Shown: positions 1-43,793 of the stretch, piece after piece
Layout: each line of letters starts with the position of its first letter
Numbering within the stretch: position 1 is the stretch's first letter
Source of the DNA: a virus
Reading direction: 5' to 3' (one strand)
Virus record (IMG/VR): IMGVR_UViG_3300039918_000006
Coordinates: 1 to 43,793 of that record
DNA length: 43,793 nucleotides
Position numbers and translations under genes: made by a program
The notes under the pieces: model-generated
Told to the model about the DNA's origin: nothing
Seen by the model: the letters and a program-made list of their open reading frames with translations, nothing else
Database searches by the model: none

Positions 1-55
1 ATAACCGAGCACCGACTGCGCGGGCGTCATTCCTTGGGAGGGAGCGCCCGCGCGG
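1..55. repeat. Exact 55-nt copy of the window end (43739..43793); circular-closure overlap of the contig
   Basis: ATAACCGAGCACCGACTGCGCGGGCGTCATTCCTTGGGAGGGAGCGCCCGCGCGG is read at 1-55 and at 43739-43793. Gene order continues across the junction: major tail, chaperone, tape measure. Confidence 0.9.
18..53 (+). promoter_or_regulatory. GC-rich stem-loop between the major tail gene and the chaperone gene (possible attenuating hairpin)
   Basis: GCGCGGGCG (18-26) is complementary to CGCCCGCGC (45-53), with an 18-nt loop and no U-tract. It is intergenic. Confidence 0.3.
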
Positions 56-85
56 CACGGGCTAAATCCCTCTCAAGGACTAGAA

Positions 86-520
86 ATGACTTTCGATATT
101 ACCTCGCTTGAAATCGCCGATTCCGGCAAATACCACGTTACCAATGCCAAGGGCGATCCGCAGTATGACGCCAAAGGCAATCCGATTACGATCACCGTCA
201 CCAGCCCCGGCACGAAGAAAGCTACTCGCGCACAGTTCAAGCGCGACGAAGCCCGCAGCGCTCGCGTCGTCGGCCAAATGGCCGGCAAGAATTCCAAGCG
301 CACCGAAGATGATGAAGTGCGCGAGCGCGCCGCATTCCTAGCTGAAGTTACTGAATCACTGGATGGCTTCAGCTATGCAGGCGGTCCTGTCGAGCTGTAC
401 AAGAATCTCAAGCTCGGTCACATCGCTGATGGCGTTGAAAAGTTCTTCAATGATCGGGGAAACTTCAGCGTGGAATCGCCAGCCGATGTGTCGAATACGT
501 CCGCTACGTCGCATGGCTAA
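86..520 (+). CDS. Tail assembly chaperone (gpG-like)
   Basis: 144-aa ORF located between the major tail gene (across the junction) and the tape measure. It carries a slippery site near its 3' end. Confidence 0.8.
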   Translation: MTFDITSLEIADSGKYHVTNAKGDPQYDAKGNPITITVTSPGTKKATRAQFKRDEARSARVVGQMAGKNSKRTEDDEVRERAAFLAEVTESLDGFSYAGGPVELYKNLKLGHIADGVEKFFNDRGNFSVESPADVSNTSATSHG

Positions 521-939
521 ATTCCACGCCTGAGAAGGCCGAAAAGAATCCAAAGCCGTGGTCAGGCATACCACGGCGGGAAACCATTGAAAGGGCGCTA
601 GGATACGTTCCTGCGCCCGAGATCGAAGAAGTCCAGCACGTAGTCAATGTGCTGTTTGCAGTCGGCCCTGTAATTGGTGAGGCTTGGGTAACAGAACGTG
701 ATTTACAGGCTTGGGAGGCTCGCAGAGATATCTGCTTGCTTCCTTGGCAGGCGGATCTGATTATCGAGTGCTCTAAGGCGTGGCTCTCTGAAATGCATGC
801 AGCGCGTGAAGCCGACGCGCAATGCCCATGGGAGGATGGTTCTCTTATGTGGCAAAAAGCCCGCAACATGCAGGCCGAAAAGTCTTGGGATCGTTTAGAA
901 GAAAAGGAAAAGCGCAATGGCAGTCGTAAGCGACGTTGA
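86..939 (+). CDS. Tail assembly chaperone G-T-type fusion made by -1 programmed frameshift (predicted 284 aa)
   Basis: The zero-frame heptamer G_GGA_AAC lies at 457-463. The -1 frame is open from 454 to the stop at 937-939 (checked codon by codon). The 3' end overlaps the tape measure start at 917. Confidence 0.75.
457..463 (+). promoter_or_regulatory. -1 ribosomal frameshift slippery heptamer GGGAAAC
   Basis: It has the X_XXY_YYZ pattern in phase with the 86..520 frame (codons cgG GGA AAC). Lambda G-T uses GGGAAAG at the same position. Confidence 0.75.
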
Positions 940-3900
940 AATTCGGTTACGGGCTGACATTGCGCGGCTCCAGCAGGACATGAACCAAGTTCGGCGGTCC
1001 GTCGATAACACCATGTCCAGTGTGAGTCAAGCTGCTCAGCGAGCGCGCAATGCGCTTATGGGTATTGCTGCTGGGATCGGCGTCGGACAGATTGCCAATA
1101 TGGTGGACGAATATGCCAAGTTCACCGCCCAGCTAAAACTAGCCTCTCAGTCTCAACGTGAGTACGCAGCCGGATATGCTGACGTAAAGCGAATCGCTGC
1201 TCAATCCACGCAGGGCTTGCAAGAAACCGGCGTGCTGTATGCGAGGATTGCAAACGGCACCAAGGAACTAGGAATCGCTCAAAAGCAAGTTGCAGCGATT
1301 ACTGAGACGGTCAACCTTTCCCTTTTGGTTTCTGGCGCAACTGCATCTGAGGCTGCTTCAGCGCAGTTGCAGCTGTCGCAGGCATTCGCATCTGGCACTC
1401 TGCGCGGCGAAGAATTCAATGCGGTGAACGAGGCTGCTCCTCGTTTAATGCTTGCTCTTGCAGACGGTATCGGCGTGCCGGTTGGTGCCCTCAAGAAGAT
1501 GGCCGAGCAAGGGGAGATCACCTCCAAGATAATGGCTGATGTGCTTCCAAATGCACTGGAAAAGCTTCGGAATGAAGCCAAGGAAGTTCAGACCATATCG
1601 GGGGCATTCACTGTCTTACGTAACAGTGTCATGGAATTTGTTGGGGTTCAAGCCCAAGCAAATGGTGTAGTCGCTACAATCTCAAGTTCTCTCACACTCT
1701 TTGCGCAGAATCTTGGATTGGTTGCTGGGGCGATAGGCGTTGTGCTAGCAGCTAAGTTTGTTAGCTGGCTATCGTCAATCGGAAGCGCGACTGTCACAGC
1801 AACGGCGGGCAACCGTGCGTTCTTAGCTTCTAACCTAGAGGTGGCGCGTTCTCAAGCGACGGCTACAGCTCAAGCCTCGTTGCTTGCCAATGCCAGGCTT
1901 GCAGAGATTCGAACCGCAACTCTCGCGGCAACCGGCAACGTTCAGCTTGCGCTTACTACTAACGCTCTGATCCCTGCTCAAACTAGAGCGACAGTGGCTA
2001 CGGCTGCACACGAAGCGGCAATGCAGAGGTTAGTCATCGCGCAGCGCGCGGCCTCATTGGGAGCCGCTGCGCTAGGTGCCGCTACAACTGCTGCGAGCCG
2101 GTTAGTTGCCTTGACTGGTGGCCCGATTGGCTTCTTGATTACTGTTCTTGGGGGCGCAGCGCTTGCTTTTAGTCATTACGGAGACAAAGCTAAAGAGGCA
2201 GCTGAAAAAGCTAAAGGCGCTGTTGAACAGTCTACTCAGGAAATTGTTGATGGGCTGAATAAGCAAAATGAGAAGCTGCGAGAGCGAATCGAACTCTCTA
2301 AGCAGGCCGGTAAGGCTGACGCCGCACGGCAGGGCGGCGAAGCGGTCGAGAAACTAGCGGCGCTGGGTTCAAAAATCAACCTCGAACTTACTGCTATTAA
2401 TCAGGGATTGTATGGTCCTTACAAGGATGAGGGTACTGCGAGGCTGCGCGTCGTAGAGCTTCAATACGAGTACACGGCACTTTCTGAAGCGATTGATAGG
2501 GTTTCGGCGTCGCAAAAAGAGATAGCGAACGGAACTCGCGAAAGTCAGATTACCGAGTGGTTTGCTCAGAATGGGACTAAGGCTCAAAGGCTTGCGGCAG
2601 AACTAAAGGTATTGAAAGAAAGGTTCGGTGAGATTCCTCCAGAAATGGAGCGCCTTGTACGTGAGAAGTATGCGGAAAAAGACCTGGGCGCAAATGCTCT
2701 GGAACAAGCAAGAAAGGCAGCAGAGAACTACATCGAGTCGCTAAAGCAGCAGCAAGCAACTGTTTCTATGAATGCCGAGCAGCAACGGATGTACGCTGCT
2801 GCGCAGGCGGCAGCTAAAGCTCCGACAGAGGACCTAAAGAATCAGATTCTGCAACAAGCTGCTGCGACCAATGAAGCAATTAAATCACAGGAGAATTACG
2901 AGAAAAGCCAAGAAAGCGTTGCGAGAATACAAAGTGAAATTGCTGATAGCCGGAAAGATTCAATCTCCGCAGCGTCCCAAGAGGCGGAGAAAAATGAGCA
3001 ATTGGCTAAAACGTTTGGTATGACTGAAGCGGCGATTGCTGCCCTTGAGGTCGCGCGTCTGAAGGAGCAGCTTGCACAGCGCTCCAGCCTTGGCTTGACC
3101 TTGGATGAAATCGAGCATCTTGAAACGCTCATCACGTTGAAAGAACGCAGTGCCAAGGCTGTGGCTGATCGGGAGGAATTAGAGCAAACTAAACAATTCT
3201 GGGAAGACATCGAAAAGACCGCGCACGACACTTTCGTCTCCATCGCTGATGGCGGCAAGAACGCATTTCAGCGCCTAAAGGAGACGGCAAAGAATACGTT
3301 CTTCGACTGGCTGTATCAGCAGACCCTGAAGAAGTGGATTATCAATATCCAAGCTTCTACGTCTGGTGGCGGTATGTCGATCCTCGACACGTTCCAGCAA
3401 AAGGGATTCTCTGGGCTGTTCGATGCTGGCATGAACATCTTCAAGGGATTCAGCCAGGGTATCTCGACCAGTCTTGGTGGCGTCATTAGCAAGCTTGGCT
3501 CGACGTTCGGCAGTAAGGCTGTTCAATCGTTCGGCAGCGGCATTTCTTCGTCTGCTAGCGCGGGCGGTATTGCCGGCGCAATCGTTGCCGGCATGATGGC
3601 TAACGACAAGTTCTATTCTCAGGGATGGCGCTTGGAGGGTCAGGCCGGCGACATCATCAAGTCTCAGCTGAGCAGCATGTTTAATGGAAGTGGAATCAAA
3701 TCGCTGTCTTCCATCATTAAGACTAGCGTTTCATCATTTGGTAAGATCCTTAGTAACAGTTTAAAAGGTAATATTTTTGAAGCCATTAAAGAAACTTTAA
3801 ACCTTAACAATTCTTCTTTTAAAAGTTTTATTAGCGGAATTGGCATAAGTAACGGGTTAGCGCCAATTACAGCAATCATGACGGCTAGTATGTCTAGCTT

Positions 3901-5701
3901 CGAAAAGATTGTCGGCAAGATTGGTATCAACAATCGCTTTGCTTCCCTGATCTCTGGATCAGCGGTCTTTGCACGCGCATTCGGTCGTAAAGCCCCCGAG
4001 ATCAAAGAGCAAGGGCTGAAGGGAACCCTGAGCGGCTCTGGCTTCTCCGGCAACAGCTACGCCTACATCTTGGAAAAAGGCGGCTGGTTCCGTAGCGATA
4101 AATGGTCTACGCAAACCGCAGCGCTTGAGAAGGAGCAGCAGCAATACTTCTCCGGCACGATTCAGGCGATGATCGGATCGGTAAAAGCCTTTGGCGATGT
4201 CTTGGGTGTGCAGACTAGCGCAATCGAAGGCTACAGCAAGAGCATCCAACTCAAATGGACCGATAACGCGGAAGAAAACGAAAAGATGGTTGCCGACCTG
4301 TTCGCAGGTATTGGCGATGAGCTTGCTGTTCTACTTCTGCCAAACATCGCGCAGTTCCAGCAGTCAGGCGAAACCGCAGCAGCGGCGTTGCAGCGCGTCG
4401 TCGTCGGTTTCCAGGCAGTGGACGCGGTTCTAGCTGCTCTCGGCACGAATAGCGAGCAAGCATTCCGTGCTGTTGGTGTGGCAAGTCTGGAAGCACGCGA
4501 GCGCCTTGTGGCTCTCGCTGGTGGGATCGATTCTTTCGCTTCGCAGTCGCAGTTCTATGTCAACAACTTCCTGACCCGAGCCGAACAACTCGAACCTATT
4601 CAGCGCATGGTTAATGACCAGTTAGCCGCGCTTGGTTATGCCGGCGTAAAAACTGGAGACCAATTCAAGCAGGTTGTAAATCAGTTGATTGCTTCGGGTG
4701 CGCTTGCGACAGAAGAAGGCGCGAAGACGTATTCGTCACTCATGGCCCTGGCTCCAGCCTTCCAGACCGTAACGGACTATCTTAACGAGCTGAAGGAGGC
4801 GGCGAAGGAAACAGCGTCCAATCGTCTGGATTCTCTGAGCCGCGCTGTAGATGCGCAAAAGGACATCGTAACCAAAGCGTATCAATCCGCGATGACCGAA
4901 CTCGAAACGCAGATTGATGGCGTCAACGATTCGATATCGCGCACGCAAGAGCTTTCCGAAGCGCTGAAGGGCGCTATTGGTACTGTCTCGTCACCTACGC
5001 AGGCATACGCAGCACGACAGGCCGCGCAGGCGCAGATTGCGACTGCTTTGGCCATCGCTAAGGCTAGCGGGGTACTGCCTTCTACAGACGATTTGCGCGA
5101 TGCTCTGTCTTCGCTTAGTCGTGACTCCTCGGGCCAGTTCTCCACTCTGGCCGATTATCAGCGCGAGGTGGCGCGCACCAATAACCAGCTGATCGAACTC
5201 GGCGGGCTGACAGACGATCAACTGAGCGTAGCAGAGCGTCAATTGCGTGCGCTGCAAGACCAGAAGGAATTGGCTCGCACCACTTCCGAAAACGAATTGC
5301 TGCGCCTCGATTCGTTGGTAAGTTTCCAGCAGCGACAGCTGAATGCGCTGACCGGCGTTGATGATCGCGTCTATTCAGTTGCTGAAGCAGTGCGCCGCGT
5401 GGAAGAGGCGCTTGATGCACTCCGCTATGCTCCGCCAGGCGCAAGCGTTGGCCTGCCGACTAGCGTTGTTAATCCAAATCCGAATCTTGCTCAACCATCT
5501 GTTCCAGTTGTTAGCATGCCGCAACAGTACGGTACAATGGGTGGCAGTGCTGCGGCGATGGCGCAGCAAACCGCAATCAACGACCGATTTGCAAATATGG
5601 AAAAGGCAATGAACCGCACTGCCAACGCTGTCACTCAACTGGCATCTCAATTCGACCAAGCCTCGGGCGGCGGCAATGCTCTTTTGGTGGAAACTGCATA
5701 A
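917..5701 (+). CDS. Tail tape measure protein (1594 aa)
   Basis: Very long Ala/Gln/Leu/Glu-rich ORF immediately after the G/G-T chaperones. RBS-like GAAAAGGAAAAG lies upstream. Confidence 0.95.
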   Translation: MAVVSDVEIRLRADIARLQQDMNQVRRSVDNTMSSVSQAAQRARNALMGIAAGIGVGQIANMVDEYAKFTAQLKLASQSQREYAAGYADVKRIAAQSTQGLQETGVLYARIANGTKELGIAQKQVAAITETVNLSLLVSGATASEAASAQLQLSQAFASGTLRGEEFNAVNEAAPRLMLALADGIGVPVGALKKMAEQGEITSKIMADVLPNALEKLRNEAKEVQTISGAFTVLRNSVMEFVGVQAQANGVVATISSSLTLFAQNLGLVAGAIGVVLAAKFVSWLSSIGSATVTATAGNRAFLASNLEVARSQATATAQASLLANARLAEIRTATLAATGNVQLALTTNALIPAQTRATVATAAHEAAMQRLVIAQRAASLGAAALGAATTAASRLVALTGGPIGFLITVLGGAALAFSHYGDKAKEAAEKAKGAVEQSTQEIVDGLNKQNEKLRERIELSKQAGKADAARQGGEAVEKLAALGSKINLELTAINQGLYGPYKDEGTARLRVVELQYEYTALSEAIDRVSASQKEIANGTRESQITEWFAQNGTKAQRLAAELKVLKERFGEIPPEMERLVREKYAEKDLGANALEQARKAAENYIESLKQQQATVSMNAEQQRMYAAAQAAAKAPTEDLKNQILQQAAATNEAIKSQENYEKSQESVARIQSEIADSRKDSISAASQEAEKNEQLAKTFGMTEAAIAALEVARLKEQLAQRSSLGLTLDEIEHLETLITLKERSAKAVADREELEQTKQFWEDIEKTAHDTFVSIADGGKNAFQRLKETAKNTFFDWLYQQTLKKWIINIQASTSGGGMSILDTFQQKGFSGLFDAGMNIFKGFSQGISTSLGGVISKLGSTFGSKAVQSFGSGISSSASAGGIAGAIVAGMMANDKFYSQGWRLEGQAGDIIKSQLSSMFNGSGIKSLSSIIKTSVSSFGKILSNSLKGNIFEAIKETLNLNNSSFKSFISGIGISNGLAPITAIMTASMSSFEKIVGKIGINNRFASLISGSAVFARAFGRKAPEIKEQGLKGTLSGSGFSGNSYAYILEKGGWFRSDKWSTQTAALEKEQQQYFSGTIQAMIGSVKAFGDVLGVQTSAIEGYSKSIQLKWTDNAEENEKMVADLFAGIGDELAVLLLPNIAQFQQSGETAAAALQRVVVGFQAVDAVLAALGTNSEQAFRAVGVASLEARERLVALAGGIDSFASQSQFYVNNFLTRAEQLEPIQRMVNDQLAALGYAGVKTGDQFKQVVNQLIASGALATEEGAKTYSSLMALAPAFQTVTDYLNELKEAAKETASNRLDSLSRAVDAQKDIVTKAYQSAMTELETQIDGVNDSISRTQELSEALKGAIGTVSSPTQAYAARQAAQAQIATALAIAKASGVLPSTDDLRDALSSLSRDSSGQFSTLADYQREVARTNNQLIELGGLTDDQLSVAERQLRALQDQKELARTTSENELLRLDSLVSFQQRQLNALTGVDDRVYSVAEAVRRVEEALDALRYAPPGASVGLPTSVVNPNPNLAQPSVPVVSMPQQYGTMGGSAAAMAQQTAINDRFANMEKAMNRTANAVTQLASQFDQASGGGNALLVETA

Positions 5702-5713
5702 AAGGGAATATGC

Positions 5714-7636
5714 ATGGAACAATATGCGGACGTAATGATAGATCCCCAGGGGAATGTTGTAGCCAATGCTCTGGTTCCAATTCTCGATTCCCAAGGCGTT
5801 CTAGCAAAGATATTCCAGTCAAATAGCCAGATTTCGCCTGCCGCCAACCCCATCCGAACGGGATCGTTAGGGGAATTTGCTTTCTATGCTCGCAATGGAC
5901 GATATCGGTTAGGAAACGTCTCTGTCGGCGATAAGGTATTCCCGTTACCGCACCGAGAAATATTGCTGTACGACCCGACAGATGATGTAGGTGGAATTCC
6001 TGTGCGAGTTGATCGGCTTGAATCGAGCGTCGAACAACTCGACATCGAAGCCGATGCCGCAACCCAAGCACTCGACGCCCTGCAACTTCCCGACTACGCC
6101 GCCCTGCGCGCGTACAAGGGGCCGCGGAAATCGGTCTACGTGACTGGCGCAGGCATCGCGGGCATGTTCGTGCGCGATGATGCGGACACGGCCAGCGCGG
6201 ACAATGGGGGCACCGTTATTGTTGCGGCTGGCAAGCGGTTCAAGCGTGTGGTCGACGGCGCTGTGAATGTGCGCTGGTTTGGGGTTATTGGTGACGGCGT
6301 GGCCAACGATACCGCCGCTATGCAGTCCGCGCTTGACTATCTCGCTACGGCGGCCTGTTCGCATCTTGATGCCACTGGCCTGACAATTCGCCTGACTGAC
6401 CCGGTAACGTTGCGGGCATCGCAGAAGATCATTGAGGGCAAGCGCGCGAAAGTCATCCTCGCCAGCTCCACGGCTGGATTCCGTATTGCCGGGCAAGCCA
6501 ACAAGTTTAGCGGATTCAAGTTTTCGCAGGCGTCGCAGGCCGACACGCCAACAGCGATCTACGTGTTCAACGACACCATCACGAACAATTCCAGCTACAC
6601 CCTCATTGAAGAATGTGAAGGCGAGAACGTCTATCGCGGAGTTCACTTCTACATGGGGATTACCGGCGCTGGTGCAGCGGCATACCGCCATACCGTCAAG
6701 GGCTGCCGATTCGTAAAGAACTACCTGCCGAAAGGCTGGCCGGGCAGTTTCGGCATTGCCTTCGACGGCCCGAATTCAGGTGACGCTGCCGGCAACGATT
6801 CGCGCGTCATCGATACCTTTGTGAAAGGCTACGAAAGCAACTACCTCGTCCACAACTCCGTCGCTACGGCCTTTATTGCCTGCTCGGGCGATGGTTCGGG
6901 CGCTAATGGCTGCTTCAAGTATTCGGGCAACTCGTCGGGCATTCGTATCATTGGAGGCTATTACGAGTATCTCGACAGCTTCATTCATTGCACCGATGGC
7001 GCTAAGTACGATGCGTACATCCTGTACCCATCCGTCGCCAACGTAACCAACGCGCTTATTACAGGCGACGGGATCACTTTCGTTTCCGGTGGCTGGTCTA
7101 TTGGTACGGCAAACCAGAGTGAAATCAAGAACGGCGCATATAAAACCACTGGCACGGCGGTTGCCGAGGTGTGGGCTGCGAACGGCCTGCAAGTGTATTC
7201 GCACAAGGACAAGATCCTGCGCATGTCGGTCGACAACGCCGGCACGTTCCTGTTCGACGGCACGTTCGCCTTCAAGGGGTTGATGAGTGTCGATACCATC
7301 CGGGGCTATACGGGTGGTGGCACGCCGCTCAAGATCGTCCTTACCTCGGCCTCGACGTTGACGCGGCTGGTATTTGGCACCAACTCGACCGAGCGCTGGG
7401 AAGTCCCGTTTGCGGGCGACTTCCAGCCCGTCACTGACAACAGCGTGAATTTCGGCAGCGCAGCGAAACGCGCCGCAACCGCCTTTGCCTACAATCTGAA
7501 CCTCAAGCCGCCCGCGTCGGCAACGCCTGCCAACAACGGCGAAATGACGTTCGAGCTGACGAGCAACACACAGTTGCAAGTAAAGGTGAAGGGTTCCGAT
7601 GGCGTGGTGCGCAGCGCAGCCCTGACGCTGGCATAA
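5714..7636 (+). CDS. Tail protein with pectate-lyase-like right-handed beta-helix domain (putative tailspike/depolymerase)
   Basis: 640 aa and the first gene after the tape measure. The motif VNVRWFGVIGDGVANDTAAMQSALDYL matches the conserved start of pectate_lyase_3-type beta-helix domains. Confidence 0.65.
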   Translation: MEQYADVMIDPQGNVVANALVPILDSQGVLAKIFQSNSQISPAANPIRTGSLGEFAFYARNGRYRLGNVSVGDKVFPLPHREILLYDPTDDVGGIPVRVDRLESSVEQLDIEADAATQALDALQLPDYAALRAYKGPRKSVYVTGAGIAGMFVRDDADTASADNGGTVIVAAGKRFKRVVDGAVNVRWFGVIGDGVANDTAAMQSALDYLATAACSHLDATGLTIRLTDPVTLRASQKIIEGKRAKVILASSTAGFRIAGQANKFSGFKFSQASQADTPTAIYVFNDTITNNSSYTLIEECEGENVYRGVHFYMGITGAGAAAYRHTVKGCRFVKNYLPKGWPGSFGIAFDGPNSGDAAGNDSRVIDTFVKGYESNYLVHNSVATAFIACSGDGSGANGCFKYSGNSSGIRIIGGYYEYLDSFIHCTDGAKYDAYILYPSVANVTNALITGDGITFVSGGWSIGTANQSEIKNGAYKTTGTAVAEVWAANGLQVYSHKDKILRMSVDNAGTFLFDGTFAFKGLMSVDTIRGYTGGGTPLKIVLTSASTLTRLVFGTNSTERWEVPFAGDFQPVTDNSVNFGSAAKRAATAFAYNLNLKPPASATPANNGEMTFELTSNTQLQVKVKGSDGVVRSAALTLA

Positions 7637-7646
7637 AGGACGACCC

Positions 7647-7691
7647 ATGACCGCCGCCATTCCCTACACCGCCGCACCAGCGGCGCATTGA
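7647..7691 (+). pseudogene. 14-codon stub (MTAAIPYTAAPAAH*) duplicating the N-terminus of the next gene; likely recombination scar
   Basis: It has its own RBS (AAGGA 7635-7639). Its first 8 codons, MTAAIPYT, mirror MTIAIPYT of the 7701 gene, and it stops at 7689-7691. Confidence 0.5.
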
Positions 7692-7700
7692 AAGAAACGC

Positions 7701-8732
7701 ATGACGATTGCTATTCCATACACAATCGGCGCATCTCCTTCTCGGCCCTCTGGAAATTCTGGAGTTAATGGTAGTTACGAGTATGGTGACGACATTGCCA
7801 GCGTGCTCGCACCCATTTCGATAACCGACGAAATGATGGTGTCGATTACTGCTGGAGGTATCGAGCTGACTGAAGACGCTGCACCTCTATGGAATCTATC
7901 TGCAACGTATGCTGAGGGTGATCGTGTCTACCTTCAAGAAACTCATCGTGTTTATGAAAGTATCAAGGATGGCAATGCAAACCGCTATCCAGGTGATTTG
8001 GCTAATCAGTTTAATGCGGCTGGTGTCGCCTCGTGGTGGATTGATGCTGGGCCTGCGAACCGATATGCAATGTTTGACGCGCTGATCTCAACGCAAACTG
8101 TTGCTCCTACTCCGTTGGATATCGTTCTTCGGCCTGGATCGTTCAATGGTATTGCAATGTTCGGTCTGGATGCTGATGAAATAGACATTGTAGTAACTGA
8201 CTACCCTGGGGGGGCCGTTGTATATAGCTATTCCGCATCGCTCGAAGGATCGCAGCCTTCTGACTACTACGAATACTTCTTCGACCGATTTAAGCCGCAG
8301 ACGCAATTTATCGCTACTGATTTAATACCCTACGGCGAGTCAGAGATTCGTATAACTCTAACCAAAGGAAGCGGCGATGTTCGCGTGGGCATGATTGCCT
8401 TAGGCGACTTGCGGCCGCTTGGCGAGCCTTTGCGAGGAGCAAGTGTTGAGCCGGTTGATTACAGCTACGTTTCTACTGACACTTTCGGAAATACAACGGT
8501 CCGCAAACGCAATAATGCTACTAGTCTGGCCATGTCGGCTAAGATGGATATTAACGACGCAAACTCGATCTTGGATACAATAAAAGAAGTTCTCGGCGTA
8601 CCCGTTGTAGTGGTTGGAAGCAAAGCACGTGGCTATGAAAATCTGACAGTTTTCGGCTTGCTTAGCGGCCGGATTCAACATGATGACTATGGTATGCCAA
8701 CGCTAAACATGACCGTTAAAGGATTGATCTGA
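7701..8732 (+). CDS. Putative distal tail / host-recognition protein
   Basis: 343 aa in the tail module. It has a carbohydrate-binding-like W..Y..GD.V.Y motif (WNLSATYAEGDRVYLQETHRVYE). Confidence 0.5.
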   Translation: MTIAIPYTIGASPSRPSGNSGVNGSYEYGDDIASVLAPISITDEMMVSITAGGIELTEDAAPLWNLSATYAEGDRVYLQETHRVYESIKDGNANRYPGDLANQFNAAGVASWWIDAGPANRYAMFDALISTQTVAPTPLDIVLRPGSFNGIAMFGLDADEIDIVVTDYPGGAVVYSYSASLEGSQPSDYYEYFFDRFKPQTQFIATDLIPYGESEIRITLTKGSGDVRVGMIALGDLRPLGEPLRGASVEPVDYSYVSTDTFGNTTVRKRNNATSLAMSAKMDINDANSILDTIKEVLGVPVVVVGSKARGYENLTVFGLLSGRIQHDDYGMPTLNMTVKGLI

Positions 8733-10000
8733 TGCCATTATTTACACCGCCTCCACTAGCACCCCAGCGTGGCGATCGTGCCACTTTTTCGCAAAGGGTG
8801 GATGCCTTTTTAACTTGGTTGGTTCAATTAATCCCACAGCTCAACGACTTTATCGCTGGCCTCAATTCACGAAATGCCGGAGGTGCAAATACGTTTACGT
8901 ATTCCTTCGATAGCGCCACCTCTGATGTTGATCCTGGAGAGGGCAAGTTGCGCCTAGGATCTTCTGCCCAAAGCGCATCTAATGTCCTGCGTATAGATTT
9001 GGCTGCGGATGGCGGGGTAGATATTTCATCAATCCTAGATTCAATTGGTGCAGTTAGCTCAAATGTCAAAGGTAGCGTGAGGCTGCAAAAATCCAGCGAT
9101 GTCACGGCATTTATGATCTTTGACGTGACAAGTGTTATTAATGCCGGCGGTTATCGTAATCTGATGGTCACCCCAAGGGCAAGCAGTTCAATGTATCCAT
9201 TTTCTAATGGCGATTTGCTGTCTGTATTCTTTGATAGAAATGGCGACAAGGGGGACGGTGGCGGAACTCCATCACAGCAAGATATCCGTAATGCCATCGG
9301 CATCCTGGGCCTGGAAAACGGTGGGACGGGATCGAATTCGGTCATTGGCGCAAGAACTACTCTAGGCGTACCCTCTACGACTGATGTCGTACTAAAAGAC
9401 GGCATGAACGTAAGCACGGGAACACGGCTTGTTTCGGGTGCAGCGCCAGGTATTGCAAACATGAACGGCAGTAATGGCAACGAAGACAAGGTGCCGCTAA
9501 TCATTGGCAATAACAATAATGCTGGAGCATCGGCACTGATTCAGTTTGTTCGCACGGGTCAGCATGCGGTTTTCTTTGGTTTGGATACCGACAACAAGAT
9601 AAAACTTGGTGGTTATTCCCTTGGCGCTGTTGCCTATGAAATCTGGCACCAAGGTAACTTCAACCCATCTGGATACGCTCAGCTTTCTGGCGCAGCATTT
9701 ACCGGGAATGTATCAGCTCCAAAATTTACTGCTACCTCTGACGAGTCGCTAAAGGAGAACTGGCGCGCAATCCCTGACGACTTCCTTGAGCGATTTGCAG
9801 CGATTGAACGCGCCGGATTGTTTGACTGGTCCAACAGTGGCGAAACGGATGGAGGTATTGGTGCGCAATCTGTACGTGAGATTGCCCCATGGTGCGTGGT
9901 GGACGTAGACGGAAAGCTTAGTGTGAATCACGCCGCACTGAATACCGTTGTCAGCCATGCCTTGGCCCGCCGTGTCTTGCGCAATGAGGCGATGCAATGA
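8732..10000 (+). CDS. Tail fibre protein with C-terminal S74-type intramolecular chaperone (auto-cleaving) domain
   Basis: 422 aa. The C-terminus TSDESLKENWRAIPDDFLERFAAIERAGLFDW...GIGAQSVREI matches the peptidase_S74 / endosialidase chaperone pattern (SD..LKEN). TGATG coupling to the upstream gene. Confidence 0.75.
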   Translation: MPLFTPPPLAPQRGDRATFSQRVDAFLTWLVQLIPQLNDFIAGLNSRNAGGANTFTYSFDSATSDVDPGEGKLRLGSSAQSASNVLRIDLAADGGVDISSILDSIGAVSSNVKGSVRLQKSSDVTAFMIFDVTSVINAGGYRNLMVTPRASSSMYPFSNGDLLSVFFDRNGDKGDGGGTPSQQDIRNAIGILGLENGGTGSNSVIGARTTLGVPSTTDVVLKDGMNVSTGTRLVSGAAPGIANMNGSNGNEDKVPLIIGNNNNAGASALIQFVRTGQHAVFFGLDTDNKIKLGGYSLGAVAYEIWHQGNFNPSGYAQLSGAAFTGNVSAPKFTATSDESLKENWRAIPDDFLERFAAIERAGLFDWSNSGETDGGIGAQSVREIAPWCVVDVDGKLSVNHAALNTVVSHALARRVLRNEAMQ

Positions 10001-10518
10001 CTCTACCTTCCTCCGGCTCAATCAGTACGGATCAGATTCTTGCGGAGCTACGAATTGCAAACTCTAGCCGTGCATATCCATTGTCTCTGACTGATGCAGA
10101 CGTGCTTTCATTGGCAGGTAAAAGCGCACCGCCTGTAACGATGCCAGATGATTTCTACGGCAAGAGCGTAACGCCACCGACTCAGCCAGTGCAACCGATG
10201 GCACTCTATCCGAATGATACTAATCGCAGCATACCGAATACCTCAGCGGGAGGCGGATCGATCGCAATTAATCTCTCTGTCGCAGTAACCGGAGGCGCAA
10301 GGCCGCTTACATATCTCTGGACAAATATCATGTCAGCTGGCGGTATGACCCAAGTGACTGGAAACAATGGGCCGTCTCTGAATTTTGAGCGAACCTATGC
10401 TGAGAATTCCAGCGGCTCGGCCAGTGCGAGTGCAGTTTGCACAGTCACCGATGCGAATGGCGTTAGTAAGAGCACGGGCACTGTTTCAGGTACTGCGACA
10501 TGGGGTACGCCTGCCTAG
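9997..10518 (+). CDS. Putative tail fibre-associated protein
   Basis: 173 aa with an ATGA overlap to the fibre gene. The N-terminal SGSISTDQILAELRI...PLSLTD motif is common in the last gene of fibre modules. Confidence 0.45.
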   Translation: MTLPSSGSISTDQILAELRIANSSRAYPLSLTDADVLSLAGKSAPPVTMPDDFYGKSVTPPTQPVQPMALYPNDTNRSIPNTSAGGGSIAINLSVAVTGGARPLTYLWTNIMSAGGMTQVTGNNGPSLNFERTYAENSSGSASASAVCTVTDANGVSKSTGTVSGTATWGTPA

Positions 10519-10547
10519 TTGACCGATAGAAACCAAGTACGTAGAAT
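10519..10547 (+). promoter_or_regulatory. Sigma70-like promoter ahead of the lysis cassette
   Basis: TTGACC (10519-10524), 17-nt spacer, TAGAAT (10542-10547), directly after the fibre module stop. Confidence 0.5.
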
Positions 10548-10577
10548 CGAAGCCTCACCCACCCGCTAGGAGCTATC

Positions 10578-10688
10578 ATGCTGAAGCACAAACTGTTCTC
10601 GGACGCCGGCAACGGCAACCCACCGCCAAAAGACCCGCCGCCGATCAAAGATCCGAAGGACGAAGATCAAGATCCTATCGAGCCGTAA
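10578..10688 (+). CDS. Small Pro/Asp/Lys-rich protein (36 aa)
   Basis: AGGAG RBS lies 5 nt upstream of the ATG. Translation: MLKHKLFSDAGNGNPPPKDPPPIKDPKDEDQDPIEP. It is below the ORF-track size cut-off. Confidence 0.4.
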   Translation: MLKHKLFSDAGNGNPPPKDPPPIKDPKDEDQDPIEP

Positions 10689-10690
10689 CC

Positions 10691-11092
10691 ATGCTCTTTC
10701 CTAGCTACGCCGTGTTGCTTGGTGCCGGCCTGATAGCCAACTACCGTGACTGGCGTATGCTAGCGCTGACGGTCCTGATTGGCGTGAACGTGTTCATTCC
10801 GATTCCAGGATCGTCGGCTTTTGAGTTCTACGGATACTGCATCCTGGCGGAACTGTGCGTCATCATCGGCGCAACATTTCTGCAAACTCGATCCAGCATC
10901 ATCGTGATTGAGCTGGCTACCGTACTAATCGCTTTGCACGTTATGGCGTACTATATCGACGGACACCCTCCGTTAAGCCCGTACCGTGTCCTAGTAAAGC
11001 TTTGCGAATACGCACTCCTTTGCACCAGCATCATCTTTTCACAGGGCTTTTTACCAAGCATGCGAAACAGGATGCCGAAATGCGAAGACTAA
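10691..11092 (+). CDS. Polytopic membrane protein (holin/antiholin candidate)
   Basis: 133 aa with several hydrophobic helices. It is the first of three membrane-protein genes upstream of the endolysin. Confidence 0.55.
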   Translation: MLFPSYAVLLGAGLIANYRDWRMLALTVLIGVNVFIPIPGSSAFEFYGYCILAELCVIIGATFLQTRSSIIVIELATVLIALHVMAYYIDGHPPLSPYRVLVKLCEYALLCTSIIFSQGFLPSMRNRMPKCED

Positions 11093-11538
11093 GACTGCAA
11101 GATCAATTCTCCCCATACGTTCGATTTGTGATGGGCGGGCAGGCGATAGTGACCTGGTATAGCTCCACGGTCGATCCTGAATCCACGCTGTATCAAGTCG
11201 CGTCTACCGAAGATGGCGGCCTGATGATTTGGGCAATGGGTATATTCGGCATCTTGCTTTTGTTTGACCTGTTCATTAATGACTGGTCGCCGACATGCCT
11301 GCGCCTCGGCAGGAAAGAATTAAATCTCGGCTGGGAAAGGGTTTGGCAGCATCGCCATTGGCTATTCGTGGGCATTGCTGGCTGCTATGCAGCTCAACCA
11401 CACATAGCTGATGTAACTGGTCAATCTGTTGCCGTAGTGCTAGTATGTTACTGGTACAGCTTGATTAACATGATTGCCGCCTTCATTGACGCCGGCGAAA
11501 GATCGAGGAGACTCTGGTGGCAAAGAACGCACAGCTGA
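11080..11538 (+). CDS. Membrane protein (lysis-cassette associated)
   Basis: Internal ATG at 11080 preceded by AGGA. 152 aa with hydrophobic segments. It overlaps the upstream gene by 13 nt. Confidence 0.5.
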   Translation: MRRLRLQDQFSPYVRFVMGGQAIVTWYSSTVDPESTLYQVASTEDGGLMIWAMGIFGILLLFDLFINDWSPTCLRLGRKELNLGWERVWQHRHWLFVGIAGCYAAQPHIADVTGQSVAVVLVCYWYSLINMIAAFIDAGERSRRLWWQRTHS

Positions 11539-11990
11539 ACCGTGTCCTATGGGTATATATACTGTTCTGCTGGGCAGGAATTGCATACGCTAGTGAACTC
11601 TCTTTCGCTGATGGGATCGAGTCTATCCCGCTAAAAGCATTTGGCTACGTAGCTGTTCTTTCAATCCTCGGCGGCATGGCTGCTACCCTCCCCAAGATTA
11701 TCAATCCTGCCATCGTCATTACCAATCTTCCAGGCGAGATCATCAAGGATATTGTGCTGTCGTTCTTTGCTGGCCTTGTAGTCTTCTTGGTTGCGATCTG
11801 GTGGGAATGGGCATGGTCAAAGACTTGCCTTGTGATCCTATTGGCTGGCGCAGGTAATGCGAAGTTTATCGACATGGTTCTGAACAAAGGTTTTTTCCCG
11901 CGCGTGGCTCAAGCCATCGGGAAAACCTCTGAACCTGCTCCGCCGCCTCCTTCTGTCCCTCCCGTTAATCGTGAAGAAAGCCCGCAATGA
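11517..11990 (+). CDS. Polytopic membrane protein (holin candidate)
   Basis: GTG start with a GAGGAG RBS 6 nt upstream. 157 aa with about 4 TM helices. ATGA overlap with the endolysin gene. Confidence 0.55.
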   Translation: MAKNAQLNRVLWVYILFCWAGIAYASELSFADGIESIPLKAFGYVAVLSILGGMAATLPKIINPAIVITNLPGEIIKDIVLSFFAGLVVFLVAIWWEWAWSKTCLVILLAGAGNAKFIDMVLNKGFFPRVAQAIGKTSEPAPPPPSVPPVNREESPQ

Positions 11991-12487
11991 CGCCTCAACG
12001 TTTGCTTAACACGGGAATTTCGCCGGCGATGGCGGAGCTTGAATCAATTGGAGTTCGTGACAGTGTAGAGGCTCGTCGTTTCCTGCTTGCCATCGCATTG
12101 CAGGAGTCAAGGCTAGATCATCGCCGCCAAGTGGTCGCAGGAGGATCAGAAACCGGTCCTGCTGCCTCTTTCTGGCAGTTTGAGCAGGGCGGTGGCTGCA
12201 AGGGCGTTTTAACGCATCCTGCAAGCTCTGAACGCATGCGCAAGATATGTGCTGACTACAACGTCCTGCCGACTCCTTCAGGGCTGTGGGAAGCTATGCG
12301 CTATAACGACATCGTGGCCGCTGCTGCGGCGCGCATGCTCGTCTACACGCTGCCGTCTGCTTTGCCCACTACTCAGGAGCAAGGCTGGCAGCAATACCTG
12401 TCAGCATGGCGTCCTGGCAAGCCTCATCTGCAAAGCTGGGAGAAAAACTGGGTTCAAGCGTCACTAGCTTTGGGAATCAAATCATGA
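11987..12487 (+). CDS. Endolysin, lytic transglycosylase/lysozyme-like
   Basis: 166 aa. It has an SLT-like catalytic motif, LAIALQESRLDHRRQ (E-S), and sits between the membrane proteins and the spanins. Confidence 0.75.
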   Translation: MTPQRLLNTGISPAMAELESIGVRDSVEARRFLLAIALQESRLDHRRQVVAGGSETGPAASFWQFEQGGGCKGVLTHPASSERMRKICADYNVLPTPSGLWEAMRYNDIVAAAAARMLVYTLPSALPTTQEQGWQQYLSAWRPGKPHLQSWEKNWVQASLALGIKS

Positions 12488-12957
12488 GTATCGTACCTAC
12501 CTGGCCTATCGCTGCAATCTGCCTTGCTGTCGGTGTAGCTGGTGGCGCTGTTAGCACGCGCTATGTCTACGTCAACAAGATTGAGAAGATCCAGGCGCAG
12601 CACACTGAGCTACTACGCCAGCGCGAAGTCAAGCGCGCCGACGATGAGCGCGCAGCACGTGCAAAGGAACAAGGATGGGTCGAGCGTGTCAACGAAGCCG
12701 AACAAAGGAGAATCAATGAAACGGATCGCATTCGTAATGATGCTGACAGCCTTATTGCCCGCCTGCGCAAGCAAGCCGCCAGCAAGCCCGCCAGCACAAG
12801 TTGTATGCCCCAAGCCACCGCCGCTGGCGAAAGTACCGCTGGGGGAGAGCTTTCTAACGGAAGCCGAGAGGGTACTGTTCGGCTCGCCCAGCGTGCAGAA
12901 GAGCAGCGAGAAGCGCTAGGAGCGTGCTATAGGGCTTATGACGCGACGAGCAACTAG
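12484..12957 (+). CDS. Rz: i-spanin (Rz-like)
   Basis: ATG at 12484 overlaps the endolysin stop (ATGA). N-terminal TM helix (IVPTWPIAAICLAVGVAGGAV) followed by a charged coiled-coil region. Confidence 0.8.
   Translation: MSIVPTWPIAAICLAVGVAGGAVSTRYVYVNKIEKIQAQHTELLRQREVKRADDERAARAKEQGWVERVNEAEQRRINETDRIRNDADSLIARLRKQAASKPASTSCMPQATAAGESTAGGELSNGSREGTVRLAQRAEEQREALGACYRAYDATSN
12716..12919 (+). CDS. Rz1: o-spanin (Rz1-like lipoprotein), fully embedded in the i-spanin gene in the +1 frame
   Basis: AAGGAG RBS. MKRIAFVMMLTALLPAC contains a lipobox (LLPAC) and is followed by a Pro-rich mature part. 67 aa. Confidence 0.8.
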   Translation: MKRIAFVMMLTALLPACASKPPASPPAQVVCPKPPPLAKVPLGESFLTEAERVLFGSPSVQKSSEKR

Positions 12958-13172
12958 TATGGCGGATACTGGTCACCGCGCCTTGGCTCGAACTTCCATT
13001 TCTTCCAAGTCGCTTTTCGGCTGCGCTCCCAGAACACGTTTAAGATTCCGATAAGCATAGCCAAAGCGGTGATTGCCCAAAAGTGCCAGCCGGAAGGGGA
13101 AAGCCCAGCTGTCGCCATTACGGCGCCCAATAGACCGCAACAAAACCACTCCAAAAACATATAGCGCATCAC
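12954..13172 (-). CDS. Small two-TM membrane protein
   Basis: 72 aa and the last gene of the leftward arm. Its stop shares the CTAG tetranucleotide with the convergent i-spanin stop. Confidence 0.6.
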   Translation of the reverse strand: MMRYMFLEWFCCGLLGAVMATAGLSPSGWHFWAITALAMLIGILNVFWERSRKATWKKWKFEPRRGDQYPPY

Positions 13173-13360
13173 GCACCCCTCTTAGCATCTTCCATCGAGC
13201 GCACAGCCATATACATGGCAATGCACCAGCCTAGAATAGTCCAGCCGAAGAAAAAGTTAATCACGAAGACCGACATGCGCCGGCCCTTGTTTGCCAGGAT
13301 CGTCGGCAAGAAGTACATCAATAACAGCACAATCGCATAGCCTGCTGCGTCGTAGTTCAT
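13169..13360 (-). CDS. Superinfection immunity protein (Imm_superinfect family-like)
   Basis: 63 aa. MYFLPTILANKGRR...VINFFFGWTILGWCIAMYMAV matches the conserved YFLP..IA / N...GWT..GW pattern of T4 Imm-type proteins. Confidence 0.7.
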   Translation of the reverse strand: MNYDAAGYAIVLLLMYFLPTILANKGRRMSVFVINFFFGWTILGWCIAMYMAVRSMEDAKRGA

Positions 13361-13361
13361 T

Positions 13362-13673
13362 TTAGTTTCCCTGGTGGTTGAACAACGGATTGATCTTGTT
13401 GCCGCGCTCTGCGTTGCGCAAGGCGTCGGACAGTCCGACTAGGCGCTTGTAGTGGTCGCGCTCTTTGGTCATAGCTTCTAGCTGACTCTGTAGATTCTGA
13501 ACATTCTCCGCATGCATGCGTGCGGCAGCATGGTAGTGAACGTTCAGATTGTCATAATTTGTTTGCAGCATTTGTTCGCGGTCTTTGTGGTCGTCATACC
13601 TAACCCAATCGCCGTATTCGTCTTCGTCTTGCTCGATCATTCCGCGTGATACTGAAAGGTCATAGCGTTTCAT
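13362..13673 (-). CDS. Hypothetical protein (coiled-coil rich)
   Basis: 103-aa ORF coupled by ATGA to the upstream small ORF. Confidence 0.6.
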   Translation of the reverse strand: MKRYDLSVSRGMIEQDEDEYGDWVRYDDHKDREQMLQTNYDNLNVHYHAAARMHAENVQNLQSQLEAMTKERDHYKRLVGLSDALRNAERGNKINPLFNHQGN

Positions 13674-13834
13674 TTCTGCCTATCCTTCCTTGTGCTAACC
13701 GCTAGTTGAGCAGTCTCTGTAGTGAACTTGTATGCTTTACCGCTGGCCTGTACTGCCTTGCCGCCCATAGCTGCAATCTGCTTTCGGCGTTCAGGATCAA
13801 CGGCAGCTAAGCCGCGTGGTTTCTTTTCTTTCAT
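13670..13834 (-). CDS. KGG-repeat small stress-protein-like protein (YciG-like), 54 aa
   Basis: My translation is MKEKKPRGLAAVDPERRKQIAAMGGKAVQASGKAYKFTTETAQLAVSTRKDRQK. RG.A..DPE...I...GGKA is the KGG stress-repeat pattern. It is below the ORF-track cut-off. Confidence 0.55.
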   Translation of the reverse strand: MKEKKPRGLAAVDPERRKQIAAMGGKAVQASGKAYKFTTETAQLAVSTRKDRQK

Positions 13835-13873
13835 TCAGTATCCTATGCGCCCACCGAAGCGGGCGCGTTTTAG

Positions 13874-14134
13874 TTAATCTGGATAGATTACGTTTTCTAG
13901 CTTGGAGCTGTGATCTTCTCCAACTTCCCCATACGCAAGGCATTCACATCCATTCTTATCTAAACGGCAAACATCAGCCATGACATAAGCCACATTTCCG
14001 TTTTTCATCTCTGTCGAACTTCCAACGCTTCCCGTGCATTCCGCCATAGCAATCTCATCCAACGCCGCTTCTAGACTTACTGCTTCTTTAACAAGCCAAT
14101 TTTTCCCGTATATATTGACAATTTGGTCTTTCAT
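13874..14134 (-). CDS. Hypothetical protein (86 aa)
   Basis: Internal ATG at 14134 preceded by AGGGAG; the longer ORF-track start lacks an RBS. Confidence 0.55.
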   Translation of the reverse strand: MKDQIVNIYGKNWLVKEAVSLEAALDEIAMAECTGSVGSSTEMKNGNVAYVMADVCRLDKNGCECLAYGEVGEDHSSKLENVIYPD

Positions 14135-14402
14135 TTTTTTCTCCCTATCGCAACGCCGCGCGCTGCATCCATGTACAGAACAATAGCAAAGCTCCGTACA
14201 GGATGCAAGCACTATTGCTCGCTATTTCGCGCCTCGTTGGCTTTCCGCACACGCGCCCTACGATCTCGGCCTTTCCTGCGGTCTTCTTGTGATCCTCTGC
14301 TTATCATGCGGCCAGTCAGCCATCCTAGAAGCAAAGAGGCTGCGCTCCATGCTAGTGCTTAGTCAGTCCAAGTATCGAAGTGCATGTGCGGTCTCCGGTG
14401 GG

Positions 14403-14858
14403 TTATTTGACTAAGCTAATCGGATCTTCAAGCTTGAGAGGTAGATCCTTGTAGTCCAATGTGGGGTGACGACAGGTCTTGTTGAATGTGTAGATAGAAA
14501 CCGCTTGAGCGATATCCATATCACGTTTTGCTCTATCTTCAAGTGCTCTGTCAAACTCCTCTCGCGTAACAATCTGTCCTGAATTGCATGCATGCCTGAG
14601 AACATCATTCGCGACTTCGCGCAACATCGTAGCCGTGCCGCCTTCGGCGTGATGCCAAACTCTGACTAGATCTGAGGGTTCCATCTGTGTCTTGGGATAC
14701 ACTCGCTCTGGCTCGACGGGCTTGATGCGGAACTCTTCCGACTCTTCAAAGTTTGGCTTTTCAGTATCAACCCAACGATTCATGCTTCTTAGCAGATACT
14801 GAATCTGTGCTCCATCCAGCCATGCACGAATCAGTTCTGCGTGTTTTTTGCTAGCCAT
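14403..14858 (-). CDS. Hypothetical phage protein
   Basis: 151 aa. The N-terminal HAELIRAWLDGAQIQY motif is common in phage early proteins of unknown function. Confidence 0.65.
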   Translation of the reverse strand: MASKKHAELIRAWLDGAQIQYLLRSMNRWVDTEKPNFEESEEFRIKPVEPERVYPKTQMEPSDLVRVWHHAEGGTATMLREVANDVLRHACNSGQIVTREEFDRALEDRAKRDMDIAQAVSIYTFNKTCRHPTLDYKDLPLKLEDPISLVK

Positions 14859-14871
14859 TCTCTTCTCCTAG

Positions 14872-15015
14872 TTATTTATGCAACCAACCGATGAAAGCAG
14901 AATCATTTCCAGGCAGCTTCCACTCGTACGTATCCGACCTAAATTTGGCCACTACACGATAATGCTTTCCTTCGAGCTTCCCTGCATACCTACCCTCACG
15001 TTTATTCCTGCTCAT
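14872..15015 (-). CDS. Small hypothetical protein (47 aa)
   Basis: AGGAGAGGA RBS. Translation: MSRNKREGRYAGKLEGKHYRVVAKFRSDTYEWKLPGNDSAFIGWLHK. It fills the gap between two minus-strand genes. Confidence 0.45.
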   Translation of the reverse strand: MSRNKREGRYAGKLEGKHYRVVAKFRSDTYEWKLPGNDSAFIGWLHK

Positions 15016-15028
15016 CTTCCTCTCCTAG

Positions 15029-15976
15029 TTATTGTGAGAGCTGCTTGATAGTGTCCCGCACGTCTTGCATGCCAACGAGCGTCACGCCCGAGCCACGCCG
15101 ATATACGAGCTTTGCCTTCTCTAGATCGCCATACAGTACAGCTGGGAGCAACGGCATCCCCTGAGCGCGGTTGTGGGCGTTTGCCTGGCCTGTGAGCTGC
15201 GCAGGGTATTCTGTTGCACCACCGCGCTGCGCATAGGCGCGATATCGCTGCTGGAACTCTTTTGCGACAAACGGCCACTCCTTGTCATCCTTGCCACCAA
15301 CAAGGATCCAGCCTCCCATATCCGCCAGCACGCGGTGGATGGTGGCGTCATCAAAGATCACGTCATCCCATGTGCCGCGCACGCGAACGGCCTGGTCCAC
15401 CTTGCTCCAAGCGATCTGCGAGCGGTCATCGGTGCCGCCGTCGATCATCTTGATAATGTCTGTGTTCTTTGGCATCCATCGGCCCGATTCATCAGGCAAC
15501 TGCGTATGCGCCCAACAAGCCTTCTCAATCGCTTCATAGCTGTATTGGCGCAATCCCTGCCAGTAGATGCCTAGTTTAGCGCGTGACATTTCGTGGTTGT
15601 AATAATCCGACAAGCCGGTGAAAAGCGTAGCGAAACGCTTCTTCTGTTCAAGCGTGTCATCCATCGGCTCATCTGCAAGCCACTCCTGCGCGTTCTCAGC
15701 GGTCGCCTGCCCGTGCTTACCAAGCTGCGGTAACTTGCTCTTGCTGCCGCGTGTAGAGGCGTCACGGCGCTCCTTAAGCGGATACAGATCGGTCCAGTTG
15801 TTAGCCGTGGATTGGTCGAGGATCGCGCCTACATCTTCGCCAGCTGCGTGGAAAGCAGCAAGGTCTTTGATCCGCAGCTCTTCTGCCCGCTCAGTCATGG
15901 GTTTCTTGATACGCTTGCGCATTTCAACCCAGCCGTTCCAGGCTTCTAACGGCATCCAGTCAGGTAGGCTTGTCAT
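15029..15976 (-). CDS. Putative replication initiation / primosome-recruiting protein
   Basis: 315 aa. The N-terminal LPDWMPLEAWNGWVEMRKRIKKPMT...NNWTDLYPLK resembles the N-domain of phage replication (O/DnaT-like) proteins. It is the only replication-type gene seen. Confidence 0.5.
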   Translation of the reverse strand: MTSLPDWMPLEAWNGWVEMRKRIKKPMTERAEELRIKDLAAFHAAGEDVGAILDQSTANNWTDLYPLKERRDASTRGSKSKLPQLGKHGQATAENAQEWLADEPMDDTLEQKKRFATLFTGLSDYYNHEMSRAKLGIYWQGLRQYSYEAIEKACWAHTQLPDESGRWMPKNTDIIKMIDGGTDDRSQIAWSKVDQAVRVRGTWDDVIFDDATIHRVLADMGGWILVGGKDDKEWPFVAKEFQQRYRAYAQRGGATEYPAQLTGQANAHNRAQGMPLLPAVLYGDLEKAKLVYRRGSGVTLVGMQDVRDTIKQLSQ

Positions 15977-16419
15977 TTCGGTTCTCTCGTTTCCACTGAT
16001 TCTTCACGTAATGCAGCCTCTGCTAATATCCCCTTGATGTGATCAAGGACAGGACCATGCATGTATTCGTCTGCGTGAAACCCGCACATCTCTTGAATCT
16101 CAAGCATGTCACGCACGATACCGCCTGCCTCGCACCGACGCGATTCACGGCCTGCTTCTAGTCCTGCTTCGAAAGCATCCTCCTGAATGTCGACAACTGT
16201 ATCTCGGCTGTAGCCCCACCGAACATCCCTCATGTCATCCATTTCTGGCAGCGATGGGAGTTCGCATTCTGCTGCCTGCTTATTAGCATCAGACTTGGAT
16301 TTCAGAATGTAGACTTTGCAACCCTCAGGAACATCTTCTGCCTTAAAGCAGACCATCGTGAATCCTTCGGTTGCCGGCATGTACGATGCAGATCCAACTT
16401 CTTTTATTTCTTTTCCCAT
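15973..16419 (-). CDS. Hypothetical protein (148 aa, acidic)
   Basis: GGGAGAG RBS. ATGA overlap with the downstream gene. It lies immediately downstream of structured element L. Confidence 0.65.
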   Translation of the reverse strand: MGKEIKEVGSASYMPATEGFTMVCFKAEDVPEGCKVYILKSKSDANKQAAECELPSLPEMDDMRDVRWGYSRDTVVDIQEDAFEAGLEAGRESRRCEAGGIVRDMLEIQEMCGFHADEYMHGPVLDHIKGILAEAALREESVETREPK

Positions 16420-16875
16420 TTCACTCTCCCTTGTTGTTTCGTTCAGGCATAAGACTAGCCAAGGGTTTGACCTCCCCCTCAGCCATACCTAACCAAGATT
16501 CCGGCTAGGTACTGCTGCTGCCACTAGGCTACCAATTCGATTTCCAGAGCGCCCGTTACGTGGGCTAATCGCCATGCGTCAAACTGTTGCTCTGTTCCTG
16601 GGATACCTTGGTAAAGTTCCACGCGCCGGCTAGTCAATAAGCGCAGACCATCAACTCCAAGCGGGTAGTCTTACTTCCCCTCTGCTATCGGGTGGAGTCC
16701 GGTCGATGTGGAAGCAGAAATGCAAAAAGCCCTTAAAGTTTCGGCTGTTCCTTGTGGAGGCAAGGGGAATCAGATCCTATCTAATCCCAAAAACAACCGA
16801 AGCTTTAAGGGCTTCAACCTGTCAACGCCTCCACATCGACAATTCAATTATTACGCAGCTTCAACCACCTTGCAA
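16420..16875 (-). ncRNA. Structured non-coding element L (candidate riboregulator / sRNA / ssDNA signal), paralog of element R
   Basis: No credible ORF. Promoter-like TTGCAA (16870-16875), 17-nt spacer, AATAAT (16847-16852) on the minus strand. Long hairpin plus U-tract, a pseudoknot-capable leader, and colinear similarity to 22507-22937. Confidence 0.5.
16716..16815 (-). terminator. Long hairpin with U-tract inside element L
   Basis: Minus-strand GAAGCCCTTAAAGCTTCGG (rc 16797-16815) pairs with CCGAAACTTTAAGGGCTTT (rc 16726-16744) with 1 mismatch and 1 G-U. The loop is 52 nt and is followed by TTTTTGCATTTCT. Confidence 0.5.
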
Positions 16876-17055
16876 GCGTTTTCTCTCTTGAAGCTTCACT
16901 AGGAACAGTTCCCACAGGCCCGCGTGCATCTTGGCCTTGCCTCCTTCCCAGTCTTGCCAGGTTCTCAGCTTGGAGTGGATAAGATCGGCTGCTTCTGCTT
17001 GCGTGAGCGTTTCCTCTAGACGCTTGGTCTTGATCTCACTTGGTTCTGGTATCAA
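16861..17055 (-). CDS. XRE-type helix-turn-helix protein
   Basis: 64 aa. RLEETLTQAEAADLIHSKLRTWQDWEGG is a typical HTH_XRE core. Confidence 0.65.
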   Translation of the reverse strand: MIPEPSEIKTKRLEETLTQAEAADLIHSKLRTWQDWEGGKAKMHAGLWELFLVKLQERKRLQGG

Positions 17056-17275
17056 TGTTCCTCCTTTTTGCTATCAATCGTTCTGTCGCTTCTTGGCGCT
17101 CTTGCCCGTTACTTGGAAGGCTGAGGCGAAGTGCTAGGAACTCGCTGGCTTCATCTTGAGTCATGAACAGAATCTCCGCGTATTGCTGGTCTGAGTGATG
17201 GGCTACGGCGTCCATTCTTACCTTGGCCGCCGCTGCTATCTCATCCATCCTTTTTAAGACTTGCTGGCAATCCAT
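17036..17275 (-). CDS. Hypothetical protein (79 aa)
   Basis: ORF in the operon, with a 20-nt overlap with the downstream HTH gene. Confidence 0.5.
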   Translation of the reverse strand: MDCQQVLKRMDEIAAAAKVRMDAVAHHSDQQYAEILFMTQDEASEFLALRLSLPSNGQERQEATERLIAKRRNIDTRTK

Positions 17276-17391
17276 GCTTCAGCTTCTTCTTTGGTTTCCA
17301 AGACTTGGAGAACTTCGCCGTTGTTGTCCAGGACGCGGAACATGGTGATTTTCTTGCCCAGGAATTTCATGTTGAAAGTGTTGATGGTCAT
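17254..17391 (-). CDS. Small hypothetical protein (45 aa)
   Basis: ATG at 17391 preceded by AGGGGA. The longer ORF-track start would run through a terminator. Confidence 0.45.
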   Translation of the reverse strand: MTINTFNMKFLGKKITMFRVLDNNGEVLQVLETKEEAEAWIASKS

Positions 17392-17431
17392 TTTGTTTCC
17401 CCTTTGTGTTGTTGCGTTGTCGATGAAGTTC

Positions 17432-17459
17432 ATTATACGCGGATTCCGTGCAAACACAA
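17432..17459 (-). promoter_or_regulatory. Sigma70-like promoter (minus strand)
   Basis: Minus strand: TTGTGT (rc 17454-17459), 16-nt spacer, perfect TATAAT (rc 17432-17437), just downstream of a terminator. Confidence 0.4.
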
Positions 17460-17480
17460 GCAGTATTTGCATGTGACGTG

Positions 17481-17503
17481 AAAAAGCCCGCACGCGGCGG
17501 GCT
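17481..17503 (-). terminator. Rho-independent terminator (minus strand)
   Basis: The minus strand reads AGCCCGC-CGCGT-GCGGGCT followed by TTTTT, 27 nt after the stop of the 17530..17850 gene. Confidence 0.7.
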
Positions 17504-17529
17504 TGTGGTTGATGAATAGAACTGAAGAG

Positions 17530-17850
17530 TCACGCAGGCCCGAACAGCGCAATGTGCAGAGGGTCGCGCACAAGGTGCGGCGTCCACGTGCTGGTGATGA
17601 TTTGCTTCGCGCGGTCGATACGCGAACCCATAGACATATCTTTGCCAGTAGCTTCCCAGCTTGAAAAGCGGCTACCTGGGATAGCAGTCTTGCGGATGCA
17701 TTCGACGCGCGCCAGGTGCGCCAGCTCGCTGCCAGCCGTGCGTTCGTCGATGTTGAAAGCTCGGGCGATCTGTCGTGCGGTCAAGCCAGGATTGTCAGTG
17801 ATGTATTGCAGGACCATCGAGCGACGGCTTTGTTCTTTCGGGAGGGTCAT
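17530..17850 (-). CDS. Winged-helix DNA-binding protein
   Basis: 106 aa. VLQYITDNPGLTARQIARAFNIDERTAGSELAHLAR is a MarR/wHTH-like motif. Confidence 0.6.
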   Translation of the reverse strand: MTLPKEQSRRSMVLQYITDNPGLTARQIARAFNIDERTAGSELAHLARVECIRKTAIPGSRFSSWEATGKDMSMGSRIDRAKQIITSTWTPHLVRDPLHIALFGPA

Positions 17851-17852
17851 GG

Positions 17853-18482
17853 TTAAAGTCCTAGTGCAGAGAAAATGCCTTTCGGCGCTGTGTTTGGCTT
17901 GATGCCGCGCGCTACCCGCTGTTCTTCGCGCGACATACGACGGAAACTGATACGTTCCTTGCTTGTCTCATTGCCGACCGCGTAGACGGCTGCACGCGAG
18001 CCTTTGGGATGCGGCAAGATCCAGGCGCGTACGTGAATCGATCCCTCTTGCTTCAGCGCGTAGATAATGAATCGGGTATAGCTATAGCTGATACCTAGAC
18101 GCTTGGCGAGATCGTAGGTGGTGCTCGGCAGCGCCAATGCAGTCAGAACTTTCTCTTTCCAGATGTCGGCCTTCTTCTCGATCTTCGTCTTCGGAGCTGG
18201 TACATAGATCACATCGGGATTACTTCCAGCCGCATAGACCTTCGCAGGCTTGTTGCGGTCCACTGGCTGCCATGCGGCCACGTAGACACGTTTCTGTTCG
18301 TGCAGGATGCTCAGATAGTCGCGCGCCGTATCGTGGCTTACGTGCATGGTCTGGCTTAGCTCCTTGGCTGTCATCTGATTGGTGGCCAGCAGATCAAGGA
18401 TGCGAGCAATCCGACGATCCATACGAGGGGTTGCGCGACTTGCTTGCTCGGGTGTTCGTGGATTTCCCATTTCATTCCTCAA
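17853..18482 (-). CDS. Tandem winged-helix DNA-binding protein
   Basis: 209 aa with two wHTH-like segments: ILDLLATNQMTAKELSQTMHVSHDTARDYLSIL and LALPSTTYDLAKRLGISYSYTRFIIYAL. Confidence 0.55.
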   Translation of the reverse strand: MRNEMGNPRTPEQASRATPRMDRRIARILDLLATNQMTAKELSQTMHVSHDTARDYLSILHEQKRVYVAAWQPVDRNKPAKVYAAGSNPDVIYVPAPKTKIEKKADIWKEKVLTALALPSTTYDLAKRLGISYSYTRFIIYALKQEGSIHVRAWILPHPKGSRAAVYAVGNETSKERISFRRMSREEQRVARGIKPNTAPKGIFSALGL

Positions 18483-18708
18483 TAACCATCTGTCGCGGGT
18501 CTACTTCCCGCAGAATGTAGATAACGTCCTCTTGATCGCAGTTAGCCAGGCCAGCCAGCAGCGCGAGTTCTACGGCCTTGTTGCAGACAGAGACGCGCTG
18601 GCGTTGGAACAGGCAGTTCCGGCAGGCGCGACCTGGCTTAGTGGTGAAGTTCAGGCTAGCAGGGTTGATAGGTGCGTCGTAGAGGTCAGCTAGGGCGACC
18701 ATGTTCAT
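18472..18708 (-). CDS. Hypothetical protein (78 aa)
   Basis: ORF in the operon, overlapping both neighbours by a few nt. Confidence 0.55.
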   Translation of the reverse strand: MNMVALADLYDAPINPASLNFTTKPGRACRNCLFQRQRVSVCNKAVELALLAGLANCDQEDVIYILREVDPRQMVIEE

Positions 18709-19226
18709 GGCAGACTTTTTAGGAATCTGGCGTTGTCAGGGAAGTTCTCGATATATCGCTGCGGAACTACGGAACCTGACCAGAGATTGTTAGTTTCCCA
18801 AGCTTGCCCAGCGCGTTCAATGAACCACCTCTGACCGCCAAAACCCAAAAATTCTTTATTTCTCGCATGCGGTTGATTTCCGCCATCAGCATATGTGTGC
18901 CCATTGATGACAAGGCGTCTTGGGTCTTTTTTAAGAGACAACTGTTTCCAATAGTTGCAGTGGAAGCAGGTCTGATCGGCAAGCATTTGATCCTTGCTAG
19001 GCTGAACATATTGGGCGCACTCCAGTGCTCCGCACTCTGAGCACATGTACAGATCAAAACCCCGCTTGAGTTGGCCAAGGTAAAAGTTTCGGTTATTTTC
19101 GATATGACGCATACGATGATGCGCATCTGACTTTTGGGGTTCCGTAACCTCTGATGCGATGTTTTCCAGCATTCGGCCAATCGAAATTCGGTATGCTTCT
19201 TCAAAGTTCTCAACTGTGATTTTCAT
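18705..19226 (-). CDS. Hypothetical Cys-cluster (zinc-binding-like) protein
   Basis: Preferred start is the ATG at 19226 with an AGGAAGAAG RBS. Contains CSECGALEC...CFHCNYW. The upstream ATG at 19283 has no RBS and lies inside a hairpin. Confidence 0.55.
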   Translation of the reverse strand: MKITVENFEEAYRISIGRMLENIASEVTEPQKSDAHHRMRHIENNRNFYLGQLKRGFDLYMCSECGALECAQYVQPSKDQMLADQTCFHCNYWKQLSLKKDPRRLVINGHTYADGGNQPHARNKEFLGFGGQRWFIERAGQAWETNNLWSGSVVPQRYIENFPDNARFLKSLP

Positions 19227-19295
19227 ATCTTCTTCCTGTATAATCACTTTCAATACGGCCCCGCCCTCTGCGCTCTCATGCATCGGCGGGGTTCT

Positions 19296-19943
19296 TTATT
19301 TGATGCCTAGCCGTTTCTCCAAGCGGCGAATCTTCTTGCGCAAGATAGCTGCCAGGCGCTCCAGGTATTCGTCGCTGTACTCTCTTTCGCGCTTGTGGCA
19401 CTTCAGCCAGTCCACGCGCTCATCGCCAACCTTCTGACGCAATCTCGTCTCGTACGGTCCGATGTTCCCAGCCATGAAGAAGTTGCATTGATCGCACGCC
19501 TTGTGAATGTTCCACAGGTTGAACTGCAGGGCTGAATTGCTGCCAACGCTCTTGAAGTGCGATCCGTGCCACTTGCCTCCACTCCAATGCGCCGGCTTGT
19601 CGCAGCTAATGCAGCCATAAGCGTGGTCACGTAGCACCGCATAACGCTGCGCCAGCTTACGTACTGGCTCCGCCTTCTGAGCCACGGTCTTGTGCTCCTG
19701 CTTCTTCTTGCGATCTGCTGCACGCTCGGCTTTGGCCTTAGCCTGGCGCAGCTTCTCGACACGTTGCAGCGCGATGACTGCGCCGCAATCCTCGCTGCAC
19801 CAAGTCTCAAACGGGCGGCGGTCGTTCGGCACGTACAGCGCGCGGCAGTCACGGTTGGCGCATTTCTTCTTTCGCGGGCCTTTGGCTGGCTTCGATTGCG
19901 ATGGTTTAAAGCCTGTACGAACTAGCTCACTTCTCTTCATCAC
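19296..19943 (-). CDS. ninG: NinG/Rap-family recombination endonuclease
   Basis: 215 aa. An N-terminal Cys pair, a basic coiled region, and C.SC....W......GH..S......L.FNL.N....C..CN match the lambda NinG family pattern. Confidence 0.75.
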   Translation of the reverse strand: MMKRSELVRTGFKPSQSKPAKGPRKKKCANRDCRALYVPNDRRPFETWCSEDCGAVIALQRVEKLRQAKAKAERAADRKKKQEHKTVAQKAEPVRKLAQRYAVLRDHAYGCISCDKPAHWSGGKWHGSHFKSVGSNSALQFNLWNIHKACDQCNFFMAGNIGPYETRLRQKVGDERVDWLKCHKREREYSDEYLERLAAILRKKIRRLEKRLGIK

Positions 19944-20127
19944 GTTTGCTCATAAGAATATGGGTAGGAACAAACATAATGAAAATACCGAAGGCAAACA
20001 TAAGGCCGCAAAGCAAAGTTACCGCTTGCTCATTGCCTCGTTCTAGCATGTTCAAACCGGAGTACCATCCGACAAAGACCATAAATAGCAAGGCACAAAT
20101 CGATGCTAAAAATGCTTTTTTCATCAT
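19927..20127 (-). CDS. Small two-TM membrane protein
   Basis: 66 aa, hydrophobic, with an ATGA overlap with ninB. Confidence 0.55.
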   Translation of the reverse strand: MMKKAFLASICALLFMVFVGWYSGLNMLERGNEQAVTLLCGLMFAFGIFIMFVPTHILMSKRDEEK

Positions 20128-20588
20128 TGACCCTTTGCGGAAAATTGGACGCCAAGCGCTGCGCCGAACGCAAAAACTTGCTCCAGATAGTTTGAGTATC
20201 CCTTAACGGTAAGCTGCTTAGTCGATCCAACTAAGATGCGCTCGCCGCTTGGGTCGATGTCCCACTTCACATAGCCTTCCAAACACTGCTCAGGATCGAA
20301 CTCTTCTGGTAGAAAATGACGTTTGCAGTATTCGTGTAGAACCTCGACGCTGTACTGCCTGCCCTCAAACCATGCCTGCTCCGATATATCGCGCAGCGGG
20401 CCGGCAAACATCAAAGCTTGCTGATCTGGCTTACGTGCCTTCACTTCTTCACGCGCTACTACTTCAACAGGCCGCAGCGGATCAATAGGCAGGTTACGCA
20501 CAAGTGCCAGGAGGCTATCGCGCACCTTCTCATCACGCAGGATGAACTTGCGCGGCTGCATGGCAGGCCGGTTACTCTTCGCTCGCAT
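20124..20588 (-). CDS. ninB: NinB/Orf-family recombination mediator
   Basis: 154 aa. KPDQQALMFAGPLRDISEQAWFEGRQYS...STKQLTVKGYSNYLEQVFAFGAALGVQFS parallels lambda Orf (RSLDQNRKLWACLGDVS...STSRMRVGEFAELLELIQAFG). Confidence 0.7.
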   Translation of the reverse strand: MRAKSNRPAMQPRKFILRDEKVRDSLLALVRNLPIDPLRPVEVVAREEVKARKPDQQALMFAGPLRDISEQAWFEGRQYSVEVLHEYCKRHFLPEEFDPEQCLEGYVKWDIDPSGERILVGSTKQLTVKGYSNYLEQVFAFGAALGVQFSAKGQ

Positions 20589-20706
20589 AGATGCTCCGCT
20601 GTTCCACCTCGATACTCTGGTGATAGGCCATCACATCGATGCCGAAGCCAGCACCAAGCAGAAAGCCAAAGGTGATTAGGCTGAATATGATGAGAAAGTC
20701 GTTCAT
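20572..20706 (-). CDS. Small single-TM protein (44 aa)
   Basis: Translation: MNDFLIIFSLITFGFLLGAGFGIDVMAYHQSIEVEQRSIYASEE. ATGA overlap with the HTH gene and 17-nt overlap with ninB. Confidence 0.4.
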   Translation of the reverse strand: MNDFLIIFSLITFGFLLGAGFGIDVMAYHQSIEVEQRSIYASEE

Positions 20707-20912
20707 TTGCGCACCTTGGCATAGCTGCGAGCGGATTGAACGCGCTTCAGGCCCATTTCGCTAAGCATTGCTTCAGTCGGCTCATTGTGGCCGTTAAGGA
20801 TGCGCGAAATATATGTGCTGCTGAAGCCCCAGTGATCGGCGGCCTTCTTTTGCGTCTTGTACTTGTCCACAATGTGCACGCGAAGCTTGTGAAGTAGTTC
20901 CTGCTTTTCCAT
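20703..20912 (-). CDS. Cro/YdaS-like HTH regulator, first gene of the leftward arm
   Basis: 69 aa. KTQKKAADHWGFSSTYISRILNG is an HTH motif. AGGAGA RBS. It is adjacent to the divergent promoter region. Confidence 0.7.
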   Translation of the reverse strand: MEKQELLHKLRVHIVDKYKTQKKAADHWGFSSTYISRILNGHNEPTEAMLSEMGLKRVQSARSYAKVRK

Positions 20913-20939
20913 CTGTATCTCCTAGTTGGTGAAGGCTTC

Positions 20940-20967
20940 ATTATGCGCCAACGCTGAGTATAGTCAA
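20940..20967 (-). promoter_or_regulatory. Leftward early promoter candidate
   Basis: Minus strand: TTGACT (rc 20962-20967), 16-nt spacer, CATAAT (rc 20940-20945), about 25 nt upstream of the HTH gene ATG. Confidence 0.5.
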
Positions 20968-20976
20968 GAAAAATAA

Positions 20977-20993
20977 TTTACAAAGACTGTAAA
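20977..20993. promoter_or_regulatory. Operator-like inverted repeat TTTAC-N7-GTAAA
   Basis: TTTACAAAGACTGTAAA lies between the divergent promoters. Flanking (T/A/G)(A/C)CAAAG repeats sit at 20979-20985, 20992-20998 and 21003-21009. Confidence 0.3.
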
Positions 20994-21001
20994 CAAAGTT
21001 G

Positions 21002-21030
21002 TTGCAAAGGCTGGGTAGAAGTGGCATAGT
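21002..21030 (+). promoter_or_regulatory. Rightward early promoter candidate
   Basis: TTGCAA (21002-21007), 17-nt spacer, CATAGT (21025-21030), followed by the leader hairpin CGCCGA-GGCGT-TCGGCG (21041-21057). Confidence 0.45.
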
Positions 21031-21078
21031 GATGTTCATCGCCGAGGCGTTCGGCGCGGTGTAACAGGAGAAGAGAGT

Positions 21079-21243
21079 ATGGGCGATAAGCAAATTGGTA
21101 TTTCTATAATGATCATTTTGACCATGATTCCGTGGCTGTATATTCTTAAGACGGGTAAGAAGACCATCGAAGTAAATGTCTTAGTCTTAGTTGTGTTCGT
21201 GGCTCTTTACGCGCTCGGACTGTTCATGGCCTTTAAGCGTTGA
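21079..21243 (+). CDS. Small two-TM membrane protein (54 aa)
   Basis: AGGAGAAG RBS. Translation: MGDKQIGISIMIILTMIPWLYILKTGKKTIEVNVLVLVVFVALYALGLFMAFKR. Confidence 0.5.
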   Translation: MGDKQIGISIMIILTMIPWLYILKTGKKTIEVNVLVLVVFVALYALGLFMAFKR

Positions 21244-21264
21244 TAGCGAAATATTGAGAAGAAG

Positions 21265-21429
21265 ATGATCCAGAACTTGCACCAACAGCGTTACATGGTC
21301 AGCCCCTGCGGCAAGCACGCTGACTTCTACAATGCCGGCCAGGAGCCTACTGGCTGGACCGATGCAACAGAATTAGATGACGCAGCTGTCGGTGAGTTGA
21401 TGGTGCGTCGAATGATGGCTAACTACTAG
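21265..21429 (+). CDS. Small hypothetical protein (54 aa)
   Basis: GAGAAGAAG RBS. Translation: MIQNLHQQRYMVSPCGKHADFYNAGQEPTGWTDATELDDAAVGELMVRRMMANY. Confidence 0.45.
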   Translation: MIQNLHQQRYMVSPCGKHADFYNAGQEPTGWTDATELDDAAVGELMVRRMMANY

Positions 21430-21443
21430 AAAGGGAAGAAGAA

Positions 21444-21602
21444 ATGAACCGTATCAGCACAAAGCCCACTCTCCGTGAGCGCCTATTCCGCAATCCTCCA
21501 CTACTGTTCGTAGTAGTGATGGTTGCATTCTTTGCCCTGATCGGAACAGCAGAGTTTATCTCTGTAATGCTGGGGGCTGCTTTTGATGTTCGTGCGGGGT
21601 GA
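21444..21602 (+). CDS. Small single-TM protein (52 aa)
   Basis: AAGGGAAGAAG RBS. Translation: MNRISTKPTLRERLFRNPPLLFVVVMVAFFALIGTAEFISVMLGAAFDVRAG. Confidence 0.45.
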   Translation: MNRISTKPTLRERLFRNPPLLFVVVMVAFFALIGTAEFISVMLGAAFDVRAG

Positions 21603-21979
21603 TGATGGATCACGGAAAAGAAATCGTAGAGCTTGCAGCTAAAGCGGCTGGCATCGAACTTGCGTGCTGGGATGAGGTTCATCATCAATGGTATCGAATG
21701 AAAGATGATCCAGAAAAGGTGCGGCAAACCGGAAATGGATATGGCGCTGCTGTTTTTGATCCTTTGGATGATGATGGCGATGCTCTGCGTTTGGCTGTAA
21801 TACTAGGGCTTGAGATATATGAGGGGTCTTGCGATGACCAGATGCAGACTTGGGTTGGCTATGCTTTGCAGGGGAAAAGAACTCGTTATTTATCCGAATA
21901 TCATGGCAAAGATCGTTATTTAGCTGCCCGTCGTGCAATTGTGAGAGCTGCTGCCGAGATCGGAAAGGCAATGCCATGA
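21602..21979 (+). CDS. DUF2591-like phage protein
   Basis: About 125 aa. AAKAAGIEL...FDPLDDDGDALRLAV is the characteristic pattern of this phage family. The start is TGATG-coupled (the ORF-track GTG at 21599 is also possible). Confidence 0.6.
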   Translation: MMDHGKEIVELAAKAAGIELACWDEVHHQWYRMKDDPEKVRQTGNGYGAAVFDPLDDDGDALRLAVILGLEIYEGSCDDQMQTWVGYALQGKRTRYLSEYHGKDRYLAARRAIVRAAAEIGKAMP

Positions 21980-22140
21980 CCACTTACCGAATAGTTATCG
22001 ACTTCAAGCGCGGCCCTAGCTACGGCCCTACTGAGGTAAGAGCACCAGATGAGCAGTCAGCCAAGTTCATGGCTTTGCGTGAGGCGCAGGGATTTGGGTT
22101 TGACGATGAACCGAAGGATTACCAAGTGCGCCAGGATTGA
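21976..22140 (+). CDS. Small hypothetical protein (54 aa)
   Basis: ATGA-coupled internal ATG at 21976. Translation begins MTTYRIVIDFKRGPSYGPTEVRAPDEQSAKFMALREAQGFGF. Confidence 0.5.
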   Translation: MTTYRIVIDFKRGPSYGPTEVRAPDEQSAKFMALREAQGFGFDDEPKDYQVRQD

Positions 22141-22192
22141 ACGTAACGCCGCCCTGCGCGCGGCACCGGCAGGATAACTAAAGGGGAGCAAT

Positions 22193-22510
22193 ATGAGTGT
22201 CATCAATGACTACATGAAAAACAATCGTAGCAAGAAACATGGTTGGCTGGTACGGCGTTTGGCTTGCAACGACGGCTTCACCATGTCTGTGCAAGCATCG
22301 GAATATAACTATTGCAAGCCGCGTCGCTCAGATGAGGATTGGTATTACCAAGTTGAGGTCGGCTATCCTAGCGAAAAACCTTCCGCTTTCCTTGAGTACG
22401 CAGAAGATCCAAACCAGCCGACGGAAACGGTATATGGGTACGTTCCCGTCGAACTGGTCGAGCAAGAGATTGCGCTTCATGGCGGTTTGAAAGGACCACA
22501 AGAAGATTGA
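22193..22510 (+). CDS. Hypothetical phage protein (105 aa)
   Basis: GGGGAG RBS. Conserved-looking core GFTMSVQASEYNYCKPR...VYGYVP...HGG. Confidence 0.65.
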   Translation: MSVINDYMKNNRSKKHGWLVRRLACNDGFTMSVQASEYNYCKPRRSDEDWYYQVEVGYPSEKPSAFLEYAEDPNQPTETVYGYVPVELVEQEIALHGGLKGPQED

Positions 22511-22937
22511 CGCAGATTAGTCTGCTTGATGTAGAATGTGCTTGTTGGCGTGGAAACCGACGAACAGTAGTGACCTAAGCCTCTTAGGTTTGAGCCCGCA
22601 AGATTACGAAATGGAATAGAGCCCATTTCCTAAGATTGTTTCCACCGGGTTCAAACCTAAGGGGCTTTTTGCTTTTCTAGACCACGCCAGCCGTACTCCA
22701 GACGATACCAAGCGCAAACCTCGGCGGCGTGGAAGAACAGAGTAGCGGTAGAGCTTAGGCTCAAGGTGCAATTCCTACAATCCGCTGGCTGGCGTAAATC
22801 CTGCGGCCAAGGGCGTAACGGCTAGACCGTTAGCTGGCAGGAATCCCGTAAGGGGGCGGCGTCCAAACCTTCCTGCCTCATAGTCTCCGGGGTTAGGGGG
22901 CGTTTGGGCGGAATTATCTTAACTAAAGGGGAAGAGG
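22507..22937 (+). ncRNA. Structured non-coding element R (candidate riboregulator / sRNA / ssDNA signal), paralog of element L
   Basis: No credible ORF. TTGACG (22507-22512), 19-nt spacer, TAGAAT (22532-22537). A 19-bp hairpin plus U-tract, a pseudoknot-capable leader, and a G+C-rich hairpin-dense 3' part reaching the next RBS. Confidence 0.5.
22579..22676 (+). terminator. Long hairpin with U-tract inside element R
   Basis: 22579-22597 pairs with 22647-22665 (17 Watson-Crick + 2 G-U). The loop is 49 nt and is followed by TTTTTGCTTTT. Confidence 0.5.
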
Positions 22938-23282
22938 ATGAAAAAAGGCGTGCTAATGGGTTACCGCCTTGAGTGGAAACCCGGAGATTACATCTACGAA
23001 TCTCCAGAGCACTACGCTAAAGACATATGCAAAGCAAGTGCTAGAACTTGGGGGTTATACACCGAGCCTCAAGAGGGATGCGATCAGGCCATAGAGGTCT
23101 ACTACGGAAGACATTGGGTTCAGCCTAAGAATGTTCACGGAAAGTGCCTAGATGGATTCACAGCACTGTATCTCGGTCCGATCTTGCATCAGCCGCCAAT
23201 CGATGAAGATATCATCTTCGCTTTCCCGAGCATTGTGGAAGATTTACTTAGGACTTCCAAGCCTGAACTATTTAAGGAGTAG
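22938..23282 (+). CDS. Hypothetical protein (114 aa)
   Basis: AAGGGGAAGAGG RBS, immediately downstream of element R. Confidence 0.65.
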   Translation: MKKGVLMGYRLEWKPGDYIYESPEHYAKDICKASARTWGLYTEPQEGCDQAIEVYYGRHWVQPKNVHGKCLDGFTALYLGPILHQPPIDEDIIFAFPSIVEDLLRTSKPELFKE

Positions 23283-23283
23283 C

Positions 23284-23472
23284 ATGGATCAATCCATCCG
23301 CAAAAGAAAGGTTCCTCTACAGGAGCCTGACCACGCACGAATCCTCGCCAACTTCAAGAAAGCAACAGAGAAGTGGAGCGGCAAGACGTTCTCGAACTTC
23401 GCTACGATTGATGAATGGCGTGTGCATCGTGAGCAGGTTGCCAAGGCCCGGGCTGAAGGCGCACCGTTCTAA
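23284..23472 (+). CDS. Small hypothetical protein (62 aa)
   Basis: Internal ATG at 23284, preceded by GGAG, 2 nt after the previous stop. Confidence 0.5.
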   Translation: MDQSIRKRKVPLQEPDHARILANFKKATEKWSGKTFSNFATIDEWRVHREQVAKARAEGAPF

Positions 23473-23495
23473 CTACAGACAACAGGGAGAAGATA

Positions 23496-24086
23496 ATGGA
23501 ACAGATTAGCAAAATCGCGCCGGCATTCATCGCGGCCAAGAAAGCCTTCGGGCCGGCGCTGAAGGCCAAGAACAATCCGGCCTTCAAGGGTAGCAAGTAC
23601 GCAGACCTCGCAGCTTGCCTGGAAGCTGTAGATGATGCGTTGCTTGAGCATGGCATTGCGCTCTACCAGGAAACCTCGCTTGACGACACTGGTGTGACTA
23701 TCGAAACATGCTTCTTGCATGAGTCTGGCGAATTGATCCGTGGCGGCAAGCTCCATGTGCCCGCATCTAAGCAAGACCCACAAGGCTATGGCTCCGCGCT
23801 CAGTTATGCCAGGCGATATTCGCTGATGGCGGCGTGCGGTATCGCTGCTGAAGATGATGACGGTAATGCCGCATGCAGGCCTTCTGCACCTCGCCTAAGC
23901 AAACCAGCGCCAGTTGATATCGAACCCTGGATCGCTAAGATGCTTGCCGCCACCAGCTCCAAAGAGCTTAACAAGGTAGCGCAGGAAGCATGGGACGCAA
24001 CCCAAGACGAGCGCATCACTACCGAACACTCGCGCATCCTGGCCGAGCGCAAAGCAGCAGCTAAACAACTCGCGGAGCAAGCATGA
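23496..24086 (+). CDS. erf: ERF-family single-strand annealing protein
   Basis: 196 aa. KYADLAACLEAVDDAL...GYGSALSYARRYSLMAACGIAAEDDDGN matches the conserved ERF core (GS..TY.RRY.L....GI..DDD). Confidence 0.8.
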   Translation: MEQISKIAPAFIAAKKAFGPALKAKNNPAFKGSKYADLAACLEAVDDALLEHGIALYQETSLDDTGVTIETCFLHESGELIRGGKLHVPASKQDPQGYGSALSYARRYSLMAACGIAAEDDDGNAACRPSAPRLSKPAPVDIEPWIAKMLAATSSKELNKVAQEAWDATQDERITTEHSRILAERKAAAKQLAEQA

Positions 24087-24325
24087 CATACCTTAATCGT
24101 GAAGAAGTCGAAATCCTCCGCTCTTGTCTTGGGCTAGACCATTTCAGGCGAGAGAACCCGTCGAAGAACTTCCTGAACGTTGTCACGCCAAAGCAGATGC
24201 CAGTTGTTGAAGGCTTGATCGAGCGTGGCTATATGGTCACGCAGAAGATTTCAGGTATGACAGAAACGACCCACTACAAGGCTACTGATGCTGGCCGCGT
24301 TGCCGTGCTGGATCAGCCCTGGTAG
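24083..24325 (+). CDS. Hypothetical protein (80 aa)
   Basis: ATGA-coupled to erf and followed by a terminator. Confidence 0.6.
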   Translation: MTYLNREEVEILRSCLGLDHFRRENPSKNFLNVVTPKQMPVVEGLIERGYMVTQKISGMTETTHYKATDAGRVAVLDQPW

Positions 24326-24364
24326 TTGCACGAATGCGAGCCGAGGCAATCGGCTTGTGACACG

Positions 24365-24390
24365 AAGCCGCCTAGTGCGGCTTTTATTTT
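24365..24390 (+). terminator. Rho-independent terminator
   Basis: AAGCCGC (24365-24371), loop CTAGT, GCGGCTT (24377-24383), followed by TTATTTT. Confidence 0.75.
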
Positions 24391-24428
24391 GCGATAGTGG
24401 TAGCCATATCGGTAAAATAGTGGTAACC
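24389..24428 (+). promoter_or_regulatory. Promoter with two 12-nt direct repeats (operator candidates)
   Basis: TTGCGA (24389-24394), 18-nt spacer, TAAAAT (24413-24418). ATAGTGGTAGCC (24394-24405) and ATAGTGGTAACC (24417-24428) are 23 nt apart and overlap the -35 and -10 hexamers. Confidence 0.5.
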
Positions 24429-24456
24429 TGTATTCGCTTTCAACGAAAGGGAAATC

Positions 24457-24636
24457 ATGGCTCGACCAGTGCTGAAGAAAACCGAGAAGGCGCTTGCCTT
24501 ACTCGATAAGCCGCATCCGAAATATCCAAACCGTAACTTCACTGTGTTCGAAGCAGCAGCAAAGTACGGTGTCGGATTGACGACGATGTATCGCCACATT
24601 AACAAGAGCAAACAGCAGGGAGAAAAGAATGACTGA
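24457..24636 (+). CDS. Small HTH DNA-binding protein (59 aa)
   Basis: Translation: MARPVLKKTEKALALLDKPHPKYPNRNFTVFEAAAKYGVGLTTMYRHINKSKQQGEKND. AAKYGVGLTTMYRH is a resolvase/psq-type HTH. Below the ORF-track cut-off. Confidence 0.6.
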   Translation: MARPVLKKTEKALALLDKPHPKYPNRNFTVFEAAAKYGVGLTTMYRHINKSKQQGEKND

Positions 24637-25672
24637 CAACACCAATACTGCCGCTACCTCGGGCGATGCCCCGGACCTGCAACAGCTCAAGGCGCTGGCA
24701 CTGGCGGCAACGCCGGGACCGTGGGTTGCTGGCGAACCGATTCCTGGCGCACCGCGCTTCCTCGTGGCCGATTGCGGCCCGGTGGGGAAGGTCTATCCGG
24801 CAGATCAAAAGCCGTCGCACGGCACAACCAGCATGGACGACGCCAAGTTTATCGCCGCTGCCTCGCCTGCCGTTGTTCTCGGCCTGATTGCCCGCATCGA
24901 GAGCGCCGCAGCTCCTGCACCGCAGTTCCGCAAGCTGACAAGCGAGCTTTCGCTGAACGAGTTAGCGCGCGAGTTCTTCGCAGTCTCCGCACTCGGCGGC
25001 GATGTCACGCTGTCGTCGGGGGCCTGCCTCAAGCTTTACGAAGCCATGACCACGCCACCAGCCGCAGCTCCTGCTACCGCATCGGGCGATGAGCTGCCGC
25101 CGCTGCCTGAGCCAGTATCTGCCGCCACCAAGCCGACCGCCGACCTGGGCGGCTTGCAGCGTTATGGCGAAGTTGCCGAGGCGGATGGCAGTGGCGAGTA
25201 CGTGACCAAGGCGGCAGATGGCGAGTTCGTCAAATTTTGCGACGTTCAATCCCTTCTCGCCACCAAGCCAGCAGCAGCGCCGGTAGTGCCGGAGGGGTTC
25301 TTGGTCGTGCCCAAGGTGCCGACGCGCAGCATGATTGCCAAGACGATCGATGCCGTGTTCGATGGCGCAATCGAGGATGCCAGCGTGATCGAAGAAGTCT
25401 ACGCAGCCATGATCGCCGCCACTCCTGCCGCCTCCACTACTGGAGCGGCACAGACTGCCGAACAGGTGCGGAATCAGGCGCTGGAACAGGCGGCGAAGGT
25501 TTGTGACGGCGTGCATAAAGAGTACGTGCATCACGCACGCAGGCGCGGGGAAACCGATGAGGAATTCTACGATGCCTACATGAACAAATCTCTGGCGTCT
25601 TCGGAATGCGCAGCCGCTATCCGCGCCCTCAAGCGCCCCACCCCTACCCATAGCTCGGAGGCAGGCGAATGA
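24629..25672 (+). CDS. Ead/Ea22-like protein
   Basis: 347 aa. The N-terminal LKALALAATPGPW...AKFIAAASPAVVLGLIARIE is the Ea22-like signature, and the remainder is Ala/Pro-rich. Confidence 0.6.
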   Translation: MTDNTNTAATSGDAPDLQQLKALALAATPGPWVAGEPIPGAPRFLVADCGPVGKVYPADQKPSHGTTSMDDAKFIAAASPAVVLGLIARIESAAAPAPQFRKLTSELSLNELAREFFAVSALGGDVTLSSGACLKLYEAMTTPPAAAPATASGDELPPLPEPVSAATKPTADLGGLQRYGEVAEADGSGEYVTKAADGEFVKFCDVQSLLATKPAAAPVVPEGFLVVPKVPTRSMIAKTIDAVFDGAIEDASVIEEVYAAMIAATPAASTTGAAQTAEQVRNQALEQAAKVCDGVHKEYVHHARRRGETDEEFYDAYMNKSLASSECAAAIRALKRPTPTHSSEAGE

Positions 25673-25872
25673 AGATCATAAAACAAGGTATTGCACCCGA
25701 AAGCGTACCGCTGCATGGCCGGTGCAACCACTGCCGAACCGAAATCGAGTTCTTGCCGATGGAGGCGAAGTACAACAGCGATCAACGCGACGGTGATTTC
25801 TACTCAATCGAATGCCCGACATGCCGCCGCACGATCACGGCAGCGGTGCGCGGCTACAACGGACCCGGATAA
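25669..25872 (+). CDS. Small zinc-ribbon protein
   Basis: 67 aa with CNHC...CPTC pairs, ATGA-coupled. Confidence 0.6.
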   Translation: MKIIKQGIAPESVPLHGRCNHCRTEIEFLPMEAKYNSDQRDGDFYSIECPTCRRTITAAVRGYNGPG

Positions 25873-25883
25873 GGACTGACCCC

Positions 25884-26558
25884 ATGACCACTACTACCCC
25901 CACCACGGCACTGGCCGACCTGGACCTGGACCTTGATGAGCTTCGGGCGTTGTGCGATGCAGTGAAGCGCCCATGGTACGGCACGCTCCAAATCGCCGAC
26001 GGCGTGACCGATGACGACGCCGTTGCGTTCATCGAGGCATTCAGTCCGGACACCGTGTCCGACCTGATCGCCCTTGCCCGTCGCGCAGCCCAGCCTGCCG
26101 AGGGCGCAGCACCTGTAGAGCAATTCGCCAGCGACTTAGCCGCGCGTCAAGTTGAGTTACCTGCTGATTTCGCTAACGTGCTCGCCAATATGCCGTACGA
26201 AGAAGAGCCTGCCGAGGGCGCAGGGCAAGCCGGTCAGTATGCGATCACGCAGGTTCGTTCGGTATGGGTGAAACCAGGCGAGACCCTGGCGACGGGCTGG
26301 CACGATGTCGAAGCCAACTCGAAAGAGGTTGAGCACGCACACCAACACCCTGACGCCTACGAGGTGCGCACGCTCTACACCGCCCCTACCGAGCGCGCAG
26401 CGGCACCGGCAGACCCGCTGGATCAAAAACTTCCATGCGCCATCAGCATCGGTAATGTCGAACTGACCACGAATGACAGGCTGGGCACGCTGGTGAAGAT
26501 CGCTCAGCAGCTCGACCGCGCCACTCAACAGCCCAGCGCACAGAAAGGCGGTGCGTAA
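25884..26558 (+). CDS. Ead/Ea22-like protein (paralog)
   Basis: Internal ATG at 25884 after [20 protein letters not shown]...[21 protein letters not shown] parallels the N-domain of the 24629 gene. Confidence 0.55.
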
Positions 26559-26983
26559 TGGCCTACATCGACTGGAACAACCGAAAGGATTTTTCCGAAC
26601 TGCTCGGCAAAACCCTGACCGCTATAGCGGTCAATGACGCGCAGGACGAAATCCGCTTCACCACTTCCGGCGGCATGGTCTACCTGATGTATCACGACCA
26701 ATACTGCTGCGAGAGCGTAGGTATCGAAAGCATCGTCGGAGAACTGCAAGACCTGATCGGTTCGCCGATTCTGCGCGCGGAGGAGGCGACCAGCGATAAG
26801 CGACCAGCAGAATTGCCCCCACTTGAGTGGCCTGACGAAAGTGAAACGTGGACGTTTTACAAGCTGGCGACCGTCAAGGGCTACGTCGACATTCGCTGGC
26901 ACGGCTCCAGCAACGGCTACTACAGCGAAAGCGTCGATTTTGGGATCGAGGCTGATGGTCAGAATAGCGAGTTAGGAGATTGA
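26558..26983 (+). CDS. Hypothetical phage protein (141 aa)
   Basis: The conserved-looking core [30 protein letters not shown] recurs in phage early regions. Function unknown. Confidence 0.65.
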
Positions 26984-27159
26984 CCCACATCGCCCTGTGG
27001 CTGCTGGCGGCGCTGACCTTCGTGGCCGGCCCCGCCACCTACACCACGCTGAACCCGCCCACCACGCAGTGCCCACCCGAGTGCGCCCGTTGCGGACACG
27101 CCAAGGGACCGAGCAATACGCCGTGGTGCACACTGAAGAATATGGAAGGAATGAAATGA
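26980..27159 (+). CDS. Possible small signal/TM + Cys-rich peptide (59 aa, TTG start)
   Basis: Open frame with strong GC3 bias: (M)[62 protein letters not shown] overlap with the next gene. The start codon and RBS spacing are poor. Confidence 0.3.
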
Positions 27160-27827
27160 AAGACATCACCCACAATCCATGCGTCTACTCTGGCGCCACC
27201 CCTGAGCCAGCGACGTTGAGGATTAGCAATGTAGCGCGCTTCGATCCGCCGCCACCCGACATCATCTTCCATTCTGGCACACCCAACGAACTGCGCATTA
27301 CGCGCGAATGCATCATCTATCGCGGCCAGAAGGTAGAAGACGCCGGCGCTGTGCATCACGCGCTGCTTGAAATCATCACCGGTCGTCGGGATCTCCCCGC
27401 CCCTGTCGCCGCACGCGAGCTGGACGTAGAGGCCGAGCGCCTGCCGGTGCTGAAAATTAATATGGCTCAAGCAGGCGTTGGGGAGCGTGCACACGGCTAC
27501 GTCAACGGCTGGAACGACTGTGTGGATGAATTCGCCCGCAGCGCAGCCCAATCCACTGCACCAGTGAGCACCGATCAGGCCGGGGATGCGTTATTGCCTG
27601 AGCCGTCGCCGCTGTACTTCCAGGCGCTTGAACTGGTCCGTGATGCAGAGCGAGCTTCTGTCTCGATGGTGCAGCGCCGCCTGCGAATTGGCTGGGACGC
27701 CGCGCGAGACTTGATTGAGCTGATGCTGATGCGCAGCGAGATTCCCGAGGAGTGGGCACCGCAGTTTGCCAGTGTCGTTCGCGCCCCATCCCCTAACAAT
27801 TCGCCGGCAGGCCGGAAATCAGATTAA
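27156..27827 (+). CDS. Protein with C-terminal FtsK-gamma-like winged-helix domain
   Basis: ATG at 27156 after GGAAGGA. SPLYFQALELVRDAERASVSMVQRRLRIGWDAARDLIELM (nt 27609-27725) aligns with E. coli FtsK gamma [41 protein letters not shown]. Confidence 0.7.
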   Translation: MKDITHNPCVYSGATPEPATLRISNVARFDPPPPDIIFHSGTPNELRITRECIIYRGQKVEDAGAVHHALLEIITGRRDLPAPVAARELDVEAERLPVLKINMAQAGVGERAHGYVNGWNDCVDEFARSAAQSTAPVSTDQAGDALLPEPSPLYFQALELVRDAERASVSMVQRRLRIGWDAARDLIELMLMRSEIPEEWAPQFASVVRAPSPNNSPAGRKSD

Positions 27828-27862
27828 CCTGTAGTTTCAATTCCAACCAAGAGGGGTAGAGC

Positions 27863-30157
27863 ATGGCAGATCAAAAGCTATACAAGTGGGGGCCGAAAGG
27901 CATGCTGGTGGCGAAAGACAGCGATCCGGATGACATCAAGTTCACCGAGAAAGCTGATCTGGGTCTATTCGGCGGGCCGACATCGAAGATCGTCAAGAAC
28001 CTGCCTGGTTATGCGTGGGCGGCGAAGGAAATGAAAGCCGGCACAAAGTACGCAAAGATTGCCGACGTGCAGGCACTGATGGGCGGCAAGCCTGTGCCGC
28101 AACCTGTGCCGAATCCAGAGCCTGTGCCGGCGCCGCCCGCGCCAACACCGGTTCCTCCACCGCCGCCACCGAAGGCTATTACCTCGCTGCGCATCCAGAG
28201 CACTGGCGACAAGGTGCAGGCAAATGTGCCATTCACGGTGGGCCAAGTGTTCGCACCCGGTGATCTAGCGGAAGGCAAGGGACTTGTCGGGCTACTGGAA
28301 GACGGCACCACGATTCCGTTGCAGTTCGACGTAAAGGCACTTCATTCCGATGGTTCGGTGCGGCACGGCGTTGTGTCTGGTGTCATACCTAGCGGCGAGC
28401 CAGGAAAAGATATTGTGGTTGGTTTAGCTCCAATTGCCGATCAGAAGAAAGGTCTTGTCAATGCTGTTGCTTTCCCCAAAGTGACACTTGTTTTTGAAGG
28501 CAAAACCTATCGAACCGGCGGTAACAAAGGAGAGGCCAAATACTGGCTAGCCGGACCGATTGTTTCGGAAATGCATACGAATCAGCCGTTCTTTGATGAG
28601 AATGGAATTGAACACCCGCATCTCTGTGCGCGTTTTGGTAGTCGAGTGTACTTCGCTGGGCAAGCTCGTTTGGATTTGGTCATTGAGAATGCGTGGGCAT
28701 ATGAGCCTGAGCCACGAAATTTCACCTATGACGTGCTTGTTGAGTTTGACGGTAAAACGCTTTACGAGAAGAAGGCGCTCACCCATTACCATCATGCGCG
28801 CTGGCGCAAGCTATTCTGGTACGGGGAAGAGCCGAAGATCAACGTCGTCCACGATCACCGCTATCTGATCGACTCGCGCGCTTTGCCAAACTACGATCCA
28901 TCGATTAGCGTGCCAGAAAGCACCATCAAGGCTTGGGTCAAACGCTGGGATACTGCCGAGAAGGAGCCGATGAAAGTCGGTCTATCGGTTAAGGGCATGG
29001 CTACTACTGGCGGTCGTCCAGATATTGGAATGCTACCTGCTTGGAATGCCCTGTGGCTCCTGACAGGCGATAAGCGGATGCGTGATATGGCTCTCGGCAC
29101 GGCGGATCTAGCAGGCAGCTGGTCAATGCACTACCGCGACAAGAACACAGACCAGCCGGTTAGCCTGATCGACTATCCTTATATGACGATTCTGGGGCGC
29201 TCGACAGACACCAAGAATCCGGCAACGAAGAAGTACGAGGCATTCCCTGCCCTGGTCAAAGGCCAAAATAAAAGCCCGTACAGCCACGATAGTGCGCACC
29301 AACCAGGGTTTGCATACCTTCCATATCTGATGACAGGTGATTTCTACTATTTGGAAGAGCTGCAAATGTGGGCGATGTACAACATCTTCCAATCGAATCC
29401 TGGCTCCAAGTCCTACCGTCAAGGTATCAAGGGGCTGGTGATGACGGATCAGGTGCGCGGCCAGGCATGGAGTTTGCGGACTCTCGCTCAAGCAGCTTAT
29501 ATCACGCCAGATGGTGACCGCTTGAAAGAACACTTCATGAGGATTCTGGGGACGAATCTGGAGTGGTATAACGCCACCTACACTTATAATCCCGAGGCCA
29601 ACAACCTAGGCGTGTTCACGCATAAGTCTGCAATCGTCTACAAAGACACGACCGACGAGATTGCATCGAATACCGCCTTGGCCCCATGGCAAGATGACTT
29701 TGTGACGGCGGCAGTTGGGTATGTGGTTGACCTGTTTCCTGAGCTGCCTGCCGCGCGCGACTTCTTCAAGTGGAAATCGAAGTTTGTCATTGGCCGATTT
29801 ACTGACCCGGAATTTAATTGGATTGTGGCGTCGAATTACAGCCTGACGGTTCGTGCCACGCCAGAGGGGCCGATCTACAAGACGTTCGGTGAGGTATACC
29901 GCGATACTGTAGGCGACAAGGTTGCAGCCCTGCCATTCGATAAGGTGGCCGAAGCACTCGGCCGCAAGCCTAACGATATGGGCGGCTATCCCACCAGCAC
30001 CGAGGGATTCCCAGCCAATGCACAGCCAGCAGTGGCTTACGCAGCGACATACGGCGGTGAAAAGGGTAAAGCGGCATGGAAGCAATTCCAGAAGCGCGAC
30101 CCTAAACCGAATTACGGAACTGGGCCACAATTTGCCATCGTGCCGCGTTCGGTGTAA
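27863..30157 (+). CDS. Large protein, putative polysaccharide lyase/hydrolase-like (beta-sandwich + alpha/alpha-toroid type) behind a Pro-rich linker
   Basis: 764 aa. The N-domain is about 70 aa, followed by the linker PVPQPVPNPEPVPAPPAPTPVPPPPPPK. GLLEDGTTIPLQFDVKALHSDGSVRHGVV resembles the first beta-sandwich of PcRGLX/heparinase-like enzymes, and SHDSAHQPGFAYLPYLMTGDFYYLEEL looks toroid-like. The fold call is tentative. Confidence 0.4.
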   Translation: MADQKLYKWGPKGMLVAKDSDPDDIKFTEKADLGLFGGPTSKIVKNLPGYAWAAKEMKAGTKYAKIADVQALMGGKPVPQPVPNPEPVPAPPAPTPVPPPPPPKAITSLRIQSTGDKVQANVPFTVGQVFAPGDLAEGKGLVGLLEDGTTIPLQFDVKALHSDGSVRHGVVSGVIPSGEPGKDIVVGLAPIADQKKGLVNAVAFPKVTLVFEGKTYRTGGNKGEAKYWLAGPIVSEMHTNQPFFDENGIEHPHLCARFGSRVYFAGQARLDLVIENAWAYEPEPRNFTYDVLVEFDGKTLYEKKALTHYHHARWRKLFWYGEEPKINVVHDHRYLIDSRALPNYDPSISVPESTIKAWVKRWDTAEKEPMKVGLSVKGMATTGGRPDIGMLPAWNALWLLTGDKRMRDMALGTADLAGSWSMHYRDKNTDQPVSLIDYPYMTILGRSTDTKNPATKKYEAFPALVKGQNKSPYSHDSAHQPGFAYLPYLMTGDFYYLEELQMWAMYNIFQSNPGSKSYRQGIKGLVMTDQVRGQAWSLRTLAQAAYITPDGDRLKEHFMRILGTNLEWYNATYTYNPEANNLGVFTHKSAIVYKDTTDEIASNTALAPWQDDFVTAAVGYVVDLFPELPAARDFFKWKSKFVIGRFTDPEFNWIVASNYSLTVRATPEGPIYKTFGEVYRDTVGDKVAALPFDKVAEALGRKPNDMGGYPTSTEGFPANAQPAVAYAATYGGEKGKAAWKQFQKRDPKPNYGTGPQFAIVPRSV

Positions 30158-30186
30158 TCTATAGCCAATCCCTAGTTAGTTCTTTT

Positions 30187-30213
30187 GCGGCGGCCTCGGT
30201 CGCCGTTTTCTTT
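30187..30213 (+). terminator. Rho-independent terminator candidate
   Basis: GCGGCG (30187-30192) pairs with CGCCGT (30201-30206), followed by TTTCTTT. Confidence 0.45.
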
Positions 30214-30225
30214 GGAGGTCCAGAA

Positions 30226-30552
30226 ATGGTTTGGGGTTTAAAGTCGAGGCAAGAGCGGAATTACGGGGCCGAGTGGGAGCGCCTACGCAAACTGACCATC
30301 GCCCGCGACAAAGGGCTTTGCCAGATGTGTTTAAAAGAGGGTCGTGTAACGCCAGGCAAAGACGTTGACCACATAGTAAGCCGTGCTAAGGCAAAACAGC
30401 TAGGATGGAGCAAAGAAGCCACTGAATCTCTTTCCAACACGCAATACTTATGCCGACCACATCACCTCGCCAAGACTGAGCAAGAGCAGGGCAAGACCAA
30501 GCACGCGCCAAAACCAAGAATCGGTGCTGATGGTTGGCCCGTCGCGGAATAG
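30226..30552 (+). CDS. HNH endonuclease (terminase-associated type)
   Basis: 108 aa. CQMC...DVDHIVSRAK...NTQYLCRPHHLAKT is an HNH motif. It sits upstream of the packaging genes, as in HK97-like cos phages. Confidence 0.85.
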   Translation: MVWGLKSRQERNYGAEWERLRKLTIARDKGLCQMCLKEGRVTPGKDVDHIVSRAKAKQLGWSKEATESLSNTQYLCRPHHLAKTEQEQGKTKHAPKPRIGADGWPVAE

Positions 30553-31106
30553 CAATATGCACTTTCTGCATAGTCCTATCAAATGACTTTTCTGTTGCTC
30601 AATGCTCGCTAGTGTGAGATGATTTGCATGTTCCTGCTCTGCTTAGGCATCAGGCTTGACAGCGTAACTTCGGGATAAGCTGACGACTGGTGAAAATCCA
30701 GTCACCACACGCATGCTGATTGAACGTACTGGGGCGCTCCGGGCTGGGCCTAAACCCAAGTAAACCGGCCGTGAGACAGTCAGCAGTCGTGTGGTGAATG
30801 CGCAGGCTGATGCGATGGAACAGCCGGAAAAAGTGATAGTCCGCGAAATCGCCCCTCTGCGGATTTAGAGGCGAAGGCAAGCCGGAGATCAGCACCGGCC
30901 ACCACACCAATCAAATCATCTTTGCCGCTCGGCACGGATAAAGTGCAATTATTGCATTCTCCCTCCCTTATTTACGCTAAGCTTGCTCGGATTGGAGCTA
31001 CTCCTTGCAGCTATGGCAGCAGTGCCAAATGCAGAAGCAAGAGTAGTAGTAATTGCACAGTAGACGTGGTAATCTGTAGTCTCTTATCCCTCCCAAGGAA
31101 ACTAAC
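30553..31106 (+). other. 554-nt gene-free, highly structured region (possible RNA element and/or cos-associated DNA)
   Basis: Only implausible ORFs are present. There are multiple long-range complementarities with mutually exclusive partners: 30703-30711 / 30788-30796 / 30900-30907, and 30943-30950 / 31051-31058. Confidence 0.45.
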
Positions 31107-31289
31107 ATGCACGAATACACCGAAGAGCTAATGCGCGGGAAGCTTACGCAGCTGCGCCACGCATTCAACGCTAGCCGAATGAAGGTCAAGCAAAAGCGCA
31201 ACGAGATCGAAGTTGAGGAGCAATCTCAAGAGGCCATGGGCGCTATGATTAAAGATCTGAAGGAATTGCTCAAGGAGGATTCCAAATGA
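31107..31289 (+). CDS. Small coiled-coil protein (60 aa)
   Basis: AAGGAA RBS. First ORF of an ATGA-coupled chain. Confidence 0.55.
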   Translation: MHEYTEELMRGKLTQLRHAFNASRMKVKQKRNEIEVEEQSQEAMGAMIKDLKELLKEDSK

Positions 31290-31438
31290 TCGACTACAAA
31301 GATCTTCTCAAAAAGTACATGTTTCTCATTTCAGAATGTGAATCATACTCATACCTCGCTCATGCTGATGAAAGTCTTGGCCTATCAAAAAGCGAAGTCG
31401 AGGAACTTGAGCGTCTCTGGGAAGAGGCCACTAAATGA
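31286..31438 (+). CDS. Small hypothetical protein (50 aa)
   Basis: ATGA-coupled. Translation: MIDYKDLLKKYMFLISECESYSYLAHADESLGLSKSEVEELERLWEEATK. Confidence 0.45.
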   Translation: MIDYKDLLKKYMFLISECESYSYLAHADESLGLSKSEVEELERLWEEATK

Positions 31439-32043
31439 CTGACATCCTCCAAGCCGCTCGCAGCTACTACGGCCTATCTGATGCAACCGTACGTAAGACT
31501 GAATGGTTCACCGATGAAGGCAAGACCATCCTCTGTTTCGAGATCGTGGCCGAGGGTGAGGACTTCATTGGTATTGTCGAACGGATGAAGCGCCTGCAAG
31601 AAGATCTGCCTGAGCCTGTCGCATCCGAGGATACTGGCCCGTATGCTGGTGACGTTAGCATCTGCGGGCTGAGTGGCAATGACATGGCCGTATGGATACC
31701 CACAACCGAACTGTTCGATTACCAGAAGCAGCACGCCATCACTGGGCAGATTGACGGCGCACTTACTCTCATGCCATGGCTGCACATGACCAAGCAGCAG
31801 CGCATCGTATATCCTTTGCCAGCCCAAAATGATGAAGGCGTAGGCGGTCGCAAGGTAGCTCACATCGACGCACCAGAGGCAGAAGATAGTGGGCTGCAAA
31901 TGGTTTGGGTCGATAACCAAGACATCGTTGAATACCAGAAGGCTATGGCATCTGAGTACAACGAAGTTACCGCGCAATGGCTGGTGCAGGAGTGTATGCT
32001 TACCGAAGAGCAGCGCCAGAAGGCGAAGGAGGCTAAGCCATGA
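31435..32043 (+). CDS. Hypothetical protein (202 aa)
   Basis: ATGA-coupled ORF, acidic. Confidence 0.7.
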   Translation: MTDILQAARSYYGLSDATVRKTEWFTDEGKTILCFEIVAEGEDFIGIVERMKRLQEDLPEPVASEDTGPYAGDVSICGLSGNDMAVWIPTTELFDYQKQHAITGQIDGALTLMPWLHMTKQQRIVYPLPAQNDEGVGGRKVAHIDAPEAEDSGLQMVWVDNQDIVEYQKAMASEYNEVTAQWLVQECMLTEEQRQKAKEAKP

Positions 32044-32123
32044 TGGAAGTTATCTGGAGGCGAAAGCAGATGCAGAAATTGCGCGAGCGATTGGCTTTGC
32101 TGGCTAAGGAGAGCAAGCAATGA
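32040..32123 (+). CDS. Possible micro-ORF (27 aa)
   Basis: ATGA-coupled at both ends. Translation: MMEVIWRRKQMQKLRERLALLAKESKQ. Confidence 0.3.
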   Translation: MMEVIWRRKQMQKLRERLALLAKESKQ

Positions 32124-32332
32124 ACGACTTCCTTCTAATCATTGGTGCCATCCTTCTATGGCTAGGTGGATGGCTAGCAGGTCGAGCGTCAGCGCATCGA
32201 GCAGAAGAAGCCAGGCGACTGCAAGAGGAGGAGTTTGCCAAGGAGCTGGCAGCTCTGCACGTTGAGCCGCCGCCTCCATTTACTGAGGAAGAGAAGGCGC
32301 TGATTAAGCGAGCGATGGAGCACAGCAAATGA
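32120..32332 (+). CDS. Small single-TM protein (70 aa)
   Basis: N-terminal TM helix LLIIGAILLWLGGWLAG followed by a charged tail. Confidence 0.6.
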   Translation: MNDFLLIIGAILLWLGGWLAGRASAHRAEEARRLQEEEFAKELAALHVEPPPPFTEEEKALIKRAMEHSK

Positions 32333-32487
32333 GGCCACCGGAGAAGGATTGTCCCAACTGTGGGTCAACTATGCAGCCAATGATGCCAGCGGGCGGATAT
32401 GCGCCAGAGGGATTTGATCCCGAGTACGATCATTACTGGTGTGAAGCTTGCGTAGAATCCTTTGACCTCGACTTTGACGATAAATAG
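32329..32487 (+). CDS. Small zinc-ribbon protein (52 aa)
   Basis: ATGA-coupled. Translation: MRPPEKDCPNCGSTMQPMMPAGGYAPEGFDPEYDHYWCEACVESFDLDFDDK (CxxC...CxxC). Confidence 0.5.
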   Translation: MRPPEKDCPNCGSTMQPMMPAGGYAPEGFDPEYDHYWCEACVESFDLDFDDK

Positions 32488-32704
32488 AACGATATGACAA
32501 TCGCTAGCTCTGGCATAAGTGAATTCATACCAGGCTTCTTGCTTTATTAGCATAAAAGTGCGATGCTGATTAAAAAATAGGCGCTTAAATTTTAATCTGC
32601 ATAAAAAAGAGGCAGGGGTGATGTCAAAGTTGCAATTTTTTGACCCTGGAGAGGACCGCGCCCAGCCTTCCTTTCAACGCTAACACATAGTTTTCTGGAG
32701 CAAC

Positions 32705-33169
32705 ATGACCGATAAGAAGCCACGCCGTACCCGCTCTGACAGTGCTGCTGCTGCCATTCGCGCGGCTGAAAACGCGGTCAAGCCAGACCTGGAGCCGCCT
32801 GAATCACACCCGTTGACGGCGGACGAGATGCCATTCTTCCGCGACATCGCCAGAGGCCGTGCCCGTGATGACTGGCGCGAGGTTGACTTGCAGATCGTGG
32901 CGCAGCTTGCCAGGGTGATGGCAAAGATTGAGCGATTCGAGACTCGGCTTAGCAACGAAGAGCCTGTCATTGACGGCAAGCCTAATCCGCTTATCAGCGT
33001 AATCGGAACCTATCGCGCAATGCAGGGTTCCATGATGCGCACGCTACAGCTTGGTGGGCGTGTCGCTGTTGATCCGCGCAATCTGCACAAGGCGCGCGAT
33101 CTCGAAAATCAAGCCCGCAAGACTGCGGACCAAGTTGCAGCAGAGGATAACGCTCTGCTGGCTGATTAA
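32705..33169 (+). CDS. Terminase small subunit (P27-family-like)
   Basis: 154 aa, immediately upstream of and overlapping the large terminase gene. Size and helical character fit P27-type TerS. Confidence 0.7.
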   Translation: MTDKKPRRTRSDSAAAAIRAAENAVKPDLEPPESHPLTADEMPFFRDIARGRARDDWREVDLQIVAQLARVMAKIERFETRLSNEEPVIDGKPNPLISVIGTYRAMQGSMMRTLQLGGRVAVDPRNLHKARDLENQARKTADQVAAEDNALLAD

Positions 33170-34701
33170 TGGCCGCCCGTAAGGCTCCGCGCGTCATGAC
33201 TCGCGGCGAGAAGGTCTGCGCCTTTATCGAGACGTACTGCAAGGCACCTGAAGGTGATCTTGTCGGGCAGCCGATCAAGCTTCAGCCGTTCCAGCGCAAT
33301 TTCATCCTAGCCGTCTACGACAACCCACACGGCACTAGTACCGGCATCCTTTCGATTGGTCGCAAGAACGGCAAGACGGCGCTTATTGCCGGCATTCTGC
33401 TTGCGCACCTTGTTGGCCCCGAAGCCGTCTACAACTCACAAATCGTCAGTGGTGCAATGTCGAAAGAACAGGCCGCAATCCTGTTTGAGTTGGCGCGTAA
33501 GATGGTCGAAATGAGCGACGAGTTACGCCCACTGGTGAAGATTTTCCCATCTGGCAAGCGCCTGCTAGGCATCAAACGGAATGTAAGCTATAAGGCGCTT
33601 TCCTCCGAGGGCAAAACTACCCACGGCCTTTCGCCAATCGTGGCGATTATGGACGAACTAGGCCAGGTTAAAGGGCCAACAGATGCGTTTGTCGAGGCTG
33701 TCGAGACTGCTCAAGGTGCGTATAAAAACGCACTCTACCTGGTTATCAGCACGCAGGCTCCTACTGCGAACGACCTTCTTTCGCGCATGATTGATAGCCA
33801 AGAGGCCAATCCAGACCCGCGCACCGTTTGTCATGTGTACGCCGCGCCTGCCGATTGCGATATTAACGACGAAGAAGCTTGGAAAGCAGCTAATCCTGCG
33901 CTCGGTAAGTTCCGTTCCTTGGATGACCTCAAGAAGCAGGTCCGCAAAGCTCAGGATCTACCATCTTATGAGCCTGCTGTGCGCAACCTGATCCTAAATC
34001 AGCGAGTGGACGCCGAAGCTCCATTCGTGCCACGGTCCATATGGGAATCTAACGGTGCAGAGCCTGTTCTTACCAAAGGAGCCAAGCTATGGGGTGGGCT
34101 TGACCTGTCTAGCGTAAATGACTTGACCGCATTCGAGGGCGTGCTGGAGGATGGCAGTGTTATCTCTGAATTCTTCTTGCCTGAACACGGTCTTTTAGAG
34201 AAAGCACACAAGGATAAAGTGCCATATGACGTTTGGGCAAAGCAAGGATTGCTTCGCACTACGCCAGGCAAGGCAATTGAGTACCGATATGTGGCAAAAT
34301 TCCTGCGAACGGTGTTCGATAACTATGATGTGCAAGCTATCGGGTTTGATCGATATAACATGAAATTCCTAGTTCCTTGGCTTGTCGAAGAGGGATTTAT
34401 CGAGCAAGAAATTCAGAAATTCGTGGAATTTGGACAAGGAACTGCTAGTATGACGCCTGCGTTGCGTGATTTAGAAGTAAAATTGCTCAACGCACAGCTA
34501 AAACATGGTAATAATCCAGTATTGAACATGTGTGCATCGAATGCGCGAGTAGTTGGCGATTCAGGGGCACGCAAGTTCGACAAGAAGACAGCGCGCGGCC
34601 GTATTGACGGCATGGTTGCTTTAGCGATGGCTGTAGGCGTGATGCCACAGGAAACGGAAACGAAAAAACGAACATGGGCCGACTATTTGGCGGAAGCGTA
34701 A
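33169..34701 (+). CDS. Terminase large subunit
   Basis: 510 aa. QPFQRNFILAVYD...ILSIGRKNGKTALIAGILL (Walker A-like) ...IVAIMDELGQ (Walker B-like). Typical Terminase_1 layout. Confidence 0.95.
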   Translation: MAARKAPRVMTRGEKVCAFIETYCKAPEGDLVGQPIKLQPFQRNFILAVYDNPHGTSTGILSIGRKNGKTALIAGILLAHLVGPEAVYNSQIVSGAMSKEQAAILFELARKMVEMSDELRPLVKIFPSGKRLLGIKRNVSYKALSSEGKTTHGLSPIVAIMDELGQVKGPTDAFVEAVETAQGAYKNALYLVISTQAPTANDLLSRMIDSQEANPDPRTVCHVYAAPADCDINDEEAWKAANPALGKFRSLDDLKKQVRKAQDLPSYEPAVRNLILNQRVDAEAPFVPRSIWESNGAEPVLTKGAKLWGGLDLSSVNDLTAFEGVLEDGSVISEFFLPEHGLLEKAHKDKVPYDVWAKQGLLRTTPGKAIEYRYVAKFLRTVFDNYDVQAIGFDRYNMKFLVPWLVEEGFIEQEIQKFVEFGQGTASMTPALRDLEVKLLNAQLKHGNNPVLNMCASNARVVGDSGARKFDKKTARGRIDGMVALAMAVGVMPQETETKKRTWADYLAEA

Positions 34702-36020
34702 TGGCAAAAAACAAAGCCAGCGGGTTTTCGCTGAAGGCTATCTATGGTTCTATCCGAGCCGCACTCTCATTCCGCGAATTGGACCGCGATCCAGGCAATC
34801 GAGACATAACACGCGGAGACTATCCTGATACTGACTGCGCGCCAAAGGTAGATCGAGCGCTACAGCTCTCTACTGTATGGGCTTGCGTCCGTCTTATCTC
34901 CAACTCTATTGCTGCCATGCCGTTGTTCATCTATGAACGCACGGAAACTGGTGGCAGAGAGACGCGGCGCATTGCACGTGACCATCCGCTGTATTCCGTT
35001 CTGCACGATTCCCCGAATGCTGACCAGACCGCCTTTGAATTCCGGCGTTTAGTCTCATGGCGACTGTCTTTATGGGGTAATTTTTACGCGCTAAAGGGTA
35101 AAAGTCGAGGCGAAATCAAGACTCTCGACCCGCTTGACCCTTGGCTTATGACTGTCCGTCGCAACCAATACGGTGAGCGAGAATACGTTTATGCAGACCC
35201 AACTGGACAAAAAGTCTATGGTGAGGATGAAGTTTGGCATCTTATGGGGCCAAGCGAAGACGGATTAACCGGACTTTCTCCTATTGGCGTAGGCTGGCGC
35301 TCTCTTGCGCGTGCTCGTAACGTCAATGATGCGTCTCTACGGCTGTTCGGCGGCGCTATGCGGCCCTCTGGCGTGGTTTCCATTGATGAAATCTTGGATG
35401 CGACGCAGCGCGAGCAAATGAAGTCGAAATTGATTGATGGCGTATTTGGCGATCCGTCAATCGGCAAACTTCATCTTCTTGAGGGCGGCGCGAAGTATCA
35501 GCAGCTGACCATCAATCCTGTTGACGCGCAGATGATGGAGCAGCTAAACGCCAGTGTCGAAGATATTTGCCGGTGGTTTGGCATGCCGCCATCGAAAATT
35601 GGCCATGGGACCGCTGTTTCCAATTGGGGAACTGGACGTGAGCAACAGAATCTCGGCTTTCTGCAAGAGGTTCTTGACCCTGATTTGATGATGATTGAAC
35701 AGAGCATCGCCAAATGGCTCATGAATCCGGTTGAACGCCTTACTTACTTCGCAGAGTTTGGCCGCGAAAGCCGTTTGCGCATGGATAGCAGCAGCCGGGC
35801 CAATTACTACGACAAAATGATTAAGGCCGGCGTCTACACTCCCAATTTCTGCCGCGCTCTTGAAAACCTTGAGCCATTGCCAGGTGGAGACCAGTTATTC
35901 ATGCAAAGCGCGATGCTACCACTCGATAAGTTGGGGCAGGTTACACCCGGCACGCAAACTGATACAATTCCGCAAGAAAACGACGCAGTAGAAGAGGAAA
36001 ACGATGAATCTGCTAACTAA
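34701..36020 (+). CDS. Portal protein (HK97 family)
   Basis: ATG at 34701 overlaps the TerL stop (TAATG). 439 aa, positioned between TerL and the prohead protease. Confidence 0.9.
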   Translation: MAKNKASGFSLKAIYGSIRAALSFRELDRDPGNRDITRGDYPDTDCAPKVDRALQLSTVWACVRLISNSIAAMPLFIYERTETGGRETRRIARDHPLYSVLHDSPNADQTAFEFRRLVSWRLSLWGNFYALKGKSRGEIKTLDPLDPWLMTVRRNQYGEREYVYADPTGQKVYGEDEVWHLMGPSEDGLTGLSPIGVGWRSLARARNVNDASLRLFGGAMRPSGVVSIDEILDATQREQMKSKLIDGVFGDPSIGKLHLLEGGAKYQQLTINPVDAQMMEQLNASVEDICRWFGMPPSKIGHGTAVSNWGTGREQQNLGFLQEVLDPDLMMIEQSIAKWLMNPVERLTYFAEFGRESRLRMDSSSRANYYDKMIKAGVYTPNFCRALENLEPLPGGDQLFMQSAMLPLDKLGQVTPGTQTDTIPQENDAVEEENDESAN

Positions 36021-36834
36021 GTCGGTCGAACTTGACCTGAAAAGCCTGAAGGATGACGGTAGTTTCACCGGCTATGGCTCGGTATTCAATACCAAAGACC
36101 AAGGCGGCGACATTGTTATCCCTGGCGCGTTCTCCAAAAGCCTGAAGAAATGGGCTGATAATGGTCGCCAAGTTCCCGTTCTGTGGCAGCATAAGACCGA
36201 TGAGCCTATCGGCAGCTGGGCAGATTTGAGCGAAGACGATCACGGACTGCTTGGTGACGCCAATTTGTGGACCGATGACGCGCCATATGCGCGAATTGCC
36301 CACAAAGGCATGAAGACCAAGACTATTACTGGTCTGTCCATCGGCTATCGCATCAAGCGTGAAGAATACGACAAGAAGGCCGGCGCAAATCGCTTGATTG
36401 AGCTGGATCTTGTGGAAATCAGCGTCGTGACCAATCCGATGCACGATGACGCGCGTATTGCGATAGTAAAAGGCGCAAATGCCGCTGATATTGCGATGGC
36501 TGCAAGGTGGCTGAAGAAGGCTATAAAGCTGCATCAGGGTCATATGGACGGATCTGTTAGCACGAGCGAAGCGTCCCAAAAGGAAATGATGGAACAGATG
36601 GAGAATGCGCTTTTCTATCTCTCTGATGGTGGCAACATGGCACCAATGAAAGGTTTTGGAATGCCGTCCCTCAAAGAATTTGAAGACTTCCTGCGTGATG
36701 TAGGCGGGTTTTCACGTAGCCAGGCCAAAGCCATCGCCGGTAATGGCCTGTCGAAACTGCTTGCTCAGTGTGAGGCTGAGGGCGAAAAGGGCGAATCAAA
36801 CATTTTGACCGCACTTCGCGGCTTCACTATCTAA
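36004..36834 (+). CDS. Prohead protease (HK97/S78 family) with C-terminal extension
   Basis: 276 aa. GYGSVFNTKDQGGDIVIPGAFSKSL and LSIGY...ELDLVEISVVTNPMH are S78 signature regions. Confidence 0.9.
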   Translation: MNLLTKSVELDLKSLKDDGSFTGYGSVFNTKDQGGDIVIPGAFSKSLKKWADNGRQVPVLWQHKTDEPIGSWADLSEDDHGLLGDANLWTDDAPYARIAHKGMKTKTITGLSIGYRIKREEYDKKAGANRLIELDLVEISVVTNPMHDDARIAIVKGANAADIAMAARWLKKAIKLHQGHMDGSVSTSEASQKEMMEQMENALFYLSDGGNMAPMKGFGMPSLKEFEDFLRDVGGFSRSQAKAIAGNGLSKLLAQCEAEGEKGESNILTALRGFTI

Positions 36835-36843
36835 GGAAAATCC

Positions 36844-38022
36844 ATGAGCACCGAAATCGAAATCAAGCAGGAACTGTCGAAAATCTCCGATCAGGTCAAA
36901 GAGCACGCCGAAAAAGCAATCGCCGAAGCCAAAAAAGGCATCGCCATGGCTGAAGGCCAGAAAGAACGCGTCGACGAGCTGCTGGTGAAGCAGGGCGAAC
37001 TGAATGCACAAGTTCAGGAACTGCTGCAAAAGGCCGCGCGACGCGGCGGCGAACCAGTCGATCAAGGCCCACGTACGGCTGGCTACAGCTTCATCGAAAG
37101 CGAAGCGTACAAGTCTTTCACCACCGCTGGCGACCGCCTGAAGCAGGGCCAGCAGATCCGTGTCGACGTCAAGGCTATTACCAGCCTCAACAACAGCGCT
37201 GGCACTCTGGTTGCTCCTGATCGCCGTGACGGCATCATCGCGATTCCACAGCGTCCGCTGAGCATCCGTGATCTGCTCGCTCCTGGTCGCACCAACAGCA
37301 CACTGATCCAGTATTTCCGCGAGACGCTGTTTGCGAATAACGCCGCCCCGGTGGCCGAAGGCACCTTGAAGCCAGAATCGAACATCACGTTCGAACAGCG
37401 TGATGCGAAGGTCATCAAGCTGGCCCACTGGATCAAGGCGACGACGGAAATTCTGGATGATGCGCCGGCCCTGCAGTCGGTGATCGATCAACGTCTGCGT
37501 TATGGCCTGCAATTCGTGGAAGACCTGCAACTGCTGATGGGTTCGGGCGCGGCGAATAACCTGTCTGGCATCTACACCAACGCGACTGCTTATGCAGCCC
37601 CGTTCGCAGTGGCCGGTGAGACGCGAATCGACCGCCTCCGTCTGGCATTCCTGCAAGGCGAGCTTGCCCTGCTGCCAGCAGACGCAGCTATTATGCACCC
37701 TTCCGACTGGGCGCAGATCGAACTGCTGAAGGATACCCAAGGGCGCTACCTGATCGGCAATCCACAAGGTACGCTGGCGCCGACCCTGTGGGGCCGTCGT
37801 ATTGTCACCACGCTGGCCATGCCTGCCAACAGCTTCCTGGCGGGTAACTTCCGCGACTCGGCACAGATCTTCGACCGTGAAGATGCGAACGTAGTAGTTT
37901 CCACAGAGAATCAGGACGATTTCATCTACAATCGCGTGACGATTATGGCTGAGGAACGTCTTGCTCTGGCCGATTACCGCCCGGAAGCGCGAGTGAAAGG
38001 GACGTTCACTCCTGCCGCATAA
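36844..38022 (+). CDS. Major capsid protein (HK97 fold) with N-terminal delta/scaffold domain
   Basis: 392 aa. Coiled-coil N-terminus followed by a capsid core, directly after the protease gene. Confidence 0.92.
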   Translation: MSTEIEIKQELSKISDQVKEHAEKAIAEAKKGIAMAEGQKERVDELLVKQGELNAQVQELLQKAARRGGEPVDQGPRTAGYSFIESEAYKSFTTAGDRLKQGQQIRVDVKAITSLNNSAGTLVAPDRRDGIIAIPQRPLSIRDLLAPGRTNSTLIQYFRETLFANNAAPVAEGTLKPESNITFEQRDAKVIKLAHWIKATTEILDDAPALQSVIDQRLRYGLQFVEDLQLLMGSGAANNLSGIYTNATAYAAPFAVAGETRIDRLRLAFLQGELALLPADAAIMHPSDWAQIELLKDTQGRYLIGNPQGTLAPTLWGRRIVTTLAMPANSFLAGNFRDSAQIFDREDANVVVSTENQDDFIYNRVTIMAEERLALADYRPEARVKGTFTPAA

Positions 38023-38033
38023 GTAGTAAAGCA

Positions 38034-38067
38034 AAACGCCATCCCTGTTAGCGCAAGGATGGCGTTT
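38034..38067 (+). terminator. Hairpin/terminator after the capsid gene
   Basis: AAACGCCATCC (38034-38044) pairs with GGATGGCGTTT (38057-38067). Only a short T-run follows. Confidence 0.5.
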
Positions 38068-38096
38068 CTAACCACAACTGAAGAGGAGCTTCGGCC

Positions 38097-38744
38097 ATGG
38101 CTGAAACGAATACTAGCACGTGTATTGTTTGTTATGTTTGCGCAGCATCAAAACCACTTGAGCTGTTTCCTAAGATGCCAAGTGGAAAGCATGGAAGAAA
38201 TACTACCTGTAAGGCATGCAGGTCTAGCTATCTGAAGAAATATCGCGAAGCTAACAGAGAGGCTTTGGTAGAGGCAAGTCGGCGAAGATACATCGAAAAA
38301 AAAGAAGAGTATCAGGAGGCCGGTCGCAGAAATTACGAGAAGAACAAAGAAGCGTATAAGGCAAGAGCCAAGAAGTGGGTTGAGAAAAATCCAGGGAAAC
38401 GTAAGGCTGCGGTTGATAAGTATAACAATGGCGATCCAGTCCGTCGTTACGAGTCCGGAAAGAAGCATAGGTTAAGCAACCCTGGATATTACGCTGCGGC
38501 TTATAAGGCAAGACAGCAGCGAAAGCGGCAAGCCATGCCCTTTTGGGCAAACGAAGAAAGTATCAAAGCTATCTACCGGCAGGCAGCTTGGGTTGAGAAG
38601 ATGACAGGAATAAAGCAACACGTAGATCACTACTATCCGCTAAAGAATGATCTTGTTTGCGGCTTGCACGTGGAAAATAACTTACGCATCATCCCGGCTT
38701 TTGATAACCTATCAAAAGGAAACAAATTCCCAACTGAGGAGTAG
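38097..38744 (+). mobile_element. Free-standing HNH homing-endonuclease-like gene inserted in the head operon
   Basis: 215 aa. An N-terminal Cys4 cluster, a Lys/Arg/Glu-rich middle, and a C-terminal VDHYYPLKNDLVCGLHVENNLRIIPAFDNLSKGNK (HNH). Visibly lower G+C than the flanking head genes, and preceded by a hairpin. Confidence 0.7.
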
Positions 38745-38747
38745 AAA

Positions 38748-38975
38748 ATGAAAGTTAACGCAAAAGTCCTGTCGGCCTTCTATCACGGAAACCAAACGTA
38801 TTCGGAAGGTATCACCGCTCAGTTCGCCAAGGGCGAAGCGCACGATCTGGAGAAAGCTGGCCTAGTCGAAGTGACCGGCGAGGTGGAAGATTCCGGCGTG
38901 AAAATGGCCGATGCCCCAGAAAACAAGATGGCCGACGCTCCAGCCAACAAATCGCGCACGAAAAAAGCAGAGTAA
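38748..38975 (+). CDS. Small head-module protein (75 aa)
   Basis: GAGGAG RBS. Contains the internal tandem KMADAPENKMADAPANK. Confidence 0.65.
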   Translation: MKVNAKVLSAFYHGNQTYSEGITAQFAKGEAHDLEKAGLVEVTGEVEDSGVKMADAPENKMADAPANKSRTKKAE

Positions 38976-38978
38976 GCC

Positions 38979-39395
38979 ATGGCGATCACTACCGCATTCC
39001 CCAACGCGCGCAAGCTTGAAGCGCTTCAGGCTATCGCAGCTTCGACGGACGTTTTCAAGGCCGTTCTGCTCCAGCCTACTGCCAACTTCGACAAGACCGC
39101 GACCGTCTACGATGGCACTGGCGAGATTGCAAGCGGCAACGGTTACACGACTGGCGGCCAGACCCTGACCGGCTATTCTGCTGCGCTTGATGGGGATACG
39201 GCGGTGCTCGATTTTGCTGACCCATCGTGGTCGAGTGCGACTATCTCGGCTGGCGGCCTGCTGATCGTGAACCAGACCAAAGGCAACAAGATCATCGGCG
39301 TTCACAGCTTCGGCGCGACGGTCACTTCGACCAACGACACGTTCAAGGTCACGCTGCCGGCTCCTACGGCTGCTGCTGGCCTGATCCGCATCTAA
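38979..39395 (+). CDS. Head-module structural protein candidate (138 aa)
   Basis: ORF between the capsid and connector genes. Function not recognised. Confidence 0.65.
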   Translation: MAITTAFPNARKLEALQAIAASTDVFKAVLLQPTANFDKTATVYDGTGEIASGNGYTTGGQTLTGYSAALDGDTAVLDFADPSWSSATISAGGLLIVNQTKGNKIIGVHSFGATVTSTNDTFKVTLPAPTAAAGLIRI

Positions 39396-39402
39396 GGCCG
39401 CC

Positions 39403-39804
39403 ATGAAACGATACTTTCTTGCAGATATCATCGGTGATGGTTCGGACACAGACGAGTACCGCGCAGCGGTGGCAGTATATCCGGTGAATTGGGCCGCCGA
39501 GGTTCCTTGGAATGATGCCGAAAATCGGCCTTTGAACACCTGGACTGTTGCTGAAGTAAATGGCGGCGACATGTCGGGCTTTGAAGGCGACATCCGGATC
39601 GATCCTTTGCCGGTGTGTGAGTTGGATACGCCAGTTTCTGAGATCAACGCCATGCAGCTGGGATCAATGCGGGCGGCTCTGCAACGTCGTGGCATCGGTG
39701 TTTCGCTCGATGCAGCAGAGAACTTTGGAAGCATCATCGCCGTGCTCCGTATCCGAGCCGGCGAGGCAACCGTGGTGCCGACTAAAGCCTCTCTGGAACT
39801 TTAA
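39403..39804 (+). CDS. Hypothetical head-module protein (133 aa)
   Basis: ORF in the structural operon. Confidence 0.65.
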   Translation: MKRYFLADIIGDGSDTDEYRAAVAVYPVNWAAEVPWNDAENRPLNTWTVAEVNGGDMSGFEGDIRIDPLPVCELDTPVSEINAMQLGSMRAALQRRGIGVSLDAAENFGSIIAVLRIRAGEATVVPTKASLEL

Positions 39805-39807
39805 ACC

Positions 39808-41025
39808 GTGGCTGAAATCTTCCGCGACGGGTTTAACGGCACGGCAGGCGAGGACCTGACTGTCTATAATCCGGCGTGGGTCAAACAGCCCGGTATTACT
39901 GCATCTATGCTGATTGCCCCCGATGGGCAGTCAGCAACCGCAACAAGCTCGACAAATACCTCATCGTATTATCGATCCGATGTCATTCCGCCAAACGCGG
40001 ATTACTCGGTTAGTGTCGATGTTACCCTCCTTCTAACGCTTACCAATGCGGCGGCTGTTGGTGTAACGATCCGCGCTTCGTCGGCCAATATTACGCATTA
40101 CCAGTTCCGCTTTTCTGCCTCTACCAATCCGCCCGCTGGTGCATGGCAACTTCGCAGAATCGTAAATAATACAGCTACATCGTTAGCCAGTACTGGTGGC
40201 ACGTTCGATACTGGGGAAACAAGGAATCTTCGCATAGAGACGAGTGGTTCTCAGGTCGCAGCTTACCTGGACGGAAGCACAACACCCTTTCTCGGACCTG
40301 TAACCAGCACTCTTAACGACACCGGCTATCCCGGGGTGTTGGCGACGAATGCGCCGGCGTCTCGCGCAAAATACGATAACTTTGTAGTTGACAATGGCCT
40401 GGCAGCTGGGCAGCAAGGCAATGCTTCGATTACAGGTGTTTCTTCCAACCCCGCGGCTGGAAGTGCTTCTGCCTCTGGCTCTGCATCGGCTACCCTGTCT
40501 GGCGTTCGTTCTAATCCGGCTGCTGGCAGCGTAACCGCATCCGGCTCAGCTTCTGCGTTCATCATCGGCGTTGCGGCATCTCCGGCTGCTAGTTCACTTG
40601 CAGCGTCTGGCGCATCTAGCGCTCATGTCGTGGGTGTCTCTGCTGTGCCAGATGTGGGAATGCCGTTGGCCTCTGGTAAGGCCAGCGCAGATGTTTTTGG
40701 TGTCGCGGCAAATCCGGCTGCTGGTACGATAGGCGCTGGATCTGCCGGCGCAGCAGTGATTAGTGGTGTCGCTGCAAAGCCCAGCGCTGCCGATCTAGTG
40801 GCATCGGGGGCATCAAACGCCATAATCGTCGGCGTTTTTGCTAATCCTGCGGCTGGTCTTGTGACAGCTGAAATTGAAGCAGGCGAGGAAGATGATATTG
40901 ATGCACTGCTTGTTCCTCCGCGCCAAACAGTAGTATTTGAAGGATCGATACGAGTTGTTGCTTTTGAGGGCAGCAATCGAGTGGTATCATTTGAAGGAAG
41001 TAAGAGACTGGTGGAATTCCAATGA
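39808..41025 (+). CDS. LamG/ConA-like lectin-fold protein with 22-aa x7 and 10-aa x3 tandem repeats (decoration/fibre candidate)
   Basis: GTG start 3 nt after the previous stop. The N-terminal about 200 aa, ending ...AKYDNFVVDNG, is typical of concanavalin-like domains. It is followed by GV..NPAAG..-type repeats and a FEGS.R.V triplet. Confidence 0.7.
   Translation: MAEIFRDGFNGTAGEDLTVYNPAWVKQPGITASMLIAPDGQSATATSSTNTSSYYRSDVIPPNADYSVSVDVTLLLTLTNAAAVGVTIRASSANITHYQFRFSASTNPPAGAWQLRRIVNNTATSLASTGGTFDTGETRNLRIETSGSQVAAYLDGSTTPFLGPVTSTLNDTGYPGVLATNAPASRAKYDNFVVDNGLAAGQQGNASITGVSSNPAAGSASASGSASATLSGVRSNPAAGSVTASGSASAFIIGVAASPAASSLAASGASSAHVVGVSAVPDVGMPLASGKASADVFGVAANPAAGTIGAGSAGAAVISGVAAKPSAADLVASGASNAIIVGVFANPAAGLVTAEIEAGEEDDIDALLVPPRQTVVFEGSIRVVAFEGSNRVVSFEGSKRLVEFQ
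40426..40887 (+). repeat. Seven tandem 66-nt coding repeats
   Basis: The G-V dipeptide recurs at residues 210, 232, 254, 276, 298, 320 and 342 (an exact 22-aa period) in the 39808..41025 product. Confidence 0.8.
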
Positions 41026-41336
41026 CCCGATACGAGCCATACAAAGAAGGCGATAAATGGTATCTCGATGTTGACCGAGACGACGAGGTAAATTACGTTG
41101 CCAATGTTTTCAAGTGGCTTAGTGATAACGCGACATCTGCGCTCGATTTCCTGCCAATTCCGGTTGGATGCACTGTTCTGCAAAAAGGCTGGGCTCAAGG
41201 CGAGCGCAACAGCCTATTGCCTGTAAAGCTGAAAGTAGGATTCGATGCGGAAGATCCGCATTGCACTTTCCGAGTAGATACCGAAGACGGTCAGCAATTC
41301 GATAAAACCATCTGGTTCAAAGAGGCAGTCAATTGA
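41022..41336 (+). CDS. Hypothetical structural-module protein (104 aa)
   Basis: ATGA-coupled ORF. Confidence 0.65.
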   Translation: MTRYEPYKEGDKWYLDVDRDDEVNYVANVFKWLSDNATSALDFLPIPVGCTVLQKGWAQGERNSLLPVKLKVGFDAEDPHCTFRVDTEDGQQFDKTIWFKEAVN

Positions 41337-41932
41337 TGGACGTGACTAAACTCGTTGCATCGCAGCCAGCCATGAAAGTGATGGCTGCTCAAGTCATTGA
41401 AGCGCCTGAGCCTATCTCGCTTGAGCAAGCCAAGGAGCATCTGCGCGTAGTCTACGATGACGAGGACTCGTATATTTCGGGCCTTATCGTTGCAGCGCGT
41501 GAAATGGCTGAGGGCAAGCTAAATCGCACGATTAAGCAACGTGTCCGAGAGGCTGCTTTCTGCAATTGGTCGAATATCGTTCTGCGCAAGCCGCCGTTTG
41601 TGTCGGTGGAGTCGTTGTCGTATATCGATAGCACTGGCGAAGAGCAATACCTGGAAGATTATGCCGTACGCGCTCGTTCGGAACCAGCGCGCATTGCGCT
41701 GCCTTATGGCTTCTCGGCTCCTTCGCTTCAGCCCAACGAGGAGGCGATTGTTGTCCGTTACGTGGCCGGATATCCTGAAGGCGAAGTGCCTCAGCCTATC
41801 TTCCAATGGATGCTGCTGGTAATTGGTACGATGTACGAGAACCGCGAAACGATGTCTGCCGGTGTGAATGTCACGTCTATCCCTGAAGACTTCTTCAAGT
41901 GGCTGTTGCAGCCTTACATGGTGTACGAATGA
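41333..41932 (+). CDS. Head-tail connector (gp6-like / QLRG family)
   Basis: 199 aa. SLEQAKEHLRVVYDDEDSYISGLIVAAREMAE is the characteristic N-terminal motif. Confidence 0.8.
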   Translation: MMDVTKLVASQPAMKVMAAQVIEAPEPISLEQAKEHLRVVYDDEDSYISGLIVAAREMAEGKLNRTIKQRVREAAFCNWSNIVLRKPPFVSVESLSYIDSTGEEQYLEDYAVRARSEPARIALPYGFSAPSLQPNEEAIVVRYVAGYPEGEVPQPIFQWMLLVIGTMYENRETMSAGVNVTSIPEDFFKWLLQPYMVYE

Positions 41933-42273
41933 GGGGCGGAGCACTCGACCGGCGTATTACAATCCAGCGGCCTGCGGTCGTTGTAGATCCTGTCTACGGC
42001 CCGCAGGATAGCGGGTGGGAAGACCTTCTTCCCGTTCGCATCCCTGCCAACAAGAAGGATGATTTGCCAGGCAACACGGAAAGCGTGCAAAACGGTCTGC
42101 GATTGTCCAACAGCCCTGCGCGCATCCGCATTCGCTATCGTAACGACATCACCTCGGATATGCGCGTGATCGTGCATGACGAGAATGACCGTATCTACCA
42201 AATCAGCAGCACGCCGGCAGAGATTGGCCGGCGCGAATGGCTGGAATTTACTGTGGCGAGGTATTCATCGTGA
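41929..42273 (+). CDS. Head closure / head-tail adaptor (SPP1 gp16-like)
   Basis: ATGA-coupled ATG at 41929. LDRRITIQRP...ARIRIRYRNDITSDMRVI...RIYQISS fits the family pattern. Confidence 0.8.
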   Translation: MRGGALDRRITIQRPAVVVDPVYGPQDSGWEDLLPVRIPANKKDDLPGNTESVQNGLRLSNSPARIRIRYRNDITSDMRVIVHDENDRIYQISSTPAEIGRREWLEFTVARYSS

Positions 42274-42773
42274 GCAACCGTGATGTAGTGATAGGCACTC
42301 GTCAGCTAGATGACTTGCTGAGCACATTTGCGCCAAAGATCAAGAAGAACATTCTCCGGTCCGCGCTGACCGCAGGGGCGCAGGTTTTCAAAAAGGAAGT
42401 GTTGCTGCGTGTCCCGAGGAAGTCGGGCGATCTTGCGAAAACGACCCGAGTTTCGTCCCGAATCGATGCGAAGCGTAATCGCGTAACTGCAAGCGTGAAA
42501 GTCGGCAACAAGAAGGTGCCGTATGCCCTTAGCGTTGAATTTGGCACACGCGCTCACTTGATCGAAGCTCCGCAGGGCCAATCCCTTTCTGTGGCGGGCA
42601 GGCAGTACCGCGCAGTTAATCACCCTGGCGCGACTCAGCATCCATTTGCGCGCCCAGCTGCAAAGAAACAGTTGCCGCAAGCAGTGGATGCCGTGCGCAA
42701 GAAACTCCGCGAGCGTATGACTGCAAACGGCTTAAATGTTCCTGCTCCTGTCATGGATGACCTAATCGAATGA
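42270..42773 (+). CDS. HK97 gp10-family tail-completion protein
   Basis: GTGA-coupled GTG at 42270. KKNILRSALTAGAQVFKKEV...RKSGDLAKT...YALSVEFGT fits the gp10 family. Confidence 0.8.
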   Translation: MSNRDVVIGTRQLDDLLSTFAPKIKKNILRSALTAGAQVFKKEVLLRVPRKSGDLAKTTRVSSRIDAKRNRVTASVKVGNKKVPYALSVEFGTRAHLIEAPQGQSLSVAGRQYRAVNHPGATQHPFARPAAKKQLPQAVDAVRKKLRERMTANGLNVPAPVMDDLIE

Positions 42774-43177
42774 GCGGCGTAGCTATTGTCCGCGCGCTTC
42801 TTGCCGCGCATAAGCCTGTCACTGATGTTGTCCCAGCGACTCGCATTTACTCTGGAATAGCTCCGCAAGGGGTGACTTTGCCAGCTATCAGCGTTAGCAC
42901 TGTGTATGGTGACGAGTTCCCTACAGTAGCGCGCCGGAATGCCAATAAGCAGAATTGGGAAAGTGTCCAAGTAACTGTACTTAGCTCTAACTATGTGCAG
43001 ATGAAAAACCTACTCAAAGCTTGCTCGTTAGGATCAGGTGTACATAAAGGAACAGTTGTAGGCCTTAAAGTAAATAGCGTCATACCTGATGGAATAAATC
43101 CCGAGATTCCACCTGGAGACGATAAAATTTTCGAGCAATCGCGTGATTTTATGGTAACTTTCGTCGAAGCAAACTAG
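42770..43177 (+). CDS. Tail terminator-type protein (DUF3168-like)
   Basis: 135 aa. VRALLAAHKPVTDVVPATRIYSGIAPQGVTLPAISVSTV is the typical DUF3168 N-terminus. It directly precedes the major tail gene. Confidence 0.7.
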   Translation: MSGVAIVRALLAAHKPVTDVVPATRIYSGIAPQGVTLPAISVSTVYGDEFPTVARRNANKQNWESVQVTVLSSNYVQMKNLLKACSLGSGVHKGTVVGLKVNSVIPDGINPEIPPGDDKIFEQSRDFMVTFVEAN

Positions 43178-43193
43178 AATATCGGAATGCTTC

Positions 43194-43231
43194 AGCCCGC
43201 CCGTATCGCATTCCGCGCGCGGGCTTTATTT
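43194..43231 (+). terminator. Hairpin/partial terminator before the major tail gene
   Basis: AGCCCGC (43194-43200) pairs with GCGGGCT (43219-43225), followed by TTATTT. The alternative helix GGAATGC (43184-43190) / GCATTCC (43208-43214) overlaps it. Confidence 0.45.
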
Positions 43232-43242
43232 AGGAGAAAAAA

Positions 43243-43722
43243 ATGCCATTCCCAGCAGACTTTGAAACTTATGCCGATTCGCGGCTGTTCATCGCTGAGG
43301 GCCGCCCAACCGATAACACGGAAGCGGCTTTTGAGACGATGACCGGCTGGGAAGAGTTCACCATTACCCAAGTCGGTTCGATCCAAGGCCGCGCTTACAA
43401 TACTTCGGAACTGGACGTTGTGAGCCAGGGCCAGGTGCGCCGTAAGCTTGGCAACTACCAGCTGCCTGATTCGGAATGGGGCTTCGTTGCGGAAGACGAT
43501 GATCCAGCATACCTGATCGCGGAAGCGGCGATGCGTGAGCGCACTATCTGCTCGTTCGCGGTTGTGCGCCAGTCGGGTGCCGTTCTGTACTTCACCGCAC
43601 AGATCATGAACCTGTCCGAGCCAGGCGGCGGTAGCAACGACAATCTGACCTACACGATGCCTCTGCTGTTGCAGACTGAAGCTTTCAAGGCTACCACTCC
43701 CGTTATCCCAACGGTAGCCTAA
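43243..43722 (+). CDS. Major tail (tube) protein
   Basis: 159 aa with an AGGAGAAAAAA RBS, located between the tail terminator and the G/G-T chaperones. Confidence 0.8.
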   Translation: MPFPADFETYADSRLFIAEGRPTDNTEAAFETMTGWEEFTITQVGSIQGRAYNTSELDVVSQGQVRRKLGNYQLPDSEWGFVAEDDDPAYLIAEAAMRERTICSFAVVRQSGAVLYFTAQIMNLSEPGGGSNDNLTYTMPLLLQTEAFKATTPVIPTVA

Positions 43723-43738
43723 TCAAGCCCGCAAGGGC

Positions 43739-43793
43739 ATAACCGAGCACCGACTGCGCGGGCGTCATTCCTTGGGAGGGAGCGCCCGCGCGG
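43739..43793. repeat. Exact 55-nt copy of the window start (1..55)
   Basis: Identical string at both ends of the window. Confidence 0.9.

Follow-up and report, generated by a model that had tools for sequence, protein, structure and literature searches.

Elements R (22507-22937, plus strand) and L (16420-16875, minus strand) of the window, the whole 43,793-nt stretch of viral DNA analysed here, are genuine, diverged members of a family of large pseudoknotted RNA modules found in more than 100 uncultivated phages. The family lies outside Rfam and matches no named RNA family. A first-pass annotation had described two related structured elements of an architecture unlike any named phage RNA, and both points are borne out; a search of Rfam 15 returned no match to the family, even at E values up to 10. 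The module most likely gates transcription entry into early DNA-metabolism operons, as an attenuator followed by a structured leader.

Two diverged copies of one RNA module

Local alignment of R with the reverse complement of L gives a score of 37, against 19.4 ± 2.2 for dinucleotide shuffles (maximum 33 in 500; z = 7.9) and 17 for R with the plus strand of L. The aligned core (R 22652-22710 with L 16742-16683) confirms the first two of four conserved blocks proposed at first pass; the significant common core is about 60 nt, and the two elements share their architecture. Both core motifs occur once per element and are absent elsewhere in the window. Searching the window with a covariance model built on the family core gives exactly two sites, 22688-22743 on the plus strand (65 bits) and 16646-16705 on the minus strand (46 bits), with the third-ranked match at 10 bits. 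Both elements also fold better than shuffles (z = -3.3 and -4.3). All three helices reported earlier (the 19-position hairpin, the leader-to-loop pairing and the leader-to-post-U-tract pairing) are present in both elements.

The other two blocks did not hold. The third had set R 22723-22748 against L 16584-16627, positions that are not homologous; the family model instead aligns R GGCGGCGUGGAAG with L ACCCGCUUGGAGU at about 16666-16654. The fourth is probably non-homologous, as its L part lies in the L-type long-range helix, of which L GGCUAGUC is the 3′ strand, and the R 3′ end follows the B-subfamily pattern. Each element of about 430-455 nt, previously taken as a single unit, is actually two separable domains: the 3′ domain is also found where the usual 5′ domain is absent or another takes its place, and members L041 and L087 lack any 5′ domain.

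The family was sampled by searching IMG/VR with a 16-base pattern and then for GCNUGGA 30-52 nt later, which was present in 113 of the 120 matches, so that at least 113 viral contigs carry the module. Model R1 scores 45-77 bits in 94/100 loci, and 94/100 loci hold one copy only. In GTDB, carriers amount to just two MAGs among 185,579 species genomes, and the family was not found in INPHARED phages or PLSDB plasmids. Two inverted copies are confined to the window's clade, where a homologous pair exists in a related phage: L239, a close relative, keeps both.

Promoter, 5′ RNA and 3′ domain

Four parts make up the module: a sigma70-type promoter, a 5′ RNA of about 100-130 nt, a spacer of 3-27 nt and a 3′ domain (Table 1). 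In a promoter scan, 30/49 members matched sigma70 in at least 9/12 positions, compared with 6.5% of shuffles, and the -10 hexamer mostly ended 6-7 nt ahead of the 5′ hairpin. The promoter-like hexamers pointed out earlier stand for L, where they overlap the 3′ end of ORF 16861-17055; those of R, overlapping the stop codon of ORF 22193-22510, are mediocre, and R's own promoter is weak.

Within the 5′ RNA, the loop of the 5′ hairpin pairs with an internal loop in a long-stem hairpin; this hairpin ends in a U-tract and is therefore read as a pseudoknotted intrinsic terminator; termination and read-through at this site are predicted from the sequence. The perfect Watson-Crick duplex of the pseudoknot averages 7.29 bp in cognate and 4.48 bp in non-cognate combinations, a cognate mean reached in 0/10,000 permutations, with 47 distinct duplex sequences. 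The hairpin loop is thus unconserved, covarying and pairing with its partner inside the same RNA. A terminator immediately 5′ of the box is retained also in members with a 5′ RNA of a different type. The leader can also pair with the spacer, over 11 bp in L (UCCACAUCGAC, 16712-16702, with GUCGAUGUGGA, 16840-16830, the last spacer base being the first base of the box), 10 bp in L051, 8 bp in R (CCACGCCA, 22682-22689, with UGGCGUGG, 22546-22553) and in others. Cognate pairing exceeds non-cognate here too (0/10,000 permutations), and the swap is limited to about 10-15 of 66 members. An alternative spacer-to-core pairing showed no family specificity in our test.

Table 1 Features of elements L and R and their flanking genes (positions in the window).
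Element	Feature	Position	Strand	Basis or remark
L	Promoter-like TTGCAA-N17-AATAAT, 9/12	16847-16875	-	sequence
L	5′ domain RNA	16718-16842	-	
L	5′ pseudoknot, leader UGUGGAGG with CCUCCACA	16835-16828 with 16760-16753	-	
L	Terminator stem	16815-16797 with 16744-16726	-	
L	U-tract	from 16728	-	
L	Spacer	16702-16717	-	
L	3′ domain, L-type	16449-16702	-	
L	Box CCGGACUCCACCCGAUAGCA	16702-16683	-	
L	Extended ACUCCA:UGGAGU pairing, 3′ domain		-	
L	Long-range helix GACUAGCC/GGCUAGUC		-	
L	3′ domain terminus CUUAU	~16449	-	
L	Shine-Dalgarno-like AAGGGAGAG and ATG (16419-16417) of ORF 15973-16419	16417-16436	-	
L	O-like replication initiator gene	15029-15976		next after ORF 15973-16419
R	Promoter-like TTGACG and TAGAAT, 19-nt spacer	22507-22512 and 22532-22537	+	8/12 read at N17; sequence, family-wide promoter scan
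R	5′ domain RNA	22544-22676	+	sequence, family-wide pseudoknot test
R	P1 hairpin GUUGGCGUGGAAACCGAC	22544-22561	+	
R	5′ pseudoknot, GUGGAAAC with GUUUCCAC	22550-22557 with 22638-22645	+	
R	Long terminator stem, 19 bp	22579-22597 with 22647-22665	+	
R	U-tract	22666-22676	+	
R	Spacer	22677-22690	+	
R	3′ domain, B-like subtype	22691-22917	+	
R	Box CCGUACUCCAGACGAUACCA	22691-22710	+	
R	Helix c, then GCGUGGAAG, after box		+	
R	Three-way junction and two pseudoknots, 3′ domain		+	
R	Pyrimidine tract paired with G-rich tract, 3′ domain		+	
R	3′ domain terminus GGAAUUAU	22910-22917	+	
R	Shine-Dalgarno-like GGGGAAGAGG and ATG of ORF 22938-23282	22928-22940	+	
R	Erf gene	23496-24086		next after ORF 22938-23282

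The 3′ domain spans 190-280 nt and contains several pseudoknots. Conservation begins sharply at the box, after the variable spacer, and the core is near-invariant (CCGUACUCCAxACGAUAyCA...GCNUGGAAG), as are the junctions and loops. Covariation is seen at two position pairs that the search pattern did not constrain, 4:12 (U-A 72, G-C 9, C-G 4) and 11:18 (C-G 46, U-A 13, A-U 11, G-C 9, U.G 7). In the core alignment 98.7% of cells are paired, a figure that drops to 25-50% if the partner is shifted, and the covariation check favours the predicted helices, with 138 double-change cells versus 41 in shuffles (reached by 0/500). The model of the full domain contains 12 helices (47 pairs), among them two pseudoknots and a closing helix that spans a long range; pairing holds at 92.6%, and double changes occur in 21 pairs (0/500 shuffles). 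The L-type domain has 15 compensated pairs among three sequences. Covariation is strong in the 5′ and 3′ domains alike. Since G.U pairs far exceed A.C pairs (133 vs 9, and 44 vs 3), the structure is that of the sense-strand RNA.

Genomic context and proposed role

L stands ahead of the replication arm and R ahead of the recombination arm, and the earlier view of structured RNA modules preceding delayed-early genes in both arms is supported. The downstream genes are mutually unrelated, as had been observed; the ORFs directly after L (15973-16419, 148 aa) and R (22938-23282, 114 aa) have no family match. Across the family, the genes that follow encode replication initiators, SSAPs, DNA-modification enzymes and ParB-like proteins, and also include methyltransferase, Mom-like, DpdA-like and head genes. 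The next start codon lies a median of 67 nt from the RNA 3′ end (10th-90th percentile 17-209 nt), a variability that excludes direct masking of the ribosome-binding site as a general mechanism. In three RNA clades a fresh promoter separates the 3′ domain from a head gene; together with the members lacking a 5′ domain, this means that a purely cis leader role is not universal.

We regard the chances as evenly balanced that R and L act as diverged copies of a bipartite cis-acting module at the early-operon entrance. Judged from the sequence, polymerases arriving from upstream early genes or starting at the module's own promoter would mostly halt at the terminator, releasing the small 5′ RNA and keeping the downstream DNA-metabolism genes low, as an attenuator or insulator would. 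The fraction reading through would transcribe the spacer and 3′ domain. For the clade of the window, an exchange of partners may follow, the leader strand moving from the hairpin interior to the spacer (8-11 bp); this would close the 5′ domain, with the box then sitting at the foot of a helix. The folded 3′ domain would then determine the fate of the read-through transcript; it may affect stability, Rho protection or ribosome loading, possibly through a bound conserved host component or ligand.

The first-pass suggestion of attenuator or nut/put-like modules survives in its attenuator half, which fits the order of promoter and pseudoknotted long-stem terminator, but not as nut or put. In the lambda pR′-6S RNA-tR′ region, a strong promoter is followed about 100-200 nt on by an efficient intrinsic terminator, yielding a short RNA unless read-through occurs. 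The present family shares this order, but its short RNA has a conserved pseudoknotted fold and is followed by a large conserved domain, and it would control early DNA-metabolism genes, whereas the lambda Q leader serves late genes; neither a Q-like gene nor a Q-binding element was found. Lambda nutL/nutR with tL1/tR1 are likewise terminator-associated and lie between immediate-early and replication/recombination genes in both arms. However, boxA was not found in R and L, their hairpin loop is not conserved, their terminator is intrinsic and long-stemmed rather than Rho-dependent, and no N-like protein was identified. The long terminator stem is shared with antitermination-resistant terminators, in which unusual stem length has a bearing on how polymerases are halted (PMC10325885).

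Alternative readings

A less probable alternative, which we hold tentatively, is that the parts are stand-alone trans-acting ncRNAs, the 5′ domain an abundant terminated sRNA and the 3′ domain an RNA with its own function, such as titrating a host factor or defence system as a decoy or sponge, with placement ahead of operons serving early expression only. The earlier idea of independently transcribed sRNAs is plausible for the 5′ part, for which a strong promoter and terminator would delimit a discrete RNA. The occurrence of 3′ domains without 5′ domains, the independent next-gene promoter in some clades and the variable distance to the start codon all point the same way, and the extreme conservation of the core across unrelated phages fits binding to a conserved host partner. 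Yet most members lack a promoter or terminator belonging to the 3′ domain itself, which is always co-oriented with the downstream genes. The window phage also retains two diverged copies, one per arm, which counts against action in trans, because a cis element needs one in each arm and a trans-acting RNA does not.

It is unlikely that the 3′ domain serves as an RNA for processive antitermination, modifying RNA polymerase to ignore operon terminators. HK022 putL/putR offer a parallel as two related RNAs, one per divergent early operon of a lambdoid-type phage, acting in cis on the carrying transcript, as R and L would, and with sequence conservation compatible with binding a host machine (PMC9378689); the strong core conservation here would suit RNA polymerase. 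The conAn2 element of pLS20, a 383-bp intergenic region encoding a large RNA antiterminator, is a precedent for an untranslated RNA of several hundred nucleotides opening a long operon (PMC8191782), and R is followed 1.7 kb on by an intrinsic terminator (24364-24384). Against this, put is about 70 nt with two stem-loops (PMC9378689), in size and fold unlike the conserved domain of R and L, and sits upstream of the terminators it suppresses, whereas the sole constant terminator of the family precedes the conserved domain. The conAn system belongs to Gram-positive conjugative plasmids, needs the ConAn1 protein, is poorly conserved in sequence and targets internal terminators, none of which is seen for R and L. 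Put/nut-type antitermination is further disfavoured because downstream sense-strand intrinsic terminators are rare: the 4 kb following 44 dereplicated loci (171 kb) contain 17, versus 50 antisense, in a count confined to intrinsic terminators, and 27/44 loci have none.

Also improbable is a sensor or catalytic RNA (a riboswitch of a new class, a leader binding tRNA or protein, or a ribozyme whose self-cleavage trims off the 5′ domain), in which the state of the 3′ domain would decide DNA-metabolism gene expression. Like T-box, cobalamin and glmS leaders, the domain occupies a 5′ untranslated region, folds over 200-300 nt into a pseudoknotted multi-helix structure and has near-invariant junction nucleotides of the kind usual in aptamers and ribozymes; its sharp onset of conservation at the box and the common theme of the associated genes (replication, recombination, DNA modification) also fit. 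In those leaders, however, the terminator follows the conserved domain rather than preceding it. No conserved expression platform was found downstream, nor was a ligand or a matching Rfam model, and the domain is large for a riboswitch aptamer.

Finally, ssDNA initiation signals of the RSF1010 ssiA/ssiB type, a first-pass proposal, or origin parts, are very unlikely: the window's hairpin sets are inverted on opposite strands, on would-be lagging-strand templates of forks diverging between L and R, many members lie directly 5′ of a replication initiator gene and the scanned ORFs showed no recognisable primase or helicase, but the inverted pair is peculiar to one clade of a mostly single-copy family with varied downstream genes, and the elements carry fixed-distance sigma70 promoters, U-tract terminators and G.U-rich helices that would be weak as G.T in DNA.

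Architecture of R and L and their 5′ domain

R, on the plus strand, and L, its diverged inverted counterpart, are both built on a module of 350-450 nt and two domains, in which a sigma70-type promoter is followed by a 5′ domain with a pseudoknotted terminator, a spacer, and a 3′ domain. The first-pass annotation had proposed the two as a related pair of structured elements, and this is borne out. Local alignment of R to the reverse complement of L gives z = 7.9 over dinucleotide shuffles, with nothing in the opposite orientation; each of two diagnostic motifs is present a single time in R and in L and is absent elsewhere in the window; and each element folds better than its shuffles. The hairpins and both leader pairings described there are present in the sequences of R and L, while blocks 3 and 4 of the four aligned there prove to join non-homologous positions once the family alignment is considered.

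Across the family, a match of at least 9/12 to TTGACA-N16-18-TATAAT is found in 30 of 49 members, versus 6.5% of shuffles, and the family promoter scan usually places the end of the -10 hexamer 6-7 nt ahead of the first hairpin. The 5′ domain, 100-130 nt in size and pseudoknotted, opens with this hairpin (typically GUUGNNGU...CAAC); the partner of its loop is the 3′ strand of an internal loop within a long hairpin ending GGCUUUUUU. The terminator consists of a 19-bp stem and UUUUUGCUUUU in R, and of a 19-bp stem and UUUUUGCAUUU in L. As expected of intrinsic terminators, the G+C-rich stem runs at once into a U-tract on the transcribed strand in R, L and the family, with the promoter upstream at a fixed distance.

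A test of leader-loop duplex length alone, with G.U allowed, was uninformative, and we instead compared cognate with non-cognate Watson-Crick pairing. The leader forms a perfect duplex of 7.3 bp on average with its own partner versus 4.5 bp with the partners of other members, and the observed value was reached in 0 of 10,000 permutations. The family contains 47 distinct leader-loop duplex sequences, among them GUGGAAAC/GUUUCCAC of R and UGUGGAGG/CCUCCACA of L. At the level of sequence, this cognate specificity establishes the predicted 5′ pseudoknot pairing, which is compatible with the terminator stem, such that both can coexist. The spacer, 3-27 nt long, is complementary to the leader strand in a subset of members, including L (11 bp) and R (8 bp), and this second pairing is possible only past the U-tract. 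A family-wide switch between spacer and core (in R, CCACGCC with GGCGUGG) was rejected, as cognate and non-cognate values are 4.63 and 4.62 and the pairing is not family-specific.

Fold and distribution of the 3′ domain

The 3′ domain spans 190-280 nt; its median extent, counted from the box (its near-invariant 20-nt start) to a terminal YUUGG...UAU motif, is 230 nt. When 77 distinct cores are aligned, standard pairs fill 98.7% of the pair cells, versus 25-50% in slid controls, and the two N positions of the search pattern covary almost perfectly. R's subfamily, which is B-like, folds into 12 helices of 47 pairs (92.6% paired), with compensatory changes in 21 pairs and two pseudoknots, one joining the box loop UCCA to UGGA and the other a hairpin loop to a downstream strand; its closing helix uses the last spacer base and CC. 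The L-type subfamily (three sequences) differs in distal architecture and has 15 compensated pairs. The covariation on which the first-pass annotation had staked its proposal is present in the family alignments, and is among the clearest obtainable from about 100 sequences. Helices contain 133 G.U versus 9 A.C pairs, an excess that assigns the fold to the sense strand and marks it as RNA-like. As in riboswitches and other structured leaders, the conserved multi-helix core lies in a 5′ UTR and covaries. Two pairs proposed by RNAalifold, x11 with the N of GCNUGGA (the second core motif, downstream of the box) and y18 with the following C, show no covariation and were discarded; x11 and y18 covary with each other instead.

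Searching IMG/VR with the 16-base pattern CCGNACTCCANNCGATANCA places GCNUGGA 30-52 nt downstream in 113 of the 120 matches listed, giving a family of at least 113, and a U-run no more than 45 nt upstream in 95 of the same 120 matches listed; the family is therefore large. The U-tract motif GGGCTTTTTGCWTTTCT was abandoned as a search key, having returned mainly unrelated terminators. The earlier statement that the elements match no named RNA was upheld by Rfam 15, which gave no match at the elements at gathering thresholds over the whole window, none at R or L at E <= 10 on 16300-23100, and none at the element at E <= 5 on 13 other loci. Searches of INPHARED (cultured phages) and PLSDB (plasmids) by megablast and blastn with the region and each element, by blastn with a further family member (L101), and with a 60-nt consensus core were empty or returned chance 19-mers only. 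Among 185,579 species-representative genomes of GTDB, only two contigs, both from MAGs, matched a 22-base gapped pattern; the MAGs are of a Gammaproteobacteria bacterium and of Methylococcaceae. Rfam, about 50,000 cultured phage genomes and almost every bacterial genome thus lack the family. The core sequence was not found in the papers searched; one published survey (PMC10690425) lists 10,006 candidate viral RNAs. The element represents a phage RNA family that is genuine and strongly supported and, as far as these searches extend, apparently uncatalogued.

Adjoining one member, at L077, is a sub-threshold Rfam match to Betaproteobacteria_toxic_sRNA (40.6 bits, E = 7e-5), which hints at a betaproteobacterial host for that member. 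Together with the GTDB contigs, this match points to proteobacterial hosts.

Early operons and genomic setting

The window phage has a siphovirus-type genome with a lambdoid-style early region, and nothing similar to it was found in INPHARED. The leftward arm encodes an HTH protein, NinB, NinG/Rap, two HTH regulators and three small ORFs ahead of L, beyond which lie a 148-aa ORF with no assigned function and the O-like replication initiator; the latter is the only replication protein recognised in PHROG and Pfam searches of this phage. The rightward arm carries six small ORFs, R, a 114-aa ORF with no assigned function, and Erf. A scan for tRNA and tmRNA found none. The mechanical ORFs overlapping R and L have counterparts family-wide, where such ORFs make up the largest clusters near the box; these mirror RNA conservation and are not genes.

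Coordinates of features in the window and in two numbered IMG/VR loci
Feature	Position	Strand	Remark
Element R	22507-22937	+	B-like
Element L	16875-16420	-	L-type
Tape measure protein	917-5701		
TerL	33169-34701		portal protein next
HK97-type head protein	36844-38022		
Divergent promoter pair	near 20940-21040		divides the two early arms
wHTH gene	17530-17850		
Strong intrinsic terminator, GCCCGCCGCGTGCGGGCTTTTT	17475-17508	-	3′ of the wHTH gene; weak Rfam isrK match (E = 3.4)
TTGTGT-N16-TATAAT promoter-like site	17400-17475	-	downstream of the preceding terminator; then three small ORFs up to L
Intrinsic terminator, GAAGCCGCCTAGTGCGGCTTT and T-rich tail	24364-24384	+	~-20 kcal/mol; 1.7 kb beyond R, past Erf and a small ORF; sole strong sense-strand terminator within 4 kb past R or L
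ORF	24629-25672		no Pfam match; PHROG matches all of unknown function
ORF	25812-26558		neither Pfam nor PHROG match
ORF of rightward arm, 764 aa	27863-30157	+	no PHROG or Pfam match
ORF upstream of R	22193-22510		no informative family match
ORF upstream of L	16861-17055		no informative family match
Mechanical ORF overlapping L	16706-16891	+	
Mechanical ORF overlapping R	22604-22771	-	
Betaproteobacteria_toxic_sRNA match	L077:132-190	-	adjoins family member
3′ domain with ~200-nt insertion	L041:~900-1177	-	no 5′ domain

A homologous pair in related phages, anticipated by the first-pass annotation, exists in one close relative of the window phage (L239, O-like protein 94% identical), which has both inverted copies; a more distant relative (L240) has just the L-type copy within 8.8 kb, and in 94 of 100 loci a single copy is detected by the covariance model. 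Neither regex nor covariance model detected a second copy within about 7 kb of the element outside L239, and the inverted pair is found only there and in the window, which holds exactly two copies. A tie to the O-like initiator was rejected, as only the two closest of 40 loci with relatives of the window's O-like protein carry the element.

The first downstream genes are replication initiators in 29 loci of 11 RNA clades, and elsewhere include RecT or Erf, ParB-like, DpdA-like, Mom-like and C5-methyltransferase genes; in three clades a major head gene with its own promoter lies downstream of the element. All-against-all clustering of ORFs within 8 kb gave no family present in most RNA clades, and a conserved partner protein was accordingly set aside; the commonest family, Erf, is encoded near the element in 26 of 49 clades and lies mostly on the divergent arm. 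A riboswitch would have a defined ligand and, beyond its sensor, an expression platform; past the 3′ domain, the distance to the next start codon varies and there is no conserved terminator. At loci among L001-L118, the 4-kb stretches that follow the element total 171 kb and contain 17 sense-strand versus 50 antisense intrinsic terminators, a tally confined to intrinsic sites. This threefold antisense excess suggests selection against antisense transcription of the early operons.

Readings of function and variant architectures

From structure, strand, transcription signals and position, we infer that R and L are cis-acting operon-entry modules, one ahead of each delayed-early arm. The long-stem terminator would stop most polymerases and release a small RNA, and transcripts that read through would bring the large 3′ domain with them into the operon. 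Once the spacer has been synthesised, the leader could re-pair with it in the window's clade. The 20-nt core is nearly invariant across phages of unrelated gene content, a degree of conservation that implies either a conserved partner molecule or a core with catalytic or ligand-binding activity, and it may serve in host-machine binding, ligand sensing or catalysis. The 3′ domain itself may, with substantial probability, prove more novel than a known kind of element. Tentatively, and as a possibility somewhat short of probable, it could belong to a new class of large functional RNAs with pseudoknots (a leader sensing a ligand or tRNA, a ribozyme that processes itself, or a binder of RNA polymerase or the ribosome), used with the pseudoknotted terminator RNA by many uncultivated phages of Proteobacteria to gate early replication, recombination and DNA-modification operons, with the window phage a rare case of one copy per early arm, as for HK022 put. 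To our knowledge, very few RNA elements control phage early transcription programmes (nut, put and some riboswitches), and those we know of all come from cultured model phages. Identifying the partner or core activity would reveal a new mode of early-operon gating or a new functional RNA class, and the element is a practical marker of early-operon boundaries in metagenomic phage contigs.

Processive antitermination of the nut, put or conAn kind is an attractive alternative to the operon-entry reading. Lambda nut combines boxA, a CGCUCUUA / UGCUCUUUA-like sequence adjoining a hairpin, with boxB, in which N binds the conserved loop of a short hairpin. Large RNA antiterminators have precedent, and conAn-type antitermination involves a large RNA at the operon start and a ConAn1-like gene immediately upstream. 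The put RNA, ~70 nt of two stem-loops, is present in one copy after each early promoter (PL, PR), suppresses downstream terminators and binds the beta′ zinc-binding domain of RNA polymerase unaided by protein factors (PMC9378689). The nut, put or attenuator hypothesis of the first-pass annotation retains the stem-U-tract terminator after a promoter and the two-arm layout of copies, which the window and L239 share with put. It loses boxA, boxB and the size and fold of put: no boxA (YGCTCTTWA, <=1 mismatch) lies inside or beside R or L, the window total being 21 versus 36.6 expected; the 5′ hairpin loop, unlike that of lambda boxB, occurs in 47 variants and covaries with a partner in the same RNA; and both domains exceed put in length, the first being pseudoknotted and the second having 12 helices. 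Sense-strand intrinsic terminators are moreover scarce downstream, and the conserved domain is positioned after the terminator.

Direct masking of the ribosome-binding site, with the Shine-Dalgarno and AUG at the 3′ end hidden, was rejected as a general mechanism, since the spacing to the start codon varies and this AUG is conserved in some A-type clades only. A P1 c4 or P4 CI-type immunity RNA gave no match in the Rfam scans of the window, which presumably would cover it since Rfam holds a C4 antisense RNA model. Priming on single-stranded DNA, independent of transcription, by an origin-flanking pair of hairpins on opposite strands, as for RSF1010 ssi and as also proposed in the first pass, is contradicted by the promoters and terminators of family members, their G.U-rich helices, the single-copy norm and the confinement of the inverted pair to the window's clade.

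Several members depart from the common plan. The 3′ domain can sit directly after a gene without a 5′ domain, and at L041 the box directly follows a protein-coding gene and one 3′-domain hairpin carries an insertion. In four loci (L023, L033, L060 and L044), the 5′ terminator and the box are separated by a structured insert of ~110 nt ending in a pyrimidine run, UCCUCCUCC. In five others (L005, L015, L022, L038 and L061), the first component is another small RNA, complete with its own terminator, followed by a second promoter and a short hairpin-U6 terminator before the box; the usual 5′ RNA is thus replaced, yet a terminator close ahead of the box is still kept. At L006, L014, L018 and L052, an AUG-CCU-AAA mini-ORF of 3-5 codons, with a Shine-Dalgarno sequence, lies at the 3′ end of the element and is immediately followed by a consensus promoter and then the major head gene. 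The corresponding AUG of other A-type clades is the start codon either of a longer upstream ORF or of the replication-initiator gene.

Follow-up and report, generated by a model that had tools for sequence, protein, structure and literature searches.

The DNA analysed here (hereafter the window, 43,793 nt in full) corresponds to a whole siphovirus-type genome, encoding a terminase, a portal, an HK97-type capsid protein, a tape measure protein and a spanin, and neither an integrase nor a lysogeny module could be recognised in it. Its early promoters diverge near position 21000, and 4 kb along the leftward arm, after the genes for NinB, NinG and several HTH proteins, there is a stretch of the minus strand (16875-16702) that is called element L throughout this text. 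On its 3' side lie a 148-aa ORF (16419-15973) and the gene of an O-like/DUF6475 initiator (15976-15029). A diverged copy of the same element, here element R, occupies the plus strand 1.4 kb along the rightward arm (22507-22689) and is followed by a 114-aa ORF and Erf. The parts of element L, and the leader beyond it, are as follows.

16870..16875, minus strand: -35 hexamer TTGCAA of the putative L promoter (minus-strand read-out, consensus scan)
16847..16852, minus strand: -10 hexamer AATAAT of the same promoter, after a 17-nt spacer (read-out, consensus scan)
16840..16841, minus strand: predicted transcription start, placed by promoter geometry
From 16840, minus strand: leader GTCGATGTGGAGG (minus-strand read-out)
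16819..16842, minus strand: P0, the 5' hairpin, GUCGAUGU / GCGUUGAC, with a wobble-rich stem (folding)
16827..16839, minus strand: box A, TCGATGTGGAGGC, predicted partner of box B or, in the read-through RNA, of box C
16792..16815, minus strand: 5' strand of P1, the predicted terminator stem (repeat finder, folding, covariation)
16765..16788, minus strand: P2 hairpin, GGGAUUAGAU-AGG-AUCUGAUUCCC (read-out, folding)
16750..16765, minus strand: P3 hairpin with a CUUG/CAAG stem (folding, pairing tests, covariation of helix 6)
16726..16749, minus strand: 3' strand of P1, continuing into the U-tract (repeat finder, folding, covariation)
16720..16728, minus strand: U-tract (TTTTT at 16728-16724) and predicted 3' end of a short RNA of ~120 nt
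16702..16717, minus strand: box C, CTGCTTCCACATCGAC (folding, pairing tests, covariation of helix 1)
16420..16701, minus strand: structured L leader of class I, ~80% identical in the family members L120 and L121, with no Rfam match

Reading out the minus strand bore out every coordinate of the promoter that an earlier note on this DNA had proposed (TTGCAA, 17 nt, AATAAT), which scores 9/12 in the consensus scan. The same note had the -10 hexamer straddling the stop codon of the upstream HTH gene; a stop is indeed found at the promoter, its precise place being within the spacer, where the TGA (16863-16861) of a 64-aa HTH ORF (16861-17055) falls. The long hairpin, too, lies where it had been described (arms 16815-16797 / 16744-16726, 19 positions with one C-A and one G-U, 52 nt enclosed, followed by TTTTTGCATTTCT with its U-tract), and the repeat finder extends its arms to 23 nt at 91% (16814-16792 / 16749-16727). 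GGGC and then UUUUU at the base of the stem are features of an intrinsic (Rho-independent) terminator, and an equivalent is present in every member of the family introduced below. An alternative local hairpin (16819-16795) is open to the 5' strand of P1. What had been called a 52-nt loop was correct as to size and is actually a three-way junction of P2 plus P3; within and beyond it, the inner hairpin (16788-16765), CCTCCACA (16760-16753) and TCCACATCGA (16712-16703) are all found as described, the latter two both complementing the leader. The loop of P3 reads CCUCCA and supplies the core of box B (GCCTCCACA, 16761-16753), and box C is predicted to pair with 15 nt of the leader, in the read-through RNA only. 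Two alternative partners of the leader had thus been seen correctly, namely boxes B and C, and a third one, the P0 hairpin (16842-16819), whose loop holds the variable core of box A (UGGAGG), had been missed.

The 156-nt L RNA folds at -75.5 kcal/mol versus -40.9 +/- 3.8 kcal/mol for 200 shuffled sequences (z = -9.0, 0/200 as good). The A:C duplex comes to -27.1 kcal/mol, a value reached by none of 500 shuffles, and P0 to -10.9 kcal/mol, with one of 300 shuffles doing as well. Plus-strand ORFs do run over the element, as had been remarked (16706-16891 and 16708-16902), and show no conservation across the family. Whichever strand is read, a given frame is open in at most 7 of 17 family members, on which count a coding hypothesis was rejected for both strands; neither a tRNA nor a tmRNA was found.

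It was an inverted-repeat match that led to element R, which aligns with element L across the promoter, leader, hairpin, U-tract and downstream box. Its parts are listed below.

22507..22537, plus strand: putative R promoter, TTGACG, 19 nt, TAGAAT (promoter comparison)
22541..22689, plus strand: R core (repeat finder, folding, covariance model at 62 bits)
22542-22563, plus strand: P0
22547-22557, plus strand: box A
22577-22598 / 22646-22667, plus strand: the two strands of P1
22638-22645, plus strand: box B
22666-22670, plus strand: U-tract
22682-22689, plus strand: box C
22690..22937, plus strand: structured R leader of class II, before the 114-aa ORF and Erf genes, with no meaningful Rfam match

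The boxes of R differ from those of L and match each other all the same (leader GGCGUGGAAAC, loop GUUUCCAC, downstream CCACGCCA), and P2 is wholly different between the two. The 19-nt promoter spacer is unusual, other members having 16-18 nt. Run on the window, the covariance model returned exactly two copies, L at 113 bits and R at 62 bits, which sit on opposite arms; such a divergent pair is also present in the contig L281, with two different loop specificities.

Relatives were found via the O-like replication protein, structured DNA patterns, one Erf-anchored locus and exact-protein look-ups, which together gave ~20 distinct members, all of them in uncultured viral or metagenomic contigs of siphoviruses, probably betaproteobacterial ones. 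The strict pattern had only 7 true matches in the metagenome scan, and 80 Erf-anchored loci yielded a single distant member. Each member folds independently into the same architecture of P0 plus P1/P2/P3, and the common plan runs from a sigma70-type promoter through P0 with box A, P1, P2, P3 with box B and the U-tract to, mostly, box C. P1 (19-26 bp across the family) closes a three-way junction with P2 and P3; the P3 stem has 4-7 bp and its loop 6-7 nt, which form the core of box B; P2 is often GGGUUAAAUCCC (in several members); and a U-run directly follows P1 on its 3' side in every member. In most members box C comes 8-15 nt beyond the U-run and complements 10-19 nt of the leader. It is missing in L276 and L282 and doubtful in L243, so that the A:C state is not universal; this clade-specificity of box C had gone unremarked in the earlier note. 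The distant members keep the complementarity with entirely different sequences, as can be seen from their boxes.

L276: box A CAUGUGUGCGCA, box B UGCGCACACAAG, box C absent
L281-L: box A GAUGGGC, box B GCCCAUC, box C co-varied, CCAUCACCGAC
L282: box A GUAGGAA, box B UUCCUAC, box C absent

Searches of public resources point to a narrow distribution. No Rfam family reached its gathering score anywhere in the window; at E <= 10, nothing was matched over 16300-17000, C4 and IsrK included, and only spurious miRNA-type matches were returned over 22450-22960. Nothing similar to L or R was found by blastn among GenBank phages, a generic terminator-tail pattern retrieved only chance terminators from IMG/VR, and no relatives were obtained by anchoring on the downstream 148-aa and 114-aa proteins. 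Among cultured phages, the closest replication protein is that of Burkholderia phage Bcep176 (41%). A pattern scan of the 185,579 representative bacterial genomes of GTDB produced 12 matches, all of them chance matches in coding sequence, and thus no prophage copy.

That the minus-strand unit has a promoter of its own had been suggested for L, and the comparison supports it: a promoter-like -35/-10 pair occupies a fixed, equivalent position in 20/20 family members, with a mean match of 8.65/12 versus 6.69 +/- 0.86 for random 62-nt windows. In most members GTCGATG follows the end of the -10 by 6-7 nt, and in three divergent ones the reference base follows it by 2-4 nt; the -35 reads TTGNNN in 19/20, the pick of the scan in L282 being GTTGCA, with the TTG shifted by one base. 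Since an ordinary, plain terminator precedes the promoter in L120, L121 and L282, the unit appears to be autonomous. No antisense promoter was found at the L leader in the consensus scan.

The pairings were evaluated on a model-fitted alignment of 15 sequences (A3). Its nested helices (A:C, P1, P2 and P3) have 90.9% of their cells paired versus 37-52% when slid, with two-sided changes in 21/37 pairs, and the observed values were reached by 0/500 shuffles; for the A:C helix (helix 1) the figures are 95.5% paired cells and compensatory changes in 8/12 pairs. A:B was left outside the fitted model: 91.9% of its cells are paired versus 27-60% when slid, 6/9 pairs are compensatory, and its covariation score is 0.47 versus 0.18 (0/500 shuffles). 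The proposal of a long hairpin and a leader with two alternative partners has therefore fared well, the hairpin and both leader pairings co-varying, and at the level of sequence comparison covariation supports P1, P3, A:B and A:C alike. P0 has 87% of its cells paired versus 26-61% when slid, and is rated lower because only one-sided changes are seen within the aligned clade. Its stem pairs GUCGAUG with CGUUGAC, which explains what had looked like a conserved "spacer" motif, and, because the leader forms this hairpin, the pairing of the leader with the P3 loop becomes a loop-loop kiss.

The helices are a matter of RNA, on the proposed strand. In 16/17 members the sense fold exceeds that of the antisense strand in stability, by 6.5 kcal/mol on average, and 89 G.U pairs are counted in sense versus 39 in antisense. 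This bears directly on the idea of a DNA-level element (an origin, iterons or operator repeats, read as double- or single-stranded DNA), which would sit well with the location of L just upstream of a replication initiator gene, and with boxes B and C being direct repeats of which box A is an inverted copy. The frequency of G.U wobbles and the rarity of A.C appositions on the transcribed strand only, the conservation of both the promoter and the U-tract, and the placement of R-type copies before recombination rather than replication genes nevertheless render such an element highly improbable.

Box A, then, has three mutually exclusive or overlapping partners, i.e., the 3' strand of P0, box B and box C, which form an energy ladder (P0, -5 to -14 kcal/mol; A:B, -14 to -26 kcal/mol; A:C, -16 to -36 kcal/mol) whose stability grows in the order of synthesis (P0 < A:B <= A:C), the wobble pairs of P0 becoming Watson-Crick pairs in A:C. 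When the 3' strand of P1 is left out, the minimum-energy fold closes A:B. In the folds, none of the boxes A, B and C overlaps the P1 strands in any member, and, since box B is clear of P1, no classical antiterminator/terminator competition was found by which A:B might alter termination; a hand-made distance estimate suggests that P1 and A:B are able to coexist. Cognate A:B duplexes (-18 to -23 kcal/mol) stand clearly above most non-cognate or shuffled partners, and there are ~8-9 loop specificities among 14 members. Variability is not plainly greater in the loops than in the stems, a GGAGG loop being common to four members of differing P1 sequence, so that diversifying selection for trans specificity is not clearly indicated.

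Blocking box A in silico resulted in no consistent change in the accessibility of the ribosome-binding site, and a switch acting on that site was rejected, as the blocking had no consistent refolding effect on the leader. This absence of a modelled switch is one of the points that would favour a passive structure, in which the hairpin does no more than terminate the early operon upstream, beside an ordinary promoter for the next one, and the pairings, with no part in switching, serve only to protect the 5' end, insulate folding or make an RNase III site. Long irregular helices such as A:C plus P1 do resemble RNase III substrates, and in the window both L and R have no other terminator between themselves and the genes upstream. 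Against this, the whole element is kept in L120, L121 and L282 despite the plain terminator upstream; the terminator, moreover, is located 3' of the promoter and would thus stop that promoter's own transcripts; and three graded leader pairings kept by covariation exceed what a terminator needs. A passive role consequently seems quite unlikely to us.

Beyond the terminator, every member has 210-300 ORF-free nt. For L, the ~280 nt noted earlier between the element and the 15973..16419 gene come to 282 nt when counted up to the ATG at 16419. That this stretch is a conserved structured leader had been overlooked in the earlier note. The long leaders form conserved classes with compensatory changes in their hairpins, and the class III leader, seen in relatives only, is the Rfam orphan motif Betaproteobacteria-1 (RF02932), which scores 58-73 bits in L122, L166, L167 and L171 versus a gathering score of 49.4. 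RF02932 begins exactly at the end of box C and makes up the long leader over its first 120 nt; unlike the element, it has no promoter, three-way junction or boxes, and it has no match in the leaders of the window (classes I and II) or in the core. The main text of the paper introducing RF02932 does not discuss the motif. Cores and leaders are recombining modules: in L163, L168 and L169, a core of the L type is followed by a class II leader.

In every family locus the unit heads either a replication module (DUF6475/O-like initiator, or helicase plus primase), the first gene of which is often variable (Acb3 anti-CBASS, Rha/ANT, KilA-N or HNH), or a recombination module (Erf, or RecT plus exonuclease). 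An alternative reading is a checkpoint formed by a constitutive promoter and the immediate terminator, like lambda PR'-tR' or nut/tR1, and opened by a phage antiterminator from the immediate-early region between L and R, with the conserved RNA/DNA features as the loading site of that protein and the short RNA as a by-product. The layout does mimic that of nin region, regulator and PR'-tR', NinB, NinG and several HTH proteins being encoded upstream of L; L and R are placed symmetrically on both arms about the divergent early promoters; the conserved P2 sequence GGGUUAAAUCCC could be a protein site; and PR'-tR' with StxS provides a precedent (PMC7547250). However, PHROGs, Pfam, NCBIfam and PDB sequence searches of the neighbouring ORFs revealed no Q, N or other antiterminator family, the gene immediately upstream varies among members, and a protein partner co-occurring universally with the element was looked for and rejected, as no protein family accompanies it at all loci. 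The wholly different P2 of the window's two copies likewise speaks against a common protein site, and the careful upkeep of A:B and A:C complementarity would be left unexplained. Protein-dependent antitermination is, therefore, regarded as rather unlikely.

The element might instead be a gene for a small RNA that acts in trans, mainly on targets outside its own unit, be they mRNAs of the host or early transcripts of related phages that superinfect (RNA-based exclusion/immunity, cf. P4 CI and P1 C4). A strong promoter followed by a U-tailed terminator is, after all, the standard layout of such genes, the cores can be likened to interchangeable cassettes that come in several loop specificities, and several members drive Rha/ANT or KilA-N genes, which are of a type known to be under small-RNA control in P1 and N15. 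The window, however, has no recognisable integrase or lysogeny module, the pattern scan of bacterial genomes brought up no prophage copy, and the boxes have no additional complementary sites in the phage genome beyond chance. As they lack other targets there, recognition appears to be self-directed, and a small-RNA gene with outside targets is considered improbable.

Taken on its anatomy, conservation, covariation, strand and genomic position, all of which were established in silico, the element is a leader-embedded terminator RNA with self-complementary boxes, and it represents a new, rare and lineage-restricted family. The reading preferred here, to which we would assign a probability of roughly 0.55, is that of a self-contained RNA gate or attenuator heading the replication operon (L) and the recombination, possibly late, operon (R); element L most likely controls the amount of transcription entering the replication and recombination genes. 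What is best supported is an attenuator and small-RNA unit whose isoforms fold differently and which would gate the delayed-early operons. From the sequences we infer that the promoter would be active, that the terminator would terminate and that the short RNA might act in trans. Because the three leader pairings become more stable from the first made to the last, a sequential refolding is proposed. A host sigma70-type promoter would fire and the leader would first fold into the weak, wobble-rich P0; once P3 is made, A:B would form, be it as a kiss or as an extended duplex; P1 and the U-tract would then terminate transcription, most polymerases releasing the ~120-nt RNA with its P0 loop matched to its P3 loop; and read-through, where it occurs, would make box C, which, with the GUCGAUG part of the leader as its toehold, would strip box A from box B and take up the whole of it in a stronger helix. 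The read-through mRNA would thereby be folded differently and run on into the 280-nt structured leader and the genes.

In such a gate, the terminator would limit entry into the operon, and the matched loops might let short RNAs recognise the transcripts of their own unit, within or between molecules, in which case expression would track the short RNA already made, as in a self-sensing attenuator or timer. A feedback of the short RNA on its own unit via matched loops may be envisaged by analogy with IsrK, P4 CI and plasmid kissing-loop attenuation. Its most far-reaching form, a protein-free self-sensing switch in which the ~120-nt RNA accumulates with genome copies and time and, by its matched P0 and P3 loops, kisses the nascent transcripts of no unit but its own, L and R being orthogonal, is put forward tentatively and is, in our estimation, doubtful. 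If true, the switch would govern the number of polymerases, or the kind of mRNA fold, arriving at the replication and recombination genes; it would replace N, Q, put-type antitermination or plasmid-style antisense copy control in this lineage; and the adjacent long leaders, the Betaproteobacteria-1 motif among them, would belong to the switch as its downstream half.

Apart from any particular mechanism, a conserved RNA family with strong covariation, a long-range loop-loop pairing and a three-state leader is hereby added to a poorly known group of phages, placed at the entry of early transcription into the replication and recombination genes, which suggests that there are phages gating delayed-early expression by RNA alone. 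The orphan Rfam motif Betaproteobacteria-1 gains a genomic context as a 5' leader after such gates, and the compact promoter-terminator-toehold design, with its naturally orthogonal loop pairs, could serve synthetic biology.

Among known systems, IsrK (of the Salmonella Gifsy-1 prophage) and P4 CI have a single promoter that yields a short terminated RNA and a read-through mRNA, with complementary boxes within the transcript giving isoform-specific folds and the short RNA acting on the long one; the immunity exerted by P4 CI (seqA/seqB/seqC) keeps the replication genes off (PMC4825925). It is these two that element L would resemble most in its working, by its predicted short terminated RNA and read-through isoform with internal complementary boxes, and its placement before replication or antirepressor-type genes is similar. 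Three mutually complementary, co-varying boxes are present in it, in a different arrangement: in element L, the 5' box has an internal loop and a box farther downstream as its partners, whereas in P4 an internal box pairs with upstream and downstream boxes. In contrast to IsrK and P4 CI, its terminator is built into a three-way junction, recognition would be loop against loop, no evidence of lysogeny is seen, and no Rfam model matches it.

The lambdoid PR'-tR' arrangement comprises a promoter, an immediate terminator and a short RNA, StxS (PMC7547250). At the sequence level, element L is likewise a constitutive-looking promoter with a strong intrinsic terminator within ~120 nt and an operon beyond (cf. 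6S / StxS), but it comes without a Q-like gene, precedes replication/recombination rather than late genes and is present twice, its copies having diverged and lying on opposite arms; inspected by eye, its conserved GTCGATG leader shows no obvious -10-like TANNNT. Conserved self-complementary leader boxes are not known in PR' transcripts. The put sites of HK022, of ~70 nt, form two stem-loops in a V shape, contain no terminator and make RNAP terminator-resistant (PMC9378689). L and R are comparable to putL and putR as two related cis RNA elements, one per early arm, located 3' of promoters and with no known dedicated protein (PMC9378689); they differ in that element L contains the terminator itself, along with a three-way junction and kissing loops, and does not have the put architecture. 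By that analogy, the put-like candidates would be the long downstream leaders rather than the core.

As for plasmids, the replication genes of pT181 and pIP501 are subject to antisense-RNA-driven transcription attenuation, and ColE1 and R1 employ kissing-loop antisense control. Matched hairpin loops of 4-8 nt and a replication-gene leader that carries a terminator are shared with these systems, as is, potentially, a logic where an RNA level tracking gene dosage could set read-through. Unlike in plasmid countertranscript systems, one strand and one transcript here carry both the loop and its complement, and no antisense promoter was found; compared with the pT181 type, no preemptor/terminator overlap was found either, and it is the sense strand that is favoured, in 16 of the 17 members.

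In four of the related uncultured viral or metagenomic contigs, the end of box C (the segment past the U-tract that is complementary to the element's 5' leader) is the exact start of an orphan Rfam motif, Betaproteobacteria-1 (RF02932), which makes up the initial 120 nt of the long leader, the ORF-free stretch between element and first gene.

RF02932 matches in relatives:
L122, 4876-4994, (+)
L166, 12330-12449, (+)
L167, 6546-6426, (-)
L171, 1882-2004, (+)

The motif thereby gains a context, as a 5' leader of early operons in phages, situated behind a promoter-proximal terminator RNA.

Three further features concern the element's two copies in the window (L and R) and a relative's copy.

Window 22507-22537, (+): promoter of element R (-35 TTGACG, 19-nt spacer, -10 TAGAAT)
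Window 16795-16819, (-): palindromic 5' strand of the long terminator stem P1 (9-bp hairpin, then GUUUUUGG)
L282 6120-6185: five GTCACG repeats spaced by ~11 nt, past a plain terminator and just 5' of the element's -35

Both hexamers of the R promoter are good, and its spacer, unusual for sigma70, might render R weaker than L or activator-dependent. The hairpin and GUUUUUGG within P1 were scored as terminator-like by the scan, and an equivalent local hairpin is present in most members, so it may represent a folding intermediate or a pause site. The GTCACG repeats, seen solely in L282, look like a binding array for a DNA-binding regulator. Should the proposed gating of transcription into the replication/recombination operons require a protein, a candidate partner would be a Cys-rich product encoded near the element in seven loci (directly upstream of it in L166), for which Pfam, NCBIfam and PDB held no match.

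Window 18472-18708, (-): 78-aa Cys-rich protein (…CRNCLFQRQ…C…C…)

An entire siphovirus genome of ~43.8 kb seems to be covered by the window, and neither an integrase nor a CI-type repressor was recognisable in it. The gap between the HNH gene and the small pre-terminase ORFs contains an inverted repeat, possibly a further regulatory hairpin preceding the late genes.

Window 30699-30722 / 30777-30800: 24-nt inverted repeat (83% complementary, arms 54 nt apart)
L279 9468-9659; L280 12182-12373: Imm_superinfect-family gene and NinX of close relatives, downstream of the replication module

The gene that comes first after the leader varies and forms an "accessory" slot (L121, L122/L168/L169, L281/L282, L178 and the window), which in the relatives holds Acb3 (a CBASS inhibitor), Rha+ANT antirepressor-type proteins, KilA-N or HNH; the two uncharacterised window proteins might be anti-defence candidates.

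Window 16419-15973: L-side slot, 148-aa protein
Window 22938-23282: R-side slot, 114-aa protein
Window 16420-16701, (-): class I leader, also in L120 and L121
Window 22690-22937, (+): class II leader, also in L163, L168, L169 and the R-side copy of L281

Both window leaders, neither of which matched Rfam, are conserved structured RNAs with compensatory hairpin changes and may have a put-like function or one in shielding from Rho.

Follow-up and report, generated by a model that had tools for sequence, protein, structure and literature searches.

The window, that is, the whole 43,793-nt stretch of viral DNA analyzed here (IMG/VR record IMGVR_UViG_3300039918_000006), carries on its + strand a gene-free segment between a gene for a 105-aa protein and an ORF of 114 aa, with Erf recombination genes downstream. 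This segment, which we call element R, proves to be a genuine RNA element that folds strongly and has promoter-like and terminator-like parts. It comprises a 5′ module (22507-22689) made up of promoter-like hexamers, a leader, a long hairpin, and a U-tract, and a 3′ module (22691 to ~22910), a covarying structured domain whose first letters are CCGYACYCCRRRCGAYAYYAAGC. A linker, the ribosome-binding site (AAAGGGGAAGAGG), and the start codon of the 114-aa ORF occupy 22911..22940 on the same strand; the element continues straight into this ribosome-binding site, as it does in the window clade, and TTAACTAAAGGGGAAGA-GATG is present also in relative L003, where a different gene comes next. We rechecked on the sequence the coordinates and pairings that an earlier note had given for the element and found them base-for-base exact, and its overall interpretation is supported in part by the relatives.

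A hidden gene or pseudogene is ruled out by stop codons in every frame (4-11 per frame, all six frames) and by indels that are not multiples of three (1 and 2 nt in the alignment with relative L002). An ORF of L002 is missing from the window. The statement that no credible ORF exists here holds as made for the + strand, which contains none of 30 aa or more; the - strand does have ORFs of 49-55 aa that overlap the element, with no sign of conservation. The flanking proteins were both rejected as partners of the element: the ~87 loci with homologues of the 105-aa protein encoded upstream all lack the element and hardly ever show a gap behind that gene, and the sole homologue of the downstream 114-aa protein has no upstream gap, the downstream genes varying among relatives. 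Minimum free energy folding, a check proposed at the outset, gave -68.1 kcal/mol for the 5′ module, compared with a mean of -36.4 for shuffled sequences (z = -8.0). In shuffle comparisons the long hairpin alone reached z = -7.6, and the full 400 nt gave z values of -3.7 (+ strand) and -1.8 (- strand).

Promoter-Like Element, Long Hairpin, and U-Tract

The promoter-like element of copy R (22507..22537, + strand) has a -35 hexamer TTGACG, a 19-nt spacer, and a -10 hexamer TAGAAT, as read before, and such hexamers are enriched across relatives: those scoring at least 9 occur in 49% of modules (55 relatives) vs. 2.6% of control windows, with the -10 end mostly 33-48 nt upstream of the hairpin. The stretch TTGACG..TAGAATGTGC is identical at 34/35 positions in L093, and L002 has TTGACA-17-TATTCT in the same place. 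Our consensus promoter scan covered spacers of 16-18 nt, a range outside which the spacer of copy R (19 nt) falls. Judged by these hexamers, transcription would start at the promoter-like element. A TTGACA promoter-like element is also found 3′ of the 3′ domain in clade A and in some B-type members, which suggests that the RNA is able to form a unit of its own instead of the leader of an mRNA.

The long hairpin (22579..22665, + strand) consists of a 19-bp stem (22579-97 with 22647-65; 17 Watson-Crick and 2 G-U pairs) closing a 49-nt loop, within which a 7-bp hairpin forms (22608-14 with 22623-29), and it carries the tail TTTTTGCTTTT. The U-tract UUUUUGCUUUU (22666..22676) abuts the G+C-rich base of the stem (GGGGC) and is kept in all subfamilies in the form UUUUU(N2-3)UUUCU or UUUUUUGCGUUU; of 77 upstream stretches that we inspected, 64 contain both hairpin and U-tract. 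In the equivalent stems of clade A, pairing is kept in 96.6% of alignment cells and both partners have changed in 16 of 40 pairs, compared with 33-57% paired in slid-alignment controls for the 5′ module. Several positions in clade A are G-U in all or most sequences, supporting an RNA of the element's own strand. The CCTAAG/CTTAGG repeats are not conserved in relatives and do not represent a repeat code but simply the two arms of the stem; CTTAGG, noted earlier as single, has two sites in the segment, at 22583 and at 22754.

A G+C-rich stem directly before a U-tract is the arrangement of an intrinsic terminator. In place of the short loop (3-8 nt) and compact hairpin of such terminators, the element has a structured loop of 49 nt, and the site is absent from the output of our consensus terminator scan. 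We regard the hairpin as a predicted terminator that is atypical in its loop.

Two Overlapping Helices Share the Leader

The leader strand of the pseudoknot, GUGGAAAC (22550..22557), finds its partner GUUUCCAC (22638-45) in the loop of the long hairpin, and the eight Watson-Crick pairs proposed between GTGGAAAC and GTTTCCAC are present as described. Every subfamily keeps this leader/loop pairing, each with different sequences. In clade A, 5/8 pairs of the helix show compensatory changes. Across 54 modules, the median complementarity is 8 nt for cognate leader/loop pairs vs. 5 nt for noncognate ones, and it reaches at least 7 nt in 83% of cognate and 9.8% of noncognate pairs. Between near-identical relatives, in which the remainder of the element is nearly unchanged, the sequence of the pseudoknot is hypervariable. 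In per-sequence shuffle tests with G-U pairs allowed, the 8-bp helix is not significant by itself (p about 0.3-0.6), and its support comes from covariation and from the cognate vs. noncognate comparison.

The same leader can pair past the U-tract to form helix P1, with UGGCGUGG (22546..22553) as its 5′ strand and CCACGCCA (22682..22689) as its 3′ strand. Its eight Watson-Crick pairs, between TGGCGTGG and the latter, are conserved through compensatory variants in relatives (GTCGATGG/CCATCGAC, GTCGATGAG/CTCATCGAC, GTCGGTGG/CCACCGAC, GTGCTTGGCA/TGCCAAGCAC, and ATCTATGTGACG/CGTCACATAGAT), and P1 is retained with at least nine different sequences across the family. P1 and the pseudoknot compete, as had been predicted: they share 4 nt in copy R and up to 8 nt in relatives, the overlap being 4-8 nt in both window copies (R and the second copy, L) and in L095, L100, L122, and L134. 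The terminator-like stem contributes no nucleotides to either helix. A third helix that the earlier note had drawn, CCACGCC (22682-88) with GGCGGCGTGG (22723-32), is not conserved. Its first strand varies freely and GGCGYGG is fixed, the latter because another covarying helix uses it as its 3′ strand.

We also looked for a second target of the loop in the next 800 nt, where mean complementarity is 5.76 nt for cognate and 5.90 nt for noncognate pairs; this equality rules out a seqC-like downstream target as a family feature. An extra GTGGAAACC at 22973 occurs in the window, with no counterpart in relatives.

A Conserved 3′ Domain

The 3′ domain opens with a core motif (22691..22738, + strand; covariance model R1, alignment A3) built from helix Pa (22697-99 and 22702-04 with 22728-33) and hairpin Pb (22713-15 with 22724-26). 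The core of element R scores 58.6 bits against R1 (E = 8e-14), and in A3, 98.8% of cells are paired and 5/10 pairs covary, with 35-54% of cells paired in slid controls. Comparison with L002, L129, and L143 defines the remainder of the R-type domain (22739..22910, + strand): the helices AGCGG/CCGCU (22744-48 with 22782-86), GAGC/GCUC (22751-54 with 22759-62), UCCUGC/GCAGGA (22799-804 with 22837-42), and UAACGG/CCGUUA (22816-21 with 22827-32), a T-loop-like AGG-UGCAAUU-CCU (22764-76), and the 3′ motif GUUUGG (22902-07). Three of these helices show compensatory changes in the same comparison, to CCCGG/CCGGG, CACUGU/ACAGUG, and UAACGA/UCGUUA, respectively, for AGCGG/CCGCU, UCCUGC/GCAGGA, and UAACGG/CCGUUA. 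The hairpins noted earlier in these 240 nt (22817-31 and 22845-54) are exact, and the region is a conserved domain instead of the generic hairpin-dense leader for which it had been taken.

Relatives with the other, B-type 3′ domain, copy L included, have a closing helix that is 96% paired, 7/9 of its pairs occurring as two or more Watson-Crick types. In L096, L105, L123, L156, and L178 the 3′ domain stands alone, directly after an ORF and without the 5′ module, so the two modules need not act together. The domain is not followed by a terminator or a defined 3′ end. Canonical intrinsic terminators, the type to which our count extends, show no clear excess after it, at 6-7 per 250-nt bin vs. 1-8 elsewhere.

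A Second Copy in the Window

Searching with a B-type profile (nhmmer, E = 1e-49), we found a second, diverged copy of the whole element, copy L, at 16453..16875 on the - strand. Its promoter-like element (TTGCAA at 16875-70, a 17-nt spacer, and AATAAT at 16852-47) is among the five sites that the consensus scan returned for the window. P1 extends to 13 bp (16840-28 with 16714-02), the pseudoknot pairs GUGGAGGC (16834-27) with GCCUCCAC (16761-54), and the hairpin (16813-793 with 16748-728) is followed by a U-tract (16728-15); the fold has -75.4 kcal/mol and z = -9.4. Beyond these lie a reduced core (16702-16671), the second-best R1 match in the window, and a B-type 3′ domain that ends at 16453, ahead of a gene starting at 16419. 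Copy L stands before replication genes, with an O-like replication initiator following, and the window thus has one copy in each of its divergent early operons (R on the + strand, L on the - strand), with different leader/loop codes. Two copies per phage are not a general rule: none of the 23 loci with at least 7 kb upstream or the 22 with at least 7 kb downstream has a second one, and this window alone has two.

A Family of Early-Operon RNAs in Uncultivated Phages

Element R belongs to an RNA family of at least 130 phage or metagenome loci, on contigs of uncultivated phages. The phage of the window is itself known only from assemblies, and Logan ERR6683664 contains a contig identical to it. 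In the loci examined, the element lies upstream of replication or recombination genes on the same strand, and in 31 of 97 unique loci it follows the cro-like gene that is first in the rightward early operon. The genes downstream vary greatly, falling into 60 clusters at 94 loci, and the element forms a junction at which those of close relatives differ. Several relatives have HNH endonuclease genes inserted beside the element. Among the tested neighbors, PHROG scans returned no N- or Q-like antiterminator.

By the measure of Rfam and deposited phages, the family is previously unannotated. Copy R, copy L, and seven representative relatives gave no Rfam family match at the gathering threshold or at E up to 10, the permissive matches on the hairpin being chance ones of microRNA type. 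ARAGORN reported no tRNA or tmRNA, and Rfam and ARAGORN together gave no match to GOLLD, ROOL, OLE, HEARO, raiA, RNase P, tmRNA, or group I/II introns. A blastn search with the segment and the elements of three relatives found nothing in deposited phages, plasmids, and E. coli genomes, nor did the element match any of 50,697 deposited phage genomes. Our literature searches found no published description of an RNA of this type.

Discussion

With the anatomy of the element, the conservation of its helices, promoter, and U-tract, and its genomic position established, position and architecture suggest control of early-gene transcription, and an attenuator or antiterminator function, as first proposed, is plausible on sequence grounds. 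In a riboswitch or attenuator the sensor precedes the terminator. Here a leader of ~35 nt precedes the hairpin and the large domain follows the U-tract, and since the terminator-like hairpin comes before the conserved domain, nothing that the domain might sense could decide termination at that point.

The explanation that we favor, tentatively, is that the element may be a cis-acting leader that sets termination vs. read-through into the delayed-early genes by means of a phage-specific leader/loop code. Element R would be one of two copies of a two-module cis-acting RNA, each heading a delayed-early operon. Transcription from a sigma-70-type promoter would yield an RNA in which the leader and the apical loop of the long hairpin pair as a pseudoknot, and hairpin and U-tract would serve as an intrinsic terminator, necessarily a leaky one given that P1 and the 3′ domain are encoded past it. 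Upon read-through, bases past the U-tract would pair with the leader as P1, displacing part of the pseudoknot and closing the 5′ module onto the ~220-nt conserved structured domain, and this exchange could alter the outcome of termination. The 3′ domain would be co-transcribed with the genes downstream, for Erf recombination in copy R and for replication in copy L. The leader/loop code would provide specificity, determining whether termination or read-through takes place and possibly feeding back on that choice. This role for the code is suggested by the differences in leader and loop between near-identical phages and between the two window copies.

Parts of this scheme have counterparts elsewhere. 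The lambda PR′-qut-6S RNA-tR′ region resembles the element in having a promoter and, ~130 nt on, a terminator, with a short RNA as the default and read-through expressing the operon. The element differs in having no Q-like protein among its tested neighbors and in the genes downstream, which are early (recombination and replication) rather than late; its transcribed region is also a covarying structure, which the lambda 6S region is not known to be. In pT181 repC and IncB/IncI-alpha repZ, leader/loop pairing likewise competes with an alternative helix adjoining a terminator or a ribosome-binding site, and specificity (incompatibility) ahead of the replication genes is determined by the loop sequences. 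Those systems employ a countertranscript from the opposite strand, whereas in the element both partners are on the same strand and neither an antisense promoter nor a bidirectional terminator is evident.

Other explanations attribute the code, or the 3′ domain, to different functions. A stand-alone riboregulator of the P4 CI, P1 c4, or IsrK type, exerting phage-specific, immunity-like control of termination or translation, is in our view unlikely; a short terminated RNA, or a loop freed by P1, would pair in trans with nascent leaders of the same phage. The C4 family (P4 CI, P1-P7 c4, and Gifsy-1 IsrK) shares with the element a phage-leader hairpin with loop complementarity to a nearby upstream site of the same transcript, complementary sequences that vary between related phages, and a location ahead of replication or early genes. 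Published precedents exist in P4 CI RNA, which pairs with seqA upstream and seqC downstream and brings about termination ahead of the replication genes, and in IsrK, which has its own promoter and a leaky terminator, as predicted for the element, and acts as a short and a read-through form (PMC4825925). The promoter-like element and predicted leaky terminator of our RNA would suit such a regulator, as would the differing codes of copies R and L, and a hypervariable complementary leader/loop in a near-identical element is the pattern expected of specificity determinants. Arguing against it, the C4 model was among the Rfam models that gave no match at E up to 10, no conserved second target corresponding to seqC or a2/b2 lies downstream, and the element's own leader would mask the loop in a short RNA. 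The reading also leaves without a role the large conserved domain after the ~90-nt hairpin and its U-tract, a domain that those systems lack. We know of no described C4-family RNA with a P1-type pairing across the terminator.

That domain is given a role if it is a cis-acting processive antitermination RNA like HK022 put or lambda nut, modifying RNA polymerase to pass terminators of the delayed-early operon, with the 5′ module as an accessory entry point. As with lambda nutL/nutR and HK022 putL/putR, the element would act in cis on the transcript and lies between a cro-like first gene and delayed-early genes such as those for replication, with one copy per divergent early operon in the window; occurrence of the domain alone inside operons, directly after an ORF, and the lack of an N- or Q-like antiterminator among the scanned neighbors also agree with this proposal. 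We nevertheless consider it quite improbable, since canonical terminators are not clearly enriched downstream, two copies per phage are confined to this window and not general in the family, and promoter-like and terminator-like parts precede the conserved RNA, unlike in nut and put (the latter compared by description). At 220-300 nt, the domain is also several times the size of either, nut (boxA/boxB) and put (two stem-loops, about 65-70 nt) being far smaller. A free-standing large RNA unrelated to transcription control, such as a ribozyme, a scaffold or sponge for proteins, or an "ornate" RNA that self-assembles through leader/loop pairing between molecules, would account for a length of ~400-480 nt with several pseudoknots and long-range helices, for the promoter-like element, followed in some subfamilies by another after the RNA, and for the diversity of the downstream genes. 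GOLLD, ROOL, OLE, and HEARO are likewise long multi-pseudoknot RNAs, mainly from phage or metagenomic sequence. The element is smaller, matches no Rfam large-RNA family, and keeps a constant position and orientation at the head of an early operon; no terminator or defined 3′ end closes the 3′ domain, and in the window clade the RNA leads directly into a ribosome-binding site, all of which makes a free-standing RNA rather doubtful. Far less probable still is a DNA-level element (a replication origin, a recombination or module-junction site, or a homing endonuclease target) with incidental RNA structure. Although HNH endonuclease genes beside the element, its junction position, and the replication initiator gene adjoining copy L would fit, base pairing is preserved by dozens of compensatory changes, numerous conserved G-U pairs would become A-C mismatches on the opposite strand or in a cruciform, and folding is much stronger on the + strand (z = -3.7 vs. 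-1.8).

Returning to the cis-acting leader, a broader and more speculative possibility, to which we give a modest chance, is that these elements form a new class of RNA-only regulators of early genes in uncultivated lambdoid-like phages, in which a promoter-proximal terminator gated by a self-recognizing, phage-specific code, P1 exchange on read-through, and an ornate domain would replace protein antiterminators or immunity factors. The hypervariable, always complementary leader/loop pairs constitute a natural set of orthogonal RNA-RNA codes, and they make the privacy of phage circuits from co-infecting relatives testable with compensatory mutants. Even if the mechanism is wrong, more than 100 diverse covarying sequences provide a ~400-nt multi-pseudoknot target for structure determination, and the element is useful as a marker of early-operon boundaries in phage contigs. 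If the mechanism is right, many uncultivated temperate-type phages would gate their replication and recombination programs by an RNA that annotation has missed.

A structured gene-free segment and the family to which it belongs

The gene-free segment at 22507-22937 (+ strand) lies between a 105-aa ORF (22193-22510) and a 114-aa ORF (22938-23282), both on the + strand. Its description as structured and gene-free is confirmed: 4-11 stop codons per frame in all six frames leave no credible ORF, and the minus-strand ORFs of 49-55 aa that overlap it are unconserved. On recheck, the promoter-like hexamers (TTGACG, 19-nt spacer, TAGAAT), the 19-bp hairpin (17 Watson-Crick and 2 G-U pairs) with its 49-nt loop and UUUUUGCUUUU tail, the 7-bp inner hairpin of that loop, the 8-bp complementarity between leader (22550-57) and loop (22638-45; GUGGAAAC with GUUUCCAC), and that between leader UGGCGUGG (22546-53) and CCACGCCA just 3' of the U-tract (22682-89; 8 bp) were all exact. 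The count given for CTTAGG needs amending, as it is not single (a second is present at 22754). Folding of the 149 nt at the 5' end gives -68.1 kcal/mol vs. -36.4 for dinucleotide shuffles (z = -8.0); over the full 400 nt, z is -3.7 for the + strand vs. -1.8 for the - strand. The leader pseudoknot strand (22550-58) recurs identically as GTGGAAACC at 22973-22981, 35 nt inside the downstream ORF, probably by chance, since relatives have no comparable downstream copy.

Rfam 15 yielded nothing for the segment at gathering score and, at E up to 10, only chance microRNA-precursor matches to the long hairpin; ARAGORN found no tRNA or tmRNA, and blastn found no match in deposited phages, plasmids, or E. 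coli genomes. A Logan contig is identical to the window. The genes for two homologues of the upstream 105-aa protein (88% and 68% identity) are each separated from the next gene by a 417-440-nt gap alignable to the segment, and the genes beyond differ (RecT in one, DUF551 in the other). Scanning IMG/VR with a 23-nt motif derived from this alignment (CCGYACYCCRRRCGAYAYYAAGC, window 22691-22713) retrieved 25 contigs, with a chance expectation below 1; a relaxed form retrieved 76, including 51 new loci that nhmmer confirmed without exception, and a motif taken elsewhere in the 3' domain retrieved 37, of which 35 were new. A variant of the 23-nt motif gave ~13 true members among 35 matches in a metagenome scan. 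In total, the element is present at 130 or more loci. Representative elements had no match in deposited phage genomes (4/4), and representative loci none in Rfam (7/7). The analysis establishes the segment as a real RNA structure of the transcribed strand, belonging to a widespread family absent from Rfam 15; the element is outside every family testable here.

The upstream 105-aa protein itself belongs to a large family (698 homologues) that lacks a Pfam domain, is common in phage contigs, and has invariant residues including C25, D27, F29, R44, E55, a VYGYVP motif (80-85), and H96. The element does not generally accompany this family: at ~87 further homologue loci a gap almost never follows the gene, and none has the element.

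Conserved pairing in the 5' and 3' modules

Every subfamily has the leader, the long hairpin with its structured loop, and the U-tract (UUUUU-N2-3-UUUCU or UUUUUUGCGUUU). Across 14 distinct sequences of the subfamily we call clade A, pairing in the stems and in one leader/internal-loop pseudoknot reaches 96.6% (33-57% when the partner is slid by 1-3 columns), with double-sided changes in 16 of 40 pairs. At several clade A positions, all or most sequences have G-U, and the folded molecule is therefore RNA of this strand.

The pseudoknot between leader and apical loop holds well beyond the window, being kept in all subfamilies with unrelated sequences: GGGUGGGC/GCCCACCC, GGUAGGGC/GCCCUACC, GGUGCGAC/GUCGCACC, GUGACGGC/GCCGUCAC, UGCAGCAACA/UGUUGCUGCA, and GUGUCGGGCA/UGCCCGACAC. 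Among 54 unique modules, cognate leaders and loops share a median of 8 contiguous Watson-Crick pairs vs. 5 for non-cognate combinations, and 83% vs. 9.8% reach at least 7; nearly identical 3' domains may accompany entirely different pseudoknot sequences. Pairing of the leader with bases past the U-tract (helix P1) is likewise kept across at least nine different sequences among window-type members. The proposal that one leader has two alternative partners proves recurrent, because the 5' strand of P1 overlaps the pseudoknot strand in both copies of the element in the window (4 nt in copy R, the segment at 22507-22937, and 7 nt in copy L, described below) and in L095, L100, L122, and L134 (5-8 nt). 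The further helix proposed between 22682-88 and 22723-32 is unconserved; its GGCGYGG is fixed and belongs, as 3' strand, to another helix.

Relatives also have a promoter-like hexamer pair, ending mostly 33-48 nt 5' of the hairpin; 49% of 55 modules score at least 9, vs. 2.6% of control windows. The stretch TTGACG..TAGAAT, spacer included, is identical at 34 of 35 positions between the window (22507-22541) and locus L093 (1328-1362), elements otherwise diverged, which suggests a protein-binding site that overlaps the promoter.

The 3' module opens with a core motif (22691-22738, + strand) in which Pa is a bulged helix and Pb a hairpin; pairing holds in 98.8% of cells over 24 distinct sequences (35-54% in slid controls), and 5 of 10 pairs covary. 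With a covariance model of this core, the window scores 58.6 bits and 40 relatives score 53-69 bits. The 3' domain of copy R, which we call R-type, is common to L002, L129, and L143, with compensatory changes (AGCGG/CCGCU vs. CCCGG/CCGGG; UCCUGC/GCAGGA vs. CACUGU/ACAGUG; UAACGG/CCGUUA vs. UAACGA/UCGUUA). It includes a hairpin resembling a tRNA T-arm or T-loop, xGG-UGCAAWU-CCx (window 22764-22776; also L129 and L143), whose stem covaries (AGG/CCU, GGG/CCC, CGG/CCG). The commoner B-type domain (34 distinct sequences) has a long-range closing helix that is 96% paired, with at least two Watson-Crick types in 7 of 9 pairs, and that is a pseudoknot too, since its 5' strand sits inside the loop of another hairpin. 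A 3'-terminal YUUGG could also pair with core CC-RRR as an alternative to Pa. The 3' module occurs alone, directly after an ORF, in L096, L105, L123, L156, and L178. Two relatives, L166 (~8340-8590) and L180, have an insertion of ~210 nt exactly between U-tract and core motif (in oriented sequence, at TTAG^ACCGTAC); nothing in Rfam matches it.

A second copy and the genomic setting

A profile of the 3' domain revealed a diverged second copy in the window, copy L (minus strand, ~16875-16453), with the full architecture: a promoter-like element (TTGCAA, 17-nt spacer, AATAAT; 8 kb contain only five consensus promoter sites, this one included), a 13-bp P1, a pseudoknot (GUGGAGGC with GCCUCCAC), and a 21-bp hairpin followed by UUUUUGCAUUUCUG. 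It folds with z = -9.4, its core is reduced, and its 3' domain is B-type. The divergent promoters of the window are at ~20940-21146, with consensus sites at 20967-20940 (-) and 21118-21146 (+). In the leftward early operon, copy L precedes a 148-aa ORF and an O-like replication initiator; in the rightward operon, copy R precedes the 114-aa ORF and Erf. No other locus with at least 7 kb of flank has a second copy. The first genes of the leftward operon (at 19296-20912, minus strand) encode a 69-aa HTH protein and then homologues of NinB and NinG; among the window proteins scanned, none was an integrase or resembled N or Q.

Of 97 unique loci in relatives, 31 have a gene for a cro-like HTH protein upstream of the element, and in others the upstream gene is of nin-region type; downstream genes fall into 60 clusters across 94 loci, including replication initiators, Gp157-like proteins, RecT, and Erf. 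With a cro-like gene upstream and replication or recombination genes downstream, the usual place of the element is that of lambda nutR/tR1, 3' of cro and 5' of the delayed-early genes. Clade A and some B-type members have a further TTGACA-type promoter 3' of the 3' domain.

Some loci have an HNH endonuclease gene inserted beside the cro-like gene or fused to it; such genes (phrog_1872/3593) lie directly upstream of the element in L094, L107, L110, L111, L116, and others, and in the L185 group the gene preceding the element is of a second HNH type (phrog_131). They may be free-standing homing endonucleases exploiting this conserved region. In L100, a tRNA and an int-alpA RNA (Rfam RF02996) at 9153-9312, ~3 kb upstream of the element, suggest an integration site or prophage end.

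A candidate switch between termination and read-through

The earlier note saw in the competing helices a pattern typical of attenuators or antiterminators. That reading is partly supported: the pseudoknot and P1, with one leader serving two partners, are conserved; the helix between 22682-88 and 22723-32 is not. Against a classical attenuator or riboswitch, the large conserved domain is located 3' of the terminator-like hairpin, and the competing helices use no terminator-stem nucleotides. Membership in the P4 CI/c4/IsrK family (PMC4825925) is disfavored, as that family's model does not match the element and the element's loci have no conserved downstream target. An antitermination role for the 3' domain, by analogy with put sites, would fit its position, although canonical terminators are not in excess downstream of it. 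G-U pairs and the strand asymmetry of folding make a purely DNA-level role unlikely.

The nearest functional analogues are phage leader riboregulators and antitermination sites. We infer that the element works as a leader: transcription would either terminate at the U-tract or continue into the delayed-early genes, and the element would decide which. When transcription continues, the leader would exchange one partner, the hairpin loop, for another, the post-terminator segment, and the hypervariable leader/loop code would give phage specificity and also keep copies L and R distinct.
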